This document shows positions 1 through 64,000 of a stretch of 64,000 nt of DNA, piece by piece (positions within the stretch are counted from its first letter, which is position 1; every line of letters starts with the position of its first letter). The DNA comes from an uncultured Gammaproteobacteria bacterium. Lineage in GTDB: Bacteria; Patescibacteriota; Patescibacteriia; UBA1558; UBA10009. A model generated the notes under the pieces. That model was not told where the DNA came from. It saw nothing but the letters and a program-made list of their open reading frames with translations, and searched no databases. Made by a program: the position numbers and the translations under genes. Where the stretch lies: contig CAZPMS010000003.1 of NCBI GenBank assembly GCA_964588165.1, positions 74,031 through 138,030 of the forward strand, given 5' to 3'.

Positions 1-1082
1 ATAGTGTTTCTTTTTTGCCTGTCACAGGCATTTAAAAGTGATCCCAACGGAAAATTTAAAAATAAAAACATTAAACTAACTACCAAAATCTGCAAAGTTA
101 AAATAGAGGGTTCATATTCCGGAGTGTAAACTTTTAAAATTAGCGGCTTAGCTAAAGCTATTGCTCCAAGTGTAATAGGTACAGCAATTATACCTAAATA
201 AACCATAGCTTTTTCAAAAGTTTTCCTTAATAAATCTTTTGAACTAACAAAGTAAGATGCGAAGGCCGGATATAATGAGGCCACAAAAGCCATAGGAATA
301 AACTGCAGAGAGAAAACAATTTTATAAGGAATACTGTAATAGCCTACGGCCGTTTCATCTATCATTTGGTTTAGTAAAACCGTATCCAGATAACCGTAGA
401 CCCTAGTAAAAATAGCAGCCAAAGCAAATGGGATTGTAATGATGATGATTGACTTAATTATTGGTTTTTCTGCCTTCTTAAAAAATTTAAGTTTGAGTTT
501 GGTTTTTATTAAAGTAAAAGAATAGATGAAGTTGAAACTACTGGCCGCAAGTATTGCCAACATTAAAATTCTTAAATCACCGGTTAGATTTACTATAGTA
601 ATACCAATAACGGTAACAATTAGCTGGAAGATGATGGTACCAATACTTTCCAATTTTAAATTTTGGTGTCCACGTAGGAAAGCATAAAAAGTTAAAGTAA
701 ATGAATCCAAAACCATTATAATGCCGGTGATATAAACTAATTGACGAACCAGTTCGGGATTATCTAAAAAGTTAATTAAAACTACAGCCAATAAATAAGT
801 GAAAATTGCCAAAGGTATTTTAATGGCCATGGCTGCTGATAAATACTTCTGGCTTTTTTCTTTGTATTTAGATACTTCCCTTACTAAAACGTTGGAAATG
901 CCAATATCTATTATTACCGCCAAAATGGTGGTAAAGAATAAAGCAAAAGCATATTGGCCCAGATTAGCCGCCCCGATTTTGACTGCAATATACGAAAAAT
1001 ATCCAAATGAAATTAGCTTTTGGATAATTAAGGCCAGCGTAAAATAGCTGGTGTTTTTAGCAATTTTTTCTTCGTTATACAT
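1..1082 (-). CDS. Partial CDS (C-terminal part lies beyond window start): MOP-superfamily polysaccharide/oligosaccharide flippase (Wzx/MurJ-like) membrane protein
   Basis: Own translation of the minus strand from the ATG at about 1080-1082 gives a continuous, highly hydrophobic multi-TM protein (MYNEEKIAKNTSYFTLALIIQKLISFGYFSYIAVKIGAANLGQYAFALFF...). It has a polysaccharide-biosynthesis-protein-like N-terminus. It is not in the ORF track because it runs off the window edge. Confidence 0.5.
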   Translation of the reverse strand, partial: MYNEEKIAKNTSYFTLALIIQKLISFGYFSYIAVKIGAANLGQYAFALFFTTILAVIIDIGISNVLVREVSKYKEKSQKYLSAAMAIKIPLAIFTYLLAVVLINFLDNPELVRQLVYITGIIMVLDSFTLTFYAFLRGHQNLKLESIGTIIFQLIVTVIGITIVNLTGDLRILMLAILAASSFNFIYSFTLIKTKLKLKFFKKAEKPIIKSIIIITIPFALAAIFTRVYGYLDTVLLNQMIDETAVGYYSIPYKIVFSLQFIPMAFVASLYPAFASYFVSSKDLLRKTFEKAMVYLGIIAVPITLGAIALAKPLILKVYTPEYEPSILTLQILVVSLMFLFLNFPLGSLLNACDRQKRNT

Positions 1083-1169
1083 AGAAAAAGTGGGCTTATT
1101 ATACCAAAAATAAAGGTATTTGTAAAAAAATACCCTTTCCACAATTAGTTGTGTACTCGGGTATTAAGT

Positions 1170-2138
1170 TTAGGCTTCAAAAGACCTGGTGCCAGAAAGG
1201 AGCAGGCCGATTTTCCTTTCTACCTCGTTAAGTTGAGTAGGAATGAGTTCATATCCTGCCTGTTGGAATTCTTCCACTAAATCATCCAAGTTAGGCAAAG
1301 AAATGGTCTCGTTCCCAGGGACCAAATTTGGTTTGTAAGGAGAAAGTTTTACCATGAACAAATCTGGAGAAAGCACTTGAACAATTTCCTCCACCCGGCA
1401 GTGCGATGTTGTGGTTAGAGTAAAAGCTAAGGTTGGTTTTCTGCCAGTTTGCTCCAGCCATTCTTCGGCCACCTTTCTGATTTTCCAATCATTCATCAAG
1501 GCCTGCCGCCCATACTGTTGCCGGATATCTTGGCTGGTACTAACCATGGAAATCTGCAGATGGATTATATTGCTGTAAAGTTGGTTAAAGCTTATCAATG
1601 AATCCAAATTCTCCCTAACCAACTCACTATCCGGCAAAACTGTTGAAACTTTAAGATAAGCCGGCAGTACTTCCGTTAGTTTTCCAATAATTTGCATGCA
1701 ATCTGGGTTTAACAATAGTTCCCCTCCGTCAGTAAAACTAAACTTAAACGGAGGCCTTATTTGGGCTCCTACTTTTTGTGCTTGCTGTACCAAAATTGCT
1801 ACCTGTTCTACAACTTCACTTACTTCCAAATTTCTACTGAACCCTGGTACGCCACAAAACGGACAATTGAATCTACATCCAATCTGAGGCGATAACTCAA
1901 AAGTTGACCCTCTGTCTAAAAAATCATTTGGAAATAAAGTGAAGGTAGTTATTCTTCTTGGCTCTTGATTCGCATAATTTACAAAGGCCGTAACAAACTT
2001 ATCTCCAAAAACGTTAAACTCACCCGACCTGACTTTTAAGACATTTGTTAGGTTAATGGCAGTTTCTGCAAAAGATTGAACAGATTGCCTGCTCTGGGCT
2101 AAACACATAGTATCTCCTTTTTTGAAAAGAACAAACAA
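1170..2138 (-). CDS. Radical SAM enzyme, RlmN/Cfr-like (rRNA/tRNA adenine C2-methyltransferase family)
   Basis: CxxxCxxC cluster in QIGCRFNCPFCGVPGFSRNLEVSEVVEQV. This matches the RlmN pattern GCxxxCxFCxTGxxGxxRNLxxxEIVxQ. The RlmN-type C-terminal AACGQL motif is not seen, so the precise family is uncertain. Confidence 0.55.
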   Translation of the reverse strand: MFVLFKKGDTMCLAQSRQSVQSFAETAINLTNVLKVRSGEFNVFGDKFVTAFVNYANQEPRRITTFTLFPNDFLDRGSTFELSPQIGCRFNCPFCGVPGFSRNLEVSEVVEQVAILVQQAQKVGAQIRPPFKFSFTDGGELLLNPDCMQIIGKLTEVLPAYLKVSTVLPDSELVRENLDSLISFNQLYSNIIHLQISMVSTSQDIRQQYGRQALMNDWKIRKVAEEWLEQTGRKPTLAFTLTTTSHCRVEEIVQVLSPDLFMVKLSPYKPNLVPGNETISLPNLDDLVEEFQQAGYELIPTQLNEVERKIGLLLSGTRSFEA

Positions 2139-2299
2139 AAAAGATCTCCGTTGTAGGAGCTCTTTGTAATTTTTTATCTTATATATTTAATCAAAGAAGT
2201 CCCACAACGTTTAATCGAGGTTTCTTGATTTTCTTTGAATTTAAATATATATTTCTCATCCTGAGATAATATTATCACAAACCATAATTTTGTCAAAAC

Positions 2300-2335
2300 T
2301 TGAAAAAATAGCCAACAAAGAGTAGAATTCTTAGT
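2300..2335 (+). promoter_or_regulatory. Predicted sigma70-like promoter of dus (TTGAAA-17-TAGAAT), ending 7 nt before the ATG (likely leaderless mRNA)
   Basis: ttgaaa at 2300-2305, tagaat at 2323-2328, ATG at 2336. Confidence 0.3.
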
Positions 2336-3307
2336 ATGTCTAACTTCTGGGAAAAACTGAATAAGCCTTTTACTGTCCTCTCCCCTATGTGCGGAGTGAC
2401 TGATTTGCCGTACCGTCTAATCTGCCATAAATACGGTGCTGATGTGGTTTATACTGAAATGATTATGGTCCAAGCCTTAAGCCATGGTGGTGAGAAGACG
2501 TTAAGGCTGGCAAAAATTGATAAAAAAGAAAAGCCGGTCGTTTTACAACTGGGCGGCAAAGATCCGGAACTTTTTTATAAATCTGCCAAAATTGCAGCTG
2601 ATGAGATAAAACCGGACGGGATTGATATTAACTTTGGCTGCCCTGCTAAAAAAGTAGCCGGCCATGGCAGTGGCGTGGCCTTGCTTAGAGATTTAAATTT
2701 AGCTAAAGAAATTACCCAAGCCACTATAGAGGGTGCCAGCGGACTTCCAGTTTCTATAAAAACAAGGTCCATGATTAAATCTAAGGACAAAAGTAAAACA
2801 ATTACCAGTTTGGATTTACTTGATAAGATTAATGACCTGCCTATTGCTGCTGTAATGATCCATGGTCGGAGTTTTGAAGCACCTTGGATAGAAGAAGTTG
2901 ATTATGATTATATAAAAAGTGTAAGGGATTATTATAAAGGAATTTTAATTGCCAATGGTGGCATTAATGAACCAGCTAAAGCCAAAAAAGTTTTAGATAT
3001 TACTAAAGCTGACGGTGTGGCTATTGGCCACGGTGTTTATGGCCGGCCCTGGATTTTTAACCAGATTAAACAATACCTCAAATCCGGTAAATTTGATGAA
3101 ATGAGTTGGCCTGAAAAAAGAAAAATTGCCATAGAACATGCCAAGCTGGCTTACAAACTTAAAGGTGACCACGGATTGATTGAACTGCGGAAACAACTGT
3201 TGTGGTATGTAAAAGGCCTGCCTAATGCCACTGATTACAGATCTACTCTAGTAAGACTTAAAGCTGTTGATGAAATAAAAAAAGCTTTAATGGATATTAA
3301 CCTTTAG
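2336..3307 (+). CDS. dus: tRNA-dihydrouridine synthase
   Basis: LSPMCGVTDLPYRLICHKYGADVVYTEMI N-terminal Dus signature; TIM-barrel length 323 aa. Confidence 0.9.
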   Translation: MSNFWEKLNKPFTVLSPMCGVTDLPYRLICHKYGADVVYTEMIMVQALSHGGEKTLRLAKIDKKEKPVVLQLGGKDPELFYKSAKIAADEIKPDGIDINFGCPAKKVAGHGSGVALLRDLNLAKEITQATIEGASGLPVSIKTRSMIKSKDKSKTITSLDLLDKINDLPIAAVMIHGRSFEAPWIEEVDYDYIKSVRDYYKGILIANGGINEPAKAKKVLDITKADGVAIGHGVYGRPWIFNQIKQYLKSGKFDEMSWPEKRKIAIEHAKLAYKLKGDHGLIELRKQLLWYVKGLPNATDYRSTLVRLKAVDEIKKALMDINL

Positions 3308-3974
3308 AGCTTTTGATCTTTTTATCACCTTCTTTTTTAGTCTTATTATAAGAATCAATTAGAATTTTATGCATATATAAAACTCCTTCAATATATTTAC
3401 CTTTATCAGCCAAATTTAAACTATCTAAATACTTATTTTTATTTTTACTAATAATAAAATTTATTAGTACCGGGAAAGATATTTCTGACAACCCTTCATA
3501 TCTTAAAACAAGGCACATTAATAACCTAGCCATTCTTCCATTTCCATCTACAAAAGGATGAATAATTATAAATTTATGGTGAATATACCAAGCAATGAAA
3601 ATTTTATAGAAAATTCTTTTATCTATTACTTTAAGATTTTTATAATTCTTTACATTTTTAATAAAATGTTTCCTATATTTCGGTCCCCATTTATGCTTAT
3701 TATTAATAAAATCGATTAAGTCAATAATTTCACTTTCAATTTTCCATGCTTTAGTTGGACTAAATGTTTTCTTTGCAATTTCCAGTTTATGTAATTTAGT
3801 TCTATACTTACCTGCATCTTTAGGCTTATGTGCTAATAAATCTTTATGAATCATTAGAAAAAAACTCCCTCTTAAGCGGAGTTTATTTCTCTTAAATCTA
3901 TCTAAGTAGAAAGCTGCATTTTGAGATGCCTTATATAGATTTTTTACCTCTTTAATAGGTAAATTCTTAGACAT
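3297..3974 (-). CDS. fic: Fic family protein (AMPylation/filamentation induced by cAMP domain)
   Basis: Canonical Fic motif HPFVDGNGRMARLLM. The track ORF starts at a TTG at 4004; an in-frame ATG (MSKNLPIKEV) at about 3974 is the more likely start. Confidence 0.8.
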   Translation of the reverse strand: MSKNLPIKEVKNLYKASQNAAFYLDRFKRNKLRLRGSFFLMIHKDLLAHKPKDAGKYRTKLHKLEIAKKTFSPTKAWKIESEIIDLIDFINNKHKWGPKYRKHFIKNVKNYKNLKVIDKRIFYKIFIAWYIHHKFIIIHPFVDGNGRMARLLMCLVLRYEGLSEISFPVLINFIISKNKNKYLDSLNLADKGKYIEGVLYMHKILIDSYNKTKKEGDKKIKSSKG

Positions 3975-3978
3975 ACTT

Positions 3979-4158
3979 CTAATTAGAAATCTTCTGACTT
4001 TCAATTTTTACAGAGCTTTCACTTTCAATATAAAATAAATCTTTAGTTATACTTTTACGTTTTTGTTTGCCGAGCTTTTTAAAATCATTAAAAGACTTCC
4101 TATAACCATTGTAGGCACTGTGAAATTTTTCTAATTCTTTCTTATTTAAAGCGACCAT
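3979..4158 (-). CDS. Small ORF (59 aa) directly upstream of and translationally coupled to fic; candidate Fic partner/antitoxin-like protein
   Basis: Own translation: MVALNKKELEKFHSAYNGYRKSFNDFKKLGKQKRKSITKDLFYIESESSVKIESQKISN. The stop lies 5 nt before the fic ATG. There is only a partial match (SVKIES) to the Fic inhibitory [ST]xxxE[GN] motif. Confidence 0.3.
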   Translation of the reverse strand: MVALNKKELEKFHSAYNGYRKSFNDFKKLGKQKRKSITKDLFYIESESSVKIESQKISN

Positions 4159-4301
4159 TTTAATTTTTTAATAGACTTTTTAGTAGCTAAAATATTATAC
4201 TATATATATCAAATAAACTCAAGCAACAAAAAACCCGCCAATTTGACAAGGTTTTTTATATAAAATTTTTGATACGTGATATACGATACAAGATACACAA
4301 T

Positions 4302-4883
4302 TTACCTCTTTGCCCACTGTGGCGCACGTCTGGCTCTTTTTAAGCCAGGTTTTTTTCGTTCTTTTTTTCTGGAATCTCTGGTTAAATAACCTTCGCCTCT
4401 TAAAGTTTTCTTTAGGCTTTCATCCATTTTTAGTAAAACTCTGCCTATGCCATGCCTTACAGCTTCGGCCTGGCCTCTTTTGCCGCCACCAGTAACTTTT
4501 ACAGTAACTCTGTATTTGCCTAAAAAATTTAGTTTTTTAAATGGCGCTTCTACAATTTGTTGATATTCAAAAAATGGAAAATATAATTTATAATCTTTTT
4601 CATTAACAATAATTTCACCTTTATTATCTTTAGTATATAAACGTACTCTGGCAGTTGAAGTTTTTCTTCTGCCCACAGCATAAAGATAAGGTAATTTTTT
4701 TACCCGCTTTGCCGGAGCCGAAGCGAGGCGAGCCACCTTTTTAGGTTTTACAGCCTCTGACTCTTTTTTAACAAGAGGTTTTTTTTCGCCCGAAGCGGAT
4801 CTGCCTTTGGCGGAAGCTTTTGGTTTAGCAGGAGCTTTTTTCTCAGTTTTCTTCTTTGGAGTTGTTTTCTTAGTAGTTGGCAT
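4302..4883 (-). CDS. rpsI: 30S ribosomal protein S9 with about 60-aa lysine/alanine/proline-rich N-terminal extension
   Basis: C-terminal GGGKRGQAEAVRHGIGRVLL S9 signature; ends in the conserved ...KR; histone-H1-like N-tail. Confidence 0.9.
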   Translation of the reverse strand: MPTTKKTTPKKKTEKKAPAKPKASAKGRSASGEKKPLVKKESEAVKPKKVARLASAPAKRVKKLPYLYAVGRRKTSTARVRLYTKDNKGEIIVNEKDYKLYFPFFEYQQIVEAPFKKLNFLGKYRVTVKVTGGGKRGQAEAVRHGIGRVLLKMDESLKKTLRGEGYLTRDSRKKERKKPGLKRARRAPQWAKR

Positions 4884-4884
4884 A

Positions 4885-5265
4885 TTAACTAATGGTAAGT
4901 CTTTTTATCATTTCTTTTCTTAATTTATTTTTTGGCAGCATTTGGAAAACCATTTTTCTAAATAACTTATCTGGATTTTCTTTAAAAATTTTAGATAAAG
5001 GAGTTGTTTTTATACCACCCGGATACTGGGTATGCCTGTGATAAACTTTTTTTTCTAACTTTTTACCTGTAAATTTTAATTGGGAAATATTTTCTATAGC
5101 CACAAAATCACCCTGGTCTAAATGAGGTTGGTAATTAACCTTATGCTTGCCCATCAATAAAATGGCCACCTCCGAAGCTAATCTTCCGGGCACTTTGCCG
5201 GTTGCATCTATTTTATGTTTTTCTCTGCCCGCCGGATTGGAGGGACTGATATTTTCTGGAGTCAT
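4885..5265 (-). CDS. rplM: 50S ribosomal protein L13
   Basis: IDATGKVPGRLASEVAILLMGKHK...YPGG L13 signature. Confidence 0.9.
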   Translation of the reverse strand: MTPENISPSNPAGREKHKIDATGKVPGRLASEVAILLMGKHKVNYQPHLDQGDFVAIENISQLKFTGKKLEKKVYHRHTQYPGGIKTTPLSKIFKENPDKLFRKMVFQMLPKNKLRKEMIKRLTIS

Positions 5266-5270
5266 ATAAT

Positions 5271-5621
5271 TTAAACAAATTCAATTTGGGCCATTTTGGC
5301 ACCGTCGCCTTTCCTGGGTCCCATTTTAATTATTCTTAAATAACCGCCCTTTCTTTCTTTATATCTTGGCCCTAATACCTCAAAAGCTTTTTTAACGGCA
5401 TTCTTAATAGGCAACCTAGAAATTATTAAACGCCGGTTGGCCAAAGTGTCTTTTTTAGCCCTGGTAATAATTTTTTCTACAATTGGCTTAACTGTTTTAG
5501 CCTTGGCTTCAGTTGTTTTAATTTTTTCGTACAAAATTATTTGGCAAGCTAAACTGCCCAGCAAGGCTTTTCTGGGAGCTTTTTTTCTATCTAAAATTTT
5601 CTTTTTATTCCTGTGTCTCAT
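5271..5621 (-). CDS. rplQ: 50S ribosomal protein L17
   Basis: MRHRNKKKILDRKKAPRKALLGSLA... typical L17. Confidence 0.9.
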   Translation of the reverse strand: MRHRNKKKILDRKKAPRKALLGSLACQIILYEKIKTTEAKAKTVKPIVEKIITRAKKDTLANRRLIISRLPIKNAVKKAFEVLGPRYKERKGGYLRIIKMGPRKGDGAKMAQIEFV

Positions 5622-5687
5622 ATATTAATAATTGAAAATTGATGACTAATGACTGATTATAATTTATTAATCATCGATCATTAATTT

Positions 5688-6572
5688 TTATTTATCAGTT
5701 TTTTTAGGTCTGCCTCTTTTTTTCTTAGGTTTATCTTCTTTATCCTCCGTAGCCTCAGCAGAGGAAGATTCCTCTTTTTTTATTTCTTCTTTCTCTTCTT
5801 TATCGTCTGTAGCTTCCTGACTGCCGGCAGGCACGGCAGTGGAAGAAGATTTTTTGGCTTTCTTGGTTTTCTTTTTTGCTTCTTTAGGAGTGCTTTCTTC
5901 AAAAATAAATTGGAATTGTTCCACTAAAATTTCACTGGCCTTGGCAATTGCCTCTTGTGGAGTGATAGAACCGTCAGTTTCCAGTTTTAAAACAAGTTTT
6001 TCAAAGTCTGTCCTGTCGCCAACACGAATATTTTCAATTTCAAAACCAACACTAACCAATGGAGAGTAAAAAGCGTCTACTAAAATTGTGCCTGTATCAA
6101 TTTTTTCTTTAGACCTATCATCAACAGTTACATATCCCCTGCCTTTTTCTACAATAAGTTCCATTTCTAAAGCTGCATCTTTGGAAGTTAAAGTTGCAAT
6201 TTCTGCATCACTATTAATAATTTCTACTTGGGCGTTCTTTTCGATATCAGCGGCAGTAACTTTTTTTTCGCCCTTGGCATTAAGCTTTAGAATAACCGGC
6301 TCATCAGAAAAAAACTTAAGCCTTATTTTTTTAATGTTTAAAACCAATTCAACCATATCTTCTTTTATATTTGGCAGTGCTGAAAATTCATGTTGAGTGC
6401 CTTCAATTTTTACAGCAGTTATGGCAGCGCCTTCTATAGAAGAAAGCAAAACCCTTCTTAAAGAATTTCCCAAAGTAACACCATAGCCGGAAAAGCAAGG
6501 GCCAATACTTACCTCGGCTTTATTGCCTTTGGCTTCTTTAATTTCTAAATTTTGTGGTAATGGTATATTCAT
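5688..6572 (-). CDS. rpoA: DNA-directed RNA polymerase alpha subunit. The canonical alpha-CTD is apparently replaced by an acidic/lysine-rich tail ending in an AT-hook.
   Basis: N-terminal alpha-NTD (GPCFSGYGVTLGNSLRRVLLSSIEGAAITAVKIEG). The C-terminus is ...DKEDKPKKKRGRPKKTDK, with an RGRP AT-hook core. Confidence 0.9.
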   Translation of the reverse strand: MNIPLPQNLEIKEAKGNKAEVSIGPCFSGYGVTLGNSLRRVLLSSIEGAAITAVKIEGTQHEFSALPNIKEDMVELVLNIKKIRLKFFSDEPVILKLNAKGEKKVTAADIEKNAQVEIINSDAEIATLTSKDAALEMELIVEKGRGYVTVDDRSKEKIDTGTILVDAFYSPLVSVGFEIENIRVGDRTDFEKLVLKLETDGSITPQEAIAKASEILVEQFQFIFEESTPKEAKKKTKKAKKSSSTAVPAGSQEATDDKEEKEEIKKEESSSAEATEDKEDKPKKKRGRPKKTDK

Positions 6573-6630
6573 ATAACCTCCGTTGAATTTTTAATTTTAA
6601 CTTTTGAAATTTATAATTTATAATTTATTT

Positions 6631-7266
6631 CTATCTTGAATAAAACTCAATTATTAACTGCGGATCAAATGGTGCTTGGAGTTCTTCTTTTTTGGGCAAG
6701 GCCACCATTTTACCTTGAAAATTTTTAGCATCTAAAGTAAGCCAACCCGGCACTTCTGAAACTTTTTCCAATTTAGGAGCTCTGGTTTGCCAATATGTTT
6801 TCTTGCGATAAGAATCTTTAACTTCAAAAACATCACCAACTTTTACCTGATAACTGGGAATATCCAATTTTTTGCCATTTACAACAAAGTGGGCGTGGTT
6901 AACCAATTGCCTAGCTTGGTCTCTGCTATCGCCAAAACCGCATCTATAAACCACATTATCCAAACGGGTTTCTAAAAGTCGTAGCAGATTTTCTGAAGTA
7001 TCGCCTGCCTGCTTATTAGCCTTAAGATAATAGTTATGAAACTGTTTTTCTAAAATCCGATACATTCTTTTAGCCTTCTGTTTCTCTCTTAAACGGATTC
7101 CATAGCCGGAAAGCCTATTAAACTTTTTCATGGGTCCATGAACACCCGGCGGATATGGCCTTTTTACAATTGGATTTTTAGAAGAAAAGCTTTTTTCACC
7201 CTTTAAAAAAAGTTTGGTTCCTTCTCTTCTTTCTATTTTACCTTTTGGTCTTAAATCTCTTCCCAT
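6631..7266 (-). CDS. rpsD: 30S ribosomal protein S4
   Basis: MGRDLRPKGKIERREGTKLFLKGEKS... S4 signature; S4 domain in the C-terminal half. Confidence 0.9.
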   Translation of the reverse strand: MGRDLRPKGKIERREGTKLFLKGEKSFSSKNPIVKRPYPPGVHGPMKKFNRLSGYGIRLREKQKAKRMYRILEKQFHNYYLKANKQAGDTSENLLRLLETRLDNVVYRCGFGDSRDQARQLVNHAHFVVNGKKLDIPSYQVKVGDVFEVKDSYRKKTYWQTRAPKLEKVSEVPGWLTLDAKNFQGKMVALPKKEELQAPFDPQLIIEFYSR

Positions 7267-7381
7267 ATATTAATTAATGATTGATAATTGATGATTAATT
7301 ATTTAAATCTTTCCCTACCTGCCTCGCTCTGCCTCGCCGGCAGGCAGGCGGCAGGCTGGCTAGCTAGCTACTAGCTACTCG

Positions 7382-7780
7382 CTAGACTCTTCTTGGTTTT
7401 CGTGGCCTGCAACCGTTATGAGGAATAGGCGTCATGTCTTTAATTGATAAAACTTCTATGCCGTTGGCATGTAAAGCCCTTACAGCCGATTCCCGACCAG
7501 AACCCACGCCTTTAACAAAAACTTCAACCTGTTGCATTCCGGTATCTTTAATTTTTTCAACAACGTTTCTTACAATAATTCCGGCAGCATAAGGAGTAGA
7601 CTTTTTAGGCCCTTTAAAACCGTTTTGGCCAGCGGATGAACTTGCCACAACGCTGCCATTTTGATCGGTAATGGTAATAATAGTATTATTATAAGTTGCT
7701 AAAATATGCGCCTGTCCGCGCCTGATATTTCGCTTTACTTTCTTTTTTCTTTTTTTAGTAACTTTTTTTACAGTTGCCAT
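7382..7780 (-). CDS. rpsK: 30S ribosomal protein S11
   Basis: GQAHILATYNNTIITITDQNGSVV...GFKGPKKSTPYAAG S11 signature. Confidence 0.9.
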   Translation of the reverse strand: MATVKKVTKKRKKKVKRNIRRGQAHILATYNNTIITITDQNGSVVASSSAGQNGFKGPKKSTPYAAGIIVRNVVEKIKDTGMQQVEVFVKGVGSGRESAVRALHANGIEVLSIKDMTPIPHNGCRPRKPRRV

Positions 7781-7904
7781 TTTTTTAATAGAATAATAGC
7801 TTAATAGTGTAATTGTGAAATTGTCTATTTTATTAATTCGTTTATTTGTCTGATAATTTTCATCTCAATTAACCTATTATACAATTACACAATAAGTCAA
7901 TTAA

Positions 7905-8297
7905 TTATGTTTTCTGAGCAGTTGGTTTTCTGCCACTACCCATAGTTCTTCTTTTATTACCTCTAGAAGTTCTGGAATTAGTTTTTGTTCTTTGGCCCCT
8001 AGCCGGTAAATTTTTAGAATGCCTGGCGCCTCTATAACTTTTAATTTCCTTTAATCTTTTAATATTTGATAAAACCTCTCTTCTTAATTCACCCTCTACT
8101 TTGAATTCCTTTTCAATATAATCTCTCAAATTTTTACCTTCTGTATCAGTTAAATCTTTAACTCTGGTATCGGGGCTAATATTTAATTCAGTCAAAATCT
8201 TTCTGGCCCTAGTTGAACCAACGCCATAAATAGCCAAAAGACCTGCTTCTATTCTTTTTTCATTTGGTAAGGTTATGCCTGCTATTCTTAATGCCAT
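7905..8297 (-). CDS. rpsM: 30S ribosomal protein S13
   Basis: MALRIAGITLPNEKRIEAGLLAIYGVG... S13 signature. Confidence 0.9.
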   Translation of the reverse strand: MALRIAGITLPNEKRIEAGLLAIYGVGSTRARKILTELNISPDTRVKDLTDTEGKNLRDYIEKEFKVEGELRREVLSNIKRLKEIKSYRGARHSKNLPARGQRTKTNSRTSRGNKRRTMGSGRKPTAQKT

Positions 8298-8374
8298 AAA
8301 ATTTAGTAAATAGTAATTAGTAACTGGTAACTAGTTTATTTTTGATTACTGATTACTAGTTACTAGTCCCCGAC

Positions 8375-8488
8375 TTATCCCTGCCTCTGTTTATGTTTAG
8401 GATTTTTGCATAAGCAAACCAAGCGGCCTTTTCTTCTGACCACTTTACAATCTTTGCACATCTTTTTTACTGAAGCACGAACTTTCAT
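8375..8488 (-). CDS. rpmJ: 50S ribosomal protein L36 (37 aa; below the ORF-track size cutoff)
   Basis: Own translation: [37 protein letters not shown]. This has the Zn-ribbon CxxC...CxC L36 signature. It sits between infA and rpsM, as in the canonical operon order. Confidence 0.8.
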
Positions 8489-8700
8489 TTGTTTATTTAA
8501 TCTTTTTAATAATTAATATTTATTCTAAATCAGTCCTGAGCTTGCCGAAGGGCACATCTTTTTTACTGAAGCACGAACTTTTATAAATATTTAGGTAATT
8601 TAGGATGCTAGGAGGTTAGGAAATTAGTTAAATAAAAAATTAGTTAAAAATATTAATCTTCTGTTATTCTGTCATTCTAACCTTCTGTCATTCTAAAAAC

Positions 8701-8949
8701 TTAAAGCCTAAAAGTAATTCTTCCTTTGGTTAAATCGTATGGGGTCATTTCTACCTTAACTTTATCCCCGGGAACCAGTTTAATATGGTACATTCTCATT
8801 TTTCCGGAAAGGTGGGCCAAAATTTCATGGCCGTTTTCCAGCTTTACCCTAAAACTGGCTGCCGGCAGAAGTTCTTCAACAGTACCGACCACCTCAATAA
8901 ACCCCTTTTTATTTGTTTTTGGTTGATTATCCTCCATTTTAAGTAACAA
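8701..8949 (-). CDS. infA: Translation initiation factor IF-1 (likely start at MEDNQ..., about 8937)
   Basis: [63 protein letters not shown], an S1-like IF-1 signature. Confidence 0.9.
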
Positions 8950-9121
8950 AAAAGGAATTCCACATACTCTTTGTCAGGTTTTTAACTAGAACTCAAAAAT
9001 ATGGGGAATTTTCCAATAATTTAAGGAAAATTAAATTGTTTTACTTATAAATATTACGTAAGGCTTATTTTACATTAAAGGCTAAATATGTCAAGGATAT
9101 TACTGTTAATATTTATTAAAC

Positions 9122-9150
9122 TTGACATTTTTCATAAAATATGCTATTAT
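9122..9150 (+). promoter_or_regulatory. Strong sigma70-like promoter TTGACA-17-TATTAT upstream of the structured leader of the 9321 ORF
   Basis: cttgacatttttcataaaatatgctattat read directly. Confidence 0.35.
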
Positions 9151-9320
9151 TAAATATTGTTCTTTACTAAATCAATTGTATTCGTAGCAGTGAAAAAAGT
9201 GCTAAATTAAAGTTCTCTTTTCGTTGCTACGGATGAGCCGTAGCGACAAAACCTTACGTTTATTCGGGTACTCCACCCTGAATGAACTCATCTGCCTACA
9301 ACGGGCAAAAGGAGTGTTGT

Positions 9321-9713
9321 ATGATTGCGACCAAGTTTAGCAAAGGTGTAAGGTTAGCATTGGCTTTCCTTATAAGTATCCAATTTGGTGAAGTAAACGG
9401 TTTACCAAAACCAAACTGGGAAAACTTCCACTTTTTTTACAGGATTACCGCGACTAAACCAGCCAAAGGCAGAAAGAGAACAGGCGAAGGATCTCCCTAT
9501 CAAGAATTAACTCGAAGAGTTCGATTCTATGGATATAAAGGTGAGCTTCTTGCAGTAATTTGGCTTAAAGGCCATCAATTTACTTCTACCCCAGTTACCT
9601 ATTGGCGGGTAATGAAGGTTGAGTATCGCCGGCAATATTTTGAAGGCAATATAAATGTTGAACCTGATTGGTTCGAAACTTCTATCTCAGCAGTTCAATC
9701 TAGTTTGGTATAA
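9321..9713 (+). CDS. Hypothetical protein (130 aa) with hydrophobic N-terminus; GC content clearly above local background
   Basis: The ORF-track frame 9282-9713 contains an internal ATG at about 9321. That ATG is preceded by a strong SD (aaaaggag, 6 nt spacer). No family was recognised. Basic Trp/Tyr-rich C-terminal half. Confidence 0.45.
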   Translation: MIATKFSKGVRLALAFLISIQFGEVNGLPKPNWENFHFFYRITATKPAKGRKRTGEGSPYQELTRRVRFYGYKGELLAVIWLKGHQFTSTPVTYWRVMKVEYRRQYFEGNINVEPDWFETSISAVQSSLV

Positions 9714-9774
9714 GCTACCAGATTACTCAACATTACTCAACCCTTACAGAAATTATTCTGTCGGGGTTTTTATT

Positions 9775-11640
9775 TTATTCTAAAACAGCTTTTATTCTTC
9801 TAATGCCGGCAGATGAAGCTTGTTCTTTTTTAATTTTGAACTTACCTAAACTTCCAATTGACTCCACATGAGGACCGCCACAAATCTCTTTTGACCAGTC
9901 ACCAACTGAATATACCTTTACTTTGTTGCCATATTTATCGCCAAACAATCCAATTGCTCCTGCCTTCTTAGCCTCATCAACACTCATTTCTTCAAAACTA
10001 ACTGGTATATCTTCTTTAATTTTTGTATTGACGATTTCTTCAACTTTAGTTTTTTCCTCATCTGTTAGTTTTTCCGGATGAGAAAAATCAAACCGCAATC
10101 TTTTTTCGGTAATGTTACTCCCCTTTTGTTGAACATGATCGCCTAAAACTTCCCGCAAAGCCTGGTGTAACATATGTGTTGCTGTGTGATACCTTATAGA
10201 CATCTCGGAGGTATCAACCAAGCCTCCCTTAAACATTCCGGCTGAAGAAGTTTTAGAAAGGTCTTGATGCTTTTTCATTTCTTCACGAAATTCATTTTTA
10301 ATTCTTTCTAGCTGAGGAATTACAAAATGATAACCTCTACTTTTTAATTCTTCTATTGATAATTCATAAGGGAACCCAAATGTTTGATATAAATCAAATA
10401 GCCATTTTCCATCAATATCATTAGGGTCTGAAGGTGTGAATCCAATATGTCCTTCGACTGGACTTAAATCCTGAACAACAACTTTCTTACCTGAAATTTT
10501 TGTATTAGATTCCATAGATTTATTTAAAACCTTCAAACCTTTTACTAAAGTTTTTTCAAAACCCTCCTCTTCTTTATTTAATTCATCAATTACCTTTTGC
10601 TTATTCCTTTCCAATTCAGGATAATTTTTTTTATATAAATCCACGACAATATTTACGATTGGAGTTGTAACGTCTTCTTTTAGCGGAATACCAATTTTTT
10701 TAGCATGCCTTATAGCCCTTCTGATTAATTTTCTTAGCACATAGCCCTGATCTAAATTTGAAGGTGATATACCGTGGTCATCGGCCATAATAAAAATGGC
10801 AGCCCGTAGATGGTCCACTATAATTCTGCCGGATTCTTCGTTATAATCTTTAGCTTCTAATTTTACTTGATTAATCAGTTTTGATAAATTTTCAGTTTCG
10901 TAAATATTACTTTTATTTTGCATCACTGCCGCAACTCTTTCTAAGCCTAAACCTGTATCAACATTTTTCTTTTTGAGTGAAATATATTTTCCTGTCTTAG
11001 TTCTTTCATATTCCATAAAAACATTATTCCAAATTTCAAGCCACCTATTGTCGTCCGGATTAAAAACTTCGGGTACATCCAGCTCAGCTGGACCGGTCCA
11101 ATAAAATATTTCTGTATCCGGGCCTTGTGGTCCAACAAATTTACCACCGGCTGGCCACCAGTTTTCATCTTTATCCAATTTAGCAATTCTTTTTTCTGAT
11201 ATACCTAAGTCTTTCCATAAATTATATGACTCCTCATCAAACTGACTATCATCATCACCTTCAAAAACAGAAACGGCCAATTTATTTGAATCTAAACCCA
11301 ACCAATTTTTATCAGTTAAAAATTCATAAGACCATTTTATAGCCTCTTCTTTCCAATAATCACCAAGAGACCAGTTGCCCATCATTTCAAAAAAAGTTAA
11401 ATGCGAGTTATCACCTACTTCATCTATATCGCCGGTTCTGATACATTTTTGAAAATTGACCAACTTGTTGCCTGCTGGATGTTTTTCGCCCATTAAAAAA
11501 GGCACCAAAGGGTGCATACCGGCAGTAGTAAATAAAACTGAAGGGTCATTTTCCGGAATTAAAGAAGCAGAAGGGATTATACTGTGCTCCTTCTCCTTAA
11601 AAAAATCCAAGTATTTTTGCCTGATTTCGTTTGCTTTCAT
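9775..11640 (-). CDS. alaS: Alanine--tRNA ligase, short CPR-type (catalytic + editing domains, no C-Ala domain)
   Basis: FTTAGMHPLVPF class II aaRS motif near the N-terminus. Editing-domain HTATHMLHQALREVLGDHVQQKGS. Ends in ...CGGPHVESIGSLGKFKIKKE. The likely start is MKANEIRQKY. Confidence 0.9.
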   Translation of the reverse strand: MKANEIRQKYLDFFKEKEHSIIPSASLIPENDPSVLFTTAGMHPLVPFLMGEKHPAGNKLVNFQKCIRTGDIDEVGDNSHLTFFEMMGNWSLGDYWKEEAIKWSYEFLTDKNWLGLDSNKLAVSVFEGDDDSQFDEESYNLWKDLGISEKRIAKLDKDENWWPAGGKFVGPQGPDTEIFYWTGPAELDVPEVFNPDDNRWLEIWNNVFMEYERTKTGKYISLKKKNVDTGLGLERVAAVMQNKSNIYETENLSKLINQVKLEAKDYNEESGRIIVDHLRAAIFIMADDHGISPSNLDQGYVLRKLIRRAIRHAKKIGIPLKEDVTTPIVNIVVDLYKKNYPELERNKQKVIDELNKEEEGFEKTLVKGLKVLNKSMESNTKISGKKVVVQDLSPVEGHIGFTPSDPNDIDGKWLFDLYQTFGFPYELSIEELKSRGYHFVIPQLERIKNEFREEMKKHQDLSKTSSAGMFKGGLVDTSEMSIRYHTATHMLHQALREVLGDHVQQKGSNITEKRLRFDFSHPEKLTDEEKTKVEEIVNTKIKEDIPVSFEEMSVDEAKKAGAIGLFGDKYGNKVKVYSVGDWSKEICGGPHVESIGSLGKFKIKKEQASSAGIRRIKAVLE

Positions 11641-11932
11641 GATGTAATAATAAACCAACAAAATATTGATGTCAATTTAAATCAAAAAAAGGCGGATTTA
11701 TTAGAAAATAGATAATGTAATTAGTAATAATCTTGACAAAATTTGTAATCAAGTCTAAGATACGGCAAGTAAAAAAATGTATGTCCTTTTAAAAAATTTT
11801 AACAGTAGATATTTGGAAATTATAAACTATAAATTTTGAATATCTGCTGTTAAATTAGCAGAAAACAGAAAGTTGTCAGGCAAGAAGTCTGGCGTAAAAC
11901 AAATCTTTCTAACTCATTTGGGAGGATGTACC

Positions 11933-12658
11933 ATGAAGACCGCAACTACTATATTTATGTTATTGATCCTTCTGTTTTTCATCTCTGGGTCTATCGCTTT
12001 GGGACAAGTTTCAATTACAATTACTCCTCATGATCCGCCAGTTACAATCCCAAACGAGGGAGGCGATATCTACTACGACATATTGGTTATAAACAATACA
12101 GCAAACGAAGTTCAGGGTGATGTTTGGACCGCAATCGGTTTTCCGGGCGGTGGCTCTGACTCGCCTGTCGCACGGTGGCTAGGTTACTCAATTGATCCCT
12201 ACGACTCCCTCGGCTTTACAGACTGCCTGTTAGTTATACCCGGCAGCGCCCCAACCGGATGGTACACCTACCGCGCTAATGTTGGTCAGTTAACTGCTCC
12301 TCCCACAGTTGTAGACTATGACCAGTTTCAGTTTTTAAAACTAGGTCCTTTCGGACCTTCCGACATCTTAGGGCAGAAATTTTCGCTACCAACCGAGTTT
12401 GGCCTAGTGAACATCTTCCCCAATCCGTTCAACGCGCAAGCAACAGTTGAGATCTCGCTACCGAGTGAATCTGAGTTAACGCTGAACGTCTACAATTTAC
12501 AAGGACGTTTGGTGGCAACTTTAGCCGAGGAATCATACCCGGCCGGTGAACACCAATTCAGCTTTAATGCCAGCCGTCTGGCCAGTGGCATGTACATCAT
12601 CCACGCACAGGTTCCTGGACAGCTAAGCGCAACCCAGCGAGTTACCTTGCTGAAATAG
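11933..12658 (+). CDS. Secreted protein with signal peptide and a C-terminal T9SS/Por-secretion-type sorting domain (CTD); GC content about 50%, atypical for this window
   Basis: ATG at 11933, preceded by ggagg. Signal peptide MKTATTIFMLLILLFFISGSIALG. C-terminus LVNIFPNPFNAQATVEISLPSESELTLNVYNLQGRLVATLAEESYPAGEHQFSFNASRLASGMYIIHAQV...RVTLLK, which fits the TIGR04183-like pattern. Confidence 0.7.
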   Translation: MKTATTIFMLLILLFFISGSIALGQVSITITPHDPPVTIPNEGGDIYYDILVINNTANEVQGDVWTAIGFPGGGSDSPVARWLGYSIDPYDSLGFTDCLLVIPGSAPTGWYTYRANVGQLTAPPTVVDYDQFQFLKLGPFGPSDILGQKFSLPTEFGLVNIFPNPFNAQATVEISLPSESELTLNVYNLQGRLVATLAEESYPAGEHQFSFNASRLASGMYIIHAQVPGQLSATQRVTLLK

Positions 12659-12682
12659 TTTCAAATTCAAAAACCGCAACCA

Positions 12683-12722
12683 AAACAGCCTTCTCTAAAT
12701 CAGAGGAGGCTGTATTTTTATA
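12683..12722 (+). terminator. Rho-independent terminator after the T9SS-CTD gene
   Basis: acagccttctctaaatcagaggaggctgt hairpin followed by atttttat. Confidence 0.5.
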
Positions 12723-12750
12723 CTTCAATTAGTTTACTTAACATCTGATC

Positions 12751-13398
12751 TCATTTGCTTTCATTATGCCTATATTCCAGCGTATTTTTTAATATATAAC
12801 CATAAAAATATCTATAAATTAATAAGCTGGCTGTTAAACCACCGGCAAAATCTGCTAATAAATCATAAAGCGTATCGTAATATACTTCACCAAATTTACC
12901 CAGCATATCAGCTCCTTCAAAAATGGAATCTATGGCATATTCATAGAATTCCCAAATAAAAGAACCGAAAATTATTAAAACAAAGTTTGCCAATAAAACA
13001 AACCACAAATTAACTCTGCCAAAAAAATGTTTTTGGAAAAAAATCGGTAAAATTGGAGTAATGGAAAAAATTAAAGCCGGATTTATAAAATGGGTAAATT
13101 TATCGTAGCCGGAATATGTTGGATCATAATAACCTGCCAGTGAGCCGAGTAAATTCAAAAAACTAACTATAGCGGCAACCAACTGAATTAAATTAATATA
13201 TTCCAGGCTTACATTTTTTCTTATCCTGGGAGAACGGGAATAAATATAAAAAGGTAGCATTATTAAAACCATAGAAAATGCATAACCGGCAAATTTTAAA
13301 TAATCCCCAAAACCAAAAAACATTAGGCAAGAAATTCCTAAAAGCCAAAGTATTAATGATACTACGAAATGATGCCTGCCTCTTAATGATGTTTTCAT
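12751..13398 (-). CDS. Hypothetical polytopic membrane protein
   Basis: 215 aa, several hydrophobic helices; overlaps the mnmA stop by 4 nt (same operon). Confidence 0.45.
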   Translation of the reverse strand: MKTSLRGRHHFVVSLILWLLGISCLMFFGFGDYLKFAGYAFSMVLIMLPFYIYSRSPRIRKNVSLEYINLIQLVAAIVSFLNLLGSLAGYYDPTYSGYDKFTHFINPALIFSITPILPIFFQKHFFGRVNLWFVLLANFVLIIFGSFIWEFYEYAIDSIFEGADMLGKFGEVYYDTLYDLLADFAGGLTASLLIYRYFYGYILKNTLEYRHNESK

Positions 13399-14459
13399 AA
13401 AATTTTACCTCCTCCTAAACATAGTTTATCTTTATAAAAAACTACAAATTGGCCGGGAGTTATAGCCCGCTGTTTTTCTTTAAATTTGACATTGATTCGT
13501 GCTACGTGATTCGTGCTACGTGTTACGTGACACTCTTGATCTTCCTGGCGATAACGGATTTTACATTTACATTTTAAAGGGAGCTTGGGTTCTGCTCCGT
13601 CAATCCAATGTATTTCATTAGCTACCAGCTCATTTTTAAACAAAGCTTCATCCTTATCGCCTCTGGATACAATTAATTTATTGCTATCCAGATTTTTGTC
13701 AACCACATAATAAGGAATCCCTCCGCCAACGCCTATGCCCCGGCGCTGGCCGATTGTATAATACCAAACCCCTTCGTGTTCCCCTATTTTTTTTCCTTCG
13801 GTTGTAATAATTTCACCGGTTTTTGGTTTTATTCTTGATTTTAAAAACTCTTTCATTTCAACCTCGCCTACAAAACAAATTCCTTGGCTATCTTTTTTTT
13901 CGGCAGTTGCCAAGCCATATTTTTTTGCCAACAAACGAACCTTGGTTTTTTTGAACTCGCCGATCGGAAAAAGGCATTTTGATAACTGTTCTTTGGTTAT
14001 TTGATATAAAAAATACGATTGGTCTTTATTGCTATCTTTTCCCTTGGCTAACTTATTATTTTTATTTCTAACATAGTGGCCGGTGGCCACAAAATCCGCT
14101 CCACGATCTAAAGCATAATCTAAAAAAGCTTTAAACTTAATTTTGCTGTTACATAAAATATCCGGATTAGGCGTTCGGCCATCTTTATATTCTTTAAATA
14201 AGTATTCAACAACCTGTTCTCTATATTCTTTTTCAAAACTTACCACTGATAAGTTTATACCCAGCTGGCTGGCTACCAAGCGGGCATCTTTTTCGTCTGC
14301 CTTTAATGGGCACATCATTAGGCCTTCAGCTGCCGATTTTGGCGTCCAATTTTTCATAAAAACCGCTTCCACCTCAAAACCCTGCTCTAAAAGCAGGGCG
14401 CAGGTAACGGAAGAATCTACTCCCCCAGACAATGCCACTATTACTTTCTTTTTATCCAT
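13395..14459 (-). CDS. mnmA: tRNA-specific 2-thiouridylase MnmA
   Basis: VIVALSGGVDSSVTCALLLEQGFEVEAVFMKNW PP-loop signature and full-length MnmA architecture. Confidence 0.9.
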   Translation of the reverse strand: MDKKKVIVALSGGVDSSVTCALLLEQGFEVEAVFMKNWTPKSAAEGLMMCPLKADEKDARLVASQLGINLSVVSFEKEYREQVVEYLFKEYKDGRTPNPDILCNSKIKFKAFLDYALDRGADFVATGHYVRNKNNKLAKGKDSNKDQSYFLYQITKEQLSKCLFPIGEFKKTKVRLLAKKYGLATAEKKDSQGICFVGEVEMKEFLKSRIKPKTGEIITTEGKKIGEHEGVWYYTIGQRRGIGVGGGIPYYVVDKNLDSNKLIVSRGDKDEALFKNELVANEIHWIDGAEPKLPLKCKCKIRYRQEDQECHVTRSTNHVARINVKFKEKQRAITPGQFVVFYKDKLCLGGGKIL

Positions 14460-14554
14460 TAGCTTATATTATACAAAATAACCAGATTAAATAAACCTTT
14501 TTTAAAAATATATGGTATAATTAAGTTAATAAATTTGAATTTTTTGGTTATTTT

Positions 14555-15232
14555 ATGAAAAAAAGACATAGATTCGGAGCTATTATGATAATTATTGTAA
14601 TAGCTTTTTTAGTTTTAGTAAGCACTGCCTACATTGGTCCTGTCAAAGATTACGGTTGTGCACAACAATCCCTTTACAATCATAAATGGAAAGATGCCTT
14701 TGAAGCTAAATACGTTATTTGCCAAAGATCTAAGCCAGCAGGTTGGATTTATCCTGGCGCCTTTGTCCAACATAATACCAAACAAGTTACCCGAGGCATT
14801 CTTATTGAAGGCAACCTAATTAAAGGAAGCAGCAATTATATTCCTATTTTTAGATTTGATAATTATTTATTAGCTTTTAATTTAATCGAAAATAAATCTA
14901 AAATTATTTTTATAGATGAAGCCGGTTTGCATCTAACAAAAAATGATGTAAATTTTATTAATTTAAAAAATGTCGTAAGGTATAGCGATGGAAAACTTTT
15001 TTTTGTTAAAAATGATAAATCATTAAACACCTACGATCTAACTAACAATAGTATAAAAACAGTTGATGATGCAATTAATGGTTTAGTTAACGGTTCATCA
15101 AAAAAATATGGCATTATTATTCCAAGTGATCCAGAAAATGTAATTGTTAAAGGCGACCCTTCGGATTTTGGACTTAAATATAATTTTGATTTTTGGTTTA
15201 ATGTTCATCAATCAATGTTTTATTTTAAATAA
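14555..15232 (+). CDS. Hypothetical secreted/membrane-anchored protein
   Basis: N-terminal TM/signal anchor IMIIIVIAFLVLVSTAYIG; no recognised domain. Confidence 0.45.
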   Translation: MKKRHRFGAIMIIIVIAFLVLVSTAYIGPVKDYGCAQQSLYNHKWKDAFEAKYVICQRSKPAGWIYPGAFVQHNTKQVTRGILIEGNLIKGSSNYIPIFRFDNYLLAFNLIENKSKIIFIDEAGLHLTKNDVNFINLKNVVRYSDGKLFFVKNDKSLNTYDLTNNSIKTVDDAINGLVNGSSKKYGIIIPSDPENVIVKGDPSDFGLKYNFDFWFNVHQSMFYFK

Positions 15233-15255
15233 ATTTAATTATTAATATAATCTCA

Positions 15256-16242
15256 ATGAACTATTTAATAGTCGTTTGCCTAATTGTTTTATCCGGTTTG
15301 TTTTCTGGATTAACTTTAGGCTTATTAAGTTTGGATAAAAATGAATTAAAAAGAAAAATTTCCTTAGGCAATAAAGAAGCTAAAAAAGTTTATCCTGTAA
15401 GAAAAAAGGGGAACCTCTTGTTATGTACTTTGCTGTTAGGAAACGTGGGGGTAAATTCCGCACTTGCTATTTTTTTAGGAGATTTAGCCAGCGGAGTTAT
15501 TGCCGGTTTTACCGCTACCGGTTTAATTGTTATTTTTGGTGAAATTATCCCCCAAGCTACCTTTGCCAGGCACGCCCTTAAAGTTGGTGCCAAAACCGCC
15601 TGGTTGGTTAAAATATTTATTTTTATTTTGTATCCTATCTGCAAACCTATTTCCTGGATTTTAGATAAAACTTTAGGCGATGAAATGCCCACAATTTATT
15701 CAAAAAAAGAATTAATTAAAATAGTTGAAGAGCATGAAAGCAATAAGGAAAGTGATGTAGATGCCGACGAAGAAAGGATTATTAAAGGCGCTCTTTCTTA
15801 TTCTGACGAAACAGTAAAAGATGTCATGACTCCTAAATCAGTAATTTACGCTTTAAATATTAACTCTGCCTTAAACCAAAAACAATTAGACGAAATCAAA
15901 AAACATGGCTTTACCAGGATTCCGGTTTACAAAAATGAAATTGATAATATCATTGGCCTTTTATATGTTAAAGATATTATTGATGTAAAACTGGGTACTA
16001 AAGTAAAAAATGTTTATAGAAAAGAAAAGTTACTATTTGTCCCGCCAAATTTAAAACTGGACCGGCTGTTAAATTTATTCATAAAATCAAAAAAGCATTT
16101 AGCTTTTGTAAAAAACAATGGCCAGACTTTGGAAGGTGTAGCTACCTTAGAAGATGTTATTGAAGAAATTCTTAAAGTGGAAATTGTTGATGAAACTGAT
16201 ACCATTACTGATATGCAAAAAGAAGCTAAAAATAAAAAATAG
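15256..16242 (+). CDS. CNNM/CorC/TlyC-family transporter (DUF21 membrane domain + CBS pair), putative Mg2+/Co2+ efflux
   Basis: N-terminal DUF21-like TM region, then CBS-domain-like stretches (DVMTPKSVIYALNINS..., ...LLYVKDII...). Confidence 0.75.
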   Translation: MNYLIVVCLIVLSGLFSGLTLGLLSLDKNELKRKISLGNKEAKKVYPVRKKGNLLLCTLLLGNVGVNSALAIFLGDLASGVIAGFTATGLIVIFGEIIPQATFARHALKVGAKTAWLVKIFIFILYPICKPISWILDKTLGDEMPTIYSKKELIKIVEEHESNKESDVDADEERIIKGALSYSDETVKDVMTPKSVIYALNINSALNQKQLDEIKKHGFTRIPVYKNEIDNIIGLLYVKDIIDVKLGTKVKNVYRKEKLLFVPPNLKLDRLLNLFIKSKKHLAFVKNNGQTLEGVATLEDVIEEILKVEIVDETDTITDMQKEAKNKK

Positions 16243-16243
16243 T

Positions 16244-16657
16244 ATGGAAAAATGTCCAAAAATAGGTGTTGGCGTAATAGTAACTAAAGACAACAAAGTT
16301 TTATTGGGCCAAAGAAAAGGCTCTCATGGTAATGGTTATTGGTGTTTTCCGGGAGGGCATTTGGAATTTAATGAAGAAGTTGAAGCCTGTGCTAAACGTG
16401 AGGTTTTGGAAGAAGCCGGTATAGAGATTGATAAATTAAAAATAGGCCCTTATACCAATGATTTCCATCTAGATGAAGATAAGCACTATATAACTTTATT
16501 TGTGGTTTCTGAATATAAATCGGGTGATATCCAAATCTTAGAGCCGGATAAAATGGTTAAATGGGATTGGTTTAGCTGGGACAATCTGCCGGAACCACTG
16601 TTTTTACCCGTAAAAAACTTACTTAAACAAGGCTATAACCCTTTTAAATGTAACTAA
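16244..16657 (+). CDS. NUDIX hydrolase (MutT-like)
   Basis: Nudix box GGHLEFNEEVEACAKREVLEEAGI. The track ORF starts earlier, overlapping the upstream gene; ATG at 16244 (MEKCPKIGVGVIV) is preferred. Confidence 0.8.
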   Translation: MEKCPKIGVGVIVTKDNKVLLGQRKGSHGNGYWCFPGGHLEFNEEVEACAKREVLEEAGIEIDKLKIGPYTNDFHLDEDKHYITLFVVSEYKSGDIQILEPDKMVKWDWFSWDNLPEPLFLPVKNLLKQGYNPFKCN

Positions 16658-16689
16658 AAACTGCTAGATTCTATCGCCTCTCGACAAGC

Positions 16690-16750
16690 TCGAGACTCCC
16701 CGCCTGCCGTGCCTAGCACTGGCGGGCAGGCAGAATAACAGCAGTTTTTT
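16690..16750. terminator. GC-rich hairpin plus T-run; bidirectional terminator between NUDIX (+) and the convergent 83-aa gene (-)
   Basis: cctgccgtgcctagcactggcgggcagg hairpin followed by aataacagcagtttttttta. Confidence 0.5.
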
Positions 16751-16757
16751 TTATAAA

Positions 16758-17009
16758 TTAAGATTTGGCAAAACCTTTCTCCAATTCTAACAGCCTTCTA
16801 TCGTGCTCCCATAATGAAGCTTTGACTTCTTTACGTTCATGATCATAACTTTGAACAATATTAAGAATTAACTGCAATTTTTTATCTTGCTCATCAAAAC
16901 GTTTATCTACCCCATCAAAACGTTTATCTACTTCAATAAAACGCTCTTGAATGGCTGTAAAATACTGTTCTAAAGTTTTTTTACTCATAGTTTCTTTATT
17001 TTTTGACAT
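16758..17009 (-). CDS. Small coiled-coil hypothetical protein with internal VDKRFDG/VDKRFDE repeat
   Basis: 83 aa; tandem 18-19 bp DNA repeat (catcaaaacgtttatctac x2) encodes the repeat. Confidence 0.4.
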   Translation of the reverse strand: MSKNKETMSKKTLEQYFTAIQERFIEVDKRFDGVDKRFDEQDKKLQLILNIVQSYDHERKEVKASLWEHDRRLLELEKGFAKS

Positions 17010-17124
17010 AGGATCAATTGTTAATAGTAATTGACCCCGGACTTATATTTTAATTTATTAATATATTAGTGTCAATTAAAAAACCGCCCTGCGCAGTCGA
17101 AGGACGGTTTTATTTTTACTTATT

Positions 17125-17349
17125 TTATTTTTCATAATCTTCCGGTTTGCCCGAAGCCGCAACTTCATTCATAGATTCACCTTTCCCGACCTTGTTTAAT
17201 AAATCAACCAATTCTTCTAGCTGACCATCATCAAGGGTAGACAAGTCGGCGTTTTCCCAATCAACCTCTTTTAGTAAATCTCTTACTTGCTTCTCAAGAG
17301 CTTCCCTGCCCTCACTATCCTCATGAAAATCTCTTTCTTGGTTTTCCAT
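17125..17349 (-). CDS. Small acidic hypothetical protein (74 aa), higher GC
   Basis: Glu/Asp-rich; followed by terminator-like hairpin aaaaccgccctgcgcagtcgaaggacggtttt at 17070-17105. Confidence 0.4.
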   Translation of the reverse strand: MENQERDFHEDSEGREALEKQVRDLLKEVDWENADLSTLDDGQLEELVDLLNKVGKGESMNEVAASGKPEDYEK

Positions 17350-17412
17350 ATATTTTTTATTAATTATTATAACCTTTGCTTATTTTACCTTCAATTACCT
17401 TTAAAGGCAAAT

Positions 17413-17940
17413 TTACTTCAGTTGGCCTTTTTTATAGGAAATGATAACTGATATGATGGCCAATAACCATAAAGCTATTTCCAGATACCAAATCCAATGG
17501 TGGAAATAATTTTCTATCATTAAGCCGCCGGTAAAATTAACATTATAAATGCCGATCATTTTATCATAAAACGGCCAAAGCCATTTAATTCCAACAAAGG
17601 TTGTATCTAAAATCAGATGAGTAAAAAAATTGGCAAATACCACAATTATGCCGTACTTTAACCATGGCTTTTTTACAATAAAATAAATGATAACTAGGAT
17701 TACTAATAAGGCTAAATATAAAATGGGATAATTAGTGTAATAATTCCTATGGCTACCAGTGCCGTATTCATCAAATAACATCCAATAAACAATATCAAAA
17801 TCCGGGGCAATGGAGGCAACCAAGCCAGCTAAAAATAACCATTTCCCCATGGTATTATTGATGGGAATTTTTAGTTTTTTTAAAATTGATTTAGTTACAA
17901 AGTAGCCGGCAGGTAAATGTCCAATTAACATATTTGACAA
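17413..17940 (-). CDS. Membrane protein, YdjM/DUF457-like (membrane-bound metal-dependent hydrolase family) candidate
   Basis: MSNMLIGHLPAGYFVTK N-terminus and 4-5 predicted TM helices. Confidence 0.4.
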   Translation of the reverse strand: MSNMLIGHLPAGYFVTKSILKKLKIPINNTMGKWLFLAGLVASIAPDFDIVYWMLFDEYGTGSHRNYYTNYPILYLALLVILVIIYFIVKKPWLKYGIIVVFANFFTHLILDTTFVGIKWLWPFYDKMIGIYNVNFTGGLMIENYFHHWIWYLEIALWLLAIISVIISYKKGQLK

Positions 17941-18010
17941 ATAGTTAAATAATTAATAAAGTACTAATGTTTTTGAACTTAAATTTAGATAAATACAGGA
18001 GGGTTTCAGG

Positions 18011-18313
18011 ATGAGTGGTTCAAACAGATGGCCCGGATTAAGTACCAAGCACACTACCGCACTGGCCAATATATTCAGGGCCATAATACAGGCAGATGGA
18101 ACAATCCCAAATGGCATCACTGCCGATAATGTCAGTGTAACACCTGGTGATATACTGCTTGACGCGGCTGAAGTTATGATTGATGACGAAGCTTATTGGG
18201 ATGATTTTCCGCCTGAAATCGATTACCCAATCGGGGAAACATTGGCACCATCTCAAATGAGGCAACGATTACGGAACACCGTTGATGAAGCCAAGCGGCC
18301 CAAACAAACCTAA
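18011..18313 (+). CDS. Hypothetical acidic protein (100 aa), higher GC
   Basis: No recognised domain; followed by hairpin cgccatcttataaaacaggtggcgtttt. Confidence 0.35.
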   Translation: MSGSNRWPGLSTKHTTALANIFRAIIQADGTIPNGITADNVSVTPGDILLDAAEVMIDDEAYWDDFPPEIDYPIGETLAPSQMRQRLRNTVDEAKRPKQT

Positions 18314-18380
18314 CATCAACTCTCAAAACATTCGCCATCTTATAAAACAGGTGGCGTTTTATTTTAATATTATACCACTA

Positions 18381-18409
18381 TTGACTTAATTATTAAAAAA
18401 GTATAGAAT
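18381..18409 (+). promoter_or_regulatory. Predicted sigma70-like promoter of rpmA (TTGACT-17-TAGAAT)
   Basis: ttgact at 18381-18386, tagaat at 18404-18409; the 5' UTR contains the conserved 18-mer TTACCAGTTACTAATTAC. Confidence 0.35.
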
Positions 18410-18449
18410 AAACCTCGTACTATTTACCAGTTACTAATTACCAAATTAT

Positions 18450-18728
18450 ATGGCACATAAGAAAGCGGGCGGATCTACAGGCTTGGGCCGTGATTCTAAA
18501 TCTAAAAGGCTTGGCATAAAAAAACACAGCGGCGAGGAAGTAAAAGCCGGCATGGTTTTGGTCAGGCAAAGAGGCACCAAATACAGGCCCGGCAAAAATG
18601 TTAAAAAAGGCAAAGATGATACTTTATTTGCCGTGATTGCCGGAATTGTAAAATTCACTCAAAAAAAGATTGTAAAATTTGACGGCTCCAGAAGACTAAG
18701 TAAATTCGTCCACATAGAAAAAAAATAA
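18450..18728 (+). CDS. rpmA: 50S ribosomal protein L27
   Basis: [24 protein letters not shown]... L27 signature. Confidence 0.9.
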
Positions 18729-18729
18729 A

Positions 18730-18800
18730 AAGCCGCTGTCATTCTGGACCCTAGAAAACGAAGTGAATCTAGGGGATAGAATCTAGCGGTTTTTTTGTTT
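18730..18800. terminator. Compound hairpin plus T-run; bidirectional terminator between rpmA (+) and ftsX (-)
   Basis: gccgctgtcattctggaccctag...ctaggggatagaatctagcggttttttt, with inner perfect ccctag/ctaggg stem. Confidence 0.5.
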
Positions 18801-18802
18801 AT

Positions 18803-19726
18803 CTAAACTTTTAAATAACGCCTGACTGCAATAAAACTGCTAAGGACTGTTATTACTATAGCCACTAACAGCTGGGTTCCAAAAACTTTTATAAAATTAT
18901 TATTTAAAAGCTGGACTAAATTGGTGGTGTATTCTTTAAAAAAGCTATCGGCATAAGGCTGTAAAAATGACAAAATTGGATATAAAAGGGCCACCAAAAT
19001 AATTACCGATATAATGCTATAAACTGTTCCTTCTATTAAAAAAGGTGAGCGTACAAATCTGTTAGAGGCCCCTACTAGCTTCATTATGCCGATTTCTTCC
19101 TTATGGGTATAAATTCCTACCTGAATTGTATTAAATACCACCAGAATAGAAATAATAATAAATATTAAACTCACAAGCAAACCTGCATTTTGAATTTTAT
19201 TTGAATACTCAGAAATACCCTCTATAAGCAATTTTGAATCGGTAAATTCCTTATCTTCTATTTCTAAATAACCAGCATATTCTTTTTTAGAAAGCTCCGT
19301 TAAAATTATTGGGAACTCTTCTATATTATGGACGTTGAGCCTAATGCTCCCTTGGAAAGGGTTTTCTTCCAAAGAATCTAAAGATTGAATAATCAATTCA
19401 TTATCCTTGTGGCGTTCTTTGAATGTTTCTAAGGTTTTTTCTGGCGTTATAAACTCTACTTTTTTAACGGCAGAAAGTTTGCCAAGTTCATCCACTAAAA
19501 TTTCTGCCTGATCCTCGTTAGCTTCTTTGGTTAAATCTATATAAACATCGGTTTTTGTTTCTACAACAGTAAGAACGTGATCGGTAACCAAATTAAACAT
19601 CAATAAAAAACTGATAGAAAATAAAGCCAAGGATACAATGGTAATAGTAACTACCGAAAGCCAAATGTTTCTAAACAAGCTTTGGATGGCAAATTTTAAT
19701 ATTCTGGTAAATTCTACTAAAAACAT
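18803..19726 (-). CDS. ftsX: Cell division permease-like protein FtsX
   Basis: N-terminal TM, large extracellular loop, C-terminal 3 TM; immediately downstream of ftsE. Confidence 0.85.
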   Translation of the reverse strand: MFLVEFTRILKFAIQSLFRNIWLSVVTITIVSLALFSISFLLMFNLVTDHVLTVVETKTDVYIDLTKEANEDQAEILVDELGKLSAVKKVEFITPEKTLETFKERHKDNELIIQSLDSLEENPFQGSIRLNVHNIEEFPIILTELSKKEYAGYLEIEDKEFTDSKLLIEGISEYSNKIQNAGLLVSLIFIIISILVVFNTIQVGIYTHKEEIGIMKLVGASNRFVRSPFLIEGTVYSIISVIILVALLYPILSFLQPYADSFFKEYTTNLVQLLNNNFIKVFGTQLLVAIVITVLSSFIAVRRYLKV

Positions 19727-19868
19727 ACTTAATAAATTTTAAAATATAAATTTTAAATGAAATTCTAATTTTAAATTTTAAAACATTTATAATCCATAGA
19801 TTAAACTCCAGCAAATAAAGTTTTACTAATTTAAAATTCTTTCAAAATTTGAAATTTCTACTTTAAAA

Positions 19869-20549
19869 TTAAAGTACGTATCTTCCTTTTGATTGATCGC
19901 TAATTATCTGGCCTTCATCAATTGTTACCACCCTTTTCTTTAAACTGTTTACCACATCCCTATCGTGCGTGACTAAAATAACGGTAGTTCCCAACTGATT
20001 TATCTTTTTTAATAAATCAATAATTTCTCTGGTATTTATTGAATCCAAATTTCCGGTTGGCTCATCAGCCACCAGCAGTTTTGGCTTATGAACCAAAGAC
20101 CTGGCAATAACCACTCTTTGCTGTTCTCCGCCAGAAAGTTGGAATGGATAGCGGTTCTCTTTGCCGTCTAGGCCCACTATTTTCATAACCTGGGGCACAA
20201 TTTTATGGACCCTGCCCTTGGGCGAGCCACAAGTTTGCAATGCAAAGGCAACATTTTCAAAAACTGTTTTCTTCTGAAGCAATTTAAAATCTTGGAAAAC
20301 CACCCCAATCTGACGCCTTAAGTAAGGGACTTCTTTATCCCTAATGCCTGTTATATCCCAGCCGCCAACAATAATTTTGCCTTCTGTTGGTTTTTCTTCA
20401 GCAATAACTAAACGGATAATGGTTGTTTTACCTGTTCCACTTAAACCAACGATAGAAACAAAATCACCGGGCGGGATATCAAGGTTAACATTCTTAAGCG
20501 CCACGGAATTATTTCTATAATACTTTGATACGTTTACAAATTTTATCAT
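19869..20549 (-). CDS. ftsE: Cell division ATP-binding protein FtsE
   Basis: Walker A GLSGTGKTT, ABC signature LSGGEQQRVVIARSL, Walker B LLVADEPT. Confidence 0.9.
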   Translation of the reverse strand: MIKFVNVSKYYRNNSVALKNVNLDIPPGDFVSIVGLSGTGKTTIIRLVIAEEKPTEGKIIVGGWDITGIRDKEVPYLRRQIGVVFQDFKLLQKKTVFENVAFALQTCGSPKGRVHKIVPQVMKIVGLDGKENRYPFQLSGGEQQRVVIARSLVHKPKLLVADEPTGNLDSINTREIIDLLKKINQLGTTVILVTHDRDVVNSLKKRVVTIDEGQIISDQSKGRYVL

Positions 20550-20629
20550 ATATTGGTAGTTTGTAGTTGGTAGTTTGTAGTTGGTAGAAAAAGCTTTTTA
20601 AAAAAATACTACCCACTACAACCTACTCA

Positions 20630-21910
20630 CTAATCAATAACCTCAATTTTAACTGAAGTTACTCCAGCCCTTAAATTACTTATGGCATTAAAAGCCACTT
20701 TATCTAAATCAATTATCCTGCCTGTCCACAGTTCTGGACCGTAATCATTTACTTCCACAATAACTGATTTACCCCTATTGGAACCGGCTGACTGATTGGT
20801 AACCTTAAGCTTGGTGCCTTTAGGGAAATCCCTGGAAGCTGCATACAGGCCGCCCTTCCAAGAATACCAACTGGCTTCGCCCACCCATCCATCAGTTTCT
20901 TCAAATAAAGAAATTTTTTCTTCTTGGCCTTTTAAAATAGCTGTTACTGTTTTATTTCTATAATCGTCGAATGATTCTAATTTTTCCCAATCCGTTCCGT
21001 TTAAAAAATAAGCGCTCTTAGCTTGCTTGCCGGATTCTGAATATGGGATAGAAACTTCATAAGAATAACTGTCTGGAGTTTTAGCGCAGTAAACCTGGTT
21101 TATTTTTTCCAAAGTGGTTCCCAAAACCCACCCGGTGCCGGAACTTAAGCCCCAGGGCGCCAAAACCTCAGCTGCATATTTTTCCTGAAATTGCTTTACC
21201 GAACCATAAGTTAAGTTGCCGTAATAACCGGTAGAAGGCAGCTCAGAAAAACCTTCGTACTCTCTTAAAAAAGTTTGGAGTTTTTTAACTTCTTCTTCGC
21301 TATTGGTTTTATTTGATTTAAAATAATTTGTTAAATACGGCAGGCAAACTTCTTTATATTCTAAATCGCTAATTGATTGGTTAACATCAAAATTAAAAGT
21401 ATCTGATACCTTACTTTTATCTTCATTATTTGCTGTTAGAGCTAAATTAGTGCCCACCACCACCAGCTTATTTTTTTTACCCGATAATTTAAAAGTTAAA
21501 TTATTTAGGAAGGCCCGGTTACTGGCCATCTGCCATTTTTTTAACCGGCTATTGTAATAATAAATCGTTTTACCACTTGCATGATCATTCTCATGATAAC
21601 TAATAGTGATAGTAAATTCTGAATCCTCATTTACTTCTGATGAATAAATATAATAAGAATATATTTCTGTTAAGCTGTTAATATCATCTTTAATTTCTGC
21701 AGACGGTAGTTTATAAAGGTATACATCTATTGGCTGCGTATATTCTTCCGCTGGAATACTTAATTTAAAAGTTGAATCCTGACTTACAAATTCACTACCA
21801 AGCTGAACCTCTTCTGGATTAAAATGCAAGCTTTCGGCTCTTAAGCCACTAATTGGCCATAATAAAAAAAGGCTAAAAAAAATAACTAAAATAGTGTACC
21901 TAAATTGCAT
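20630..21910 (-). CDS. Secreted cell-wall protein with peptidoglycan-binding-like domain and C-terminal RlpA-like double-psi beta-barrel (DPBB) domain
   Basis: Signal peptide. PG_binding_1-like LTYGSVKQFQEKYAAEVLAPWGLSSGTGWVLGTTLEKINQVY. C-terminal GEASWYSWKGGLYAASRDFPKGTKLKVTNQSAGSNRGKSVIVEVNDYGP, an RlpA/3D-like fold. Confidence 0.6.
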   Translation of the reverse strand: MQFRYTILVIFFSLFLLWPISGLRAESLHFNPEEVQLGSEFVSQDSTFKLSIPAEEYTQPIDVYLYKLPSAEIKDDINSLTEIYSYYIYSSEVNEDSEFTITISYHENDHASGKTIYYYNSRLKKWQMASNRAFLNNLTFKLSGKKNKLVVVGTNLALTANNEDKSKVSDTFNFDVNQSISDLEYKEVCLPYLTNYFKSNKTNSEEEVKKLQTFLREYEGFSELPSTGYYGNLTYGSVKQFQEKYAAEVLAPWGLSSGTGWVLGTTLEKINQVYCAKTPDSYSYEVSIPYSESGKQAKSAYFLNGTDWEKLESFDDYRNKTVTAILKGQEEKISLFEETDGWVGEASWYSWKGGLYAASRDFPKGTKLKVTNQSAGSNRGKSVIVEVNDYGPELWTGRIIDLDKVAFNAISNLRAGVTSVKIEVID

Positions 21911-22021
21911 ATTTTAATAATTTGTTTATAATGTTAATCTACAAACAGGTATAGTTTAGCTGTAACTATGTCCGCCGAAATCTGAAAGACGAAGGCGGAA
22001 CTTCTGTTACCTGCTCCATTT

Positions 22022-22098
22022 GCCAGGATAGCTCAGTTGGCTAGAGCAATGCTTTCGTAAAGCAGAGGTCGTGGGTTCGATTCCCGCTCCTGGCTCCA
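22022..22098 (+). tRNA. tRNA-Thr (anticodon CGT), CCA encoded
   Basis: Manual fold. Acceptor gccagga/tcctggc, D-arm gctc-agttggcta-gagc, anticodon loop ttCGTaa with U33 and A37, variable loop aggtc, T-arm gtggg-ttcgatt-cccgc, discriminator t plus cca. One A-G mismatch tops the anticodon stem. Confidence 0.8.
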
Positions 22099-22162
22099 CT
22101 CAATTCGTACAGATAAACTGGATTCACATGTGATTTTATTACTGATTACCAGTTACCAATCC

Positions 22163-23512
22163 CTATATTTTTATTAAAGTCAAAACCTTGGCTTTTTTAA
22201 TTTGCTGATCTAAATAATCTTTAAACGAAGGCGTTTGCCTAAAAATATGGCTGGCTTTAAAAGTTGTCTGCCCATCCGGACTTATAACCCTTTCTTCTAA
22301 TTTTATAATATGCAGGCCAAACCGGGTTTCTATAATTTGGCTAATTCTGCCTTCTTCCATATCCAGAATGGCCAGTTCAAACTCGGGTACCATATCACCT
22401 AAAGAAAACCAGCCTAAATCACCACCTACAAACTTAGTATTATCATCATTAACCCCAGAAGCAATCTCAGCAAATTTTTCTGGACTGATTTCTAACTTAT
22501 TTAAATAACCTGCCATATCTGCTTCTAAATAAGACATAATATCGGAGTTATTAAAATCTTCTTCCACTTTTTGGGCCAAAAGAAGCGGTGCTAAAACATT
22601 TTGGGTATATTCCTCAATATTCCAATCATACAATTGTTTTATTAATTCTTCCACTTCCTCCCCTTCTTCAACTTTTAAAAAATCTATCATCTCATTTATT
22701 TCTTGATCGCTAAGGCTGATGCCTTTTTCTTGTGCAATATTGTAAATAACATTCTTTTCTATTAAACTTTGAATTACCTGTTTTTTTAACTGGCTTTGGC
22801 TGGCTGGAACGGCCAAGCGTTCCATATATTTCTCCAAAGCATCTAAATCATTTAAAAAAGTATAGGCTTTTACCATATTGCCGTCTACATATAAAGCTGG
22901 AAATGGAATTATCTTGGCTACTTTATTAACTATACTGCCCCGCCAGCCGCCTAAATATATTCCGGAAATAAAAATAACAATTAAAATAACGATTGAAACT
23001 ACAACCGTCTTTAAAAATTGGTGGTTATTTATGCCCTTGGCTTTTTTTGCCACTTTTTCCTTATTTATGTTTATAAGTTCTTTTCCTTCCTTTTTTTTTA
23101 TAATACTCATTTTTTTTGTTTTAGGAAAAAATGCCTTATGGGTAATTTTTTTAAGTTTTTTTTGTGAATAAAAAGATACTTTTTCTTTCTTTCCTGATAC
23201 CTTTTCTTTAGGCTGCTCTTTTTTAACTTTTTTGAATCTAAACTTTGGTTTTTCGGGCAGTTCTTCTTTTCTTTTTAACTCATTTAAAATAGCTTCCCTA
23301 ATCGCCTTTAAATCACTGCTTAATTTGCTAATTACTTTTTTTTCCTTTTTTAGAGGTTGGCTAGCCGGTACCGGTACTTGAGTAGATTCTGGCTTAGATT
23401 TTTCTGAAGTAACCAAAAAGCCATTTACTTCATTTTTTAATTTATTTTGGTACTTTTTTTCTTGAGCCTTTTTTGTATTTGCTGTTACTGGCTTTTTTTG
23501 ATTATTTGCCAT
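22163..23512 (-). CDS. Membrane-anchored PpiC/parvulin-type peptidyl-prolyl isomerase (PrsA/SurA-like foldase) with long lysine-rich N-terminal tail
   Basis: C-terminal parvulin signature GGDLGWFSLGDMVPEFELAILDMEEGRISQIIETRFGLHIIKL; single TM after about 170 aa of K-rich sequence. Confidence 0.7.
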   Translation of the reverse strand: MANNQKKPVTANTKKAQEKKYQNKLKNEVNGFLVTSEKSKPESTQVPVPASQPLKKEKKVISKLSSDLKAIREAILNELKRKEELPEKPKFRFKKVKKEQPKEKVSGKKEKVSFYSQKKLKKITHKAFFPKTKKMSIIKKKEGKELININKEKVAKKAKGINNHQFLKTVVVSIVILIVIFISGIYLGGWRGSIVNKVAKIIPFPALYVDGNMVKAYTFLNDLDALEKYMERLAVPASQSQLKKQVIQSLIEKNVIYNIAQEKGISLSDQEINEMIDFLKVEEGEEVEELIKQLYDWNIEEYTQNVLAPLLLAQKVEEDFNNSDIMSYLEADMAGYLNKLEISPEKFAEIASGVNDDNTKFVGGDLGWFSLGDMVPEFELAILDMEEGRISQIIETRFGLHIIKLEERVISPDGQTTFKASHIFRQTPSFKDYLDQQIKKAKVLTLIKI

Positions 23513-23927
23513 TGTATGCTACTTTAAAAAAATAATTCCACCATCTTTGGGGGTTAGATAAAGAATCTACTTCAGTTTTAAGAATATTTGAATAGTCATC
23601 AGTTTCTTCTGTTAAACCTTCTGCTTCTTCTGGAACAATAATAATTTTTTCTCCGGGCTTTCTTAAATTTAGCTTGGTCCTGGCTTCATTTTCCACAAAA
23701 TCCAAGCTTTTAAAATAGTTTATCAAGCTGGAAAGTTCTTGGTTACCACTTTCTAATTCGTTTATTTCCGCTTGTAAATTACTAATATCTTCCTTTAAAT
23801 CCTTTCTGTTTATGAGTTCTTTAACTAAATTTACAGAAAAGAAGATTAGAATAAACAAACTTACAAAAAATAGAATCTTTGAAGAAGCTAAAAATCTTCC
23901 AACAGATTTACGATTATACTGAACCAT
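23502..23927 (-). CDS. FtsB/DivIC/FtsL-like septum-formation bitopic coiled-coil protein (candidate)
   Basis: N-terminal TM, then leucine-zipper-like coiled coil (ISNLQAEINELESGNQELSSLINYF); neighbourhood of cell-wall genes. Confidence 0.45.
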   Translation of the reverse strand: MVQYNRKSVGRFLASSKILFFVSLFILIFFSVNLVKELINRKDLKEDISNLQAEINELESGNQELSSLINYFKSLDFVENEARTKLNLRKPGEKIIIVPEEAEGLTEETDDYSNILKTEVDSLSNPQRWWNYFFKVAYNGK

Positions 23928-23951
23928 AGAACAAAAAAATTATAACATAAA

Positions 23952-24452
23952 TTAGTCATTTTCGCTAGCGGACTCGTTCTTTTTTATTCTTAATAAAAGC
24001 TGCTGGATATTCCGAGGTTTAGGGATCTTACTAACAATAATTGGAGTTTTAGTTTCAGCTATCTGGAGCCTAACAGAGCCATATCTAAATACTGTTTGCC
24101 CGGCACCTTTAATCCGATAAGAAATATCCTGGATTGTTCCATGCTCTGCCTCCGAAACCCTTTTATTAAATAATCCAAACTGCCTGCTTAAAATTACCCT
24201 GTGGCTGGTTATTAAAAAAACATTATTGCTCCACATAACAATTAATCTAACTACAGCGATTATTCCAACAACTAAAAGTATAAAAAATAAAACCAAGCCT
24301 ATTACTTCCCACTTAAATAATAAAAACATTAAAAAGAAAGGTAGCAACAATAAAATGATTGATACTAAACCGGACTTTAAAAATACCAACGGATGTTGCC
24401 TGATTAACCTGATTGGCTCTTCATTATTTTTTAAATATTTGCTATACTTCAT
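23952..24452 (-). CDS. Membrane protein with bacterial PH (YdbT/DUF304-like) domain
   Basis: Two TM helices followed by a PH-like segment (NVFLITSHRVILSRQFGLFNKRVSEAEHGTIQDISYR). Confidence 0.45.
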   Translation of the reverse strand: MKYSKYLKNNEEPIRLIRQHPLVFLKSGLVSIILLLLPFFLMFLLFKWEVIGLVLFFILLVVGIIAVVRLIVMWSNNVFLITSHRVILSRQFGLFNKRVSEAEHGTIQDISYRIKGAGQTVFRYGSVRLQIAETKTPIIVSKIPKPRNIQQLLLRIKKNESASEND

Positions 24453-24766
24453 AAAGTTAAACTAATTTTAAGCTAAGAAGAAAAGCCTGTACTATGTCCG
24501 TTCTTGTCGGTGTCGTCCGCGTGAGTCGGTGAAAGTCTATTTACGGTCTTACGCGGACAATTACTGACGGCACGGTCAGGCGCTGACCCACACAGACAAT
24601 TTATTTTCAAAATATGAGAAGAAAAACAATTAAAATTATTTGGATATTCTTAAGTGTCTTTATTATCTTTTCCATGCTTGTCTGGACACTTGGAGCTTTC
24701 TATTATTAATTTTACAGGATTACTTGATTTTAAAAAACTGAGGATAAGTATCATCAGTTTTTTTAA

Positions 24767-25498
24767 TTATAATAATTCAATAATACTTCTGGGAACTTCA
24801 ATATCTAATTTTCTAACAATCTTAATATACTCTTTCAACTTTTTTTTATTTTCAATCCAACTTTCTGGGTGATTCAAATAATCAATATAGTATTCATATA
24901 ATTTATCGGGGATAGCGTCATTTTTATGAATACCTTCAACTAATTCTAACCAAGTGTATAAATAATGAATCTTAATACCTTCTTTCTTGAGCCAAATTCT
25001 GGCGGGATCGTTTTGAAAAAATTCAGCCATAGCAGCCCAAATTACAAGTAAATCATTAACTTTGATTTTACATTTCTTAAGATTCTCAACCATTAATTTC
25101 TTAGTTTTACCATTAGCCATTAAATCATCAACTAGCAAAGCAGTCATGCCAGGTTTATAATCCCCTTCAATATAATCCATTTTACCTGTTTTTTTAGGTT
25201 CTTTTCTAATATAACAAAAAGGTATATCTAATTCATATCCTAAGGCAGCGGCTAAGGGAATGCCAGCTGTCTCAATACCGCAAATTATATCAAAATTTAA
25301 ATCTTTAATTTTTTCGGATAGAAATTTTACTACTAACTTAAAAGCCACTGGATGAGAATATAAAACTCTGTTATCAGCTCCCATTGGAATAATACCTACC
25401 GAAACTAATCTTGGCTTGTAATTATTATGGAAACTTTCAGCGAATTTAGCACACTCTTTAAAAATTTCTTCCTTATAATTCATAAAAGCTTTTATCAA
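24767..25498 (-). CDS. Orotate phosphoribosyltransferase-like protein, paralog 1 (most canonical PRPP loop)
   Basis: YIRKEPKKTGKMDYIEG (OPRT YxRKExKxxG...IEG motif) and PRPP-binding LLVDDLMANGKT; extra about 80-aa C-terminal extension. Confidence 0.65.
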   Translation of the reverse strand: MIKAFMNYKEEIFKECAKFAESFHNNYKPRLVSVGIIPMGADNRVLYSHPVAFKLVVKFLSEKIKDLNFDIICGIETAGIPLAAALGYELDIPFCYIRKEPKKTGKMDYIEGDYKPGMTALLVDDLMANGKTKKLMVENLKKCKIKVNDLLVIWAAMAEFFQNDPARIWLKKEGIKIHYLYTWLELVEGIHKNDAIPDKLYEYYIDYLNHPESWIENKKKLKEYIKIVRKLDIEVPRSIIELL

Positions 25499-26183
25499 AA
25501 ATTAAATTCTTTTCCTTAAAGGCTAATTCCTTGAAACGTTTCCTATTTTCTAAAACACCTGTCCAGTTTGAATGGAAATTCTTAATCATTTCCAATGTTA
25601 TATCTGTAAACCCTTGGCTCCAAAATCCGGTTTTGCCATAATATTCAATAATTTCGGCCCAACTCAAAACATAGCAATAACCCAATTCTTTAAGCCACTT
25701 AATTTTTTCTTCAAAAACAGGATCGCCACCTAAAGCATTTAAAAAAACGGCCACGCCAACTACTTCGTGCCCTAACTTTTGCACCGCCTCAACAGTATTT
25801 TTTTTGCTTTTAGAACTTGAAGTTGCATCATCAATAATTAAAACCTTACTATTTTTAGGAATTTCCCCTTCCAGTTGCTTGCCAAGCTGCATATCTTTAA
25901 CCTCGCCTCGCATATAGCCCATGCCTATATTTAGTTCTTCGGCTACACCGTGGGCCCAAACAATGCCGGCAGTAGCCAAGCCAACAACAAAGTTGGGTTG
26001 CCAACCTGCACTTTTTACCTCATCAACTAAGGCCTTAATGATTAATCTTCTTTTCTTGGGATAAGAATAAAGTGCCCTAAGATCAGGATACAAAACTCCA
26101 TTTATACCAGCTCTGGTTTTAAAATCACCAACATACTGGAATGTCGGGTACAATAATTCTTTTAAAATTTTATCTTTTTCCAT
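25473..26183 (-). CDS. OPRT-like phosphoribosyltransferase-fold protein, paralog 2 (degenerate PRPP loop VLIIDDATSSSKS)
   Basis: Type I PRTase fold pattern with a non-canonical loop; overlaps paralog 1 by 26 nt. Confidence 0.55.
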   Translation of the reverse strand: MEKDKILKELLYPTFQYVGDFKTRAGINGVLYPDLRALYSYPKKRRLIIKALVDEVKSAGWQPNFVVGLATAGIVWAHGVAEELNIGMGYMRGEVKDMQLGKQLEGEIPKNSKVLIIDDATSSSKSKKNTVEAVQKLGHEVVGVAVFLNALGGDPVFEEKIKWLKELGYCYVLSWAEIIEYYGKTGFWSQGFTDITLEMIKNFHSNWTGVLENRKRFKELAFKEKNLIFDKSFYEL

Positions 26184-26185
26184 AA

Positions 26186-26965
26186 TTAAAATTTTATCCC
26201 GTCGGGCAATTCATGATACTTGCCCACTGTTTTTGAATCTTCTACCAGCATTTCCCAAGTTAATGATTCATTTTCTATAGGCCAGCCATCTTTTTTTGCA
26301 ACTTCTAAAACTTTCATGAATTTTTCTTTATTAATAGACCAGCGTTCTATATTATAATCAGCATAACCATCCCAAACTAAATTATATAACTCTTTAGAAA
26401 TATAGCCGACCTTTAAAGCATAATGGAAAAATTCTTCTATTAGCATTACTTGATGATGTCCAATATTATTTTCTTGGTACCAAGGAACTAAAGGATGGCC
26501 AGTATAATAAATAACTACCATATCGGTAACTTTTATACCTTCCTTTTCCAGATGTTCGGCAAATTTATTTTTGCCTTCGCCGGCACCGGTAGCGTCATCA
26601 ATTAAAATGGCTTTCTTCCAGGATTTATTGACCTGCCCCATTACAGCCGACTTTACTCCATAACCTTTTACTTCTTTCCTTAAGTATAGAATCGGCTTAT
26701 CCATTTCTAAAGAAACTGCTGTGGCCACCGGAAAGCCGCCTAACTCACAGCCAGCCAAAAGATCTACATCCAATTGGTTAACTATATAAGCAATCTTTTG
26801 AGCTATCAGTTTAATTGATAAAGGTTCAGAAAATAACCATCTGGTTTCCGGATAAAAAGGCACTGCTCCTAAGGCTGCAATTAAATAGCCAAACTTAAGT
26901 ATTTTTTTATCTATCATTAACTGAAAAACTTCCTCCTTGTCTTTTTGTGAAATATCAACTGCCAT
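26186..26965 (-). CDS. OPRT-like phosphoribosyltransferase-fold protein, paralog 3 (degenerate PRPP loop ILIDDATGAGEG)
   Basis: YLRKEVKGYGVKSAVMG and hydrophobic-DDA-T-G pattern; immediately downstream of the kinase-like gene. Confidence 0.55.
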   Translation of the reverse strand: MAVDISQKDKEEVFQLMIDKKILKFGYLIAALGAVPFYPETRWLFSEPLSIKLIAQKIAYIVNQLDVDLLAGCELGGFPVATAVSLEMDKPILYLRKEVKGYGVKSAVMGQVNKSWKKAILIDDATGAGEGKNKFAEHLEKEGIKVTDMVVIYYTGHPLVPWYQENNIGHHQVMLIEEFFHYALKVGYISKELYNLVWDGYADYNIERWSINKEKFMKVLEVAKKDGWPIENESLTWEMLVEDSKTVGKYHELPDGIKF

Positions 26966-26967
26966 AA

Positions 26968-27978
26968 TTATTTAATTAATTCTTTATTGTTTAACAAATC
27001 TTTACCTAAATTCCTGACTTTTTCTTCCACTTCCTTATCCTTAACATACGAACCGTGCTTGCCGTCTACTCTGGATAAAAGGTAAATTCCCAGCCACTTA
27101 TTTGACCTTTTAATTATACCGCCCAGATGATCTGCTGAATCACTCACATGCCCAAGCCAAACCTTTTTATATTCTTCTATAAAATCATCAATAAACTTTT
27201 TTGACCCTTGTTTGATATCATCATCAGCTTCTTGCGACTTAATAAACCAGTGAGAAAGAAATATTCCTAAATCTATAGCCGGATCTAAGTGCAGGCAAAA
27301 TTCAAAATCTATTAACCTAAAATCGTTTTTACTCACAAAAATATTCCGATGAACCGGATCTATCCAAATTAATGAAGGATTAGTAAGATAGCTTTCCTTA
27401 ACAATCTTTTTTATAACTTCTTCAGGAAAATGTTTTCTTGCACCCCAGGTTAAATGTAATGGAATATAATAAGTTTCCATTAACTCCCTTTCAGCAGTTG
27501 AAAGGTCTTCATCTATTTTATAAGTTCTGGCATGAAACCTGCCAAAGAATTCACCAAACTGTTTAGCTAAATTGGCATGCAAATTATTTTTTTCCAATTC
27601 ATCTACTAAACATTTTCTATCTTGTTCAACATCAGACATTATTAGAACAAAATTTTCCTTATCTAAATAAAATATCTCTGGAACAAAATTTTCTCCAATC
27701 CATTCCTTAATTTTTTCCAGAACTTTAGCTTCAGTAATAATTCTTTCTAAAGGCATTTCAATATCTTCATCTTCCCTCTTTATCTGGCTTAAAACCTGTT
27801 TTAAAACTAATTTATTTATCCCAGAATCTGATTCAATTTCTACAGCAAAAACATAACTAACATTGCCTCCGGAAAGCTCTTTTATTTTTTTTATCTTATT
27901 GATTTTAAAAGACAGATGTTTCTTAACATCTTCTAAATAATCCTTAATATTTTCTAAATATAAGACTTTTTGTACCAT
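26968..27978 (-). CDS. Protein kinase-like (APH/ChoK/MtnK fold) small-molecule kinase homolog with non-canonical catalytic loop
   Basis: N-terminal ELSGGNVSYVFAV (MtnK-like GxGNxNxVFxV). Catalytic region VHRNIFVSKNDFRLIDFEF: the D of HGD is apparently replaced (HRN), while a DFE/DFG-like segment is retained. Confidence 0.5.
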   Translation of the reverse strand: MVQKVLYLENIKDYLEDVKKHLSFKINKIKKIKELSGGNVSYVFAVEIESDSGINKLVLKQVLSQIKREDEDIEMPLERIITEAKVLEKIKEWIGENFVPEIFYLDKENFVLIMSDVEQDRKCLVDELEKNNLHANLAKQFGEFFGRFHARTYKIDEDLSTAERELMETYYIPLHLTWGARKHFPEEVIKKIVKESYLTNPSLIWIDPVHRNIFVSKNDFRLIDFEFCLHLDPAIDLGIFLSHWFIKSQEADDDIKQGSKKFIDDFIEEYKKVWLGHVSDSADHLGGIIKRSNKWLGIYLLSRVDGKHGSYVKDKEVEEKVRNLGKDLLNNKELIK

Positions 27979-28063
27979 TATCCATATCTTAACCCATTTT
28001 TAACAAAAAGAAAAACCGCGATCCGTAATGGTCGCGGCTATATTGATCATTGTCCAAAAGTAA

Positions 28064-28630
28064 TCAAGCGGATAAATTTGTCGCCCAAATTACTGCCTGT
28101 TTGGCATCTTCAAGAGAAAAAAATCGAATATTATCACTGTTGGTGTTTCTTATAAGGGTTTTGAAAGATAATTCCTCCAAATAACCCCAACCAACAATGG
28201 CAACTCTGACTGTTTGCTTCTTGGAAGCAAAGGCCAAAAACGGAAATAGATGAGCCAGCGTACCCATTTCTCCCGGAAAAAAAATGACTCCGTCGGCAGT
28301 GTCAACCAATGAGCCCAAGCGACTACCCCATGAATATGCAGGGTACCCCTCATGATATGTGCTGATAGAATGGCCATGGCTTGGAATTTTTCCCTTATCA
28401 CTCTTACAGAAATAGCTAACAACTTTCGCGCCTGACTGATGTGCCAATTCAACGATATTGCCGTGCGAGCCGGTTAAAACTTTAACTTTATTTTGCCGGC
28501 ACCACTCAAACACTTTCTTAAGCATGTCTGCTTCTGAATTGGAGGTTTTAGCACTGCCTTGAAAAAAGATTCCCTTTTTCACGAGATTCTCCTTTACTCT
28601 ATAGAGCTTTGCGTTGTTTTTAAATTTCAA
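28064..28630 (-). CDS. LOG/SLOG-family Rossmann protein (TIGR00730-like; putative nucleotide 5'-monophosphate nucleosidase)
   Basis: 188 aa. FFPGEMGTLAHLF resembles the LOG PGGxGTxxEL motif. Assignment is tentative. Confidence 0.45.
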   Translation of the reverse strand: MKFKNNAKLYRVKENLVKKGIFFQGSAKTSNSEADMLKKVFEWCRQNKVKVLTGSHGNIVELAHQSGAKVVSYFCKSDKGKIPSHGHSISTYHEGYPAYSWGSRLGSLVDTADGVIFFPGEMGTLAHLFPFLAFASKKQTVRVAIVGWGYLEELSFKTLIRNTNSDNIRFFSLEDAKQAVIWATNLSA

Positions 28631-28703
28631 GAATAAATCATCATATCATATTTACAAAATTTTGTCAATATTAAAACAGAGTTCATATTCTCTGTTAAAT
28701 TTT

Positions 28704-29867
28704 TCATATTTTTCTAACAATACCTTTATTTGCATCAACCTCAACTAAATCTCCATCTTTCAAAACTTCAGTGGCTATTTTAGTTCCAACAATACAAGGG
28801 ATCTTTAATTCTCTGGAAATTACTGCGGCATGAGATAAGACACCACCGGTATTAGTTATAATGGCTCCACTCTTTCTAATGGCTGGCATATAATCAAGCG
28901 AAGTGCTAACTGTAACAATCACCTGGCCTTTTTTCATTTTTTTTATCTCATTATTAAAGGCTCTGCCCACATGATGAGGAATAATCTTAACTTTACCTTT
29001 AACATTGCCAGGAAAAGTAGTTTTGCCTCTAATTAAATTTAATTTGGGATTATTTTTAACTTTTGGCTTGGGTTTAGTAATTTTAATATTAAAATTACTT
29101 TTATTATAGACAAATTTATAATAATTTATTCTTTTATTTACTTTATTAATATCGGGTAATATATTTTTTAATAATAAATTACTTACCTCACTATATGTGC
29201 AATTTACAATTTGTAAATAATTTAATGAATTTCTTTTAGCAATTTCTCTATAAATCTTTCTGGCTTTTAAAAATGAATTTAACCATATTTTGTGCATTCG
29301 CAATCTTTCTTCTCCAATTTCTATAATTTTTAAAAATGTATTTTTGATGTCTGAATTTAAATTAAAATTTAATTTATCAAAATTTTTACTCAAAATATAT
29401 TCTATATTTTTATTTTTTGGTGCTGGGAAATCTTTTGCCAATTTTTTTAGCGCTAATTCATAATTCTCTGGTCGTATACATCTATATATTCCAAGTAAAC
29501 TAGAATAGTTATTATAAAATCTTGAATAATAATTAAATAATTCTTTATTATTTGTCTTCTTAAAATTTAATTTATCAATTTTTCGAATAAATTTAATATT
29601 CTGTTCTTTTATTTTTTTGATGTTCTTTGTAAAATCATTTAGAAGTTTTAAATTTGAATATATTTTTTCTCCCTTCTTGGCTACATACTTTTTTGTCTTA
29701 ATATCCATAAAAAAAGTAACTTTTTGATTTTCAGAAATAAAATAATGATTATTAAAACTATGGGCTAAAATTTCGCCTCTCTTTACAACATCACCAAACC
29801 AAACCATTTCAACCATGGTAAGAGGTAGATCTTCCATAGTCCATGTTTTTTCATATTTTTTTGACAT
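28704..29867 (-). CDS. Protein with C-terminal PEP-utilizing-enzyme mobile (phosphohistidine swivel) domain and uncharacterised N-terminal domain
   Basis: C-terminus GGVLSHAAVISRELKIPCIVGTKIATEVLKDGDLVEVDANKGIVRKI. No ATP-grasp and no PEP-binding TIM barrel is present. Confidence 0.65.
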   Translation of the reverse strand: MSKKYEKTWTMEDLPLTMVEMVWFGDVVKRGEILAHSFNNHYFISENQKVTFFMDIKTKKYVAKKGEKIYSNLKLLNDFTKNIKKIKEQNIKFIRKIDKLNFKKTNNKELFNYYSRFYNNYSSLLGIYRCIRPENYELALKKLAKDFPAPKNKNIEYILSKNFDKLNFNLNSDIKNTFLKIIEIGEERLRMHKIWLNSFLKARKIYREIAKRNSLNYLQIVNCTYSEVSNLLLKNILPDINKVNKRINYYKFVYNKSNFNIKITKPKPKVKNNPKLNLIRGKTTFPGNVKGKVKIIPHHVGRAFNNEIKKMKKGQVIVTVSTSLDYMPAIRKSGAIITNTGGVLSHAAVISRELKIPCIVGTKIATEVLKDGDLVEVDANKGIVRKI

Positions 29868-29873
29868 ATAATT

Positions 29874-31643
29874 CTATCTTTTTAAAACTGCCATAAAGGC
29901 TTCTTGAGGAATGTCCACCTTAGCGCCTTTCATCATCTTCTTTTTACCTTTTTTCTGTTTTTCTAACAGTTTGCGCTTTCTGGTTACATCACCGCCGTAC
30001 AGATTAGCGGTAACATCTTTTCTTAAAGCAGAAAGGCGTTCAGCAGCAATAACTTTTCCACCAAGAGCTGCCTGAATTTTTAACGGAAACTGCTGTTTTG
30101 GTAAAACCTCTTTTAATGACTTAACGATCTTCTTGCCGGTGTTAAAAGCAGTATCACGATAGACAATTGTAGCCAAAGCTTCTACCGGCTCTTCGGCAAC
30201 TAAAATATCCATCCTAACCACATCTGCCAGCCTATATTCTAAAAATTCATAATTAAGTGAAGCATAGCCAGAAGAAACAGTTTTTAATATATCGTAAAAA
30301 TCCACAAGGATTGATGCTAAGGGGATTTCATAATGTAAAATTACTCTGTTTTGATCTAAGTATTCGGTATTTTTATATTCACCTCTTTTATCCTGAACCA
30401 GCTTCATAATTTCACCAATATAATCTTTGGGCGTTATAACATCTATGGTTACAAAAGGCTCTTTAATTTCTTCTATATAATTTTGGTCTGGAAGTTCTTG
30501 CGGGCTATGGATGGTAACTTCTTCCCCTGATGACTGCTTTACTTTATAAGCAACTGATGGGGTGGTTATTACCAAGTCTAAATCATATTCCCTACTTAGC
30601 CTTTCTTGGAAAATTTCTAAATGAAGCAGGCCTAAAAAGCCGCATCTAAAACCAAACCCCAAAGCCGGTGAATTTTCCGGTTCATAAAATAAGGATGAAT
30701 CACTAAGTTTAAGTTTTTCTATGGCTTCCCTTAATTTTTGATATTCATCCCCCTCCTTGCAAAAAATACCGGCATAAACCATGGGCTTTACTTCTTTATA
30801 GCCGGCCAATGACTCTGCCGGATCTTTAGCCAATGTTATTGTATCGCCTACTCGGACATTTTCCAGATCTTTAAGGCCGGTAACAATATAACCGATTTCT
30901 CCGGCCGATAAGCTTTTTGATTTATGGTAAGCCGGATTAAAAAAACCGACTTCAAGTACTTCTGACTTGGTTCCGGTAGCATTAAAAAATATTTTATCGC
31001 CCGGCTTAACCTCACCATTTACTAGCCTGACATAAGCCACCACTCCTTTATATTCATCAAAAGTTGAATCAAAAATTAAAGCCTGAACTTTATCTTCTAC
31101 TTTGCCCGATGGATTTGCAGTTTGACTGATGATAGCTTTAAGGACTTCTTCTACATTATTTCCGGTTTTAGCAGAAACTTCTATAATTTCCTCTTCCCTG
31201 CAGCCAAGTAAGCTGACAACTTCTTTTTTTACCTTTTTTGGGTGTGCTGCTGGTAAATCAATCTTATTAATAACCGGAATTATGGTTAAGTCCTGATCCA
31301 AGGCTAAATATAAATTAGCCACTGTTTGAGCCTCTACCCCTTGGGTGGCATCAACCAATAAAACGGCTGATTCAACTGCGGCAAGCGACCTAGAAACTTC
31401 ATAGGTAAAATCTACATGTCCCGGAGTATCAATTAAGTTAAGTTGGTAACCTTGATATTCCATTCTAACTGGCTGAAGTTTAATGGTAATGCCTCGTTCT
31501 CTTTCTAAATCCATAGTATCTAAAACCTGGTCCTTCATTTTTCTTTTATCAACTGTATTGGTAATTTCCAAAAAACGGTCAGCTAAAGTTGACTTGCCGT
31601 GATCAATATGGGCGATGATACAAAAATTACGTATGTTTTCCAT
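29874..31643 (-). CDS. lepA: Elongation factor 4 (LepA)
   Basis: IRNFCIIAHIDHGKSTLADR G1 motif, DTPGHVDF, NKID; full-length LepA C-terminal domain. Confidence 0.9.
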   Translation of the reverse strand: MENIRNFCIIAHIDHGKSTLADRFLEITNTVDKRKMKDQVLDTMDLERERGITIKLQPVRMEYQGYQLNLIDTPGHVDFTYEVSRSLAAVESAVLLVDATQGVEAQTVANLYLALDQDLTIIPVINKIDLPAAHPKKVKKEVVSLLGCREEEIIEVSAKTGNNVEEVLKAIISQTANPSGKVEDKVQALIFDSTFDEYKGVVAYVRLVNGEVKPGDKIFFNATGTKSEVLEVGFFNPAYHKSKSLSAGEIGYIVTGLKDLENVRVGDTITLAKDPAESLAGYKEVKPMVYAGIFCKEGDEYQKLREAIEKLKLSDSSLFYEPENSPALGFGFRCGFLGLLHLEIFQERLSREYDLDLVITTPSVAYKVKQSSGEEVTIHSPQELPDQNYIEEIKEPFVTIDVITPKDYIGEIMKLVQDKRGEYKNTEYLDQNRVILHYEIPLASILVDFYDILKTVSSGYASLNYEFLEYRLADVVRMDILVAEEPVEALATIVYRDTAFNTGKKIVKSLKEVLPKQQFPLKIQAALGGKVIAAERLSALRKDVTANLYGGDVTRKRKLLEKQKKGKKKMMKGAKVDIPQEAFMAVLKR

Positions 31644-33243
31644 TTTTTTGAAATATTGGTTTTAAATATTTACCCGACCACTTCTTTACCATATCCACTT
31701 CTTCACATTTAGTAAGTAAGCTGATTCCCAAATAAAATAAGATGCCAATTGTTCCAGCAACTAATCCTTGCAGAAAAACACCCACAAAAGTCTGCATATC
31801 TACCATCGTTGCCATAGCCCTAAGCATTAAATAAACTACCCCGCCGGATAAAAGTGAATTAATACTTATTTTAAAAGTGGACCAAATTATTTTCTTATCA
31901 TCTAAATATCCCACCCTAAGGCGCAGTACCACCATAAGCAGTATCATATTTAAAATTGAAGCAATAGAAAAAGCTAAAGCCAACCCAACAACTCCATATT
32001 TTGAACCTAAAAAGATAGTGCCAATAATATTTATTACTATGGCTACAAAACTGATAATAACCGGCGTTTTAGTATCTTCTAAAGCATAAAATGACCTGGC
32101 CAACATAGGAATTAGGCTTTGGGCAAATAAAGAAATGGTAAACCAGCCTAAAGTTTGAGCTGTAAAATAAGTGTCAGACCAGTCAAAATTACCTGATCCT
32201 AATATTACTCTAACCAATTGAGCTCTCAGTAAAAGGATGAAAATTGAAACAGGAATTATTAAAAATATTACTCGCCTAAAATGAATAGAAAAAGCCGTAA
32301 CAAACATTCTTTGATCATGCCGTGCTAAAGCTTCAGAAAAAACCGGGAAAACCGCAATGGCTAATGAAACACCAAAAATAGATATGGGAAAACTTTGCAA
32401 GTTATTGGCCAAGTTAAAAATAGCAATAGAGCCAGCCATTAAAGTGGAAGCTACCATGGTTATAACTAACTGATTAATCTGGCCGGCTGCCAAACCAATT
32501 GTCCTGGGCAACATTAATTTTAAAACTTTTTTTACTTCTGCTGTAAACTTCCAATTAAACTTATATTTCCAGCCTGATTTTATAACTTCCGGCAGTTGGA
32601 TTAAAAAATGTAAAAAAGAACCAAAAACCACTCCCCAGGCTAAACCATTAATACCAAAATTTGGATAAAAAACAATAATACCCAAAATAATTCCTAAATT
32701 ATATAAAACTGGAGCTAAAGAAAAACTAAAAAACTTCCTTAAAGAATTTAAAATTCCACCAACCACATTGCTTAAGCCAAAAAAGATAATGGAGATTAGC
32801 ATTATCCTGGTTAAATCAATGGTCTGGTTAAGTTGGTCGCCACTAAATCCGGGCACGATTACACCCACAATCCCTGGGGCAATTAAAATAAAAACTGCGG
32901 CCAAAACAATTAGAGTAGTAACTAAATAATTTAAAATAGCATTAGAAAGCCTTAAGGCTTTAGTTTTATCTTCCAGCCAGATCCTGGTAAAAACCGGAAT
33001 AAAAGCCGAAGCCAAGGCGCCAAGAACCAAAGTGTTAAAAATTAAATCTGGCAGTTTAAAAGCGGCATAGTAACTATCTAATAAACTGCCTGCACCAAAA
33101 TGGCCGGCTAAAAGCCTATCTCTGTAAAAACCTAACAGTTTGCTGATAACTGAAAAAAAGGCAATCAAAACTGCCCCTCCGGCTGTGGTAGTAACCAATT
33201 TATTCCAAAATGACTTTAGCATAAGTATACAAATAATCCTCAA
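31627..33243 (-). CDS. murJ: Lipid II flippase MurJ (MviN)
   Basis: GAVLIAFFSVISKLLGFYRDRLLAGHFGAGSLLDSYYAAFKLPDLIFN... typical MurJ N-terminus; about 14 TM. Confidence 0.85.
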   Translation of the reverse strand: MRIICILMLKSFWNKLVTTTAGGAVLIAFFSVISKLLGFYRDRLLAGHFGAGSLLDSYYAAFKLPDLIFNTLVLGALASAFIPVFTRIWLEDKTKALRLSNAILNYLVTTLIVLAAVFILIAPGIVGVIVPGFSGDQLNQTIDLTRIMLISIIFFGLSNVVGGILNSLRKFFSFSLAPVLYNLGIILGIIVFYPNFGINGLAWGVVFGSFLHFLIQLPEVIKSGWKYKFNWKFTAEVKKVLKLMLPRTIGLAAGQINQLVITMVASTLMAGSIAIFNLANNLQSFPISIFGVSLAIAVFPVFSEALARHDQRMFVTAFSIHFRRVIFLIIPVSIFILLLRAQLVRVILGSGNFDWSDTYFTAQTLGWFTISLFAQSLIPMLARSFYALEDTKTPVIISFVAIVINIIGTIFLGSKYGVVGLALAFSIASILNMILLMVVLRLRVGYLDDKKIIWSTFKISINSLLSGGVVYLMLRAMATMVDMQTFVGVFLQGLVAGTIGILFYLGISLLTKCEEVDMVKKWSGKYLKPIFQKNGKHT

Positions 33244-33341
33244 ATATTAGTTTGAGGCATGGCAATAAAATTATACCAGAAATGATAGTTTTTGACTAGA
33301 ATAGAAAAACCCCGCACTTTATAAGTACGAGGTTTGAATTA

Positions 33342-34262
33342 CTACCAAGTAATCCTTAAGTTAGTAGCCGATAGATAAGGATGCACACTACCTTCACCAT
33401 CAGCGATTTCCCAACCGAATACTACACCTTTATGACGTCCTCTAAAATCCTGCGGCCTGATAATAGACTTCCCCGGCCTGCTATAGCCTTTATCATCAAG
33501 ATAAACGGCATTGAACTTTTCATCATTTATATCATGGTAAACTCCAACCCCCCTCAACTGCATAAGAATTGTTTTGTAAAATCCTTCCAAAAGTGTTGAA
33601 GCTTTCCAGCCTTCTGGTAAAAGTTTTAGTTTGTTTTCCCAATGCATGGATCTTGTTGTAGAACCTTGTGAACCGGGAACACCATCCAGCCTAACCAAAT
33701 ACCAGCCCCGTTCAAGGAACGGCCAATCGGGTATGCCGAATAGCGCCTGGAAAAAATATTTTGATGTCTCTTTTTTAAAAAGTGACTTCACAATATCTTT
33801 TTCTATAGGTGGATTTTCCCAATCCAATCTTCCGGGTGAATAAAATAAAAAAGTATAGTGTCCTAAAGTCACGGATGACTTGTTATCTCCTTCGAAGGGT
33901 GATTCTTGATGAAGAAGATCCAAGATATTATCCGGGAGATGGGAATATATTTCCGCCAACTCCTCCTCGCTAAACCATAACCCAAAATATTGCGACCAGT
34001 GAAAGGGTAAAAAACAATTACGCTGTAAAAAATTCATCAGCTCATCTTCAATTTCTGGGGCTTTTTCTCCGCACCTGATTATAGCTTTGGCGATCTGATC
34101 AGCTGGGTAGTCAGTATGACCAACACCATCGCGGTTGCGAATGCTTTTTAAATGAAATGTTTTAACTCCGCGTCTCGCTAATTGTTCCAGTGTGGCATTC
34201 AACTCACTATTAGGGGTTTTTACAACACTTTCTACACTTGAAACACTTTTAGGCTCACTCAT
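33342..34262 (-). CDS. Hypothetical protein (about 307 aa from internal ATG preceded by aaggag SD); GC content about 45%, no recognised domain
   Basis: The track ORF 33342-34361 runs over its own predicted promoter. The MSEPKSVSS... start has a strong SD. Trp/Tyr-rich soluble protein. Confidence 0.45.
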   Translation of the reverse strand: MSEPKSVSSVESVVKTPNSELNATLEQLARRGVKTFHLKSIRNRDGVGHTDYPADQIAKAIIRCGEKAPEIEDELMNFLQRNCFLPFHWSQYFGLWFSEEELAEIYSHLPDNILDLLHQESPFEGDNKSSVTLGHYTFLFYSPGRLDWENPPIEKDIVKSLFKKETSKYFFQALFGIPDWPFLERGWYLVRLDGVPGSQGSTTRSMHWENKLKLLPEGWKASTLLEGFYKTILMQLRGVGVYHDINDEKFNAVYLDDKGYSRPGKSIIRPQDFRGRHKGVVFGWEIADGEGSVHPYLSATNLRITW

Positions 34263-34333
34263 GATGAGTTCTCCTTTTTCCTTGGTTGTTGGCTCTCCCT
34301 TTTTGGGCTCGCCGATGAAATGAACTAAACGTA

Positions 34334-34362
34334 CTTTATAAAAATTATTAACTTTTGTCAAA
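34334..34362 (-). promoter_or_regulatory. Predicted sigma70-like promoter (TTGACA-17-TAAAGT) for the 307-aa gene
   Basis: Minus-strand reading of 34334-34362: ttgacaaaagttaataatttttataaagt. Confidence 0.3.
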
Positions 34363-34502
34363 AACCAAAAAGCTGTGCCCTACTAGGCAATGTATAGGTT
34401 ATAAAATCTTGAGGAGAGAGATTTTCCTTGGAACAACACAGGGTTGCCAAAGAAAGATTTTATAGCCTAACATCTAGCAATGGGCACAGCTTTTTGGTTT
34501 TA
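34361..34502. repeat. Approximately 140-bp hairpin: 20-bp perfect inverted repeat enclosing a second imperfect inverted repeat. Candidate bidirectional terminator or MITE-like element.
   Basis: Outer arms aaaaaccaaaaagctgtgccc (34361-34381) and gggcacagctttttggtttt (34483-34502). Inner arms ggttataaaatctt and aagattttatagcc. Confidence 0.5.
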
Positions 34503-34518
34503 AGCTTTAGCTTAAAGA

Positions 34519-34740
34519 GCAAATATTGGAGGGCGAACCGGCCTGGTGGGCCAAAGGCCCACATTATGGCCGGCAGTGGCAATAAATTCCTGGAAAACCC
34601 GAGCTTACGCCAAGGTGATATATCTAGGTTTTACTGCCTTAAGCTCTCCTTTTTATTGAAAAAAATCGCTAATCGATTAATTTATAAGGTTAGCTCTCTC
34701 TCCCTCCAATATCTGCTCTTTTTTGCCTATTTTTCAAAGA
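34519..34740 (-). ncRNA. Candidate structured small RNA (about 220 nt to the closing stem; about 380 nt if it ends at the 34361-34502 hairpin) transcribed from its own promoter
   Basis: The 5' and 3' ends pair over 15 bp (gcagauauuggaggg with cccuccaauauuugc; the single G-U wobble only forms on the minus-strand transcript). Internal GC hairpin ccggcctggtgggccaaaggcccacattatggccgg (34539-34574). No coding potential on the minus strand. Confidence 0.3.
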
Positions 34741-34748
34741 ATATATTA

Positions 34749-34777
34749 GTATAGCATATATTTAATATCTTGTCAAG
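34749..34777 (-). promoter_or_regulatory. Predicted sigma70-like promoter (TTGACA-17-TATACT) driving the candidate ncRNA
   Basis: Minus-strand reading of 34749-34777: ttgacaagatattaaatatatgctatact. Nearly identical in layout to the promoter at 35424-35452. Confidence 0.35.
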
Positions 34778-34888
34778 CTTCTTTAAATTAAAAGAACTCT
34801 ACTATTTATTTTTAGTAAAGTCCCTTTGTGTTTGCTTAATTTTAAGCAAAATTTTAAGGGCACTCGTTACTTCTAATACAACTGCCTA

Positions 34889-35356
34889 CTACTGTTCACT
34901 ACAAAGCTCATTTAAGAGCGGTCTAATCTGCCATTCCAGCAATAGATTTAAGCCGTCTGGCAACCTCTCAATACTCCTTAGAGCAAGCCTGATATTTTCG
35001 ATAAGTTGTCTTCGAAACTTATCTTGTACTTCAGGAGAGCACTGGTTAAACAAATCAACCAGTTTACTCCATTTAACTACCAGTCTAGCCAGTTCCAGAG
35101 AGCCATCGGCCCTACCATCAGGACTTACTGATGAAGCATCTCGAATTGCATCGCCAAATTCGCCACTGAGCGGGTAGAAGCATAATTCTCTAAGCTGAAT
35201 TTCAGCCCGCCATGTTCTGTACCGTGCACGAATCCGACGATAGCGCTTTCCTGTTGATAAAGCCTTATCGAAAGATCTTCGAAAAGCCCAGACTGCATTC
35301 GTAAGCATAGCTCCTACCATAATGCCAAGTATGTCGCTAAGCAGTTCTGCATCCAT
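34889..35356 (-). CDS. Hypothetical protein (155 aa) with N-terminal TM helix and Arg-rich soluble part; GC about 48%
   Basis: ILGIMVGAMLTNAVWAF TM segment; no recognised domain. Confidence 0.4.
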   Translation of the reverse strand: MDAELLSDILGIMVGAMLTNAVWAFRRSFDKALSTGKRYRRIRARYRTWRAEIQLRELCFYPLSGEFGDAIRDASSVSPDGRADGSLELARLVVKWSKLVDLFNQCSPEVQDKFRRQLIENIRLALRSIERLPDGLNLLLEWQIRPLLNELCSEQ

Positions 35357-35423
35357 CTTCTTGCCCTTTCGTGTTGTTTACCTCCAACGTCTTGTTGGAA
35401 GCTATGAATGATCTTAATATAAC

Positions 35424-35452
35424 AATATAACATATATTTATTACTTTGTCAA
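35424..35452 (-). promoter_or_regulatory. Predicted sigma70-like promoter (TTGACA-17-TATATT) for the 155-aa gene
   Basis: Minus-strand reading: ttgacaaagtaataaatatatgttatatt. Shares an aagcTTGACAa-type motif with the 34749-34777 promoter. Confidence 0.35.
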
Positions 35453-35467
35453 GCTTACTTAACAATA

Positions 35468-35530
35468 TAAAAAAGCCTTACCTAAATGTACGAACGCGCC
35501 TCGGCGCGTTCCGACAAAATAGGAAAGGCT
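35468..35530 (-). terminator. Nested hairpin terminator downstream of the DUF4012 gene
   Basis: aaaagcctt...gaacgcgcctcggcgcgttc...aaggcttttt: perfect 9-bp inner stem and 9-bp outer stem. Confidence 0.45.
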
Positions 35531-35532
35531 TT

Positions 35533-38133
35533 TTACTTGCTAATTAAAGCGCCATATGAATAATCTTTATCTAAAGCAGTTTCAAATTTTAAGAAAATAT
35601 CGCCCACTTCCATACCTTTATTGGTTGATGAATTATACCATTCCAAATCCATATTCTCCGGCAAATACAGCCGGCTTTCAAAACTGGAATTTATGACGCC
35701 TGATTGGTTTTGGACAAGCAAATTATAAGTATCTTGAGCTAAACTATCTCTAAAACCAATTGAGCCTAAAAATTTTTCAAACTCATTGGCATCTTCCACA
35801 AAATTCAATCTAAAAGGCAGTTCATAAGAAAAAGTTAAAGTCTTACTCTCCCCTACATCCAGCTGTAACCAATTGCCAAAAACTGTTTTACCAAATTCGT
35901 TATTAATACTGGTATTTGATTTTGCCTCAATTAAAGGCAAGCCGCTGATTCTTAATAAATCTCCATCCTGCTTAAAACCTGGGTAAACTTCTTTAAACAA
36001 TTCAGGATCTATAACATCATAACCCGTGGCTTCTATTAACTGGCTGCCTAAAGGAACATATACTCTAATGTATGAGTTGTTTCTGACTCTTTCAAAAACA
36101 TCTTCTGGATTGCCATTATGAGTTAATGTAATAGCCGCAGTGTTTACTAAAGAACCATCCTCTTGGATGTATGAAAAATGCTGGATGTTCTGATCAATCA
36201 CCAAATCGGTTTTGCCACCGGCAATATTTGTCCTAACCACCATTAAATAATCTTTTTCATAATCTTTAAGCTCGCCGGTCCAGCCAAACTTTTGAGCTTG
36301 GTTTTGTAAATTTTCTTTTGTGAAAAAAAGTTGAATATCTTTTTTACTGAAGCTTTCATTAAAAGTTAACAAAGTTGGCAAAAGCTGATCTGTTGGGATA
36401 TCCAATAGCCTATCAATTAAAACTGGCAATAGATCACCAATAATTTTTTTGGGTCGGTTTTCTTCCCTGTCGTATTCAAACTCTGCTTCGTGCTGTAAGG
36501 CTAAAATAACATTATCCGGTGTTAAAAGCTGGTTATAAGCCGGTAACTCTATATTACCTACCACTTCTAATATCTTAGGGAGTACCGTAGCATTAATTGC
36601 AATTACACCATCATAAGTCGGCCAGCCCGATTTTTCAAATGACCACAGTAACTTTTGTGCTGAGGTTGGAAAATCCGGCCACCAGTTATGATCCCAAGGC
36701 ATCCAAGGTGTTCCCAAAAGATGCATTGGCTGGGGTGAAATTATTTTTTCTAAAAAGTCATGTTTTAAATCATAAAGTCCACCACCTGGAACTTCCATGT
36801 TGGCAATCTTTCCATCATCAACATCAACTAAGGCAAAGCTACCCAAAAAACCGCCGGTACCTCTTAATTCGTTATTGTTTTGGAAAAGAAATAAATATCT
36901 TTTAGGAAAGTCGTAACCGAGTATGGCAAAGGTTGAATCAATAAGTTGGTTAACCACATTTAAACTTTCTAATAATTCCGGCAACCTGTTTTGAATTTGT
37001 TCAAAACTTTTCTGGTATTCACTAGGTAAGCTAGAGTGATCTATTTCTGAAAAAAGTTTTAAAGCGCTTTCTAAATCAATTATGGTAGAATGCAGGCTTT
37101 CTCTTACCTGCGGTAAAGAATCTGCTATGGCATTTTCTAGATCATCTGATTTATTTAAACTGGCAAAAGTTACAGAAAAATTGGTAGCGGCACTGGAAAT
37201 TAATTCGCCTGACTCTAAAAGCTTCTTACTATCAGCAACTTTTTTGCCGGCCACAGGCAGGCTTTCTAAAAATTCAACTAATGACTGGTTATACTGGAGT
37301 AAAACATCTTGTGCCTGTGAAAAATAGCTGCTTGCCTGGCTGAAGTTTATACTGGCTGAATTCCAATCGGAAAAAGAGATGGCTTCTACAGCCTGTTCAA
37401 ATTCATTAAAAGCTTCTTCGGTTGCACCCAGTACCTGACCCTTGGTTTTTACAACTCTATCATATAAATAAATCCCTCTAATTGGTAAAACAATCAGCAA
37501 CGCTATTAAAGCAAAATTAAGTGCAGTTTTTAAATTCTGCCACCGTAAATCAATAGGCGCTGATGGCGATTCAACTTTTCTTTTTTTGATCCTAGGTTTT
37601 GGCTTAAAAAAATCAACCACCACAGCTAAATTATCTTTGAAAAAATTCCTTTTTATTAAGCTAGGCTTAGGAATTTCTAATTTTGAACTTTCTATTCTAA
37701 ATTCTTTAAAAAGATGGTCGCTTTTATTTAATTTTGACTTTGCCTTCTTACCCTTGCTTAGATCTAAAGTATATAAAGAATTATTCAAGGATTGGAAATT
37801 AACACTTGATTTGTTTTTAGCCCTATTGCTGTAAGAGATATTAATTGAATTACGGTTTGTAACTTGTTTTTCGGATTGTTGGGGTTTAATAATTTGATCA
37901 GAATCTACTTGGCCATAAATAATTTCATCCAATTCATTAATAACTGGCTTTATTTTATCCTGATTTCTTTTTAATTCTTTATCCAGTTGTTGTGAATAAT
38001 AAATTTGTTCATCTATTAAAAGATTATCCACTTCTAAACTAAGGGCCTCGGACTCGTTTTTATTCAGATTCAAACTGACATCTTTTTTAGTTGTTTTTTT
38101 CGGCCTGCCTCTTTTTTTATTTTTTTGTATCAT
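35533..38133 (-). CDS. Large membrane-anchored DUF4012-domain protein with N-terminal cytoplasmic AT-hook (glycan-locus associated)
   Basis: N-terminus MIQKNKKRGRPKKTTKK; TM LNFALIALLIVLPIRGIYLY; DUF4012 core FQNNNELRGTGGFLGSFALVDVDDGKIANMEVPGGGLYDL. Confidence 0.7.
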   Translation of the reverse strand: MIQKNKKRGRPKKTTKKDVSLNLNKNESEALSLEVDNLLIDEQIYYSQQLDKELKRNQDKIKPVINELDEIIYGQVDSDQIIKPQQSEKQVTNRNSINISYSNRAKNKSSVNFQSLNNSLYTLDLSKGKKAKSKLNKSDHLFKEFRIESSKLEIPKPSLIKRNFFKDNLAVVVDFFKPKPRIKKRKVESPSAPIDLRWQNLKTALNFALIALLIVLPIRGIYLYDRVVKTKGQVLGATEEAFNEFEQAVEAISFSDWNSASINFSQASSYFSQAQDVLLQYNQSLVEFLESLPVAGKKVADSKKLLESGELISSAATNFSVTFASLNKSDDLENAIADSLPQVRESLHSTIIDLESALKLFSEIDHSSLPSEYQKSFEQIQNRLPELLESLNVVNQLIDSTFAILGYDFPKRYLFLFQNNNELRGTGGFLGSFALVDVDDGKIANMEVPGGGLYDLKHDFLEKIISPQPMHLLGTPWMPWDHNWWPDFPTSAQKLLWSFEKSGWPTYDGVIAINATVLPKILEVVGNIELPAYNQLLTPDNVILALQHEAEFEYDREENRPKKIIGDLLPVLIDRLLDIPTDQLLPTLLTFNESFSKKDIQLFFTKENLQNQAQKFGWTGELKDYEKDYLMVVRTNIAGGKTDLVIDQNIQHFSYIQEDGSLVNTAAITLTHNGNPEDVFERVRNNSYIRVYVPLGSQLIEATGYDVIDPELFKEVYPGFKQDGDLLRISGLPLIEAKSNTSINNEFGKTVFGNWLQLDVGESKTLTFSYELPFRLNFVEDANEFEKFLGSIGFRDSLAQDTYNLLVQNQSGVINSSFESRLYLPENMDLEWYNSSTNKGMEVGDIFLKFETALDKDYSYGALISK

Positions 38134-38284
38134 TAAAAAAATTTATCAACAGTTTTGTTAATTTATCCATTACCACTTTTTTGATTTATCAAGAAAGATA
38201 CTCTTAATTTATCCGCAATCTTAAAAGAATTTATAAAATCCAAATGTATTTTAAAAGTGGTAATGGATAAATTATAACACAAAT

Positions 38285-39379
38285 TTAACTTATACGACAA
38301 TATAAATTGTGGGTTTCTTTTATCATTTTCTGCCAACTGAATCTTTTAATATTTTCTCGGCCTTTGGCAATTAAAATCTTCCGTAATTTATCATCAGCTA
38401 TAACTTGCTCAATTGATTTTTTAATCTCTAAATCATTTTTAGGATTAAAGTAAATGGCTGAATCAGCTAAAACTTCCGGCAAACTTGAAGTATTAGATGA
38501 AACAACCGGCAAGCTATGGGCCTGGGCTTCTATAGCGGGTAAGCCAAAGCCTTCGTGTAAAGTGGGATAAATATAAGCCACAGCTTTAGCATACAGCCCG
38601 GAAAGCTCACTTTCCGAAACATAGCCGGTAAAAATTATATCCTTATAATCTTTAACAATCTTTTTTAACCTTTTATAAAAATAGTCCTGCCAACCAACTA
38701 AAACCAATTGGAATTTATTAGACGAGTTAAATTCTTTAAAAACATTTACCAGCCTTTCTAAATTTTTATGAGGATAAGCTGCGCCTACATATAATAAATA
38801 CGGCTTAGAAATATTAAAATGATTAATAGCAGTTGGTTGATGTTTATCTTTAAGAAAATAACCTTCGTAGGTAACTTCAATTTTTTCTGCAGGAACTTGG
38901 TAATAGCTTAAAATATCTTTTTTAACGAAATTTGTTGGCACTATAATTTTTTTTGAAGTTTTTACAGCATGCTTTAATATTGTTTTATAGCCCCAAAGCT
39001 TAATTTTATACTGCCATTTTGGCAAAGTGGTTGAACGGGAGCTCGGAAAATGATTAATAATTAAATCATGAATGGTAACAATATATTTATCACTGAAAAA
39101 AAGTGGTACATTAAAATGAGGAAAATGAACCAGATCCAGTTTTTCTTTTTTAATTATTTTTGGTACTAAAAACTGCTCCTTTAAACTATACCATCTGGCA
39201 TCTAGTAAAACCTTTTTAGCTTTGCTATTATTAAATTCGTCAAAATTATCTTTGCTTAAAAAAATTACGTATTTATTTTTTTTATCATACTCAAGCAGGC
39301 CGTCTACTAGCTTTTTTACGTACCTGCCCAAGCCCCTATGTTTAGTGCCATATAATCTGGCATCTATGCCTATTTTCAT
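38285..39379 (-). CDS. Glycosyltransferase family 4 (GT-B, RfaB-like)
   Basis: MKIGIDARLYGTKHRGLGRYVKKL... N-terminus; C-terminal EGFGLPAIEAQAHSLPVVSSNTSSLPEV GT4 motif. Confidence 0.8.
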   Translation of the reverse strand: MKIGIDARLYGTKHRGLGRYVKKLVDGLLEYDKKNKYVIFLSKDNFDEFNNSKAKKVLLDARWYSLKEQFLVPKIIKKEKLDLVHFPHFNVPLFFSDKYIVTIHDLIINHFPSSRSTTLPKWQYKIKLWGYKTILKHAVKTSKKIIVPTNFVKKDILSYYQVPAEKIEVTYEGYFLKDKHQPTAINHFNISKPYLLYVGAAYPHKNLERLVNVFKEFNSSNKFQLVLVGWQDYFYKRLKKIVKDYKDIIFTGYVSESELSGLYAKAVAYIYPTLHEGFGLPAIEAQAHSLPVVSSNTSSLPEVLADSAIYFNPKNDLEIKKSIEQVIADDKLRKILIAKGRENIKRFSWQKMIKETHNLYCRIS

Positions 39380-39440
39380 ATAACTACTAGTTTACGAATT
39401 AATACTAATATACAAATTGGATATTCTCTATAATTATTAT

Positions 39441-39561
39441 TTTATTTTCTTAATTATACCTTTATTAGTCCCGATATAAAATCGGGACGTCGCGAGGTTA
39501 ATATTTATATTTTCCTTACGATGCCTCGCTCCGCATCAACTTCAACTAAATCACCGTCTTT
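39441..39561. repeat. Perfect direct repeat copy 1 (about 121 bp), spanning the 3' end and 3' flank of paralog A. Copy 2 is at 40921-41041.
   Basis: Copy 1 (39441-39561) and copy 2 (40921-41041) share the identical sequence tttattttcttaattatacctttattagtcccgatataaaatcgggacgtcgcgaggttaatatttatattttccttacgatgcctcgctccgcatcaacttcaactaaatcaccgtcttt. The flank contains the hairpin tcccgat-ataaa-atcggga. Confidence 0.9.
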
Positions 39562-40920
39562 TAAAATTTTTGTTACAGCTTTAACACCGATTATTGTCGG
39601 AATCTTCAGTTCTCTGGAAATTATAGAAGCATGAGATAATACCCCGCCCTCTTCGGTTATAACTGCCTTGACTTTTTTTAATACAGGCAAATAATTTGGC
39701 TGTGTTGAACTTGCCACTAAAATATTTCCAGTTTTAACTTTTTTAAAATCATCTGGGCCGTTTACAATCACAGCCGATCCGGAAGCCTTGCCTTTATATG
39801 CTGTTTGGCCTTTTATGATTTTATTATTTATAGTATAAAATTTAATCTTTTTTGCAATTTTTTTTGATTCCTTGCCTTCATAAATGGTGGATTGGCTAAA
39901 ATTAGTAATATAAATGAAAGATTCCTTTCTTCTCTTTAGTAAACTTTGATCCACTTTTTTATTTTCTTCTAATAAGCTTATTACCTCAAAGACTGTAAAA
40001 TTAAAAATTTCTTTATAATTTTTTATATTGATTCTCTTAGATATTTCCTTCAATAAATTCATTAAATAAATTCCCGAACGATAAAACTCCTCGCTGCGAA
40101 AACTTCTAAAATAAATGGATTCATTAATAGTTTTTATTAAATAGATTAAAGATTTTTTATTTTTGTATTTACCCAATATTTTATTAAATCTTTCTTTTTG
40201 CTTATTTTTCTCATTTTGCGCTTTGGAAAGACTTTTTTCAGGATCTAATTTAGCTTGTCTTTTTATTCTATTTAAATAATAGCTCCCATTATAATAATCG
40301 CCGTAGTAACCAGTGTCTTTAAGCCAAGAATAATTAAAAATATGCTTTTCTAAATCTTTCTCAATATTTTGATTATTCTTGAATTTAATAGAGATTTTTA
40401 ATAATGAAATTTTTTCATCTAATTCACGAGAATTTTTTACTGGTGACAAAATCGTGCTTAATTCATCGTTATTAACCTGCTTAATTATCTCGTCAGTTAT
40501 TTTATCCTCAACATAAAGAGGTAATAATGCGTAAGCGGCAAAATTTGTCATCCTACTGATAAAATCCTTAATTAGTCTTGATAGTTGTTTGTTAGAATAA
40601 CTACTATAATTTTTAATTTTATAAACTCCCTTTAAAAAAATAATTAATTGTTTATGCTCTTTATAACAATGTGATAGTTGCTGATAAAGGAAATTTGGAC
40701 TTTTTTTTAAATAATTCCATAATCTATTTTGCATTTCTTGCCAATCTTTTTTAGAAAAAACTACCTTATTATCAATCGCCCCAACATGCCTCATCCAGTA
40801 TTTAATATTTTCCATTTTTACTGATTGAATGGCAAAACTTCTAAAAACAACATGGACATACCATAAGCTCCTTTGTCTTGTATGTACATAATGCCAGTTT
40901 ATTTTAGACAGATCAATCAT
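39505..40920 (-). CDS. PEP-utilizing-enzyme swivel-domain protein (471 aa), tandem paralog A
   Basis: C-terminus ...EGGVLSHASIISRELKIPTIIGVKAVTKILKDGDLVEVDAERGIVRKI. The last 19 codons and the 64-bp 3' flank are identical to paralog B. Confidence 0.65.
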   Translation of the reverse strand: MIDLSKINWHYVHTRQRSLWYVHVVFRSFAIQSVKMENIKYWMRHVGAIDNKVVFSKKDWQEMQNRLWNYLKKSPNFLYQQLSHCYKEHKQLIIFLKGVYKIKNYSSYSNKQLSRLIKDFISRMTNFAAYALLPLYVEDKITDEIIKQVNNDELSTILSPVKNSRELDEKISLLKISIKFKNNQNIEKDLEKHIFNYSWLKDTGYYGDYYNGSYYLNRIKRQAKLDPEKSLSKAQNEKNKQKERFNKILGKYKNKKSLIYLIKTINESIYFRSFRSEEFYRSGIYLMNLLKEISKRINIKNYKEIFNFTVFEVISLLEENKKVDQSLLKRRKESFIYITNFSQSTIYEGKESKKIAKKIKFYTINNKIIKGQTAYKGKASGSAVIVNGPDDFKKVKTGNILVASSTQPNYLPVLKKVKAVITEEGGVLSHASIISRELKIPTIIGVKAVTKILKDGDLVEVDAERGIVRKI

Positions 40921-41041
40921 TTTATTTTCTTAATTATACCTTTATTAGTCCCGATATAAAATCGGGACGTCGCGAGGTTAATATTTATATTTTCCTTACG
41001 ATGCCTCGCTCCGCATCAACTTCAACTAAATCACCGTCTTT
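40921..41041. repeat. Perfect direct repeat copy 2 (see 39441-39561)
   Basis: Identical to 39441-39561 on direct reading of both lines. Confidence 0.9.
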
Positions 41042-42436
41042 GAAAACTTTGGTGGCAACTAAAGTATTTACAACACAAGGCTTGCCTAATTCTCTGGAAA
41101 CTATAGCAGCATGGCAAGTAATGCCACCAACTTCCGTAACCACAGCCACTGATTTTTTCATAGCGGTAACAAAATCAACAGATGTAGAGGGAACCACTAA
41201 CACTTCGCCATCTTTCATTTTAGATAATTCAGAGATGCTGCTTATTACTCTGGCCTTGCCTTTAGCTTTACCAGGAGAAGCACCTAAGCCGCAAAGTTCT
41301 TTTTTATTACCTAATGATACTTTTGGCTTATCTTTTAAACATTCTTGATTAATCTTAGAGTGCAAATTTTTAGCCTGCTTGCCGGTGATTATCTTTTGTT
41401 TGTCTAAATTTATAACTTGAACAGCAAACGACTGCCTTTCTTTAATAATTTTTTTAAAATTACTATTACTGATTTTACCTACAAGGCCTTTCCTGATTTC
41501 CTGGGGTGTTAAGAATTTAAGCTCACTAAAAGTAACTTTAAATTCCTCAGCGATTCTTTCATAAATAGGCTTGGCTTTATGAACAATATAACTGGTATGC
41601 AAATCCACTCTGGTTCTGATTAAAGTAAAATATCTTAACATATTAATATCTTTAAGTAATCTACCTGAAAGGCTAAGCTCTTTTATGGTTTTTTTATTTA
41701 ATAACTTTGTCTTATTTGAATAATTTTTTATGTCAGACATCCTTTTTTTAATATCTTTAGCCTTTAGTTCTTGGTTTAGTCTAAACATTAGATCTTCCAT
41801 TTCCCACGGTTCATTGTCATACCATACAGGAATCCATTCAAATTTCTTAAGATGTTTTTTGAATATTGGTTTTATATCATCAATTAAGCCACCTTTAAAC
41901 TTGCTGACAATTTCTAAAAAATTAAGCTCTTCTTTTTGCGTTTCTAAAAATTCCCAAGGCGTGGTTACAGCAATCAATTTGTTAGTAAACTGCTCTTCCT
42001 TTCTTTGTTTCTTTAAAATATCTTTAAACTTTTTACTAATTCTTTCTAAATATATTTCATCAATGGCATGATTAATATCACCAATTGGTTCAGCTAAAAA
42101 CAATAGGTTCCAATATTTGTTAAATGATTTTAAAAGTTTTGCCCGATTAATATTTTTGATATCGGCTAAATTATTATTAAGAAATTTATTAAGATTTCTA
42201 AAATTCTTTTCATGATTTTGGCCGTATCTTTTGATATAATATGGATCTTTATCAATTCTAGTCCACCAAATTTTATGCATCCTCTTATAATCAGAAGTAT
42301 AAGTATAATAATGAGCCAATAAATCCTTATGTACTCTAATTACTCTCTTAAAAACCACTTCTCGCCTGTCCCAATAATAAAGGCTGTAATGAAGTATGCT
42401 GATAGACCATGATCCAAACTTATGATATTTTGACAT
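40985..42436 (-). CDS. PEP-utilizing-enzyme swivel-domain protein (483 aa), tandem paralog B
   Basis: C-terminus ...GGITCHAAIVSRELGKPCVVNTLVATKVFKDGDLVEVDAERGIVRKI. Confidence 0.65.
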   Translation of the reverse strand: MSKYHKFGSWSISILHYSLYYWDRREVVFKRVIRVHKDLLAHYYTYTSDYKRMHKIWWTRIDKDPYYIKRYGQNHEKNFRNLNKFLNNNLADIKNINRAKLLKSFNKYWNLLFLAEPIGDINHAIDEIYLERISKKFKDILKKQRKEEQFTNKLIAVTTPWEFLETQKEELNFLEIVSKFKGGLIDDIKPIFKKHLKKFEWIPVWYDNEPWEMEDLMFRLNQELKAKDIKKRMSDIKNYSNKTKLLNKKTIKELSLSGRLLKDINMLRYFTLIRTRVDLHTSYIVHKAKPIYERIAEEFKVTFSELKFLTPQEIRKGLVGKISNSNFKKIIKERQSFAVQVINLDKQKIITGKQAKNLHSKINQECLKDKPKVSLGNKKELCGLGASPGKAKGKARVISSISELSKMKDGEVLVVPSTSVDFVTAMKKSVAVVTEVGGITCHAAIVSRELGKPCVVNTLVATKVFKDGDLVEVDAERGIVRKI

Positions 42437-42439
42437 ATT

Positions 42440-43564
42440 TTAAATTGTTGATTCAAATATATTTAAAATCTCTTTAGCTGTGTTTTGCCAATCAAACTTT
42501 TTAACTTGCTGATAGCTTTTGTTAATCAAATTTTGACGCAACTGATCATCGATTAGTATTTGATTCATTGCTGACGTGATTTCTTTAACATTATACGGAT
42601 CAACAAGTATGGCTGCGTCCCCTACCACTTCGGGTAAAGATGAATTAGTTGAAGTTATAACCGGACAGCCAACACTCATAGCTTCCAATGGCGGAAAACC
42701 AAAACCCTCATAAAAACTGGGCCAGATAAATAAGTCAGCCAGTTGATACAAGGCTGACCTATCTGCCGGATCAACATAATCTATAAACTTGATTTTATCT
42801 TTGGCTGATGACCTGCTGGCTTTTTTATAAATCTTCCTATAAAGCCAGCCTTTGCCTCCGCCAATTACTAAACTATAACCTGAATCAGTTATTTGTTCAA
42901 AAGCAGATATGATTCCTTCTACATTTTTCCTGGGTTCCAAGGTTCCAAGGTAAAGAATAAATTTATGAGGTAAACTATATTTCTCTTTAATTAGTCCCTC
43001 GTCCCTCGTCCCTCGTCCTACATTCACGCCTGAATATATAACACTAACTTTATTCTCAGGAATACCATAAACCTCAACCAGATCTTTTTTAGTACTATTA
43101 GAAACTGCAATAATTTTATCAGCTGACTTTAATTTCTGGCCGGGCTTTACAACCTTATGCCAAAAACTCATTTTTTTTGAATAAGCCCAAGGAATTTTTT
43201 TAAAGGATAAATCATGAACTGTAATAATCGATTTACAATTTTTAGAAATGGACCAAAAGTTTAAATTAGGAAACCAAAATAAATCACAACCGCCAACCAT
43301 TTTATCCAACTTTGGCCAATTAAAAAAAGTTATTGCTAAATTCAATAACTTATTGGGATAATTAAACTTATATATTTTTACATTAGGAAACTTTTTTAGC
43401 TCTTCAATTTTAGTTTGATCTGATGATCTAGCTGAATTAAAAAAAAGTTTATATTGATTTTTTTGATCAATTTCTAATAAATTCTTTAAAACCTCATAAG
43501 TATAAATACCAACTCCGGTTAAATTGTTAGCCAAAAGCGGCCTAATATCAATACCAATTATCAT
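42440..43564 (-). CDS. Glycosyltransferase family 4
   Basis: MIIGIDIRPLLANNLTGVGIYTYE... and C-terminal EGFGFPPLEAMSVGCPVITSTNSSLPEV. Contains an in-frame (GTCCCTC)x3.5 heptamer repeat at about 42990-43018. Confidence 0.8.
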   Translation of the reverse strand: MIIGIDIRPLLANNLTGVGIYTYEVLKNLLEIDQKNQYKLFFNSARSSDQTKIEELKKFPNVKIYKFNYPNKLLNLAITFFNWPKLDKMVGGCDLFWFPNLNFWSISKNCKSIITVHDLSFKKIPWAYSKKMSFWHKVVKPGQKLKSADKIIAVSNSTKKDLVEVYGIPENKVSVIYSGVNVGRGTRDEGLIKEKYSLPHKFILYLGTLEPRKNVEGIISAFEQITDSGYSLVIGGGKGWLYRKIYKKASRSSAKDKIKFIDYVDPADRSALYQLADLFIWPSFYEGFGFPPLEAMSVGCPVITSTNSSLPEVVGDAAILVDPYNVKEITSAMNQILIDDQLRQNLINKSYQQVKKFDWQNTAKEILNIFESTI

Positions 43565-43646
43565 AGAATTGATTGTATTATAGAAAATCTATGCCATTTA
43601 GAAAAGCCCTCTTTAAAATAAGGGCCTTTCTATATATTATTGCCTT

Positions 43647-43769
43647 TTACTTTGTTTTACACCCGCAACTGCAGTTTTCATCGTGGTCACAGCAATGGTT
43701 GCAGCAATTTTCATCGCAATTGCATTTGTTATCTTTATCCAAAGACATTTGGCACTTTGAACAATTCAT
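43647..43769 (-). CDS. Cysteine-rich small protein (40 aa; 12 Cys), metallothionein-like candidate
   Basis: Own translation: MNCSKCQMSLDKDNKCNCDENCCNHCCDHDENCSCGCKTK. Followed by hairpin gaaaagccct...agggcctttc. Below the ORF-track size cutoff. Confidence 0.4.
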   Translation of the reverse strand: MNCSKCQMSLDKDNKCNCDENCCNHCCDHDENCSCGCKTK

Positions 43770-43844
43770 AACTAATTTGATTAATAATTAGCCAAAAACT
43801 CAAAATATTGAACCCTTGTTAATATAATATATCAAAAAATCTGT

Positions 43845-44963
43845 TTATTGTAAATTCATGGAACTGCCTGAAAATTCCTGCCAGGCCTTTCCAACAAAAT
43901 CTTTCATTTCCTTTTCAAACCTGGCTACTGAAAACTTTTCGGCATGCGCTTTAATATCTTGCGGATTGAACTGCTTTAATTCTTGTTGGAACCTAATTAC
44001 TGTATTAGCCAGCTCTTCCCAGCTTTGTTCGTTAATGAATCTGCCGGTTACCCCGTCTATAACAGTTTCTATGGCTCCGCCAGATTTATAAGCAATCACC
44101 GGCCTACCGCAGGCCATAGCTTCTACAGCTGCAATGCCAAAGTCTTCTTCCTGCGGATGGATAAAAGCTTTAGCTCCGGCAATCACTTTATTCCTTTCAG
44201 CATTTGGCAGTTCACCCAAAAATTCAATATTACTTTTAGCAATCTTTTTAAGTTTTGCCCCTTCTTCACCTGTTCCAATAATTTTTAAAGGAATTCGTAA
44301 TTGATTGAAAGCTTTAATGGCAATATCCACTCTTTTATACGGCCTAAGCCTTGAAACAATCACGTAGTAATCACTTATTTCTGGTGAAATGCTGAACTGT
44401 TTGGTAGCAACCGGCGGATAAATAACTGTTGACTCCCGCTGATAATACTTTTTTATTCTTTTGGCTACAAACTCTGAATTGGCAATAAACTTATCTACCC
44501 TTTGGGCTGAAGTATAATCCCAAGTTCTAAGTCTATTTAAAATTAACGGCAAAATCTTTTTAATAATTTTAGGCTGGTTAAGCTCTTCAACATACCTATG
44601 GGCATCGGACCATAAATATCTGGTTGGTGAATGGCAGTAGCTGATGTGCAAAGTATTTGGCGGAGTTATGACTCCCTTGGAAAAAGCAGAGGATGATGAA
44701 ATGACTATATCGTAAGCAGAAAAGTCAAACTGTTCCCAAGCAATCGGCATAAGCCCCAGGTACCATTTAAAATGCCGTTTGGAAAATGGCATCTTTTGCA
44801 GGAATGAAGGTTCAATATTGAAATCTTTAAATAAGCCGGACTTTTCCGGATTATGGATTAAAGTATAAACCGGGCTTTCCGGAAAAATTTTATGCAATTC
44901 AAATAAAACATGCTCGGCTCCGCCGATTTGGAATAAATGATCATGTGTTAAAGCTATTTTCAT
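43845..44963 (-). CDS. Glycosyltransferase family 4 (RfaG-like)
   Basis: MKIALTHDHLFQIGGAEHVL... and EDFGIAAVEAMACGRPVIAYKSGGAIETV motif. Confidence 0.8.
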   Translation of the reverse strand: MKIALTHDHLFQIGGAEHVLFELHKIFPESPVYTLIHNPEKSGLFKDFNIEPSFLQKMPFSKRHFKWYLGLMPIAWEQFDFSAYDIVISSSSAFSKGVITPPNTLHISYCHSPTRYLWSDAHRYVEELNQPKIIKKILPLILNRLRTWDYTSAQRVDKFIANSEFVAKRIKKYYQRESTVIYPPVATKQFSISPEISDYYVIVSRLRPYKRVDIAIKAFNQLRIPLKIIGTGEEGAKLKKIAKSNIEFLGELPNAERNKVIAGAKAFIHPQEEDFGIAAVEAMACGRPVIAYKSGGAIETVIDGVTGRFINEQSWEELANTVIRFQQELKQFNPQDIKAHAEKFSVARFEKEMKDFVGKAWQEFSGSSMNLQ

Positions 44964-45442
44964 ATTAAATCTAAATAACTTTTATTTTTACAATTAAAAA
45001 TTGAATCTAACGCGGAGTTTATTATTTCTTCCTTAATCATATCTTGTTTGATAATATTCTTTAAATTATCTAGCTGGCCTGATATACCATAATTAACTAA
45101 AGTTTCATCAACAAATGATATACTACCTCTGAAAATATCAAGTTTTTCATAATAGCTATTTATATTTTGAGTTTTGTCACATGATTTTATAAATTCTAAA
45201 TCATCACTGTTTATTGATTTCCATCTATAATTAGGAATCATATCTAAATTACTATATGTTGCTATATGATCATCATCAGCTTCTTTTATTAACTCAAGAG
45301 ATTTTTTAGTAGTATTAATTTCTCCTTTTAACATCTCTAATAAATTATTTTGATGATTTAAATTATTTTTCCATAAAACAATCTCACTACCAATATAGCC
45401 TGAGAGAAGTGGAATAATAATTATTAATAAAATAAATTTCAT
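44960..45442 (-). CDS. Hypothetical secreted/membrane-anchored protein (160 aa)
   Basis: N-terminal signal anchor MKFILLIIIIPLLSGYIG; overlaps the upstream GT stop by 4 nt. Confidence 0.4.
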   Translation of the reverse strand: MKFILLIIIIPLLSGYIGSEIVLWKNNLNHQNNLLEMLKGEINTTKKSLELIKEADDDHIATYSNLDMIPNYRWKSINSDDLEFIKSCDKTQNINSYYEKLDIFRGSISFVDETLVNYGISGQLDNLKNIIKQDMIKEEIINSALDSIFNCKNKSYLDLI

Positions 45443-45600
45443 AGTTTAATATTTCTTTTAGAAAAATTTTAACTTAGCCTGTCATTCCGAGCCTGCCGAG
45501 GAATCCCGTATTAGATGGTACATACCAGGATAACGGGATCTCTCCGCTTCCCCACCGAATCGGTGGGTTCGGTCGAGATGACAAAGGAGTTAAAACTTTT

Positions 45601-46989
45601 TCATGAAGCCTTCCTTTTCCCCAACACCGCTCTTGGTGTTTTAAATAATATTTGAATATCCAAGCCTAAGCTCCAGTTTTCTACATAATAAGTATCTAGC
45701 CGCACCTCTTCTTCCCAAGCCAGATCGCTTCTGCCTGATACCTGGGCCATGCCGGTTATACCGGGCTTTATGGCTAATAATTTTTTATGACGAACTTGAT
45801 ATTGGGCTACCTCTTGCGGTTCATGGGGCCTGGGCCCAACCAAGCTCATCTTGCCAAAAATGACATTAACCAGTTGAGGAAGTTCATCTAAACTCCACTT
45901 TCTGATAAATTTGCCAAACTTGGTTACCCTGGGATCTGTTTCCATTTTAAATAATGGTCCGTCGGCTCGTTCATTTTGAGTTTGCAGATCAGGTTTTAAG
46001 CTATGGGCATCTTTAACCATTGATCTGAATTTATACATTTTAAACTTTTTACCGTGCGAACCAATCCGTTCCAGCTTAACAATCATCGGACCTTTGGAAG
46101 TAAAAATAACTATTAGACCAATCATTAATAATAATGGTGATAATATGACGAGTAGAGTTAGTGCTAATAAAAAATCAAAAATCCTTTTTAAAATTCGGCC
46201 CCAACCGTCTAATCTGGTCTGCCTAACTTCTATTAAGGGTACCCCGCCGATAGTGGAGAGGTCAAAATTAATCAGCTTAGTTTCTAAAAGTGATGCAGCA
46301 TACTTATAATTAAGATTATGTTCTACGCAAAAATTAACTAAATTGGCTTTTTCACCATTAGGTAAATTTGAATCGGCTAAAATAACATCATCAATTTTAT
46401 TTTCCTTAATTAAATCTGTTAATTGGCCTTCTACCTGTTCGGTAAAACCAGAATAAACACCAACAACCCTAAAACCAAAGGAAGGCTTATGTTTAAATTC
46501 ATCTATAATATCCTGAGAATTTTTGCTGGCTCCAATAATTATAACTTGGCGAATCCCGATGCTTTTTTTATAAAAAATCTTTTTTATGTAATGAATTATA
46601 ACTCTTTCAAAACTAATAATAATTATGGATAAAAGCCAGCCGGTTAAAATAATTAATCTGGAAGAGAATAACTGAAAATTAAAAAAGAAAGCTACTACGA
46701 TAATTAAGGTAGCAGCGCTGCAAGCCACAAAAATTTTAGAAAAATCACTCAGCAAGCTGGTCCGTTTAATATTGTATAGGCCGTTTAAAGCGAAAATCGG
46801 CAGCCAGGCAATAGCCACAACAATAATAATCTGGAAAAAATCCGTATAGCCCATTTCAAACACTACCGGCCTAATTTCGGTAACAAATGATTCAAAACGT
46901 AAAAAATAGGCCAAACTACCAGCCAATAAAAGGGCCAAATAATCCAAAGGGACTAAGATAGCGGTAAATGTCAATTCGAGCTTTTTCAT
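45601..46989 (-). CDS. Polyprenyl-phosphate glycosyl-1-phosphate transferase (WbaP/CpsE-like bacterial sugar transferase), priming enzyme of the glycan locus
   Basis: C-terminal catalytic domain with RSMVKDAH...MYKFRSM and DELPQLVNVIFGKMSLVGPRPHEP; N-terminal multi-TM region. Confidence 0.85.
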   Translation of the reverse strand: MKKLELTFTAILVPLDYLALLLAGSLAYFLRFESFVTEIRPVVFEMGYTDFFQIIIVVAIAWLPIFALNGLYNIKRTSLLSDFSKIFVACSAATLIIVVAFFFNFQLFSSRLIILTGWLLSIIIISFERVIIHYIKKIFYKKSIGIRQVIIIGASKNSQDIIDEFKHKPSFGFRVVGVYSGFTEQVEGQLTDLIKENKIDDVILADSNLPNGEKANLVNFCVEHNLNYKYAASLLETKLINFDLSTIGGVPLIEVRQTRLDGWGRILKRIFDFLLALTLLVILSPLLLMIGLIVIFTSKGPMIVKLERIGSHGKKFKMYKFRSMVKDAHSLKPDLQTQNERADGPLFKMETDPRVTKFGKFIRKWSLDELPQLVNVIFGKMSLVGPRPHEPQEVAQYQVRHKKLLAIKPGITGMAQVSGRSDLAWEEEVRLDTYYVENWSLGLDIQILFKTPRAVLGKRKAS

Positions 46990-47044
46990 AAAGATATAAT
47001 AGCAGATTTTAGCCTATTTTAACATAAAACTCAAATAATCATAT

Positions 47045-47073
47045 TGACAATTGTTTAAATGTGTGATATATTC
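47045..47073 (+). promoter_or_regulatory. Predicted sigma70-like promoter of rnpB (TTGACA-17-TATATT)
   Basis: ttgacaattgtttaaatgtgtgatatatt. Confidence 0.35.
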
Positions 47074-47079
47074 ATTTTG

Positions 47080-47497
47080 CTCATTCAAATTTAGATGATC
47101 GCCCCGACGTTACCCTTATCGGGTAAGCCGGGGAGGAAAGTCCGAACACCAAGGTTTCCCGCTCTTAAGTGGGAGGATAATTGGTAACACCAACCGTTTG
47201 ATCTGTGAGGATTAAATAGGACAAGTGCAACAGAAAATATTTCTATTTGTGGGCCAAAGAGTATACTCTCCGCAAATTAAGAGTGAAAAGGTCAGATGAT
47301 TAGCTGACCCGTTCCTATAGTGATATAGGAAAAGAGGTAAACTTCTATCCGGTGCAATCCCAAATTTGGTAGGGAGCATGATCCCGACGGCAACGTCGGG
47401 GCTAGATAGATGATCATCCTTCGACTCACTTGAGTTCGCTCAGGACAAGTCGTAGACAGAATTCGGCTTATTAATTTGAGTGGGCAATAAAAAACCG
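47080..47497 (+). ncRNA. rnpB: RNase P RNA (bacterial type A-like)
   Basis: P4 5' strand gggAGGAAAGTCCGaacacc and P4 3' strand ACAGAAttCGGCTTAtt. P1 pairing is gctcattcaaatt with aatttgagtgggc. P3-like hairpin gttaccc-ttatc-gggtaa. Followed by an intrinsic terminator. Confidence 0.8.
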
Positions 47498-47550
47498 TTG
47501 TTATTCTAGAATTCAGCTATGCTGAATGATAGAACCTAACGGTTTTTTGT
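47488..47550 (+). terminator. Intrinsic terminator after rnpB
   Basis: aaaaaaccgttg...attcagctatgctgaat...aacggttttttg. Confidence 0.55.
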
Positions 47551-47561
47551 TTTACAAATAT

Positions 47562-48671
47562 TTAAACTGATTCTATAACTTCCAAAGTTTCTTTAGCACA
47601 TTTTTCCCAGCTAAACTGTTTTGCCCTTTCTAAACCTTTATTAATTAAATCTTGCCTTAAATTTTTATCCTCAATAACCTTTTCCATGGCTTCGGTAAAA
47701 CTTTCAATATCATGGGCATCTTTTATAATTCCTGCCTGGCCTACTATTTCTGGTAATGAACCGGAAGAACTGGCAATAACCGGAACGCCGCAAGCCATTG
47801 CCTCTATTGTGGGCAGGCCAAAACCCTCATAAATAGAAGGGTAAACCATAGCTTGCGCTCCACTAACTAAAATCGGTAACTGATCCATTGGCACCCAGCC
47901 AATTTTTTTTATTTCGTTAGTAAAAGGAGAAGCTTTTATTTCAGCGTCTATCTCGTTTTGGAAAGGCGCCTGACTACCTACCAATATTAAATTATGTGGC
48001 CTTCTTACTTTTTCTCTAAAGCGGTTATAAATTCTTATTAAGCCGGTTATATTCTTTCTTAAAGCCAGCCTGCCCACAAAAATAAAATATGGCAAAGTTA
48101 TATTTAACTCTCTTAAATAATTTTTAATTTCATTTTCTGGCGGCCGATACCAGCGGTCATGGTTGCATCCGAGATAAATTACTTTAATTTTCTCAGGATC
48201 AATTTGATGGCGTTCAATAATTTCTGATTTAGTATAATTAGAAACAGTAATAATTTTATCAGCTATCTTAAAAGCTCTTCTGGCACCCTGTTTTAAAGAA
48301 GCCAGTTCCCAGGCAGTATAAGTTTCTGGATATCTTTCATAACCGATATCATGCCAAGTAATTACATTCTTTTTACCGCCAAACAAAGGGAAAGTATGCG
48401 AAGGAATAAATAAAACATCAGGCTTGTTAACTAATATTTCTATACTCATCCTTCCTAATGTCCATAATTTAGAAAAAGGCCACTTTAATATTTTTTCTTG
48501 AAAATTATTGAAAGATGGCCTTAAGTATTCATTTAATTTTTTATCTGTATATAAAATAAATTGATTCTTACGATCAAGTTTAAAAAAATTACTAATAATA
48601 TGGTGTGAATACCACTCTACTCCACTTTTATTAAGTTTATTGCCCCTGGAAGCATCCACTCCTATCTTCAT
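47562..48671 (-). CDS. Glycosyltransferase family 4
   Basis: Preferred start MKIGVDASRG... (the track start at 48722 would overlap mreB); EGFGLPTIEAMACGVPVIASSSGSLPEIVG motif. Confidence 0.8.
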   Translation of the reverse strand: MKIGVDASRGNKLNKSGVEWYSHHIISNFFKLDRKNQFILYTDKKLNEYLRPSFNNFQEKILKWPFSKLWTLGRMSIEILVNKPDVLFIPSHTFPLFGGKKNVITWHDIGYERYPETYTAWELASLKQGARRAFKIADKIITVSNYTKSEIIERHQIDPEKIKVIYLGCNHDRWYRPPENEIKNYLRELNITLPYFIFVGRLALRKNITGLIRIYNRFREKVRRPHNLILVGSQAPFQNEIDAEIKASPFTNEIKKIGWVPMDQLPILVSGAQAMVYPSIYEGFGLPTIEAMACGVPVIASSSGSLPEIVGQAGIIKDAHDIESFTEAMEKVIEDKNLRQDLINKGLERAKQFSWEKCAKETLEVIESV

Positions 48672-48684
48672 AATATTAAAAAGA

Positions 48685-49698
48685 TTATTTGGCAAATAAA
48701 ATGCTTCTTTTATAAGACTCAAGGTTATCCAAAGCTACGCCCGTGCCCTTGGCCACACATAATAAAGATTCGTCAGCTACATACGCCGGCACGCCGGTAA
48801 CCTGCGAAAGCAAGTTATCCATATTCCTTAAAAGCGAACTGCCGCCGGTTAAAACCATGCCTTTATCCATAACATCAGCAGAAAGTTCTGGCGGAGTTTT
48901 AAATAAAACTGACTTCACAGCTGAAATTACGCCCTGAAGTTCATTTTGCAGGGCCTCTGTAACATCATCAGAATTTACTTCAATAGTTCTAGGTAATCCG
49001 GAAATCATATCCCGCCCCCTAATATTCATTTTAAACTTTTCTTCATCATCCAAATACATGGCTGAACCTATTTTAATTTTAATTTCCTCAGCTGTGCCTT
49101 CGCCAATTGCCAAACCATACTTTTTACGGATGAATTCAGCTATTGCAGCATCAAACTTGGTGCCGCCAATCCTGATAGAAGTATTGGCCACAATTCCGCC
49201 TAAAGAAATAACAGCGATTTCTGATGTGCCACCGCCCATATCCACCACCATATGCCCGGAAGCAGAACCAATAGGGATGTTTGCTCCAATAGCGGCAGCA
49301 ATAGGCTCTTTAATAATATAAGCGGCCCTGGCACCGGCTGCTACCGTAGCATCTATTACAGCCCTTCTTTCTGTAGAAGTAATTCCGGCCGGTACAGCAA
49401 TCATTACCTCTGGCCTAAATAATTTTGCTCCGCCTACCGCTTTATTAATAAAATACCTTAACATGCTTTCGGTAGTTTTATAATCGGCAATTACTCCATC
49501 TCTTAAAGGACGTTTGGCTACAATTGTATCTGGTGTTCTCCCTAACATTTCCTTTGCTTCATCGCCCACAGCTAAAACCTTCTTATCTAAAGAAGAAATA
49601 GCTACCACCGAAGGTTCATTAATTATAATTCCCCTTTTGGGAATATGAACCAAGGTATAAGTAGTGCCTAAATCTATGCCGATCTTTTTATTAAACAT
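48685..49698 (-). CDS. mreB: Rod shape-determining actin homolog MreB (paralog 1)
   Basis: [29 protein letters not shown] and [16 protein letters not shown] actin-fold motifs. Confidence 0.9.
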
Positions 49699-49793
49699 AT
49701 ATCAATTATTTGTTTTGGATAATTTAGTTAGTTAAAATAATCCGTGAGCTATCTGTGATCCATCAGTGAGCTATCTGTGCCTATCCACGAAAA

Positions 49794-50252
49794 TTAATCT
49801 ATCTTTTTCACTTTATAAGTATTGGTGCCGTTTGGCGTTTCTACGCTTGCTATTTCGCCAACTTTTTTGCCAAGCAAAGATTGGCCTAGTGGTGAATCAC
49901 AAGAAAGCATTCCTAGGGTTGGATCCCCCTCATGAGAACCTACAATACTATAGATAATCTCTTGGCCATTAAATTCGGCAGTAACTTTTGAGCCAACCTC
50001 AACATGGCCCTTGCCATTACTTTTAGCCATAATGGAATTTTTAAGGATGTTTTCAATTTCCAAAATTCTGCCTTCCATAAAAGACTGCTCATTACGGGCT
50101 TCTTGATATTCGGCGTTTTCACTTAAATCACCGTGTTCTTTTGCCAGCTCTATTCTTTCGGTAATTTCTTTACGCTTAACATTTTTTAAATTATTAAGCT
50201 CTTCTTCTAATTTTAGCTTCCCCTCTTGGGTTAAAATTGTTTGATCTGTCAT
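49794..50252 (-). CDS. greA: Transcription elongation factor GreA
   Basis: LTQEGKLKLEEELNNLKNVKRKEITERIELAKEHGDLSENAEYQEARNEQ, with the D-SENAEY acidic tip. Confidence 0.9.
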   Translation of the reverse strand: MTDQTILTQEGKLKLEEELNNLKNVKRKEITERIELAKEHGDLSENAEYQEARNEQSFMEGRILEIENILKNSIMAKSNGKGHVEVGSKVTAEFNGQEIIYSIVGSHEGDPTLGMLSCDSPLGQSLLGKKVGEIASVETPNGTNTYKVKKID

Positions 50253-50317
50253 ATAAATTTTATCGTAAATTAATAATTTTTTTATGTCAATATATACACT
50301 GCTAATATAACACTTAT

Positions 50318-52234
50318 TTACAATCTATTTTGCGAATACCAGCTTAAAATATCTCTGGCAATAGGCACAGCAGCTTCTGAGCCATCTCCTCCATTTTCCA
50401 CCAAAACCGTTAAAACTAGCTGGGGGTTATCATAGGGAATAAAGCCGGTAAACCAAGCGTGGGGGGCTTTATTACCGCCAACCTGGGCAGTGCCGGTTTT
50501 TCCAGCTGCCTGCGCCCCTATTTCATATATGCCCCTGGCACTTCCGTTTGTAACTGCCTCTTTCATTCCATTTCTAATTATTTCTATATTTGAAGTTGAA
50601 GCTAAATTCTGGCTAATTATATCTGATTCAACGTTAAATGATTCACCAGTAGATGAATCCACTATCTTATCCAGCAACTGGGTTTTATATAAAGTTCCTC
50701 CATTGGCCACTGCGCTTGTAAATCCAGCTACCTGCAGTGGCGTAACTAAAATATCTCCCTGGCCAATTGCCAAATGAAGTGTATCTCCAGGATACCAAAC
50801 TTCTCCCTTTGTTTCTTCCTTCCATTCTTTAGTAGGTAAAAAGCCTTCTTTTTCTCCTTCTAAATCTATGCCCAAGCTGCTGCCCAAACCAAATTTATCA
50901 AAATAATAAAGCATTTTATCCAAACCCATGCCTTTTTTATCTTCAAATTCTTCTAGAGCCAAATAATAAAAATATGTGTTAACTGATTCTGCTATTGCCT
51001 TAATTATATTTGTATATCCGTGGCCTCCGGCCTTCCAATCAGGAAAAAACCATTTATCATACCAAATGCCTCCTGTGCTATAAAAACTGGTATTCCTAGT
51101 AATTAAGCCTTCTTCCAGGCCGGCCAACCCCATAATAAGCTTAATGGTTGAACCGGAAGGGTATTCTCCGGCTATAAGCCGGTTAAATAACGGTTTAAAG
51201 GGATTGTCTATTAAGCTTTGGTAATCTTCAACCGAAATTCCCTGGCTGAATTCATTGTTATCAAAAGTGGGCCAAGATACAAAAGCCCTAACCTTGCCGG
51301 AATTAGGATCTAAGGCCACAACTGCTCCTGCCTTATAGGGCACTCTGCTTTTTAAAGTTTGATAAATTTTTTCCTGCAAACCTGCATCAATACTTAAAAA
51401 TATATCTTTTCCGTTCCTGGATTCCTCTTCAGCAATAATTTTCATTTCCCTTCCTAAAGAATCAACTTCAATCTGCTGTCTGCCTGGTACGCCCCTTAAT
51501 TCTTCTTGATAATAACCCTCTATGCCCAAGCGGCCGACTTTCTCTGTGAGCAAATAACCTAAATCTAAATAATAATCTTTTTCTTCCTGATTAATCCTAC
51601 TGGTATAACCCAAAAGATGGGCTAAAGCCATGTTTTCTTTATAATTCCTCTGCTGGTCTATTTCTACCTTTAAACCACTGAGATCTTTAATTTTTATTAA
51701 AAGGTCTATAGCTTCTTGGTAAGGCAAATTTTCTTTAACTGGAACCGGCAAATAACTTCCTCTGGCTATGATTTCCTCAATAACCTTTTCTTCTAAACCT
51801 ATTTCTTTAAACAAATTAATTGTTGGCTCTGTTTGTTCCGGATGGACCTTTAATTCATTATTACTTAAAAATAATGTAAAGGTTGCCATGTTTTCAACTA
51901 AAGAAACTCCAAACCTATCAAAAATAATTCCTCTGGCAGGCGTTACCTGCTCTAACCTTAAACGATTTCCTTCTGCCATTGTCCTAAACTCATTTCCTTT
52001 TATAAACTGCAAATAAAACAATTTACCAAAAAGTATTACAAAAATTAATAACAAAAACAATAAAAAATATCTTACTTTTTTTTGAACTATTAAACGGCCC
52101 AGCCATAAAGAATGGCCTTCGCCGACCAAAAAAGATCCGCTGACTTCATTTAGGCGGCTATTATGATCCATTTTACTTTCCTTTAAATTATTAGCCCCAT
52201 AGCGCGAAATAAATGGGTTGTTAGAAAGTTTCAT
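50318..52234 (-). CDS. mrdA: Penicillin-binding protein 2 (elongasome transpeptidase)
   Basis: SGSTIK (SxxK), SVN and KTGTAQ motifs; N-terminal TM and dimerisation domain; located in the mreBCD cluster. Confidence 0.85.
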   Translation of the reverse strand: MKLSNNPFISRYGANNLKESKMDHNSRLNEVSGSFLVGEGHSLWLGRLIVQKKVRYFLLFLLLIFVILFGKLFYLQFIKGNEFRTMAEGNRLRLEQVTPARGIIFDRFGVSLVENMATFTLFLSNNELKVHPEQTEPTINLFKEIGLEEKVIEEIIARGSYLPVPVKENLPYQEAIDLLIKIKDLSGLKVEIDQQRNYKENMALAHLLGYTSRINQEEKDYYLDLGYLLTEKVGRLGIEGYYQEELRGVPGRQQIEVDSLGREMKIIAEEESRNGKDIFLSIDAGLQEKIYQTLKSRVPYKAGAVVALDPNSGKVRAFVSWPTFDNNEFSQGISVEDYQSLIDNPFKPLFNRLIAGEYPSGSTIKLIMGLAGLEEGLITRNTSFYSTGGIWYDKWFFPDWKAGGHGYTNIIKAIAESVNTYFYYLALEEFEDKKGMGLDKMLYYFDKFGLGSSLGIDLEGEKEGFLPTKEWKEETKGEVWYPGDTLHLAIGQGDILVTPLQVAGFTSAVANGGTLYKTQLLDKIVDSSTGESFNVESDIISQNLASTSNIEIIRNGMKEAVTNGSARGIYEIGAQAAGKTGTAQVGGNKAPHAWFTGFIPYDNPQLVLTVLVENGGDGSEAAVPIARDILSWYSQNRL

Positions 52235-52718
52235 AATTTATTTTTACTGCTTTTTTATCAAAAACAGATGATAATAAAATAACTAATAGGCTATTAATTA
52301 CAAAATAATTTATTAAATTTATTATAGATAAATTAAAACTATAAAAAGCTACAGAAGTAAAAAACAAGCTAAAAGCTATAGTAATAAAATAATTAATTAA
52401 CAGGGATGACAATATTCCGCCCATGGTTGATAAAAATTTGGCAAAAAAATTATAACTGGAAATTTGGGAAGTAAATAAATCTAATAAAACAATCAATAAA
52501 AGCAAACTTAAAAGGTTAACTCCAAAAGTACCATACGCTAAATCTAATAATAAGCCTCCCCACCAGGCATAAAACCATCTTAGATAAGAGCGTTTTAAAC
52601 TTAACCAAACAATTAAAACAACAAAAAGGTTAATTATTATCGGCCAGCCAGAGAAAAAACTCTGAAGTAAAAAAACAGCCAAGCTTATTATAAAAGTAGC
52701 AATAACTTTAAGCCACAT
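52221..52718 (-). CDS. mreD: Rod shape-determining protein MreD (by position and hydrophobicity)
   Basis: 165-aa polytopic membrane protein between mreC and PBP2. Confidence 0.45.
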   Translation of the reverse strand: MWLKVIATFIISLAVFLLQSFFSGWPIIINLFVVLIVWLSLKRSYLRWFYAWWGGLLLDLAYGTFGVNLLSLLLLIVLLDLFTSQISSYNFFAKFLSTMGGILSSLLINYFITIAFSLFFTSVAFYSFNLSIINLINYFVINSLLVILLSSVFDKKAVKINYETF

Positions 52719-52721
52719 TTG

Positions 52722-53507
52722 TTAAAAAGATTTAATTATTGATAAAGTCTGCAGGCCCTGATAATTAATGGCTGGTGAAACTCTGGCCCGCTTAAATATT
52801 TGTCCAACTAAACTTTCTACCTCGTTTATTCTGCCAATAAGCAAAGCTCTGGGTATTTTCTCTTCTAAGCCGGAAGTGATAACAATATCATCTTCTTGAA
52901 TATCTTTATCTTGAGGGATTAAATCCACCAACAAACTGTTGCCTACCCGTCCGATTAAAAGACCATTAGTGCCTGTTAAATGGCTTAAACTAACAGCCAG
53001 TTGGCTTTCGATGTTTGTTAAAAGTTCAACATATGCTCTATCTGGCTCCGCCTCCATTATTTTACCCACAATAACCCCTTGGTTAACAGTAGCCGCCAAA
53101 CCCACTTCCAAACCATCATTAGTTCCTTTATTAATTATTATTATCTGGTCATTATACGGCTGCCTGCCAATCACGCTGGCAATTTCAAAAGTAAAATCTT
53201 TTTCTTTTAAAAAATTTAATTCTTTCCTTAAAAAATCATTTTCTGCCTCTAAATTAGACAGTTTAATATAATCTACGCCAAGCCGGGAAATTTCAATTCT
53301 CAACTTTTCGTTTTCATCCATAATTAATCTATAATTCCTAAAACTGGTAAAACCAATGCCCCACTTATAAAAAGTTGATTGCAAAGGTGAAATAAAACTA
53401 ATCACACCTTTCTCTACTGTTCCAAGCCAACCCACGCTATGAAAAAAAATAAGTAGCACAATTACTACTAGGGCGATTAAAAAATAACCTTTTTTGGGCT
53501 TTCTCAT
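52722..53507 (-). CDS. mreC: Rod shape-determining protein MreC
   Basis: N-terminal TM, coiled coil, and beta-domain GLAATVNQGVIVGKIMEAEPDRAYVELLT...DDIVITSGLEEKIPRALLIGRI. Confidence 0.8.
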   Translation of the reverse strand: MRKPKKGYFLIALVVIVLLIFFHSVGWLGTVEKGVISFISPLQSTFYKWGIGFTSFRNYRLIMDENEKLRIEISRLGVDYIKLSNLEAENDFLRKELNFLKEKDFTFEIASVIGRQPYNDQIIIINKGTNDGLEVGLAATVNQGVIVGKIMEAEPDRAYVELLTNIESQLAVSLSHLTGTNGLLIGRVGNSLLVDLIPQDKDIQEDDIVITSGLEEKIPRALLIGRINEVESLVGQIFKRARVSPAINYQGLQTLSIIKSF

Positions 53508-53626
53508 ATCTACTACTAATTACGAATTACTTACTAATATACGAATATACGAATTACGAATCATTAGTATGCTTATACAGATTAGTAACTCGTAGTTTTT
53601 TTTGATGCTTAAAACTTTATTTATAA

Positions 53627-54670
53627 TTAATCTTCAGAGGCAGAAGGCAATAAAACTTCTTTTAGATTTTCTAAATCCTCTAAAACAATCCCCGTTCCCC
53701 TTACAACAGCAGTTAAAGGATCATCTACTAAATGAACCGGCACTCTGGTTTCTTGGGCAATTAATTTATCCAAGCCTCTTAAATTAGCTCCTCCACCAGA
53801 TAAAATTAATCCCCTTTCAAAAATATCGGCAACCAGTTCTGGAGGGGTTTTTTCTAAAGTATCCCGGATAGCTTCTACAATCTGCCTAACTGACCTTATA
53901 ATAGCTTCTCTTATTTGAATATTAGAAACTATTACTTCTTTAGGCAGGCCGGAAATTAAATCCCTGCCTCTCATATTTGTTTCTTGTTTATTATTATCCG
54001 AAGTAACTGTGGCAATCCTTATTTTTATTTCTTCAGCTGTTTTTTGCCCCAAAAGTAAATTAAAATTTTCCCGTGCATACTGGATAATGTTTTCATCAAG
54101 TTCATTGCCGGCAATAGTAAGTGAATTGGAAGTAACCACTCCGCCTAAAGAAATAACTGCGATTTCTGTGGTGCCGCCACCAACTTCTACTATCATAAAA
54201 CCGGATGGCTCTTGAATCGGTATTCTGGCTCCAATAGCGGCTGCCAATGGCTGTTCTATCAAAAATACTTCTCTGGCACCGGCTGACTTAGTGGCATCTT
54301 CTACTGCTTTCCTTTCCACCTCTGTAACATTTAAAGGGATGCCAATAACAATCCTAGGCCTTGGTATTACACTAAAGCTTTCTTGGTGAATTTTATTAAT
54401 AAAATGCTTTATCATTTTTTCAGTAACTTCAAAATCCGAAATTACGCCATTTACCAAAGGAGTGGTGATTTTAATATGGGGAGGCGTTTTGCCTACCATT
54501 TTTTTAGCATCTTCACCAATGGAAATTATCTGATCGTTTCTGGTATTAATAGCCACTACAGAAGGTTCAGAAATTACGATGCCTTTATCCTTAACATAAA
54601 CAAGAGTATTGGTGGTTCCTAAATCAATACCTATATCGTGTGAAAATTTTCCAAAAAGTTTGTTTAACAT
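53627..54670 (-). CDS. mreB: MreB (paralog 2), head of the mreBCD-PBP2 operon
   Basis: [29 protein letters not shown]; [16 protein letters not shown]. Confidence 0.9.
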   Translation of the reverse strand: MLNKLFGKFSHDIGIDLGTTNTLVYVKDKGIVISEPSVVAINTRNDQIISIGEDAKKMVGKTPPHIKITTPLVNGVISDFEVTEKMIKHFINKIHQESFSVIPRPRIVIGIPLNVTEVERKAVEDATKSAGAREVFLIEQPLAAAIGARIPIQEPSGFMIVEVGGGTTEIAVISLGGVVTSNSLTIAGNELDENIIQYARENFNLLLGQKTAEEIKIRIATVTSDNNKQETNMRGRDLISGLPKEVIVSNIQIREAIIRSVRQIVEAIRDTLEKTPPELVADIFERGLILSGGGANLRGLDKLIAQETRVPVHLVDDPLTAVVRGTGIVLEDLENLKEVLLPSASED

Positions 54671-55908
54671 TTATAAATTTTACTTAATTCCCCGCTTACT
54701 TTATCATAGTTAATTTCTTTAGCAATAGAGCCATCTCTTAGCCTGAATTCAACGCTATTTTTGGTTTTTTTACCAACTATCAGCTGAATTGCCAAGCCCA
54801 TTAAATCAGCATCCTTTAGCTTAACCCCGGCTGATTCTTCCCTATCGTCATATAAAACCTCAAAACCTGATTTTACTAATTTTTCATACAGCTTATTTGT
54901 TTCAGTTTTTTTGCTTTCATCCAGTAAAACCAGATGGGCATGGAACGGACTTATTTCTTTAGGCCAGATAATGCCTTTATCATCATGATAAACTTCAACA
55001 ACTGATCCCATTACTCTGGAGGGTCCAAAACCGTAGCAGCCCATAATTACTTCCTGATCTTTTCCGCTTTCATCTGTATAGGTTAACTTCATATCATGGG
55101 AATATTTACACCCCAGTTTAAATATGTTTCCCACTTCAATAGATTTAATTAAATTTATCTTTTGGCGGCATTTAGGACATTTACCTCCGTCTTTTAATTT
55201 ACTGATCTCGGTATTTTCTGCAAAATCACATTTTTGGCATACTAAAACTTCATCCTCACCATAAGGCGTTGCTACCTGGAACTCATGGGAATTTTCATCA
55301 GAAAAATCACCACCCGAGGCTTCAGTTACTATAGACTTAAGCCCTAAACGCTTAAAAATATTCTGATATGCCCCAATGGCTTTTTGGTAAAAATCGTTCA
55401 AGTCTTTTTCGTCCTTATGGAAGCTATATAAATCTTTCATGCTAAATTCCCTGCCCCTAAGCAAACCGGATTTGGCTCTGGGTTCATTTCTAAACTTATC
55501 CTGAATCTGATACAAATAAACCGGCAGATCACGGTAAGATTTAATAAATTTCCTGGCAATATCTACAACAACTTCTTCGTGGCTTACGCCTAAACCGATT
55601 TCTTTTTCTTCTCTGCCTTTAAACTGGAACATTATCTCCTTTAATGTATCCCAGCGTCTTGTTTCCTGCCATAATTCTTTAGACTGTAAAGCAGGCATAT
55701 ATATTTCTTGGCTGCCAATGGCATCCATTTCTTCTCTTACAATATTTTGGATTTTTGTTAAAACCCTAACACCCAAAGGCAGATAGCTGTAAACTCCCGC
55801 CAGCTGCTTATTAATGTATCCTGCCCTGGCCAAAAGCTGGGCATTGGTTGAAACTTCATCCTTGGGCGCTTCTCTTAAGGTTTTGGAAAATAGTTGTGAT
55901 TGTAGCAT
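54664..55908 (-). CDS. proS: Proline--tRNA ligase (short bacterial type without INS editing domain)
   Basis: MLQSQLFSKTLREAPKDEVSTNAQLLARAGYINKQLAGVYSYLPLGVRVLTKIQNIVREEM; class II motifs; Cys-rich Zn-binding segment. Confidence 0.85.
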   Translation of the reverse strand: MLQSQLFSKTLREAPKDEVSTNAQLLARAGYINKQLAGVYSYLPLGVRVLTKIQNIVREEMDAIGSQEIYMPALQSKELWQETRRWDTLKEIMFQFKGREEKEIGLGVSHEEVVVDIARKFIKSYRDLPVYLYQIQDKFRNEPRAKSGLLRGREFSMKDLYSFHKDEKDLNDFYQKAIGAYQNIFKRLGLKSIVTEASGGDFSDENSHEFQVATPYGEDEVLVCQKCDFAENTEISKLKDGGKCPKCRQKINLIKSIEVGNIFKLGCKYSHDMKLTYTDESGKDQEVIMGCYGFGPSRVMGSVVEVYHDDKGIIWPKEISPFHAHLVLLDESKKTETNKLYEKLVKSGFEVLYDDREESAGVKLKDADLMGLAIQLIVGKKTKNSVEFRLRDGSIAKEINYDKVSGELSKIYKC

Positions 55909-55960
55909 AATATAATGATTGATTATTAATGACTAATGATTAATGACTAATGATTAGTTA

Positions 55961-56266
55961 TCAATCATTAATTATTAATTTTATTCTCTCTGCTTCCTCT
56001 TCTACTGCCGGCTCATCATAATCGGCGCTATGTGCTTTAGCCCCTTTATAAATTTCTTTTTTTTGATCTAAATGAAGATTGAATCTATAATCTGTTTCGG
56101 TATCATCTATATAAAGATGAAATCTTGGGTAGTGCTGATTTTTAGATAGCCTTCTTACATAACTTATCTTACCGGTAAATCTGTCCTGAAGGCCAAAGTA
56201 GCCGCAGTTTCTTAAAGTGTCTCTTAAATTTCGGCTGAAACTTTCCTTATTTATATTAAAATTCAT
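55961..56266 (-). CDS. Hypothetical protein (101 aa)
   Basis: No recognised domain. Confidence 0.35.
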   Translation of the reverse strand: MNFNINKESFSRNLRDTLRNCGYFGLQDRFTGKISYVRRLSKNQHYPRFHLYIDDTETDYRFNLHLDQKKEIYKGAKAHSADYDEPAVEEEAERIKLIIND

Positions 56267-56273
56267 GACTCAA

Positions 56274-57386
56274 TTAAAATAAATTCTTTACTTTTTCTAT
56301 TAGAGTAGAACTATATCTGGCAAAATCCCTATAAGTTATAACTACTATAAAAAGCATTAGTAAGCCAAAACCTAAATTATGAATAACATTCTCAATTACC
56401 CTATTATTAGGCCGGCCTCTTAATTTTTCAATAATAGTCCCGATAAATCTGCCGCCATCCAAAGCCGGGAATGGGAAAAAATTTAAAACGGCTAAGTTTA
56501 TGGATAAAATAGCGGTAAAACGCAAAACATACCTAAAACCTAAATCAACCATCTGGCCGGTAACAGCTGCTACACCAACCGGGCCGGCAATATCGGGAGA
56601 CAGGCCTTTGCCTACAATTAAATTAACAATTATAGAATAAAATGCAGAAATAATAGCAAGTAAAAGGCTGATGGTAGTTTTAAAACCATAATATATGCTT
56701 TCAAAAAAACCGTGCTTTACTATGCCAATTTGGATTAAATTAACTCCCATGGCCTTTGTTTCTAAAAAATTTTCTATAGACGCCTGAGTAACAATAATTT
56801 CCTCAATTTTTTCTTGCCTCCTAAATTGTATTAAAAGCTCTTTATCTTGATTTTCCCTTAAATACTGTTGCATCTGATCAACACTTTTTATTTCTTGCCC
56901 ATCTATTTTTAAAACATAATCTCCCAACTTTAATCCAGCCTGATCAGCCGGTGAATTATCTAATACGCCAGCTATTTGGACCTGAACTGCTGAAACACTA
57001 CTATTATCCGCTACATTACTATCTACCACGCTTGGCATGCCGATCATAAAGCCAAAAGAAATTAATACAAAGGCCAAAAATACATTCATAAAAACTCCGG
57101 CCGAAAGAACAACAGATTTTTTCCAAAAAGGCTTATTGGCAAAACTATCAGTTTCTTCTCGGCTACTGCCGTCTTCTCCTTTAATTTTTACAAAACCGCC
57201 CAAAGGTATCCAATTAATAGAATACATTGTTTCTTTCTTTTTAAAGCCCCAAATTCTGGGAGGAAAACCAAAACCAAATTCCTCAACTTTCATTCCGGAC
57301 TTTTTGGCAGTAATAAAATGTCCAAATTCATGGACAAATATCAATAAGCCTAAAATTATGATAAATACAATTATTGTTATAAACAT
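56274..57386 (-). CDS. rseP: Site-2 protease RseP (M50 zinc metalloprotease with PDZ domain)
   Basis: HEFGHFITAK HExxH in TM1; PDZ segment; C-terminal LDGG motif (FPALDGGRF). Confidence 0.85.
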   Translation of the reverse strand: MFITIIVFIIILGLLIFVHEFGHFITAKKSGMKVEEFGFGFPPRIWGFKKKETMYSINWIPLGGFVKIKGEDGSSREETDSFANKPFWKKSVVLSAGVFMNVFLAFVLISFGFMIGMPSVVDSNVADNSSVSAVQVQIAGVLDNSPADQAGLKLGDYVLKIDGQEIKSVDQMQQYLRENQDKELLIQFRRQEKIEEIIVTQASIENFLETKAMGVNLIQIGIVKHGFFESIYYGFKTTISLLLAIISAFYSIIVNLIVGKGLSPDIAGPVGVAAVTGQMVDLGFRYVLRFTAILSINLAVLNFFPFPALDGGRFIGTIIEKLRGRPNNRVIENVIHNLGFGLLMLFIVVITYRDFARYSSTLIEKVKNLF

Positions 57387-57514
57387 AAAATTTCTAAATT
57401 CTAATATCTAAACTCTAAATAAGTTCTAAATTCAAATTTTATTAACTTTTTATTATTTTAAATTTTGGCTATTAAAATTTGTTTAAAATTTATTATTTAG
57501 TGCTTAGAATTTAA

Positions 57515-58069
57515 TTATATGGTCATTATTTCTTCTTCTTTGTTTTTACTTAACTCCTTAACCTGCTCATTATAACTTTTAACCAATTCATCCAACTCTT
57601 CCAATCGCTTAAACTTATCATCTTCAGAAATTTCTTTGTTCTTTTCCTGATTAACCACTTGGTCTTTAGCTTTTTCTCTTTGGTTACGGATGCTCACCCT
57701 GGAATCTTCAGTTTTTTGATTCAATTTTTTACTAATCTCTTTCCTAGTTTCTTCTGTAAGCGGTGGAATGTTAATAATTATCAAATCATCTTTAACCACC
57801 GGACTGGCGCCAAGCTCTGCTTGCTGCAAAGCTCTTTCTATTTCTTTAAGCAAATTTTTATCCCAGGGTTGAATAGTGATTGTTTTAGGATCAGCGGCCG
57901 AAATGCTGGCCAGATGAATAATTGGCGTAGGAGTACCATAAGAATCAACCTGGATATTTTCCACCAATGAAGGTGTAGCCCGGCCAATTCTTAAATTATT
58001 AATTTCTTTTTTATAATACTCAATTATCTTCTCAAAATTTCCTTTAAAGTTATCTATGAAGTCGCTCAT
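57515..58069 (-). CDS. frr: Ribosome recycling factor
   Basis: LRIGRATPSLVENIQVDSYGTPTPI... RRF signature. Confidence 0.9.
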   Translation of the reverse strand: MSDFIDNFKGNFEKIIEYYKKEINNLRIGRATPSLVENIQVDSYGTPTPIIHLASISAADPKTITIQPWDKNLLKEIERALQQAELGASPVVKDDLIIINIPPLTEETRKEISKKLNQKTEDSRVSIRNQREKAKDQVVNQEKNKEISEDDKFKRLEELDELVKSYNEQVKELSKNKEEEIMTI

Positions 58070-58107
58070 AATATTATTAATTATTGGTTATGGATTATAG
58101 TTTTTAG

Positions 58108-59163
58108 TTATTTTATCTGTTTTACGCCAAGATATAAAATATTAGGATTAATAGGATCTAAAAATATATATTTAGCTGCCCTGGATGAAGGCAATGACCT
58201 AGTAATCCAGTTTTCTCCATTATCTAAAGATCTATACAAGGTTGAAGAAATGCCATAATAAATTTCCTTATCATCTTGGGGGTTTATGGCTAAAGAATAA
58301 ATAGTAGAAGTACTGGGAGGGGTTAATAGTTTAATATCCTGCCAGCTGGCTCCACCATCTCTGCTTCTGAGTAATCCATATTGAGAAGCATAAAGTAGTC
58401 CATCATCAACTGTTGGATCTAAAATGATATTCCTATATGTCATAACGTTTTTCTTTTCCTTTTTTATTTCATCCGAAATAATTTGGTTCCAGCTTGCTCC
58501 AGCATCGGTAGTTTTAAAAATACCTTTACTATTGGTAGCTACATAAATTATCCTAGTATCAGTATTATTTACTAAAACCTTAGTTACTCTGGAATCAAAA
58601 AACTTAACGGCATGCCAGGAAAAGCCGCCATCTTCACTCTTAAATAAACCATATCCGGAGGTTCCGGCATATATTATATTAGTGTTATACGAATCAACAG
58701 CCAATGAAGTAATTTGATTCTTAGGATCCTTTCTAGTTTCTATTAATTGATAAGTCCAGTGCCGGTTACAATCAGTGCTTTTATAAACTCTGTTTCCAAT
58801 GGCTGCATAAATAACACAGCGTTCTTGAGGGCTTACTTTTATATCATTAATTCTGCCCAAGCCAGTTAAGGCTTGATGCCAGCCAATGCCGCCATCGTAA
58901 GTGTAATACATGCCTTGCTCCTGGGTGCCAATATAAATGGCCTGGGTATCTGTTGGATCCATGGTCATACTGGTTAAATCCACTGTACTAAAGGTTTTCT
59001 TTAAATCTCCAACGCGATAAACCAAGGTAATTTGTTCCCAGTTGTCACCATAATCTGCTGTTTTATAAACTCCGCCATCTACACCTCCTCTGGTTTTAAA
59101 GCTAATGGAACAGCCTGTTAAAACTAAAATACCAAGAAGCGGGATAATAAAAAGTTTTTTCAT
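58108..59163 (-). CDS. Lipoprotein with BNR/Asp-box repeats (sortilin/Ycf48-like beta-propeller)
   Basis: Lipobox LVLTGC; repeated SxDxGxxW motifs (YDGGIGW, SEDGGFSWH, TDAGASWN, RDGGASWQ, LDNGENW). Confidence 0.6.
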   Translation of the reverse strand: MKKLFIIPLLGILVLTGCSISFKTRGGVDGGVYKTADYGDNWEQITLVYRVGDLKKTFSTVDLTSMTMDPTDTQAIYIGTQEQGMYYTYDGGIGWHQALTGLGRINDIKVSPQERCVIYAAIGNRVYKSTDCNRHWTYQLIETRKDPKNQITSLAVDSYNTNIIYAGTSGYGLFKSEDGGFSWHAVKFFDSRVTKVLVNNTDTRIIYVATNSKGIFKTTDAGASWNQIISDEIKKEKKNVMTYRNIILDPTVDDGLLYASQYGLLRSRDGGASWQDIKLLTPPSTSTIYSLAINPQDDKEIYYGISSTLYRSLDNGENWITRSLPSSRAAKYIFLDPINPNILYLGVKQIK

Positions 59164-60092
59164 AAGTTTAAGAGTAAATTTTCTAAAATCAATTTTGGTT
59201 GAACATTGCCTTTTAAATCACTTTTGGCCTGGTCGGTTAAATAAAGTAAGTTTAAGGCTTTTTTTGATGAAATATTAATATTTGAATTTATTGATTCCTT
59301 TGGATTTAAATAATCTATTTCAATATTTTTTAAAAGCAAGCTTCTGGCAACTGATTCAAAGTTATCTAAAAAAGTTAAGGCGGCCTTGGCTTTTGATTGC
59401 AGATCTTTTAAAGAATCCAATAATTCGGCAATTACCTGCCAGCGTTGGTTAATATCAGCCTTAAATAATTTAAAAATCAATTGCTGATACTTATCATATT
59501 TGCTAAACAATTCCTCATCATCAACTAAACCAGATGCTATGCCCGGGCGTCCATTAGACAGGCCCACTATCTGATTTAATTTATCTTTATCCTTAATTTT
59601 ATCTGCTAAATCTTTTTTTATCTCACTGGACGGTACCGGTAAAAATCTGACAACTATACTTCTGGAAATAATCGTATCCAAAAGCTTTTGCCAATCGGAA
59701 GTGATTATGATAATAACTGTTTTGTCAGTAGGTTCTTCTATAGTTTTAAGTAAAGCATTGGCTGACTGGCGGTTTAGTTTTTCCCCCTCATAAATTATTC
59801 CTACCTTATACTGATCAGAAAATGACTTTAAGGAAAGGGCCCTGCGCCACTGCCTTACTTGTTCTATGCTAATATCTTTTTTGCCTTCTTCCACCTTTAG
59901 CGGGTAAAGCTCGGTGGTGGCTGATTTACCACTGCCAATAATCTCTTGGGCAAATTTTTCAGCTACAGCTGTTTTACCTAAGCCTTCTATGCCATAAAAA
60001 AGATAGGTACTGGCCAACCTATTTTGTTTAATGCTGCTTATTAAGAATTTTACTATATTTTGATGTCCAATGATATCCCAATTTTGCTCCAT
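59160..60092 (-). CDS. holB: DNA polymerase III delta-prime-like clamp-loader subunit
   Basis: AAA+ P-loop YLFYGIEGLGKTAVAEKFAQEI; SRS/sensor-1-like region; 4-nt overlap with the upstream gene. Confidence 0.7.
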   Translation of the reverse strand: MEQNWDIIGHQNIVKFLISSIKQNRLASTYLFYGIEGLGKTAVAEKFAQEIIGSGKSATTELYPLKVEEGKKDISIEQVRQWRRALSLKSFSDQYKVGIIYEGEKLNRQSANALLKTIEEPTDKTVIIIITSDWQKLLDTIISRSIVVRFLPVPSSEIKKDLADKIKDKDKLNQIVGLSNGRPGIASGLVDDEELFSKYDKYQQLIFKLFKADINQRWQVIAELLDSLKDLQSKAKAALTFLDNFESVARSLLLKNIEIDYLNPKESINSNINISSKKALNLLYLTDQAKSDLKGNVQPKLILENLLLNL

Positions 60093-60211
60093 AAGTTAGT
60101 AAATTATAGCAGTTTAAAGGCTAAATTGTCAAAGAAATTAGCTATCTTGACAAAATATTCAATATATGCTATACTAATCTATTAAGTTCTTCACAAAACC
60201 CGGAGGAAGTG

Positions 60212-60763
60212 ATGAAAAAGGTATGGATATACCTGCTTATTGCGGCCTCCCTTATGGATGAGGTCGTAGTTATTATTGTTAGTTTTTTAACCAACAATGA
60301 TAAGATTCTTAGTCCAGCTATGGGAATCAGCCTTTTAAGCACAATTACAATCATTTGGTTAGTAATTCTGATTAAGCGTAATGAAAACAAGAGAAGACTT
60401 TGGGTGGGATTTACCGGAAAAGGCAGTGTATTAATAGGCCTTCTCTCAATTCTTATCTCAATTTTAGTAGTTCCCTTATTCTTCTCAATTTTAGAAAGTA
60501 CCATTGGCTTAGCTGATGGAGCTGGGTATCTTGGAATTATATTTGGAATGGCATTAGGTATGATGCCTGCTACTCTACTGGGGATAAGACCTTCCCTAAT
60601 TGCCAGTTTAGCTCCAGCCTTAGTCAACTTCCAATTGTGGCAGTTGAGCCTGGCAACATCGTTTGATCAGTATCTTCCAGTAACTATGCTTCTATGGGCC
60701 ACTGCGGCAATCTTGTCGGTTGGCACCAAGCATTACGTTGCTACAGGACGCTTAGCCCGTTGA
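60212..60763 (+). CDS. Hypothetical polytopic membrane protein; higher GC
   Basis: ATG at 60212 is preceded by ggagg (5-nt spacer). Preferred over the overlapping minus-strand ORF 60169-60627, which lacks an SD and looks like a low-complexity shadow. Confidence 0.5.
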   Translation: MKKVWIYLLIAASLMDEVVVIIVSFLTNNDKILSPAMGISLLSTITIIWLVILIKRNENKRRLWVGFTGKGSVLIGLLSILISILVVPLFFSILESTIGLADGAGYLGIIFGMALGMMPATLLGIRPSLIASLAPALVNFQLWQLSLATSFDQYLPVTMLLWATAAILSVGTKHYVATGRLAR

Positions 60764-60774
60764 TATTCAGTACA

Positions 60775-61194
60775 TCAGCGGGTTTTTCTTTTATCTAATT
60801 CCAAATTTACTAACCTATCGGCTGCTTTGTTCATTTCTCTGGAAATATGATTATATTCTACCTTTTTAATTTTTTGAGCCAGATTCCAAATTTTAACAAA
60901 CAAACTTTGCAGTTCCAGATTTTTTACTTTAAAATTTCCGCCCAGCTGATTAACTATCAGTTCGCTATCTAAATAAAAAACTACTTCTTCTGCTCCCAGC
61001 CTAATTGCCTCTTCCAATCCTAAAAGTGCGCCCTGGTATTCTGCCTGATTATTGGTTGCTTCACCCAAATATTTTGAGTGCTCCGAAATAACTTGGCCAG
61101 ATTCATCTTTAATAACTGCCCCGCAGGCAGCCGGACCCGGATTGCCTCTGGCTCCGCCATCAGAATAAATTAGAACTTTTTTATATTTTTCCAT
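60775..61194 (-). CDS. rnhA: Ribonuclease HI
   Basis: IYSDGGARGNPGPAACGAV...NNQAEYQGALLGLEEA, an RNase H type 1 signature (DEDD residues). Confidence 0.85.
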   Translation of the reverse strand: MEKYKKVLIYSDGGARGNPGPAACGAVIKDESGQVISEHSKYLGEATNNQAEYQGALLGLEEAIRLGAEEVVFYLDSELIVNQLGGNFKVKNLELQSLFVKIWNLAQKIKKVEYNHISREMNKAADRLVNLELDKRKTR

Positions 61195-61261
61195 ATTTTT
61201 TTTAAATCAATCTTTTAGTCCTTTATATAAAGATTATAAGATTAAAAGACTGGATAATTAA

Positions 61262-61753
61262 CTATTTTTTCTGTTTATAATATAAAACTTCAATGGCTCT
61301 AAGATTATCAGTTGGCTCGTCATTAGTAACTGATTCTATGATTTTATTTTCTTCAGTATCTTCAAATACTATAGTCCATTTGCCTTTATTTTTATTAAAT
61401 ATGCAATCTGGGAAAAGCATATGATGATGCCAATGAATATTTTGTTTATTAAAACTTTTAGCTTTTTCAAGTATTATCTTGATATTTTTATCAGTTATTT
61501 CTAATTCTTTCTCTTCAACTATTTTATCCCCGTGAAGTAATTGTACTAATTCCTTCCCTTCTTTCATATACCTTTTATCAGAATAAACAACAAATACCTC
61601 ATCATCTATTTCATTTTCTAAAATAAAAGCCTGTTTATCTTTATTCTTATTATACATGCAGTCAGGAGTCAGCATATGGAAATGCCACCTTTTACCCGAT
61701 GTATGTATTTGCTTGGCAATTGATATTAATTCCTTAATTGATATTTCTTCCAT
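61262..61753 (-). CDS. Hypothetical protein with two tandem copies of a His-rich domain (WHFHMLTPDCMYNKNK / WHHHMLFPDCIFNKNK)
   Basis: Internal duplication visible in the protein; no recognised family. Confidence 0.4.
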   Translation of the reverse strand: MEEISIKELISIAKQIHTSGKRWHFHMLTPDCMYNKNKDKQAFILENEIDDEVFVVYSDKRYMKEGKELVQLLHGDKIVEEKELEITDKNIKIILEKAKSFNKQNIHWHHHMLFPDCIFNKNKGKWTIVFEDTEENKIIESVTNDEPTDNLRAIEVLYYKQKK

Positions 61754-61770
61754 AGTTGAAAAATATTTTA

Positions 61771-63480
61771 TTAATCCAACTTCTTAATATCAATAAGTGA
61801 TAATTGTATCTCTTTACTGCCATTCCATTCGTTAACACCGATTTCACACACGGCATCAATTTTATCACCGGGATTTAATTGGTCGCAGACTTCACCAAAG
61901 CCAAAGCAGATAATCTTTTTTTGCTCTGCCCCCTGCTTTACAATAAGCTTTAAATGATTTCCCTTAGCACCTACAGTTTCACTTAAACCTACTTCCAAAT
62001 TTTTTATTAAAAACCTGGGTTGGTAATTACCCATGCCAAATGGCCTAAACTGTTCTAAAATTTCTATAAGTTCCCAACCGGCTTCCTTTAGGCTAATCTC
62101 TTTATCTATGGTAAGCGAAGGGACTAAATCAGCTTTTTTTAATTTTTTATTGCCATATTCTATAAATTTCTGCTTAAACTCATCAAACTTATCTTTAGTT
62201 ATACTAAAACCAGCTGCGCCTTTATGACCGCCGTATTTTATAAAATAATCGGAAAAATCATTTAAAGATTCAATTAAATTAAAGCCACTAATGCTACGGC
62301 CGGATCCAACATATCTGCTGCCATCAAAACTTAAAGCAATAGCTGGTTTGGCATATTCTTGAGTTATTTTTCCAGCCACTAAACCAATAACTCCTGGGTT
62401 CCAATCTTCACCCCAGGCAAATAAAACTTTATTATCTTTCTGCTTTTCAACTTGAATTTTAGCTTCATTAACCAGTTTTTCAGTTAATGATTGGCGATCT
62501 ATATTACTTTTATAAAGTTGGCTGGCTATAGTAATGGCTTCTTCTATATTTTCTGTGGTCAGTAATTGGTAGGCGTTATTGGCGTGGGCCATCCTGCCGG
62601 CCGCATTAATCCGTGGGGCAATCTGCCAGCCAATGGTTTTGGCATCAATTTTTTCTGTATTTATAGCGCCAACTTCAAATAATTTCTGCAGTCCTAAATT
62701 TTTAGTTTTAGCCAAGACAATAATGCCATGCTTAACTAAAGTTCTATTTTCACCAATTAAAGGAACCATGTCGGCTACGGTACTTATGGCCACTAAATCC
62801 AGCAACCATTTTTCAAAAACATCCTTTTCTTCGTCCCTTGTCCCTGATCTCTGATCCCTAATTATTGCTTGGGCCAATTTAAAAGCTACTCCCCCGCCAG
62901 CCAAATCATGAAAAGGATATTTTTTATCTAACCGTGGGTGGATAATGGCTACCGCTTTTGGCAAATCATCCGGAATATGGTGATGGTCGGTGATTACTAC
63001 ATCTATTCTCATTTCATTTGCAATATCCACTTCTTCTTTATTGCTGATTCCACAATCAACGGTAATAATTAAATTAACTTTTTTTTCTCCAAATTCTTTA
63101 ATAACTTTACTGTTAAGGCCATAACCTTCTTTTTCTCTGTCTGGCAGATAAGTTTCAAAATCAAGGCCTATTTTATTAAAGACCTTGGCTAAAATGGCTG
63201 AACCACAAACTCCGTCGGCATCATAGTCGCCATAGATAATTACTTTTTCATTTTTTTCTTTAGATTGATAAATTCTTTTAACTGCCTTTTTCATATCAGT
63301 GAACAAAAAAGGATCATGAATATCCTGCGAATAATCGGGATGTAAAAACTCGTCAATTTGATCTTGAGAAGTTAAACCTCTATCAAATAAAAGTTGTAAA
63401 GCAGCCGGATTTACCTCCGGGAATTGTTTTATTTTATCATCTGTTAATGGCTCTTTTACCAGCCATTTATATTTGTTCAT
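61771..63480 (-). CDS. recJ: Single-stranded-DNA-specific exonuclease RecJ
   Basis: DHH motifs (IIYGDYDADGVCG, VITDHHH), DHHA1 domain and C-terminal OB-fold. Confidence 0.9.
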   Translation of the reverse strand: MNKYKWLVKEPLTDDKIKQFPEVNPAALQLLFDRGLTSQDQIDEFLHPDYSQDIHDPFLFTDMKKAVKRIYQSKEKNEKVIIYGDYDADGVCGSAILAKVFNKIGLDFETYLPDREKEGYGLNSKVIKEFGEKKVNLIITVDCGISNKEEVDIANEMRIDVVITDHHHIPDDLPKAVAIIHPRLDKKYPFHDLAGGGVAFKLAQAIIRDQRSGTRDEEKDVFEKWLLDLVAISTVADMVPLIGENRTLVKHGIIVLAKTKNLGLQKLFEVGAINTEKIDAKTIGWQIAPRINAAGRMAHANNAYQLLTTENIEEAITIASQLYKSNIDRQSLTEKLVNEAKIQVEKQKDNKVLFAWGEDWNPGVIGLVAGKITQEYAKPAIALSFDGSRYVGSGRSISGFNLIESLNDFSDYFIKYGGHKGAAGFSITKDKFDEFKQKFIEYGNKKLKKADLVPSLTIDKEISLKEAGWELIEILEQFRPFGMGNYQPRFLIKNLEVGLSETVGAKGNHLKLIVKQGAEQKKIICFGFGEVCDQLNPGDKIDAVCEIGVNEWNGSKEIQLSLIDIKKLD

Positions 63481-63483
63481 ATT

Positions 63484-63770
63484 TATTCTAAATAATCAAT
63501 ATTAATAATTTCTTTCCCTGTATTGTGATGATTATGATAAGAAGAATAAAGCCAATCAATCGGATCATCAACTATTCTATGTTTAGCTGCGTTTTGATCA
63601 ATGTATTCCAGTTTATTGAATAGTTCTTCATCTGAACGGATTATTCTATCGTGGAATGATTTTTGCCAAACCGGTTTGCCAAGAATAAATTTCTCGGCTA
63701 CGTGGGGTGATTGGTTGAATTTCTCAGCTTCGTTGAGGAGCGCCCTCCTGTACTTATTGGCAAATCTACC
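63484..63770 (-). pseudogene. Remnant of an IS200/RAYT-family (Y1 HUH) transposase: C-terminal half only
   Basis: Own translation of the minus strand: ...ANKYRRALLNEAEKFNQSPHVAEKFILGKPVWQKSFHDRIIRSDEELFNKLEYIDQNAAKHRIVDDPIDWLYSSYHNHHN. It matches the RayT C-terminal pattern WQxRFxxHxIRxEEx...YIxxNPVKxGLVxxxxxWxWSS. No HuH N-terminal half is present; its expected position is occupied by the recJ-like duplicate. Confidence 0.5.
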
Positions 63771-64000
63771 TCTTCTTTATTACTGATTCCACAATCAACG
63801 GTAATAATTAAATTAACTTTTTTTTCTGCGAATTCTTTAATAATTTTACTATTAAGGCCATAGCCTTCTTTTTCCCTATCTGGTAAATAGGTTTCAAAAT
63901 CAAGGCCAATTTCTTTAAAAACCTTTGCTAAAATAGCTGAGCCACAAACTCCATCGGCATCATAATCACCATAAATAATTACTTTCTCATTTTTCTCTTT
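63765..64000. repeat. About 90%-identical duplicate of recJ codons about 70-150 (copy of 63030-63270), minus-strand frame open, runs off the window end
   Basis: Direct comparison of the 63031-63270 and 63765-64000 lines (cttctttattgctgattccacaatcaacggtaataattaaattaac... against ctcttctttattactgattccacaatcaacggtaataattaaattaac...). Translates to ...VIIYGDYDADGVCGSAILAKVF..., then diverges and stops at about 63690. Confidence 0.6.

Follow-up and report, generated by a model that had tools for sequence, protein, structure and literature searches.

T9SS, or type IX secretion system, is best known from Bacteroidota (PMC5837995), and the 'Q-rule' described for Bacteroidetes places Gln at the mature N-terminus (PMC5837995). 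T9SS type-A cargo proteins combine an N-terminal Sec signal peptide with a C-terminal tail of ~80 aa that adopts a β-sandwich fold. The gene analyzed here, hereafter the CTD gene, encodes a protein of this kind but is located in a Patescibacteria genome; the translocon and sortase were not found in the 64,000-nucleotide stretch of DNA that we analyzed (the window), and none are expected. The CTD-gene protein also resembles Vibrio cholerae RbmA, a biofilm matrix scaffolding protein (PDB: 4kkp, 4be6) that is likewise small, secreted, built of two β-sandwiches and devoid of an enzymatic domain, and the profile of its N-terminal domain matches both RbmA FnIII domains. However, RbmA has a tandem RbmA-type pair, whereas the CTD-gene protein has a single domain of this type and its second sandwich is the T9SS tail. 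The same combination of an RbmA-like domain and a CTD is found in Zixibacteria, Calditrichota and unclassified FCB-group bacteria (e.g. P0005, P0006, P0012, P0153 and P0181), with 33–43% identity over aa 25–241 and the same invariant residues. In most of these relatives, in contrast, the module ends proteins of 400–1900 aa with β-helix, LVIVD, M10 peptidase or plastocyanin domains that are encoded in CTD-gene arrays, whereas the Patescibacteria copy stands alone. At the DNA level, the locus is comparable to small horizontally acquired genomic islets, being a compositional outlier with flanking direct repeats and an empty site in relatives, but the insert lacks an integrase, a transposase and a tRNA target, the 24-nt duplication falls at the beginning of alaS, which is essential, and a putative replacement promoter for alaS is carried by the cassette. 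We assign a probability of about 0.75 to the reading that the CTD gene is a population-fixed horizontal insertion of a T9SS-cargo gene from an FCB-group donor into a Patescibacteria chromosome, working in its new host as proposed below.

The surrounding genome is patescibacterial, as judged from matches to the alanyl-tRNA synthetase (AlaRS) and from synteny. The top AlaRS matches are from Patescibacteria, Paceibacterota, Parcubacteria and Falkowbacteria MAGs (51–65% identity), and the gene row mnmA-DUF2238-alaS-infA-rpsM is common to the window and two related loci, L005 and L086, which bears out the original prediction of a CPR-like genome. The window contains no 16S rRNA gene. Its gene content is of the housekeeping type and is consistent with the lack of an outer membrane, a structure that Patescibacteria are not known to have. 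The same prediction had expected no T9SS machinery. In our survey for T9SS components (SprA, PorV, PorU and GldK–N), which covered 64 kb of the genome, the Pfam-annotated genes between positions 1957 and 62234 included no member of a T9SS family or of a family for outer-membrane biogenesis. Among the papers searched, none linked T9SS tails to CPR bacteria or Patescibacteria.

The CTD gene occupies positions 11933–12658 of the forward strand (ATG at 11933, stop codon at 12656–12658), is preceded by a GGGAGGA Shine-Dalgarno sequence at 11920–11926, and encodes 241 aa, its coordinates and length being exactly those initially predicted. From its N- to its C-terminus, the product consists of a Sec signal peptide, a β-sandwich domain, a linker that is disordered and a T9SS type-A sorting domain. 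The signal peptide (11933–12004, forward strand; aa 1–24, MKTATTIFMLLILLFFISGSIALG) was identified by reading the sequence: it has K2, a hydrophobic core at aa 7–21 and A-L-G ahead of Q25, and the AF2 model contains a helix at aa 3–17. The predicted cut after ALG would expose Gln25.

The sorting domain (12413–12658 with the stop codon, forward strand; aa 161–241) had been described as a textbook T9SS CTD, and this description holds: the C-terminal 81 aa exceed the curated cut-offs of both Pfam PF18962 (Por_Secre_tail; E = 2.4e-11, 44.2 bits against a cut-off of 27) and NCBIfam TIGR04183 (E = 5.6e-10, 39.1 bits against 23). The match covers aa 161–237 of 241 and the protein terminates in RVTLLK, which places the domain at the very end of the polypeptide. 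An Ig-like β-sandwich of six strands is predicted for aa 169–239 with pLDDT of 90–97, a solved Por CTD (8glj_D) is matched by the profile (E = 0.003), and the tail motifs PNPFN, G(R/Q)xV, SG(I/M)Y and LLK are all present. Neither a transmembrane segment beyond the cleavable signal peptide nor a sortase motif is found in the protein. The CTD-gene protein has the domain in common with T9SS cargo, but probably not the mechanism of secretion.

The N-terminal β-sandwich (12008–12340, forward strand; aa 26–136), delineated using AF2, Foldseek and profile comparison, has an RbmA-like FnIII/Ig fold and is related to the Vibrio biofilm protein. The overall pLDDT of the AF2 model is 85.3 and exceeds 90 across most of this domain. 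The top seven Foldseek matches in the PDB are V. cholerae RbmA chains (E = 1.7e-9 to 4.7e-8); the TM-scores to RbmA are low (0.29–0.36) because the model does not define how the two domains are placed relative to each other. When the profile of the family (alignment A1) was compared with PDB sequences, RbmA was matched with an E-value of 6.6e-10 (i-E = 3.4e-5 for domain 2 and 0.22 for domain 1). The low-confidence linker (12341–12412, forward strand; aa 137–160), in and next to which pLDDT falls below 50 at aa 141–153 and 158–165, is ~25 aa shorter than in the homologues, whose linker carries a W..GW stretch that corresponds to a gap in the alignment. All family-invariant residues, namely G43, W65, P71, G109, Y111, K136 and the PNPFN motif, are kept.

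Comparison with the homologues shows that the CTD gene encodes, on its own, a two-domain module with which hundreds of larger T9SS cargo proteins terminate. Among the 152 proteins fetched (the listed matches together with P0002 and P0003), 144 align over approximately aa 25–241, and the module mostly constitutes the C-terminal part of longer homologues (median 602 aa), which are located in arrays of Por_Secre_tail genes (L093). The whole module, domain and tail together, occurs commonly among bacteria of the FCB group. The full-length relatives that carry a name comprise four Zixiibacteriota and one Calditrichota, the remainder being unclassified 'bacterium' entries, and the plasmid matches, from Salinibacter and Rhodothermus, cover the tail only; all four taxa belong to the FCB group but not to Bacteroidota in the strict sense. 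The donor assignment is accordingly based on about six named sequences, most of the closest matches carrying no taxon name. No paper linking Zixibacteria with type IX secretion was found among those searched.

The original prediction had named Bacteroidota as the source, which is too narrow. We consider Bacteroidota proper an unlikely donor: the prominence of the system in that phylum and the predicted mature N-terminal Gln, as in the Q-rule, point in its direction, but there are no Bacteroidota among the named full-length relatives, and the plasmid-borne tails are those of Salinibacter and Rhodothermus. By a crude and unreliable cleavage-site heuristic for the Q-rule, an [AGS]Q motif at aa 15–40 occurs in 87 of the 230 Met-initiated proteins fetched (38%). 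The best non-self identity is 33–43%, and no donor above 43% was found among ~15 billion proteins. The acquisition had also been called recent, which is appropriate only insofar as the gene is unameliorated. A phage or plasmid vector was considered and rejected, as no phage protein matched the CTD-gene protein and the plasmid matches are confined to the tail.

The composition of the CTD gene sets it apart from the rest of the window. The high local GC content noted originally is confirmed (0.483 for the coding sequence against a window mean of 0.343), with peaks of 0.47–0.57 in 100-nt windows within 12050–12650, and the 500-nt bin 12001–12500 has the highest GC content of the entire window. 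GC3 is 0.496, compared with 0.289 ± 0.054 in the remaining 60 ORFs, which gives it the highest z-score (3.8), the codon-usage log-likelihood is the lowest among the 61 ORFs (z = −4.2), and no other 726-nt window has so large a tetranucleotide distance; the comparison of tetranucleotides and codons with the flanking genes that had been proposed as a check therefore ranks the CTD gene as the most extreme, and it is the strongest compositional outlier among the 61 ORFs. Loci carrying homologues have a GC content of 0.47–0.65. The first 120 nt of the CTD gene, corresponding to the signal-peptide region, are host-like (GC 0.38), and the non-coding parts of the insert are AT-rich (0.26 for the leader). 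This host-like AT content of the leader and signal-peptide region is unexplained by a single-step transfer from a donor with 50% GC. No second ORF for a CTD or N-terminal domain was found in the window, and the CTD gene is the only ORF of the insert, which contains no integrase or transposase.

The insert is flanked by two native genes of the reverse strand. Upstream of it on that strand is a gene for a DUF2238 membrane protein (12751–13398; Pfam PF09997), and downstream is alaS (9775–11640; 621 aa, Pfam tRNA-synt_2c and tRNA_SAD), which starts with MKANEIRQKY, compared with MKLNEIRQKY in L086. Gene order and strand are identical in L005 and L086, whose DUF2238 proteins are 58% and 65% identical, respectively, to that of the window, and in both loci DUF2238 abuts alaS: 15 nt separate the DUF2238 stop codon from the alaS ATG in L005, and 3 nt in L086. 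In the window, the two genes are ~1.1 kb apart, the cassette extending from 11645 to 12744. A scan of metagenomes with the DUF2238 protein yielded a single related locus, L086, which provided the second empty site; it recovered neither the source contigs nor any closer relatives. Because both empty-site relatives are distant (63–65% AlaRS identity), the insertion is only loosely dated.

The cassette is bounded by 24-nt direct repeats that are 88% identical (21/24) and spaced by 1124 nt. Copy B (11621–11644) consists of the first 20 nt of alaS and the 4 nt upstream of its ATG; copy A (12745–12768) encodes MKANEIR in the alaS frame and, at the same time, forms the 3' end of DUF2238, with its final codons and TGA stop. 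The three differences between the copies are all at third codon positions. When the 21-mer of the repeat was searched for with up to three mismatches, only these two sites were found, against a chance expectation of 0.00. No repeats were found flanking a second extra gene (orf130). The 24-nt duplication matches no standard transposition mechanism.

The empty sites and repeats also bear on whether the CTD gene could be a native, vertically inherited CPR gene of odd composition that was lost in the relatives. Such a history would suit the host-like GC content of the leader and signal-peptide region, and the empty-site comparison comprises two related loci only, but we regard it as very improbable. 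None of the other ORFs, 61 in all with the CTD gene, is as extreme in GC3 and codon usage, the junction in both relatives is tight (3–15 nt) with no remnant of a lost gene, and the duplicated alaS start signals insertion rather than deletion. Furthermore, no ORF for a CTD or N-terminal domain occurs in ~0.9 Mb of loci surrounding alaS, mostly from Patescibacteria, and all named homologues belong to the FCB group. The horizontal acquisition that had been proposed is borne out by the outlier composition, the two empty sites and the flanking target duplication. As no donor came closer than 43% identity, the transfer is oriented and dated from composition and the empty sites only.

The original prediction had left room for contamination or chimerism of the assembly, that is, for an FCB-group fragment mis-joined into a CPR contig, and the sharp rise in GC at the CTD gene and the ends of two short contigs in the 3' tail of the insert (L098 at 12660 and L101 at 12649) would be compatible with such an artifact. 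Nevertheless, exact copies of the CTD-gene protein are encoded on 12 contigs, and of the neighboring protein on 13. These contigs were assembled from ~10 samples by JGI, ENA and Logan, and the 13 contigs are 99.8–100% identical to the window across whichever insert junction or junctions they reach. The chimera was ruled out as a candidate on the strength of these concordant contigs from three assembly sources. Further points against it are that the foreign part amounts to just ~0.7 kb with CPR sequence on either side, that the junctions bear a duplication of the alaS start that mis-assembly would not produce, and that the promoters and leader within the insert have a host-like AT content; we therefore rate it as exceedingly improbable. 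No empty-site variant was seen in the same population, every contig that reaches a junction being filled. In all samples, the insertion is fixed and shows essentially no variation.

The insert contains several putative expression signals, with its two promoter-like sites arranged divergently. One of these (TTGACA-17-TATTAT, 11/12 matches; 11647–11675, reverse strand) lies inside the insert and faces alaS. Its −10 box ends 6 nt ahead of the alaS ATG, and the absence of a Shine-Dalgarno sequence adds to the suggestion of a leaderless alaS mRNA. The other (TTGACA-17-TAAGAT, 10/12; 11733–11761, forward strand) is followed by an AT-rich leader of the CTD gene (11762–11932, forward strand) for which RNA folding predicts a highly stable structure (−48.8 kcal/mol, z = −6.3; none of 200 shuffled sequences was equally stable). 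The leader contains a 57-nt inverted repeat (I1, 11798–11854) with 27-nt arms that are 81% complementary, unique in the window, and in the predicted outer helix nucleotides 11779–11793 pair with the Shine-Dalgarno sequence and start codon. No Rfam family was assigned to the leader, the sole match being a chance miRNA hairpin (E = 0.39), and IMG/VR contains no sequence that matches the inverted repeat exactly. An integron attC site was considered for the 57-nt repeat: the 3' arm contains GTTAAAT, which fits GTTRRRY, and the 5' arm is one base off. Heptamers of the attC type are expected by chance in AT-rich DNA, and we do not claim this identity. Between the convergent CTD gene and DUF2238 lies a hairpin resembling an intrinsic terminator (12685–12713, forward strand; a 12-bp stem with 6 GC pairs, then ATTTTTAT), which may terminate in both directions because T-rich tails are present on both strands.

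Taken together, we propose that a cassette of ~1.1 kb entered the conserved co-directional row mnmA-DUF2238-alaS-infA between DUF2238 and alaS, and that its cargo was a complete gene derived from a T9SS-bearing diderm of the FCB group. This donor was probably Calditrichota- or Zixibacteria-like and is not demonstrably a member of Bacteroidota. In the new host, the protein would be exported by Sec, with the signal peptide cut after ALG. Because Patescibacteria are not known to have an outer membrane or SprA, PorV and PorU, the sorting domain presumably could not serve as a secretion signal; it would not be removed, but would stay as a second Ig-like domain. The product would then be a small extracellular protein of two sandwiches and no catalytic domain, and, by analogy with RbmA, its likeliest activity is the binding of a surface glycan or matrix component. 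The insertion would have separated alaS from its upstream genes, and the near-consensus promoter at the edge of the insert plausibly allows it to be expressed again, from a leaderless mRNA. In the CTD gene, the ribosome-binding site is predicted to be masked by the long leader, so that translation may be kept low or conditional.

Such masking could also mean that the CTD gene is silent. A doubtful but appreciable possibility is that the transfer is real and the gene dead cargo, without expression or use, kept only because the insertion is recent or because alaS now needs the promoter of the cassette. The outward-facing alaS promoter would select for the cassette whatever its cargo, no T9SS that could use the tail was found in the window, the predicted folding of the leader locks the Shine-Dalgarno sequence and ATG into a helix of very high stability, and the linker is shorter than in the homologues. 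On the other hand, the ORF is intact, retains all family-invariant residues and has a confidently predicted fold; it is equipped with its own promoter-like site, Shine-Dalgarno sequence and terminator, and it is fixed and essentially invariant across samples.

Patescibacteria are generally episymbionts, and a link between the CTD gene and host interaction is a matter of speculation. The episymbiont might secrete a T9SS cargo of the type made by its host, a Calditrichota- or Zixibacteria-like bacterium, the tail docking on PorV or PorU of the host surface for recognition or attachment. In favor of this scenario, the tail is well preserved and confidently folded, and the module is characteristic of a single ecological group of diderms. 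We consider it distinctly improbable, as the protein has no anchor to the CPR cell (no extra transmembrane segment and no sortase motif) and neutral uptake would account equally well for a single gene. If such mimicry were true, the gene would identify the lineage of the host and show how the episymbiont attaches to it, and the structured leader would make its expression conditional.

As a population-fixed horizontal insertion, the CTD gene is a cleanly documented case, with exact breakpoints, empty sites and fixation over many samples. It concerns a single gene whose functional role is inferred only, and its importance is modest at present. It also calls for caution in genome annotation, as a Por_Secre_tail match in a genome does not imply that a type IX secretion system is present there. 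The locus shows that an insertion can be tolerated in a tightly packed row containing an essential gene, because the duplicated target lets both neighbors keep their ends and the cassette supplies a putative new promoter for alaS. For most Patescibacteria the host has yet to be identified, and foreign genes provide one of the few hints, at the level of sequence, to their partners. The presence of a diderm-specific secretion cargo gene in a CPR genome indicates contact with, or DNA uptake from, FCB-group bacteria, and points to a Calditrichota- or Zixibacteria-like source rather than to Bacteroidota.

The CTD gene runs on the forward strand from an ATG at 11933 to a stop codon at 12656–12658 and encodes 241 aa, as originally predicted; the sequence GGGAGGA lies upstream of the ATG at 11920–11926. 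Public assemblies place the start either at this ATG or at an internal Met (233 aa), and a TTG upstream of the gene (11873) has no ribosome-binding site. The C-terminal 81 aa match both profiles of the T9SS C-terminal sorting domain (CTD) above their curated cut-offs, PF18962 Por_Secre_tail (E 2.4e-11, 44.2 bits; cut-off 27) and TIGR04183 (E 5.6e-10, 39.1 bits; cut-off 23), and also match the related FlgD Ig-like fold below threshold. The product has the sequence and fold features that define the T9SS type-A CTD family and belongs to it.

An AlphaFold2 model built with an alignment of 47 homologues (mean pLDDT 85.3) comprises a signal-peptide helix (aa 3–17), an N-terminal β-sandwich (aa 26–136, pLDDT mainly >90), a low-confidence linker (aa 141–165) and a second sandwich, the CTD (aa 169–239). 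The predicted signal-peptidase site is A-L-G followed by Q25. In a Foldseek search of the PDB, the Vibrio cholerae biofilm matrix protein RbmA ranked on top (E 1.7e-9 to 4.7e-8), followed by tandem Ig/FnIII proteins such as transglutaminase C-terminal barrels, Vpr and C5a peptidase; TM-scores were low (~0.3), as the model leaves the placement of the two domains relative to each other arbitrary. Independently of Foldseek, the family sequence profile matched both FnIII domains of RbmA (E 6.6e-10), and it also matched the solved Por sorting domain 8glj_D (E 0.003). The N-domain of the CTD protein is thus an RbmA-like FnIII domain, but the tandem architecture of RbmA is absent. No catalytic domain was found in the CTD protein.

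The predicted elevated GC was borne out, and the gene is the strongest outlier of the window in tetranucleotide and codon-usage comparisons. Its coding sequence has a GC content of 0.483 against a window average of 0.343; within 12050–12650, values in 100-nt windows climb to 0.47–0.57, and the bin 12001–12500 has the highest GC among the 128 bins of the window. GC3 is 0.496 (z 3.8), higher than in any of the 60 other ORFs (0.289 ± 0.054), the mean codon log-probability under window usage is the lowest (z −4.2), and the tetranucleotide distance is the largest among all 726-nt windows. The second-ranking tetranucleotide outlier, 29001–29500, is the lowest-GC stretch of the window (0.21). GC is low in the non-coding parts of the insert (0.26 in the leader) and amounts to 0.38 in the first 120 nt of the coding sequence. 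A one-step transfer from a donor of 50% GC does not account for this AT-rich leader and 5′ coding region; unconstrained sequence may have ameliorated more quickly, the gene may have passed through an AT-rich intermediate carrier, or its 5′ end may have been remodelled later.

Among contigs representing one genome per species, the best match of the alanyl-tRNA synthetase (AlaRS) is a Patescibacteria MAG (65% identity), followed at 51–57% by Paceibacterota, Parcubacteria, Falkowbacteria, Moranbacteria and Magasanikbacteria. Between 1957 and 62234, the precomputed Pfam matches of called genes are housekeeping only and include ribosomal proteins, RpoA, LepA, MurJ, FtsEX, MreBC and PBP2, as well as glycosyltransferases, ComF-like phosphoribosyltransferases, RecJ and RRF. 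Local HMMs for the tail and the N-domain detected no second copy of either in the window and no match in ~0.9 Mb of loci surrounding alaS, mostly from Patescibacteria. The AlaRS matches and the gene content support the view of a CPR-like genome. The expected absence of T9SS machinery held within the window, where neither T9SS components nor outer-membrane biogenesis families occur among the Pfam-annotated genes at 1957–62234; beyond the window, T9SS is not expected, since Patescibacteria are not known to encode it.

Several other features of the window were recorded. AlaRS (9775–11640, −) has 621 aa, and 582–595 aa in the two nearest related loci; it contains the catalytic and editing (tRNA_SAD) domains, and the C-terminal C-Ala domain is apparently missing. 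A typical bacterial AlaRS has ~870 aa. Three proteins (28704–29867, 39505–40920 and 40985–42436, −) have PEP-utilizers, a mobile phosphohistidine domain, as their sole Pfam match, and two of their genes adjoin each other and a cluster of GT4 glycosyltransferases and an 866-aa DUF4012 protein. A 351-aa protein with Sortilin-Vps10 and BNR repeats (58108–59163, −; E 5e-23) is encoded between holB-like and frr genes, an odd setting for a β-propeller. Three Pribosyltran (ComF-like) genes lie in a row at 24767–26965 (−) and may belong to a DNA-uptake apparatus; if so, they would bear on the route by which foreign DNA entered this genome.

The nearest related loci, a Patescibacteria MAG (L005) and a metagenome contig (L086), define the insertion site. 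Both retain the co-directional row mnmA-DUF2238-alaS-infA, with 63–65% identity to the window in AlaRS, 58–65% in DUF2238 and 63–76% in MnmA. DUF2238 and alaS are separated by 15 nt in L005 and 3 nt in L086; in the window ~1.1 kb separates them, and this stretch carries the CTD gene in the opposite orientation. This insert is bounded by an imperfect direct repeat of 24 nt (11621–11644 and 12745–12768; 21/24 identical, spacing 1124 nt), and a 21-mer search allowing ≤3 mismatches found just these two sites (chance expectation 0.00). In the alaS frame each copy encodes MKANEIR, and all three differences are at third codon positions; DUF2238 now takes its final codons and its stop from the distal copy. 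Insertion therefore duplicated the start of alaS and left both neighbours with usable ends. The insert contains no integrase or transposase, and a 24-nt duplication is long compared with those made by transposases; one crossover joining a circular intermediate to a short stretch of homology would fit the repeat and its synonymous differences. The insertion has unusually clean breakpoints, and the compositional anomaly, the tight DUF2238-alaS junction in both relatives and the duplication uphold the proposed horizontal acquisition.

On the other side of alaS, an ORFan without a Pfam match (9282/9321–9713, +; 130–143 aa) lies between infA (8701–8937, −) and the alaS stop codon. The infA-alaS interval in L005 and L086 is 167 and 194 nt, respectively, so alaS is flanked on both sides by lineage-specific insertions. 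The ORFan resembles the host in GC and lacks flanking repeats.

Twelve contigs carry the exact CTD protein and 13 its exact DUF2238 neighbour; the contigs derive from JGI (five samples), ENA (five assemblies, SUTE22-1 and SCRA20-1 series) and Logan (two assemblies of SRA runs). All are 99.8–100% identical to the window over their whole length, including whichever insert junctions they reach, and no contig of the same organism carrying either protein has an empty site. Reads may be common to some assemblies, but three pipelines and ~ten samples are concordant, which rules out a chimera or assembly fault and disposes of the suggested contamination. Two short public contigs of the same organism, L098 and L101, are identical to the window as far as their breaks at 12660 and 12649, within the 3′ end or tail of the insert, where the compositional boundary may trip assemblers.

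A full HMMER search over 1.84 billion cluster representatives returned 170,817 proteins at E ≤ 1e-3, mostly through the ubiquitous tail, 10,684 at E ≤ 1e-10 and 11 at E ≤ 1e-30; the top non-self matches were just 33–43% identical. The alignment covers aa 25–241, or nearly so, in 144 of 152 fetched proteins, in most of which it forms the C-terminal module of a longer protein (median 602 aa, maximum 1978 aa); about a dozen relatives stand alone at 216–270 aa, like the CTD protein. Given these whole-module homologues, domain and tail were transferred together as one complete unit rather than being joined in the CPR. A single 4.5-Mb contig carries several close paralogues, and in a locus carrying homologues (L093; 8119–16363, GC 0.52) five consecutive genes each end in Por_Secre_tail, including the relatives P0155 and P0224; the module is tandemly amplified in genomes of this kind. 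GC is 0.47–0.65 in the three examined loci carrying homologues. Plasmid matches (Salinibacter, Rhodothermus) are restricted to the tail, and no phage match to the CTD protein was found. The original prediction of a Bacteroidota donor was not sustained: the named relatives belong to Candidatus Zixiibacteriota (four proteins) and Calditrichota (one protein), the rest being T9SS type A proteins from unclassified "bacterium". These few labelled sequences point to an FCB-group diderm outside strict Bacteroidota, whose own lineage is unsampled. T9SS has been described as typical of Bacteroidetes and as possibly occurring in Chlorobi, Fibrobacteres and Ignavibacteriae (PMC5837995).

The insert also carries candidate expression signals. 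A near-consensus promoter-like site (TTGACA-17-TATTAT; 11675–11647, −) faces alaS, its −10 box stops 6 nt short of the alaS ATG, and no Shine-Dalgarno sequence precedes alaS, which suggests that the insertion created a leaderless alaS mRNA, plausibly driven by the outward promoter of the cassette. In the relatives alaS is closely coupled to DUF2238, whereas in the window this coupling is broken by the opposite-strand gene and a terminator hairpin (12685–12713, 12-bp stem) between the now-convergent cargo gene and DUF2238. This arrangement bears on the main rival explanation, in which the cargo has no function and the cassette persists since alaS now depends on its promoter; we regard it as possible but doubtful. 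The cargo gene has its own divergent promoter-like site (11733–11761, +) and a leader of ~170 nt (11762–11932, +). The predicted leader fold is highly stable (−48.8 kcal/mol, z −6.3; 0 of 200 shuffles equally stable); its core is a 57-nt inverted repeat (11798–11854) that occurs once in the window, and its outer helix is predicted to join 11779–11793 to the Shine-Dalgarno motif and the start codon, with an upstream UCCUUU stretch taking part in the pairing. Because this modelled structure would mask both elements, it points to repressed or conditional translation of the cargo. The leader matches no Rfam family; the 3′ end of the inverted repeat has a GTTAAAT core, like the R′ box of integron attC sites.

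The secreted-protein gene is intact, with plausible expression signals and a type-A sorting tail, and no cognate T9SS machinery is found within 64 kb. The CTD protein would be exported by Sec and its signal peptide cleaved. With no outer membrane, SprA, PorV or PorU, the tail would be inert as a sorting signal: unable to direct outer-membrane translocation, it would not be removed and would stay as a second Ig-like domain, yielding a small extracellular two-sandwich protein. By analogy with RbmA, its likeliest activity would be glycan or surface binding. The gene may mark an interaction with a host, as originally suggested, but the strong form of this idea, in which the tail would dock on PorV/PorU of the host, is highly improbable, since nothing evident in the protein would anchor it to the CPR cell.

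We found no published report of T9SS sorting domains in CPR/Patescibacteria in the literature searched. The case pairs an ordinary event, single-gene horizontal transfer, and a domain family already known with an unusual recipient. Its scale is modest, one small gene with a putative function, and it provides CPR specialists with a lead on the identity of a host or neighbour and on the accommodation of foreign DNA in a streamlined genome.

Follow-up and report, generated by a model that had tools for sequence, protein, structure and literature searches.

A Patescibacterial operon of three OPRT-derived phosphoribosyltransferases with an MtnK-like kinase and a LOG-fold protein

Why would a bacterium encode three diverged relatives of orotate phosphoribosyltransferase (OPRT) in tandem, next to a kinase and a LOG-fold protein? 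This question was raised by the minus strand of the window, the 64,000-nucleotide stretch of DNA analysed here. The original prediction described six co-directional minus-strand ORFs, and these are real and lie where it placed them. Its fold calls stand as well. Three of the products are phosphoribosyltransferases (PRTs) of OPRT descent, and the others are an APH-fold kinase resembling MtnK, a protein with the LOG fold and a PEP-swivel protein. The tight cluster of diverged OPRT-like paralogs, MtnK-like kinase and LOG-like protein had been called a new arrangement; no description of the operon was found in the searchable literature, and it appears undescribed. The genes are best explained as a five-gene operon in the order LOG-fold protein, MtnK-like kinase and three OPRT-derived PRTs, with its own putative promoter, chromosomal and vertically inherited.

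Limits and setting of the operon

The gene for the PEP-utilizers phosphohistidine "swivel" protein (28704..29867, minus strand; 387 aa) starts 6 nt past the lepA stop codon. Its product matched PEP-utilizers with 77.3 bits at aa 312-382 and carries the GGVLSHAAVISRE motif, while the N-terminal 270 aa showed no family match and the AF2 model was poor (pLDDT 47). Directly 3' of the swivel stop codon there is a terminator-like hairpin (28675..28696, minus strand; 7-bp stem, 8-nt loop and T-rich tail), which would close the upstream lepA/swivel unit. The 73-nt gap from the swivel gene to the LOG-fold ORF also holds a promoter-like site (28640..28668, minus strand; TTGACA-17-TATGAT with TG extension), a consensus match only, which had the top score in 24300-30100 (11/12) and is the putative operon start. 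The swivel gene was missing from the related locus L001 and from every other related locus, and two full-length swivel paralogs lie elsewhere in the window (39505-40920 and 40985-42436). Because of the hairpin and promoter-like site, this absence and these paralogs, the swivel gene is placed outside the unit, and its proposed membership of the operon or pathway was rejected.

Genes of the cluster overlap or are translationally coupled, and PRT3 begins 2 nt past the kinase stop codon. No riboswitch or other regulatory RNA hinting at a ligand was found. No base or nucleoside transporter was found within the operon of the window, which counts against a salvage role.

The cluster is flanked by lepA/murJ on one side and cell-division genes on the other, and this synteny is retained in a relative with LepA 79% identical. 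Such a setting bears on the suggestion that the genes form an anti-phage or conflict module, depleting or modifying nucleotides. PRTase and SLOG domains are known in some conflict systems (PMC7824862; compare PMC9503650), but the six proteins gave no match to PADLOC models at E<=1, no integrase, toxin, sensor or nuclease was found nearby in the window, and the named source organisms of related loci are all Patescibacteria, with ortholog relationships that fit vertical inheritance. Nothing points to defence. With no PADLOC match, a housekeeping setting of conserved synteny and no mobile-element features, we give a nucleotide-depleting module hardly any credence.

Three OPRT-derived phosphoribosyltransferases

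PRT1 (24767..25483, minus strand; 238 aa) probably starts at ATG 25483, and has a Pribosyltran score of 49.2 bits, the loop LLVDDLMANGKT and the flexible loop RKEPKKTGK. PRT2 (25473..26183, minus strand; 236 aa) scores 46.7 bits, with the loop IIDDATSSSKS and the flexible loop RGEVK. PRT3 (26186..26965, minus strand; 259 aa) scores 30.7 bits and carries the signatures DDA[TS]GxGxGK, HPLxxW and HHQ; its best NCBIfam matches are OPRT models, under cut-off. Pribosyltran (Pfam) was above the gathering score in all three. The loop sequences quoted in the original prediction, LLVDDLMANGKT, IIDDATSSSKS and ILIDDATGAGEG, are all present.

With long-form OPRT (PyrE; NF001729; PDB 4OHC) these proteins share the Type I PRT fold, a G-x-E-x-A-G-I-P segment, an RK-x-x-K flexible loop, an acidic pair ahead of the PRPP loop, and a C-terminal helical extension with a terminal "P..W" motif. 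The C-terminal extensions noted in the original prediction align to the long-form enzyme 4ohc and to NF001729 (a 231-position model), and the PRT1 alignment to 4ohc extends through residue 214. They differ from long-form OPRT in scoring well under equivalog cut-offs, in being multiple tandem paralogs (3-6) rather than a single gene, and in the N-terminal base-binding "hood" motif (F.L.SG..SP.Y.D), which is diverged in every paralog group. PRT3 differs further by its Gly-rich DDATGxGxGK loop, by the HPLxxW and HHQ signatures, and by about 35 extra C-terminal residues.

Across 35 paralogs examined, the three OPRT models were matched by all, and were the broadest-matching families with the lowest E-values. 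PRT1 has an ortholog of 62% identity in L001, and PRT2 has orthologs in L001 (44%) and L094_7701 (30%). PRT3 shares 46-75% identity with its homologs in Patescibacteria; comparisons of PRT3 between genomes gave 46-76%, and that of PRT3 with PRT1 about 29%. No other gene of the cluster is as conserved as PRT3: in a pair of genomes with LepA at 79% identity it stands at 75%, so that it evolves about as slowly as LepA. Orthologs across genomes are thus far closer than paralogs within a genome, which points to a specialisation that is ancient, has been maintained and comprises at least 8 groups.

The PRPP loops of PRT2 and PRT3 had been called degenerate. A loss of function is not supported, since the paralogs still have the Asp-Asp pair and, nearly all of them, the Arg of the flexible loop, and the paralog with the oddest loop, PRT3, is the most conserved; the PRPP loop of 4ohc is likewise non-canonical (EDLTTDSRSK). 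It is nevertheless conceivable that some paralogs are non-catalytic, acting in hetero-oligomers with one working site or, as PurR and PyrR do, sensing PRPP or nucleotides. OPRT is an obligate dimer in which the flexible loop closes over the active site of the neighbour subunit, and this counts for such an arrangement, as do the overlap or coupling of the genes, the RGE of the PRT2 flexible loop in place of RKE, and the weak match of the PurR PRT domain to 16 of the 35 paralogs. Against it, the Asp-Asp pair is kept in 35/35 paralogs and the loop Arg in nearly all, no DNA- or RNA-binding domain was found with Pfam profiles, every paralog group is conserved individually across genomes, and the most atypical paralog, PRT3, is the most constrained. 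Non-catalytic partners are therefore judged improbable.

The kinase and the LOG-fold protein

The kinase (26968..27978, minus strand; 336 aa) matched Pfam APH with 33.5 bits, and its best NCBIfam match was MTRK (TIGR01767; 77.6 bits, cut-off 275). MTRK was matched (E<=1e-3) by 9/10 members of the kinase family, and no other family by as many. MtnK (2olc) and PsiK (8zic) were its PDB matches. Close homologs all share K60, E83, D207, N212 and D224, and apart from K60 these residues stay invariant among 10 homologs at 28-53% identity.

The original prediction read an HRN sequence in place of the catalytic HGD, and suggested a degenerate kinase, a pseudo-enzyme or altered chemistry. This was a mis-registration: HRN closes the sequence WIDPVHRN, which is a catalytic loop of the xxDxxxxN type. 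The MtnK alignment as printed is one residue off in the catalytic loop, and D207 was re-registered as the HGD Asp by the DxxxxN spacing. In the alignment with PsiK, whose loop reads "MADLWSGN", D207 coincides with the catalytic-loop Asp and N212 with the Asn further downstream, and "IDFEF" corresponds to the IDXEF motif of MtnK. The proposal of a degenerate or altered enzyme was therefore abandoned; judged by its residues, the kinase is catalytically intact.

With MtnK, its paralog DrdK and the offshoot PsiK (TIGR01767; 2OLC, 8ZIC) it shares the APH/protein-kinase-like fold. The N-lobe aligns with MTRK positions 6-146, the G-loop is ..GGN.SYVF, K-Q stands in strand beta3, IDFEF is the IDXEF Mg motif, and the catalytic Asp is present. 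However, WID stands in place of HGD, without its His-Gly, and an invariant Asn lies five residues past the Asp, a feature also of APH and protein kinases. In the W-loop, the Trp has given way to Met, Leu or Asp, and the RR motif is not alignable, with SR[VT]DGK conserved instead. In the genome the kinase is accompanied by PRTs rather than by MtnA/MtnB or DrdI/DrdA.

These matches might also mean that the genes are ordinary pyrE, apt, hpt and mtnK, divergent only through fast evolution of the lineage. OPRT models and MTRK are the best family matches, and PRT3 homologs carry the label "orotate phosphoribosyltransferase" in public records. But the scores are far under the curated cut-offs: 105 against 245 bits (PRT1 with NF001729), 77 against 245, 75 against 106.8, and 77.6 against 275 for the kinase. 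Divergence alone does not account for this, because LepA, compared between those genomes, still shows 79% identity and is easily identified. A single copy would be expected, yet 3-6 stand in tandem; neither mtnA nor mtnN, the partners in methionine salvage, was found in the window; and the Arg156 with which E. coli PyrE binds orotate has no Arg aligned to it. Ordinary housekeeping identity is very improbable, and the earlier view that the PRTs are not ordinary pyrE/apt/hpt was borne out by 35/35 paralogs well under NCBIfam cut-offs.

The LOG-fold (SLOG superfamily) protein (28064..28582, minus strand; 172 aa) probably starts at GTG 28582, with an AAGGAG Shine-Dalgarno sequence 7 nt upstream and in agreement with the called gene P0044; the longest ORF reaches 28630. 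Pfam Lysine_decarbox (PF03641) was sub-threshold (20.9 bits, cut-off 27). The LOG-like assignment, sub-threshold by sequence, is confirmed by the predicted structure: the AF2 model has pLDDT 94.7, each of the top 50 Foldseek PDB matches is a LOG, a PpnN or a Moco-carrier protein, and the best is 5zbk (E=1.6e-7, TM 0.73).

The family is rare, with 33 representatives at E<=1e-3 among 1.84 billion proteins. The catalytic pair of LOG is Arg99/Glu122 (PMC4979012). Compared with LOG/PpnN nucleotide 5'-monophosphate phosphoribohydrolases (PF03641, TIGR00730), the Rossmann-like fold is in common (TM about 0.7), and the phosphate-binding PGxxGT loop (G-x-G-T) and an Arg aligning with catalytic Arg99 of CgLOG are kept. 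It differs by scoring under Pfam and TIGRFAM cut-offs, by having N-terminal QGDR and GAYG instead of GGS/GGGxxG motifs, and by a His for the catalytic Glu of PGGxGTxxE (FPGEMGTLAH), nearly invariant across the family. Canonical LOG genes exist separately within the same clusters. As the catalytic Glu is missing, the protein may only bind its ligand, which counts against a salvage role.

Related loci and the proposed role

What is conserved as a unit is the trio of LOG-fold protein, kinase and PRT3, its core, to which 1-5 further OPRT-like paralogs are added. The three core genes co-occur in every informative locus with any of them as anchor (kinase, L001; PRT3, L090, L092-L095 and L097-L100; LOG-fold protein, L101-L104), and the PRT paralogs differ in number (2 to 6) and identity. 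All source organisms named are Patescibacteria. Neighbours often include a ribokinase-, nucleoside-kinase- or R1P-kinase-like PfkB (sub-cut-off matches), canonical LOG (TIGR00730), NAPRTase above cut-off, NUDIX genes, and a Vut_1 transporter with NT5C; in L103, F420_ligase and Vut_1 are found. Glycan-biosynthesis genes are frequently close to the clusters. All accessory genes of the related clusters, among them a kinase fused to a CobC-like phosphatase domain, belong to the salvage of ribose or nucleotides.

It is rather unlikely, yet worth weighing, that the cluster makes a nucleoside-like metabolite, cofactor or signal, with PRT(s) ribosylating an unusual heterocycle and the kinase, a phosphatase and the LOG-fold protein tailoring or recycling the product, resembling alpha-ribazole formation or the predicted Ter-associated PRTase/HAD module. 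The paralog groups far outnumber the canonical bases, in one relative the kinase continues into a nucleotide phosphatase domain of CobC-like type (alpha-ribazole-phosphatase-like, TIGR03162, 1.8e-23), and the F420_ligase and Vut_1 of L103 and the nearby glycan genes would fit. A precedent is given by multi-PRTase operons (Anantharaman, Iyer and Aravind 2012, cited through PMC7824862), which share with the cluster more than one nucleobase PRTase, and whose action on nucleoside or nucleotide derivatives is there predicted, not shown.

In contrast to the Ter module, the cluster has no TerB/TerC/TerD/TelA, HAD or ATP-grasp genes, its PRTs are of OPRT lineage and not Pfam PRTase_1/2/3, and its setting is housekeeping, not conflict-associated. 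Of the Ter-type PRTase families in Pfam only PRTase_2 was matched, weakly and under cut-off (14.7 bits against 28.8). Moreover, the conserved core is without tailoring enzymes (ATP-grasp ligase, methyltransferase, HAD phosphatase), the variation from 2 to 6 PRTs fits a parallel enzyme panel better than a fixed linear pathway, and the accessory PfkB, LOG, NAPRTase and NUDIX are typical salvage enzymes.

The original prediction also offered base/ribose-phosphate exchange, and this is the reading best supported by neighbours in related loci (PfkB, canonical LOG, NAPRTase, NUDIX, Vut_1). That the operon is a chromosomal ribose/nucleobase salvage module in small-genome Patescibacteria has, in our view, about an even chance. 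The folds, the intactness of the catalytic residues, the conservation, the limits of the operon and its gene neighbourhoods were observed, whereas its substrates, flux direction and division of labour are inferred. The LOG-fold protein would bind a ribose-5-phosphate-bearing nucleotide and release or exchange the base. The kinase would then phosphorylate a ribose-type sugar or ribosyl compound and supply the phosphoribosyl-donor pool; this step is proposed because the kinase is intact and closest to enzymes phosphorylating O1 of 5-substituted ribofuranoses, and characterised MtnK-family sugar kinases act on the anomeric O1 of MTR or 5-deoxyribose (PMC2194712, PMC6079011). Finally, the OPRT-derived paralogs would each join a different base-like acceptor to PRPP, giving a nucleoside 5'-monophosphate; a division of labour is suggested because the N-terminal "hood" regions diverge around a constant catalytic core. 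Against salvage, the paralog groups (at least 8) outnumber the canonical salvageable bases, and an MtnK-like kinase is not needed in classical base salvage.

The archaeal/CPR pentose-bisphosphate nucleoside pathway has a similar theme of ribose-phosphate recycling in organisms without de novo nucleotide synthesis, and the PfkB beside related clusters matches ribokinase, nucleoside kinase and ribose-1-phosphate kinase models, sub-cut-off. It differs in that AMP phosphorylase, R15P isomerase and RuBisCO were not seen in the window or the loci read, and PfkB is missing from the operon of the window itself. As a salvage module, the operon could help explain nucleotide acquisition by Patescibacteria with tiny genomes.

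Gene layout and limits of the cluster

The six ORFs claimed between 24767 and 29867 were all present, on the minus strand and in the same direction. They encode a PEP-utilizers (swivel) protein (28704-29867), a LOG-fold protein (28064-28582), an MtnK-like kinase (26968-27978) and three OPRT-derived phosphoribosyltransferases (PRTs), PRT3 (26186-26965), PRT2 (25473-26183) and PRT1 (24767-25483). From the kinase onward, successive genes were 2 nt apart or overlapping. For the LOG-fold gene the most likely start is GTG 28582 (minus strand; AAGGAG 7 nt upstream, 172 aa), in agreement with the called genes, and for PRT1 it is ATG 25483 (minus strand). No riboswitch or other RNA was detected upstream of or within the operon at E<=1, and the RNA search of nine related loci gave RNase P RNA and one tRNA, nothing else.

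The swivel protein carried a C-terminal PEP-utilizers domain (PF00391, 77.3 bits against a cut-off of 23.1), as had been called, and its phospho-acceptor His motif GGVLSHAAVISRE aligned with GGRTSHAAIVSRE of PEP synthase 8a8e. The N-terminal 270 residues matched no family, and the AF2 model from a three-sequence alignment was poor (pLDDT 47, with the N-terminal 270 residues below 50). The gene starts 6 nt downstream of the lepA stop codon. Two full-length paralogs (32-33% identity, the last 30 residues near-identical), each with a helical N-domain and a C-terminal PEP-utilizers domain, were found on the minus strand at 39505-40920 (471 aa) and 40985-42436 (483 aa), in tandem inside a GT4 glycosyltransferase cluster with a Bac_transf gene. 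The original prediction counted the swivel gene as a member of the cluster, and this could not be upheld. The gene was missing from every related locus. A terminator-like hairpin (28675-28696, minus strand) lies within the 73-nt gap between the swivel and LOG-fold genes, directly followed by the best-scoring promoter-like site of the region (28668-28640, minus strand; TTGACA-17-TATGAT with TG). Given this absence, the intervening sites and the paralogs elsewhere, the swivel gene is best regarded as a neighbour and not a component.

No PPDK_N ATP-grasp partner for the swivel proteins was found among the 30 larger ORFs of the window that were scanned. A stand-alone PPDK_N ATP-grasp protein (L099:1278-2225, 315 aa, 327 bits) and a His_Phos_1 protein (L099:349-1062) were each encoded about 6 kb from the cluster in one of the related loci. 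It may be from free-standing PPDK_N proteins of this kind that the stand-alone swivel-domain proteins of these genomes get the partner they lack.

With a GC content of about 34%, the window is typical of low-GC, Patescibacteria-like chromosome segments. It has genes for RpoA, AlaRS, MnmA, FtsEX, DivIC, LepA, MurJ, two MreB, PBP2, RseP and RecJ, as well as RNase P RNA and a large cluster of glycosyltransferases. The MreB paralogs (48685-49698 and 53627-54670, minus strand; 442 and 459 bits) were located on either side of the PBP2-type transpeptidase. A 261-aa protein (11873-12658, plus strand) carried a Por_Secre_tail domain (type IX secretion C-terminal sorting, E=2.8e-11), which would be unusual outside Bacteroidota. 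A Fic/DOC family protein (3297-4004, minus strand, 47 bits) has a Dus gene on one side and, on the other, a series of short ORFs ending at rpoA. The stretch 33342-35500 contained a 339-aa ORF without family match, followed by overlapping ORFs on both strands, with slightly higher GC (0.38) and no Rfam match.

The phosphoribosyltransferase paralogs

Type I PRTs move the 5-phosphoribosyl group of PRPP onto a nitrogenous base. The PRT calls were borne out, with Pfam Pribosyltran above the gathering score in all three proteins (49.2, 46.7 and 30.7 bits). Their best NCBIfam matches were OPRT models, with every score far under the curated cut-offs for PyrE equivalogs (NF001729, 245 bits; TIGR00336, 106.8 bits). 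PRT1 scored 105.4 and 68.5 bits with these two models, PRT2 77.2 and 58.7 bits, and PRT3 59.0 and 75.4 bits, each below both cut-offs. When OPRT-like sequences from the window and the related loci were pooled, three OPRT models were matched by 35/35 paralogs; no other families were matched as widely or gave E-values as low. The lowest among the 35 was 1e-30, which judged by PRT1 corresponds to about 105 bits against the cut-off of 245.

The three PRTs are intact members of the OPRT lineage, and their N-terminal acceptor-side regions differ. The Asp-Asp pair was invariant in 35/35 paralogs, and the Arg of the flexible loop was nearly invariant. In this catalytic loop, R-K-x-x-K, PRT1 has RKEPK, PRT3 RKEVK and PRT2 RGEVK. 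After the Asp-Asp pair the residues depart from the classical [LIVM][LIVM][ST][ST]G.[ST], and the same is seen in the OPRT of PDB 4ohc, whose own PRPP loop is non-canonical (EDLTTDSRSK in a 30-sequence alignment). PRT3 showed a strict signature (RK.PK.YG, DDA[TS]GxGxGK, HPLxxW, HHQ). It is improbable that some of the PRTs are pseudo-subunits or regulators, as the catalytic residues are kept universally and nucleic-acid-binding domains are absent. Decay to pseudogenes was also considered for the PRTs and was ruled out by family cut-offs, genomic context and strong conservation.

On the acceptor side, the N-terminal hood motif SG..SP.Y.D was diverged in PRT1, PRT2 and PRT3. In a sequence-based alignment with a provisional E. 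coli reference sequence and numbering, no Arg of the three proteins aligned with Arg156, the orotate-binding residue of E. coli or Salmonella OPRT.

The C-terminal extensions that had been noted do exist; they are not novel appendages, being common to long-form OPRTs. PRT1 aligned with the 236-aa OPRT of PDB 4ohc as far as residue 214. The matches of all three proteins to NF001729, a long-form OPRT model of 231 positions, extended into the C-terminal helices of the model, and the 30-sequence alignment showed a common C-terminal helix and a 'P..W' motif.

In general, pyrE is a single-copy gene, usually alongside the genes of de novo pyrimidine synthesis. Here the PRT genes were in tandem, with three copies in the window and up to six in a row in the related locus L094. 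A local HMM from the paralogs found no further PRT elsewhere in the 64-kb window, and no pyr genes were detected among the 30 larger ORFs scanned over it. Single linkage at 36% identity gave at least eight paralog groups. Orthologs across genomes were far closer than paralogs within a genome, which means that the duplications are old and maintained. That these are simply ordinary pyrE, apt, hpt and mtnK genes is very improbable, since this reading fails on cut-offs, copy number and context.

The kinase and the LOG-fold protein

The kinase matched Pfam APH with 33.5 bits. Its best NCBIfam match was MTRK TIGR01767 (77.6 bits, E = 9.9e-22, against a cut-off of 275), strong in the N-lobe only; this model was matched by nine of ten members of the kinase family, and the window protein was the best of them. 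The kinase had been described as degenerate, with HRN in place of the catalytic HGD. This was a misreading: 'HRN' is the tail of the catalytic loop, and the catalytic residues are intact. In the alignment with PsiK, 'sliWIDpvhRNif' lies opposite 'tlvMADlwsgNil', which places D207 as the catalytic-loop Asp and N212 as the Asn at +5. The MtnK alignment as printed was one residue off register, and the assignment of D207 as the HGD Asp rests on the DxxxxN spacing instead. K60, E83, D207, N212 and D224 were invariant in close homologs, and in ten homologs (28-53% identity) E83, D207, N212 and D224 were still invariant with K or R at position 60. The residue set of an active kinase is thus present: the Lys of beta3, the Glu of alphaC, the Asp of the catalytic loop with an Asn at +5, and the Asp equivalent to that of DFG.

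The motifs of MTR kinases are the G-loop GXGNXN, the HGD catalytic loop, IDXEF, the RR motif and the W-loop (PMC2194712). The sequence 'IDFEF' is an exact extended IDXEF Mg-binding motif of these enzymes (PMC2194712). The catalytic loop of the kinase keeps Asp but not the His-Gly of HGD (WID), only part of the G-loop motif is present (SGGNVS), the Trp of the W-loop is changed to Met, and the RR motif was not alignable. The sugar kinases of the MtnK family that have been characterised act on 5-modified ribofuranoses, which they phosphorylate at the anomeric O1 (PMC2194712; PMC6079011). The Trp-to-Met change and the unaligned RR motif suggest, at the level of sequence, that the 5-substituent is not methylthio. 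Candidate substrates might be ribose 5-phosphate or free ribose, which is speculation.

A genuine MtnK would be expected beside methionine-salvage or 5-deoxyribose genes (mtnA/drdI isomerase, aldolase or dehydratase). The neighbours of this kinase were PRT and LOG-fold genes in all 13 loci, and no isomerase or aldolase was seen there. True MtnK identity was ruled out by family cut-offs, genomic context and strong conservation. A scan of GTDB species representatives, among which the lineage of the window is absent, with the kinase alignment gave only Planctomycetota kinases of 22-30% identity, none near PRTs, and these were set aside as a different family. Only five non-self matches to the kinase were found in an index of 5.8 billion proteins.

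For the LOG-fold protein, sequence scores were under the cut-offs (PF03641, 20.9 against 27 bits; TIGR00730, 17.9 against 96.35 bits), and four of ten family members had Pfam matches below threshold. The best E-value of the family profile against PDB was 0.0095, and hhalign of the family with the co-clustered canonical LOGs gave a probability of 50%. The AlphaFold2 model, built from a 30-sequence alignment obtained by exhaustive phmmer search, had a pLDDT of 94.7. The top 50 Foldseek matches in PDB were all LOG, PpnN or Moco-carrier proteins, so the LOG-like assignment was right at fold level; the best was type-I LOG 5zbk (E=1.6e-7, TM 0.73), and TM scores ranged over 0.69-0.76.

LOG and PpnN enzymes hydrolyse nucleoside 5'-monophosphates to base and ribose 5-phosphate, and the LOG catalytic pair is Arg99 and Glu122, the Glu being the last residue of PGGxGTxxE (PMC4979012). 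The family of the window protein keeps the G-x-G-T phosphate loop and an invariant Arg aligned to the catalytic Arg99 of CgLOG; the position of the catalytic Glu is a nearly invariant His (PG.EGT.AH). The family is rare, with 33 representatives at E<=1e-3 in 1.84 billion proteins; a word-indexed search recovered only the query itself, and the relatives needed exhaustive phmmer.

Related loci, proposed function and significance

Related loci were collected by anchoring on the kinase, PRT3 or the LOG-fold protein, and neighbourhood statistics rest on about 13 loci; a metagenome scan with the PRT3 profile gave six. L001, found by its kinase (53% identical), has the order LepA, LOG-fold, kinase, PRT3, PRT2, PRT1, fourth PRT, canonical LOG and fifth PRT fragment, without a swivel gene. 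Identity to the window was 79% for LepA, 75% for PRT3, 62% for PRT1 and 44% for PRT2. The fifth PRT (L001:6103-6447) has only 114 aa and stops before the PRPP loop though the contig goes on, perhaps as the result of a frameshift or of decay.

Homologs of PRT3 at 46-52% identity were found in records under the names Parcubacteria, Patescibacteria or Ca. Kerfeldbacteria, annotated as 'hypothetical' or 'orotate phosphoribosyltransferase'. The kinase family was present in all loci anchored on PRT3 (L090, L092, L093, L094, L095, L097, L098, L099 and L100), its position ranging between three genes upstream and, in L093, three genes downstream of PRT3, and the LOG-fold gene was also there where the contig allowed, often on the opposite strand. 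Four loci were anchored on the LOG-fold protein: L101 had the kinase, L102 and L103 the kinase and PRTs, and L104 a PRT3-like gene. L102 and L103 had no clear PRT3-type gene, and the PRT2-type protein of L102 has a similar loop (DDAISRGGGK). The conserved unit is a core of LOG-fold, kinase and PRT3 genes with one to five more OPRT-like paralogs.

Several features flank the cluster. In the window (47086-47482, plus strand) and in the distant relatives L090 (18179-18686) and L099 (15305-15696), RNase P RNA adjoins a Bac_transf/GT4 block and RecJ is in the vicinity. In the two relatives it is only about 3-5 kb from the PRT cluster; this placement suggests long-range synteny around the cluster. 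A membrane protein just downstream of the operon (23952-24452, minus strand) has a bPH_2-domain homolog (27% identity, E=5e-19) in the distant relative L100 (12105-12692, minus strand), where this homolog likewise flanks the cluster, in opposite relative orientation. Directly upstream of the kinase in L092 (7483-8142), L098 (2391-3050) and L100 (7475-8134) is a 219-aa protein of four ~50-residue repeats (W..M..EL..Y......W..FA..A..M..IDP.RF) without family match. It was considered as a relative of a cluster family and matched none of them.

Accessory genes included a PfkB kinase matching ribokinase, nucleoside kinase and ribose-1-phosphate kinase models below their cut-offs (L090, L093, L099), a canonical LOG gene (L001, L090, L099, L102), NAPRTase above its cut-off (L093) and a NUDIX hydrolase (L094). 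In L101 (147-1829) a fusion protein joins the kinase to a histidine-phosphatase domain at the C-terminus. The domain has an RHS motif and its best NCBIfam match was the alpha-ribazole phosphatase CobC (1.8e-23); the LOG-fold gene directly follows this fusion. A divergent copy of the cluster (L103:1809-5376) is adjoined by an F420_ligase-family gene, a weak NT5C 5'-nucleotidase match and Vut_1 (PF02592), presumably the YhhQ-type queuosine-precursor transporter family.

The CobC-like fusion, the F420_ligase and Vut_1 neighbours, the many paralogs and the precedent of the Ter module would fit a dedicated pathway for a nucleoside-like metabolite or cofactor. We consider this unlikely, as the PRT complement varies between loci and tailoring enzymes are absent. 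The cluster also differs from the Ter-associated PRTase module (PRTase_1/2/3, HAD, ATP-grasp, TerB/C/D): only PRT2 matched, to PRTase_2 with 14.7 bits under the cut-off of 28.8, and no Ter, HAD or ATP-grasp genes were found in the scanned window genes or the called genes of related loci. A nucleotide-depleting defence module, as had been proposed, is barely credible: nothing speaks for it, and the PADLOC-DB 2.0 defence models matched none of the six proteins at E<=1 (0 families).

The reading that we prefer, at about even chances and from sequence evidence, is that the operon is a salvage module. The cluster is under strong purifying selection and is co-located with ribose and nucleotide salvage genes. 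The intact kinase, the intact PRTs, the LOG fold, the co-transcription signals, this selection and these neighbours were observed; from them we infer the role itself. In such a module the LOG-fold protein would free or exchange bases from scavenged nucleotides, the kinase, with PfkB in relatives, would capture ribose-type sugars as phosphates, and each PRT paralog would rebuild a different nucleotide. Against the salvage module, there are more paralog groups than canonical bases.

It is rather doubtful that the MtnK-derived kinase, the OPRT-derived set and the His-variant LOG jointly form an unrecognised nucleotide economy of Patescibacteria. The kinase would phosphorylate the anomeric position of ribose 5-phosphate or another 5-substituted ribose, and the resulting bisphosphate or donor intermediate would arise independently of the canonical Prs route. 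The OPRT-derived enzymes would replace apt/hpt/upp/pyrE and also take non-canonical or modified bases, and the His-variant LOG enzyme would perform base release or exchange.

Each fold is already known. What appears to be new is their combination, together with the radiation of OPRTs, the LOG family with the His variant and this branch of MtnK; no description of this arrangement was found in the full-text literature searched. The genomes of Patescibacteria (CPR) are about 1 Mb in size and in general do not provide for de novo nucleotide synthesis, and their nucleotide acquisition and interconversion are largely inferred from patchy annotation. This minimal-genome lineage devotes five to nine adjacent genes to the cluster, and PRT3 evolves about as slowly as LepA, which argues for an important function. 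As the public names are 'hypothetical' or the mistaken 'orotate phosphoribosyltransferase', metabolic reconstructions would miss or misread these genes. The cluster supplies testable candidates: a PRT panel with putatively new acceptor specificities, a candidate new branch of the MtnK anomeric-kinase family, and a LOG-fold family in which His replaces an active-site Glu. If the paralogs serve different bases, they would be a natural toolbox for enzymatic synthesis of nucleotide analogues, and if the unrecognised nucleotide economy is true, it would enable ultra-small symbionts to rebuild all their nucleotides from scavenged host nucleotides.

Follow-up and report, generated by a model that had tools for sequence, protein, structure and literature searches.

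The interval between a DUF4012 gene and murJ raises the question of whether two orphan proteins and a structured RNA, encoded close together on the minus strand, form one accessory module or are separate genes. Within the 64,000 nt of DNA that we analysed (the window), this islet has a GC content of 39.9 %, where the window as a whole averages 34.3 %, which places the islet in the top 0.2 % of 2.2-kb windows. A sequence-only reading of the locus had described a jump from about 33 % to 45–50 %; the rise itself stands and the profile is not uniform, but its size is modest, with the 155-aa ORF being the sole part of the islet to come so high (44.7 %) and nothing overall lying at 45–50 %. The same reading saw no recognizable domain in either minus-strand ORF (34889–35356 and 33342–34262), and we agree: neither gave any match in Pfam, PADLOC, PHROGs or NCBIfam, to a housekeeping family or otherwise. 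The evidence set out below gives strong support to the islet being three independent transcription units and not a single module, each unit carrying its own promoter and terminator. The middle one (34358–34786, minus strand) is, on equally good support, an ancestral structured RNA gene of ~370 nt, and two self-contained orphan cassettes have with high confidence been inserted in this lineage, one on each side of it.

Folding of the minus strand over 34340–34745 gave −160.8 kcal/mol (z = −11.6), far beyond chance, and the RNA gene itself (34358–34726, minus strand) comprises two domains; its promoter, of the extended −10 type, is close to consensus, and its terminator is intrinsic. Domain D1 (34508–34726) is built on a closing helix of ~22 bp around a multi-way junction, from which hairpin A, a long hairpin B and a GC hairpin C emerge. 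For this closing helix a length of 15 bp had been proposed, with a G–U wobble workable only on the minus-strand transcript; the helix and the wobble are both there, but the arms are longer (34514–34536 and 34699–34721, 23 nt each, 91 % complementary) and include one A/G mismatch, whilst the enclosed GC hairpin was recovered at 34538–34573 as hairpin C. Across relatives, 97 % of the cells in the closing helix are paired and 11 of its 22 pairs have changed on both sides, and for D1 as a whole (10 relatives) both-side changes were found in 28 of 55 pairs; in each case 0 of 500 shuffles did as well. A GGAGGG/CCCUCC segment within the closing helix never varies. D1 measures 165–215 nt across members, scores 88 bits with nhmmer on the minus strand and shows the same architecture in every homologue folded individually.

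Domain D2 (34358–34502, minus strand) is a long four-helix hairpin and, because it ends in GCUUUUUGGUUU, we assign to it both the intrinsic terminator and the 3′ end of the RNA. Here a stable GC-containing stem directly precedes the U tract, as is expected of an intrinsic terminator, and the 3′ end reads as an invariant GCUUUUUG followed by that tract; the outer stem (AAAAAGCUGYGCC/GGCRCAGCUUUUU, then GGUUU) is likewise invariant across members. The nested 140-nt inverted repeat noticed beforehand is confirmed, with perfect outer arms of 20 nt (34361–34380 and 34482–34501) and inner arms of 16 nt. In 14 distinct sequences the 44 pairs of D2 are 94.7 % paired, 29 of them with changes on both sides (equalled by 0 of 500 shuffles), and the covariation score of 0.52 compares with at most 0.18 when partners were slid. 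Each homologue folded alone yields an identical fold, and a covariance model scored D2 at 136 bits on the minus strand vs 56 bits on the plus strand. With regard to method, RNAalifold on plain MAFFT alignments recovered outer helices only, so that covariance-model and subset alignments were needed, and the eleven copies from this strain, being 100 % identical, were uninformative for covariation. No plus-strand gene explains the segment: the 108-aa plus-strand ORF found in 34380–34750 is unconserved in strand, frame and length. Open frames at the RNA locus across relatives (29–104 aa) differ in all three respects, and we therefore regard it as non-coding. Fold energy, compensatory changes and conservation in relatives together show the structured minus-strand RNA to be genuine.

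We count ~20 distinct genomes and metagenome contigs of related Patescibacteria that carry the RNA, in most cases in the DUF4012–murJ interval, and none of these holds either protein; in the related loci tblastn detected neither, so what is conserved is the RNA and not the RNA–gene pair. Searches with the non-coding segment (nhmmer) matched the DUF4012–murJ gap of three relatives (L017, at E 1e-24, L023 and L019), and a metagenome scan for the D2 motif returned 53 matches, 16 of them directly upstream of a murJ homologue at 50–80 % identity. Most members are followed by murJ, the exceptions being the window, L110, where the RNA precedes RNase HII, and L130, where glmS and a membrane protein gene flank it; the last two suggest that the RNA is not tied to murJ. 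Nor is it universal at this locus, since three close relatives (L018, L020 and L021) lack it in the 10 kb around murJ. Its length ranges from 300 to 470 nt, and it is modular, with D2 joined to different 5′ domains elsewhere and D1 joined to a plain terminator in L022. We thus consider it well established as a conserved feature of Komeilibacteria-like Patescibacteria, normally situated between the DUF4012 gene and murJ. The gap itself spans 12 to 3500 nt in relatives and contains unrelated ORFs or nothing, and it gathers accessory genes there too.

Promoter architecture separates the RNA gene from its upstream neighbour. Promoter P2 (34740–34786, minus strand; TTGACA-17-TATACT with a TG, at 34748–34776) is the RNA gene's ancestral promoter; equivalents of the TTGACA / TGnTAT type stand upstream of the RNA in nine related loci, and every lineage has a promoter there. 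Promoter P1 (35416–35462, minus strand; TTGACA-17-TATATT with a TG, at 35424–35452) drives the 155-aa ORF and duplicates P2: the two are 81 % identical over 47 nt, each matches the sigma-70 consensus at 11 of 12 positions, and they are spaced 676 nt start to start. The near-identical pair described earlier is therefore real, but it is not the only such copy, since a third close one lies at 60143–60173 on the plus strand of the window. The inserted 155-aa unit is thus 676 nt long and bounded by promoter copies, and it is well supported that the gene arrived upstream together with a copy of the RNA promoter. Its left boundary is the terminator hairpin of the DUF4012 gene (35470–35534, minus strand), an inverted repeat (I4) with 15-nt arms, 93 % complementary, that encloses a GC hairpin and immediately follows the stop codon of DUF4012 at 35533. 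The lineage-specific ORF (34889–35356, minus strand) specifies an Arg-rich protein with a hydrophobic N-terminal helix, which matched only itself among 5.8 billion proteins; its single-sequence AlphaFold2 model is all-helical and of low confidence (pLDDT 46).

On the other side, the 306-aa cassette (33302–34362, minus strand) is an insertion of ~1.06 kb that contains a promoter (34333–34361), a 5′ UTR with a GGCGAG-hairpin-GAGCC motif (34288–34314), the ORF (33342–34262) and a terminator (33307–33335). The promoter, which matches consensus at 10 of 12 positions, bears out the third promoter-like site suspected before this gene; the Trp/Tyr-rich ORF is also as described, except that it is not 307 aa long but 306 aa from ATG, or 339 aa from an upstream TTG. 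Its junctions reveal how it came to be there. The D2 end GCTTTTTGGTT continues without a break into CTAGCCAAAAAC..TGGTATAAT..murJ in both L109 and L141, whereas in the window the matching TTCTAGTCAAAAAC..TGGTATAAT is found at 33301–33270, after the cassette; as the junction is continuous in the former and split in the latter, we conclude that the cassette entered between the RNA terminator and the promoter of murJ. Among the closest relatives, whose murJ is 80 % identical, both that promoter and murJ itself follow within ~60 nt of the RNA terminator. The ancestral right boundary is formed by the murJ promoter and 5′ UTR hairpin (33238–33298, minus strand; TAGTCA-17-TATAAT with a TG), and the same order of TGnTATAAT and a GCCUCAAA...UUUGAGG hairpin precedes murJ in seven related loci.

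The 306-aa protein belongs to a very rare family, with only 4 distant homologues among 1.84 billion cluster representatives (28–34 % identity, E 5e-7 to 7e-4) and 22 invariant residues in the family alignment. A sequence profile of the family produced chance matches only against the PDB (E at least 0.23), and the AlphaFold2 model from a five-sequence alignment was unusable (pLDDT 35). Word-indexed homologue searches gave self matches only, and a profile search contributed nothing of use. In one population variant the 306-aa gene has lost 27 nt in frame; an apparent frameshift in a further strain copy (L004) was discarded, being a scaffold gap of Ns and no mutation. Homologues elsewhere (L012–L016) stand alone, each with a promoter and terminator of its own, and have no RNA copy. 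Both proteins are accordingly supported as accessory, acquired genes, much as had been supposed.

With respect to what the RNA does, attention falls on a pyrimidine tract, AAAUCUCUCUCCU (34412–34424, minus strand), which forms an unpaired 3′ bulge beside the variable apical hairpin of D2. It is invariant in 15 of 15 aligned sequences and unpaired in every minimum-free-energy fold, and qualifies as the conserved unpaired seed expected of a trans-acting sRNA. Its invariance in the metagenome members is partly circular, as these were retrieved with a pattern containing the bulge, but it holds in the four genome loci reached through murJ. A complementary purine tract, UGGAGGGAGAGAG (34696–34708, minus strand), lies on the 5′ strand of D1, where it pairs with the invariant UUCGCCCUCCA at 34527–34537 and is mostly taken up by the closing helix; it forms invariant columns in three alignments, and for each of the 13 members tested its duplex with the D2 bulge is predicted at −16 to −28 kcal/mol. 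As both tracts are invariant, covariation cannot test this pairing. A triple helix of the two was considered and rejected: the bulge is antiparallel-complementary (Watson–Crick), not parallel as the pyrimidine triplex motif needs. The bulge is retained in L026, which has GGGAAAAAG in D1, and in L101 and L146, which possess a different 5′ domain without a purine tract, and this suggests a partner outside D1. An extra upstream module with 12–17 bases complementary to the pyrimidine tract is found in L019, L119, L110 and L130. In related loci totalling ~450 kb, 8-mers of the GGAGAGAG type are almost confined to the RNA locus, and strong complements of AAAUCUCUCUCCU occur only inside the RNA, as D1 GGGAGAGAG and, in some lineages, in the upstream module. 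Start codons and ribosome-binding sites across the 64-kb window offered the tract no mRNA target with a duplex beyond random background.

Our best guess, held with low confidence, is that this is a regulatory RNA acting through the pyrimidine tract. Held out from a rigid D2 scaffold, the tract would pair with GGAGAGAG-type purine tracts, either as a long-range contact or as a switch in which it is paired inside the RNA or free for Shine–Dalgarno-like sequences or a protein in trans; such a contact or switch would be the likeliest logic, since the only strong complement detected so far lies inside the RNA itself. The specific proposal of a stand-alone riboregulator with unpaired AAAUCUCUCUCCU as its active element is put forward tentatively, although the explanation taken whole, an independent conserved RNA gene together with a riboregulator mechanism, strikes us as reasonably probable. 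Less likely than the specific proposal is a broader one, that the RNA represents a new modular class specific to Patescibacteria, in which GGGAGAGAG and CUCUCUCCU would make contact over long range or between molecules, giving a two-state switch or dimers or multimers, and the RNA would serve as a housekeeping regulator with a link to envelope genes. Self-assembly into dimers or multimers has recently been shown for other large ornate bacterial RNAs.

The RNA is a previously uncatalogued structured RNA gene. Scanning 33000–36000 with the 4227 families of Rfam 15 gave a best E of at least 0.46, with scores far below gathering and no match covering D1 (one miRNA model does align to D2, but as a generic hairpin and no more), and the RNA of eight relatives produced no match at E up to 1; an AsrC match in relatives is irrelevant, being inside lepA. 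Literature searches turned up nothing relevant on a Patescibacteria RNA of similar kind. In having its own promoter and intrinsic terminator, a length of several hundred nt, a multi-way junction and long hairpins with covariation, invariant unpaired nucleotides and a single-lineage range, it resembles orphan structured RNAs such as the raiA motif RNA and other Rfam motifs of unknown function; it differs from them in its modularity, its Patescibacteria host and the lack of an Rfam 15 match. Base-pairing sRNAs that are independent of Hfq and use C/U-rich seeds include RsaE/RoxS, the RNAIII hairpins and LhrC. These share with our RNA an unpaired CCUC-containing motif on a stable stem-loop near the terminator, complementary to Shine–Dalgarno-like GGAG; here, however, the RNA is larger, has an extra junction domain, presents the seed as a bulge and not a hairpin loop, and has its best complement within itself, with no target above background in the window.

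That the invariant tracts are instead protein recognition sites, on a scaffold or sequestering RNA of the 6S kind or one with a ribosomal or RNA-binding protein partner, we judge unlikely. It would fit the sequence itself being invariant in GGAGGG/CCCUCC and in the bulge, as is typical of protein contacts, and the strong, constitutive-looking promoter. D1 also recalls 6S RNA (RF00013) in its size, its long closing helix, its stand-alone gene and its apparently high expression. Nevertheless, neither 6S nor any other Rfam ribonucleoprotein family matched at E up to 10, the interior of D1 branches into covarying hairpins, in contrast to the rod-like 6S RNA with its large open central bubble, D2 is additional, and the neighbouring genes include no co-conserved candidate for a protein partner.

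Decidedly less probable is a cis-acting leader, a riboswitch or attenuator of the murJ–lepA operon with D1 as sensor and D2 as terminator platform, severed here by the 306-aa insertion. In 16 of 18 metagenome members and every genome member, murJ does come straight after the terminator-ended RNA and shares its strand, the surroundings of the RNA are rich in cell-envelope genes (GT4, DUF4012, murJ, and glmS in L130), and the conserved bulge and the purine tract might pair in more than one way. Against this, a leader would share its promoter with the gene it controls, yet in the window, as in relatives, the TGnTATAAT promoter of murJ comes after the D2 terminator and before the gene; murJ is not downstream in L110 and L130, and the window tolerates a 1.06-kb insertion before it. 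Furthermore, the conserved bulge lies outside the terminator stem, leaving no obvious antiterminator, and no riboswitch family matched.

The accessory module first envisaged, a type III toxin–antitoxin, retron-like or other defence system with the RNA as controller or template of an effector protein, is very improbable. Three units close together on one strand in a higher-GC patch, with shared promoters and two proteins without known domains, do give that impression, all copies of this strain hold them together, and type III systems and retrons similarly place a structured RNA beside small genes. The ~20 lineages with the RNA and without either protein, the solitary 306-aa homologues and the separate promoter and terminator of each unit nonetheless speak against it. 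There are no ToxIN-like tandem antitoxin repeats (Tandem Repeats Finder reported only an 8-nt AT repeat in a promoter, and the RNA has no direct repeats), no ToxN/AbiQ-type endoribonuclease among PADLOC, Pfam or NCBIfam matches for either protein (the fold models, at pLDDT 35 and 46, being too poor to use), and no retron reverse transcriptase domain in either ORF or neighbouring genes. Slimmer still is the chance that the hairpins are mobile-element remnants (a MITE-like repeat or attachment site) that brought in both genes, as the long perfect nested inverted repeats, the insertion hotspot and the higher GC might suggest, given that D2 is single copy in the window and gave zero matches in a scan of viral contigs, keeps synteny across genomes with murJ only 50–80 % identical, shows compensatory strand-specific changes, retains its promoter and U tract, and is present where both genes are absent.

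The Patescibacteria (candidate phyla radiation) have tiny genomes and almost no cultured members, and to our knowledge very few regulatory RNAs or other regulators have been described in them. An independent conserved RNA gene therein gives RNA biologists a new and concrete object for structural and functional study, and merits an entry in family catalogues so that the stretch is no longer passed over as intergenic DNA with nothing in it or read as spurious ORFs. A caution comes with it as well: three unrelated units took on the look of a defence-style module because they lie close together in a patch of shifted composition. Beyond this, the locus provides a clean case in which orphan genes came into a streamlined genome, at an intergenic hotspot, as whole promoter–gene–terminator cassettes, with one insertion duplicating the promoter of the neighbouring RNA gene.

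Two minus-strand ORFs were found in the islet between the DUF4012 gene and murJ (33300–35532), as the sequence-only reading had proposed: one of 155 aa (34889–35356) and one of 306 aa when counted from its ATG (33342–34262), with no credible ORF in the ∼630 nt that separate them. The duplicated promoters it described are likewise present, being 81 % identical across 47 nt; each has an extended −10 and agrees with the consensus at 11 of 12 positions. A rise in GC content was also observed (islet 39.9 %, whole window 34.3 %, which places the islet among the top 0.2 % of 2.2 kb windows); it never attained the 45–50 % claimed, however, the highest value being the 44.7 % of the 155 aa ORF alone. 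Similarly, the inverted repeats are present as noted, but the closing helix, previously read as 15 bp with a single G-U, spans 23 nt and includes an A/G mismatch besides its one G-U. Folding of 34340–34745 gave −160.8 kcal/mol (z = −11.6) for the minus strand and −151 kcal/mol for the plus strand. The only catalogued RNAs in the window are a bacterial class A RNase P RNA (47086–47482, plus, 163 bits), on the strand opposite to the genes around it, and one copy of tRNA-Thr (22022–22098). Additionally, a third near-copy of the promoter, CTTGACAA..AATATATGCTATACT including spacer sequence, was seen at 60143–60173 (plus); the ORF behind it (60212–60763, plus; GC 40.8 %) specifies a 183 aa multi-pass membrane protein, is oriented against its neighbours and may be another acquired gene with the same promoter type.

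The RNA gene between the two ORFs (predicted transcript ∼370 nt, from ∼34740 to ∼34362) comprises a 5′ multi-way junction domain, D1 (34508–34726, minus), and a long 3′ hairpin, D2 (34358–34502, minus). The closing helix of D1 (∼22 bp) holds the invariant UGGAGGGAGAGAG and UUCGCCCUCCA and shuts a junction made up of hairpin A, a long hairpin B, which in one subgroup bears the pyrimidine-rich loop AAUCUCUUUC, and a GC hairpin C, found in most members. D2 is a hairpin of four helices. Its apical hairpin always pairs, though the sequence there is wholly different between members; an invariant unpaired AAAUCUCUCUCCU lies immediately 3′ of this hairpin, and the outer stem together with GCUUUUUGGUUU constitutes an intrinsic terminator. 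For D2, 94.7 % of cells were paired over 44 pairs, 29 of which had changed on both sides; corresponding values were 97 % over 22 pairs (11 changed on both sides) for the D1 closing helix and 90 % over 55 pairs (28 on both sides) for the whole of D1 in 10 sequences, and in each case this was reached by none of 500 shuffles. The D2 covariation score was 0.52, vs ≤ 0.18 with partners slid, and the D2 model scored 136 bits on the minus strand vs 56 on the plus strand. Open frames over the RNA change from member to member in strand, frame and length, so it hides no gene. No match to it was found in Rfam 15, either for the window or for eight relatives.

MurJ comparison places the organism among Komeilibacteria-like Patescibacteria (best genome matches 72–75 % identical), and the order GT4, DUF4012, murJ, lepA is kept in the relatives with the best MurJ matches. 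Their DUF4012–murJ gap can be as short as 12 nt or as long as 3.5 kb, with ORFs that differ from genome to genome; neither the 155 aa nor the 306 aa protein was found in any relative locus, and the non-coding segment recurs in the gap at L017 (E-value 1e-24), L023, L019 and L025. No copy was found within 10 kb of murJ in the close relatives L018, L020 and L021. Scanning metagenomes with the D2 motif returned 53 loci, 16 of them directly upstream of murJ homologues (50–80 % identity), and model and profile searches confirmed ∼15 distinct sequences for D1 and at least 15 for D2. Members are put together in a modular way: in L022 a plain terminator follows D1, in L101 and L146 D2 comes after another 5′ domain, and in L019, L119, L110, L130 and L026 there is an extra D1-like module upstream. 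This module carries AUUGRGGAGAGAG, lies upstream of D1 (L019 ∼9275; L119 40–140; L130 and L110 ∼400–600 nt 5′ of D2; L026 3590–3690) and is absent from the window RNA. Across L017–L035 the gap is an insertion hotspot, of 12–127 nt in some genomes and 0.5–3.5 kb with unrelated ORFs in others; that of L019 contains a 355 aa secreted protein and a LOG-like protein, and those of L032, L033 and L035 a membrane protein of 217–240 aa. At L135, ∼1.2 kb with GC-rich structured-looking segments (GCUAGUCCGAAAAAGGAGUCGGCGG...) lies between the RNA terminator and murJ (1240–2480), where a scan found no long ORF and Rfam gave no match.

As judged from sequence comparison, the RNA is under structural constraint, is specific to one strand and could be transcribed independently. 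It exposes a pyrimidine tract that is invariant and unpaired, and this tract would pair with purine runs of the GGAGAGAG type. A complement to this tract (9–13 bp, −16 to −28 kcal/mol) occurs in the D1 purine tract of every member, the extra upstream module has a 12–17 bp complement to the D2 bulge and flanks in four lineages, and, over ∼450 kb of related DNA, GGAGAGAG-type purine 8-mers are found almost only inside the RNA locus. Together these complements point to an RNA contact, in which the tract may meet a purine run within one RNA or between RNA molecules, or alternatively to a tract that may alternate between being sequestered and being free. Since the tract persists in L101 and L146, which have no purine partner for it, and the partner in L026 is degenerate, a purely internal role is disfavoured; no mRNA target stood out within the 64 kb window. 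A riboregulator acting through this pairing tract is a possible, if tentative, reading of the RNA. That it instead serves as a protein-binding scaffold seems rather doubtful.

In each lineage examined, a TTGACA / TGnTATAMT promoter stands upstream of the RNA. In relatives the interval from the D2 terminator to murJ holds a TGnTATAAT promoter followed by a small hairpin that is conserved; the window equivalents of both lie at 33298–33238. At L110 RNase HII is found downstream of the RNA, whilst at L130 the RNA sits between glmS and a membrane protein. By these predicted signals the RNA is its own transcription unit, and a role as a cis-acting murJ leader is unlikely, even though murJ follows directly in most members. 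The small hairpin just 5′ of the murJ start codon, GCCUCAAA..UUUGAGG (33238–33257, minus), recurs in the relatives and may control the translation of murJ.

The 306 aa form was taken as the product of the downstream ORF, rather than a 339 aa TTG form, because GGAG stands eight bases 5′ of the ATG and homologues likewise start MS in the alignment. Neither protein had a family match in Pfam, PADLOC, PHROGs or NCBIfam, and structure predictions were unusable (pLDDT 35 for the 306 aa and 46 for the 155 aa protein). The 155 aa protein had zero relatives in 5.8 billion proteins. Four distant relatives of the 306 aa protein (28–34 % identity) were detected among 1.84 billion cluster representatives; 22 invariant residues are common to them, and it therefore represents a real but very rare family. 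These relatives lie on short contigs or, in one case, beside ribosomal-protein genes; each possesses its own promoter and an upstream terminator, and the RNA is missing from all of them. The proposal that the RNA and the two proteins form one defence- or toxin–antitoxin-like module, despite their proximity on one strand, is thus highly improbable, as the RNA recurs in relatives without either protein and 306 aa relatives occur without the RNA.

In its 5′ UTR the 306 aa gene carries GGCGA, a variable-sequence hairpin, GAGCC and RAAC (34288–34314, minus), a motif also seen in three of the four distant homologues (L012 ∼55–85, L013 ∼228–262, L016 ∼590–625), with examples such as CGGCGAGCC-CAAAAAGGG-AGAGCCAAC and CGA-AUCCU..AGGAU-GAGCC. 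The stem co-varies, with possible tandem G-A pairs beside the outer GGC/GCC helix, and the motif may bind a protein or serve autoregulation in this orphan family. Contigs with exactly these proteins are of one strain and 100 % identical over 2.4 kb, with two exceptions: a 27 nt in-frame deletion in the 306 aa gene and a scaffold gap. The deletion, carried by one population of the strain, removes IVKSLFKKE between short AGAYA repeats (33747–33794; ∼7560 in the same-strain copy L002), and the gap, in another assembly (L004 4359–4398), coincides exactly with this spot, which suggests a population polymorphic at this site.

In the closest relatives, L109 and L141 (murJ 80 % identical), the D2 end GCTTTTTGGTT is followed directly by CTAGCCAAAAAC, then by TGGTATAAT and murJ, and the window counterpart, TTCTAGTCAAAAAC, is found at 33301. 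As these loci run from the D2 end straight into that sequence, 33302–34362 is read as a 1.06 kb insertion, containing a promoter, the 5′ UTR, the 306 aa ORF and a terminator. The 155 aa gene lies within a 676 nt unit flanked by both promoter copies, the downstream one being the counterpart of the ancestral RNA promoter in relatives. The islet thus consists of an old RNA gene with a recent orphan cassette on each side, an arrangement that explains the modest GC bump with no need for a shared function.

The window RNA resembles the orphan structured RNAs discovered by comparative genomics, and is akin to Hfq-independent sRNAs in its displayed C/U-rich motif. A literature search for a Patescibacteria RNA of such kind found no published description. 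It is outside every described family, and is a new family of lineage-restricted structured ncRNA in a phylum-level group with few such RNAs known.
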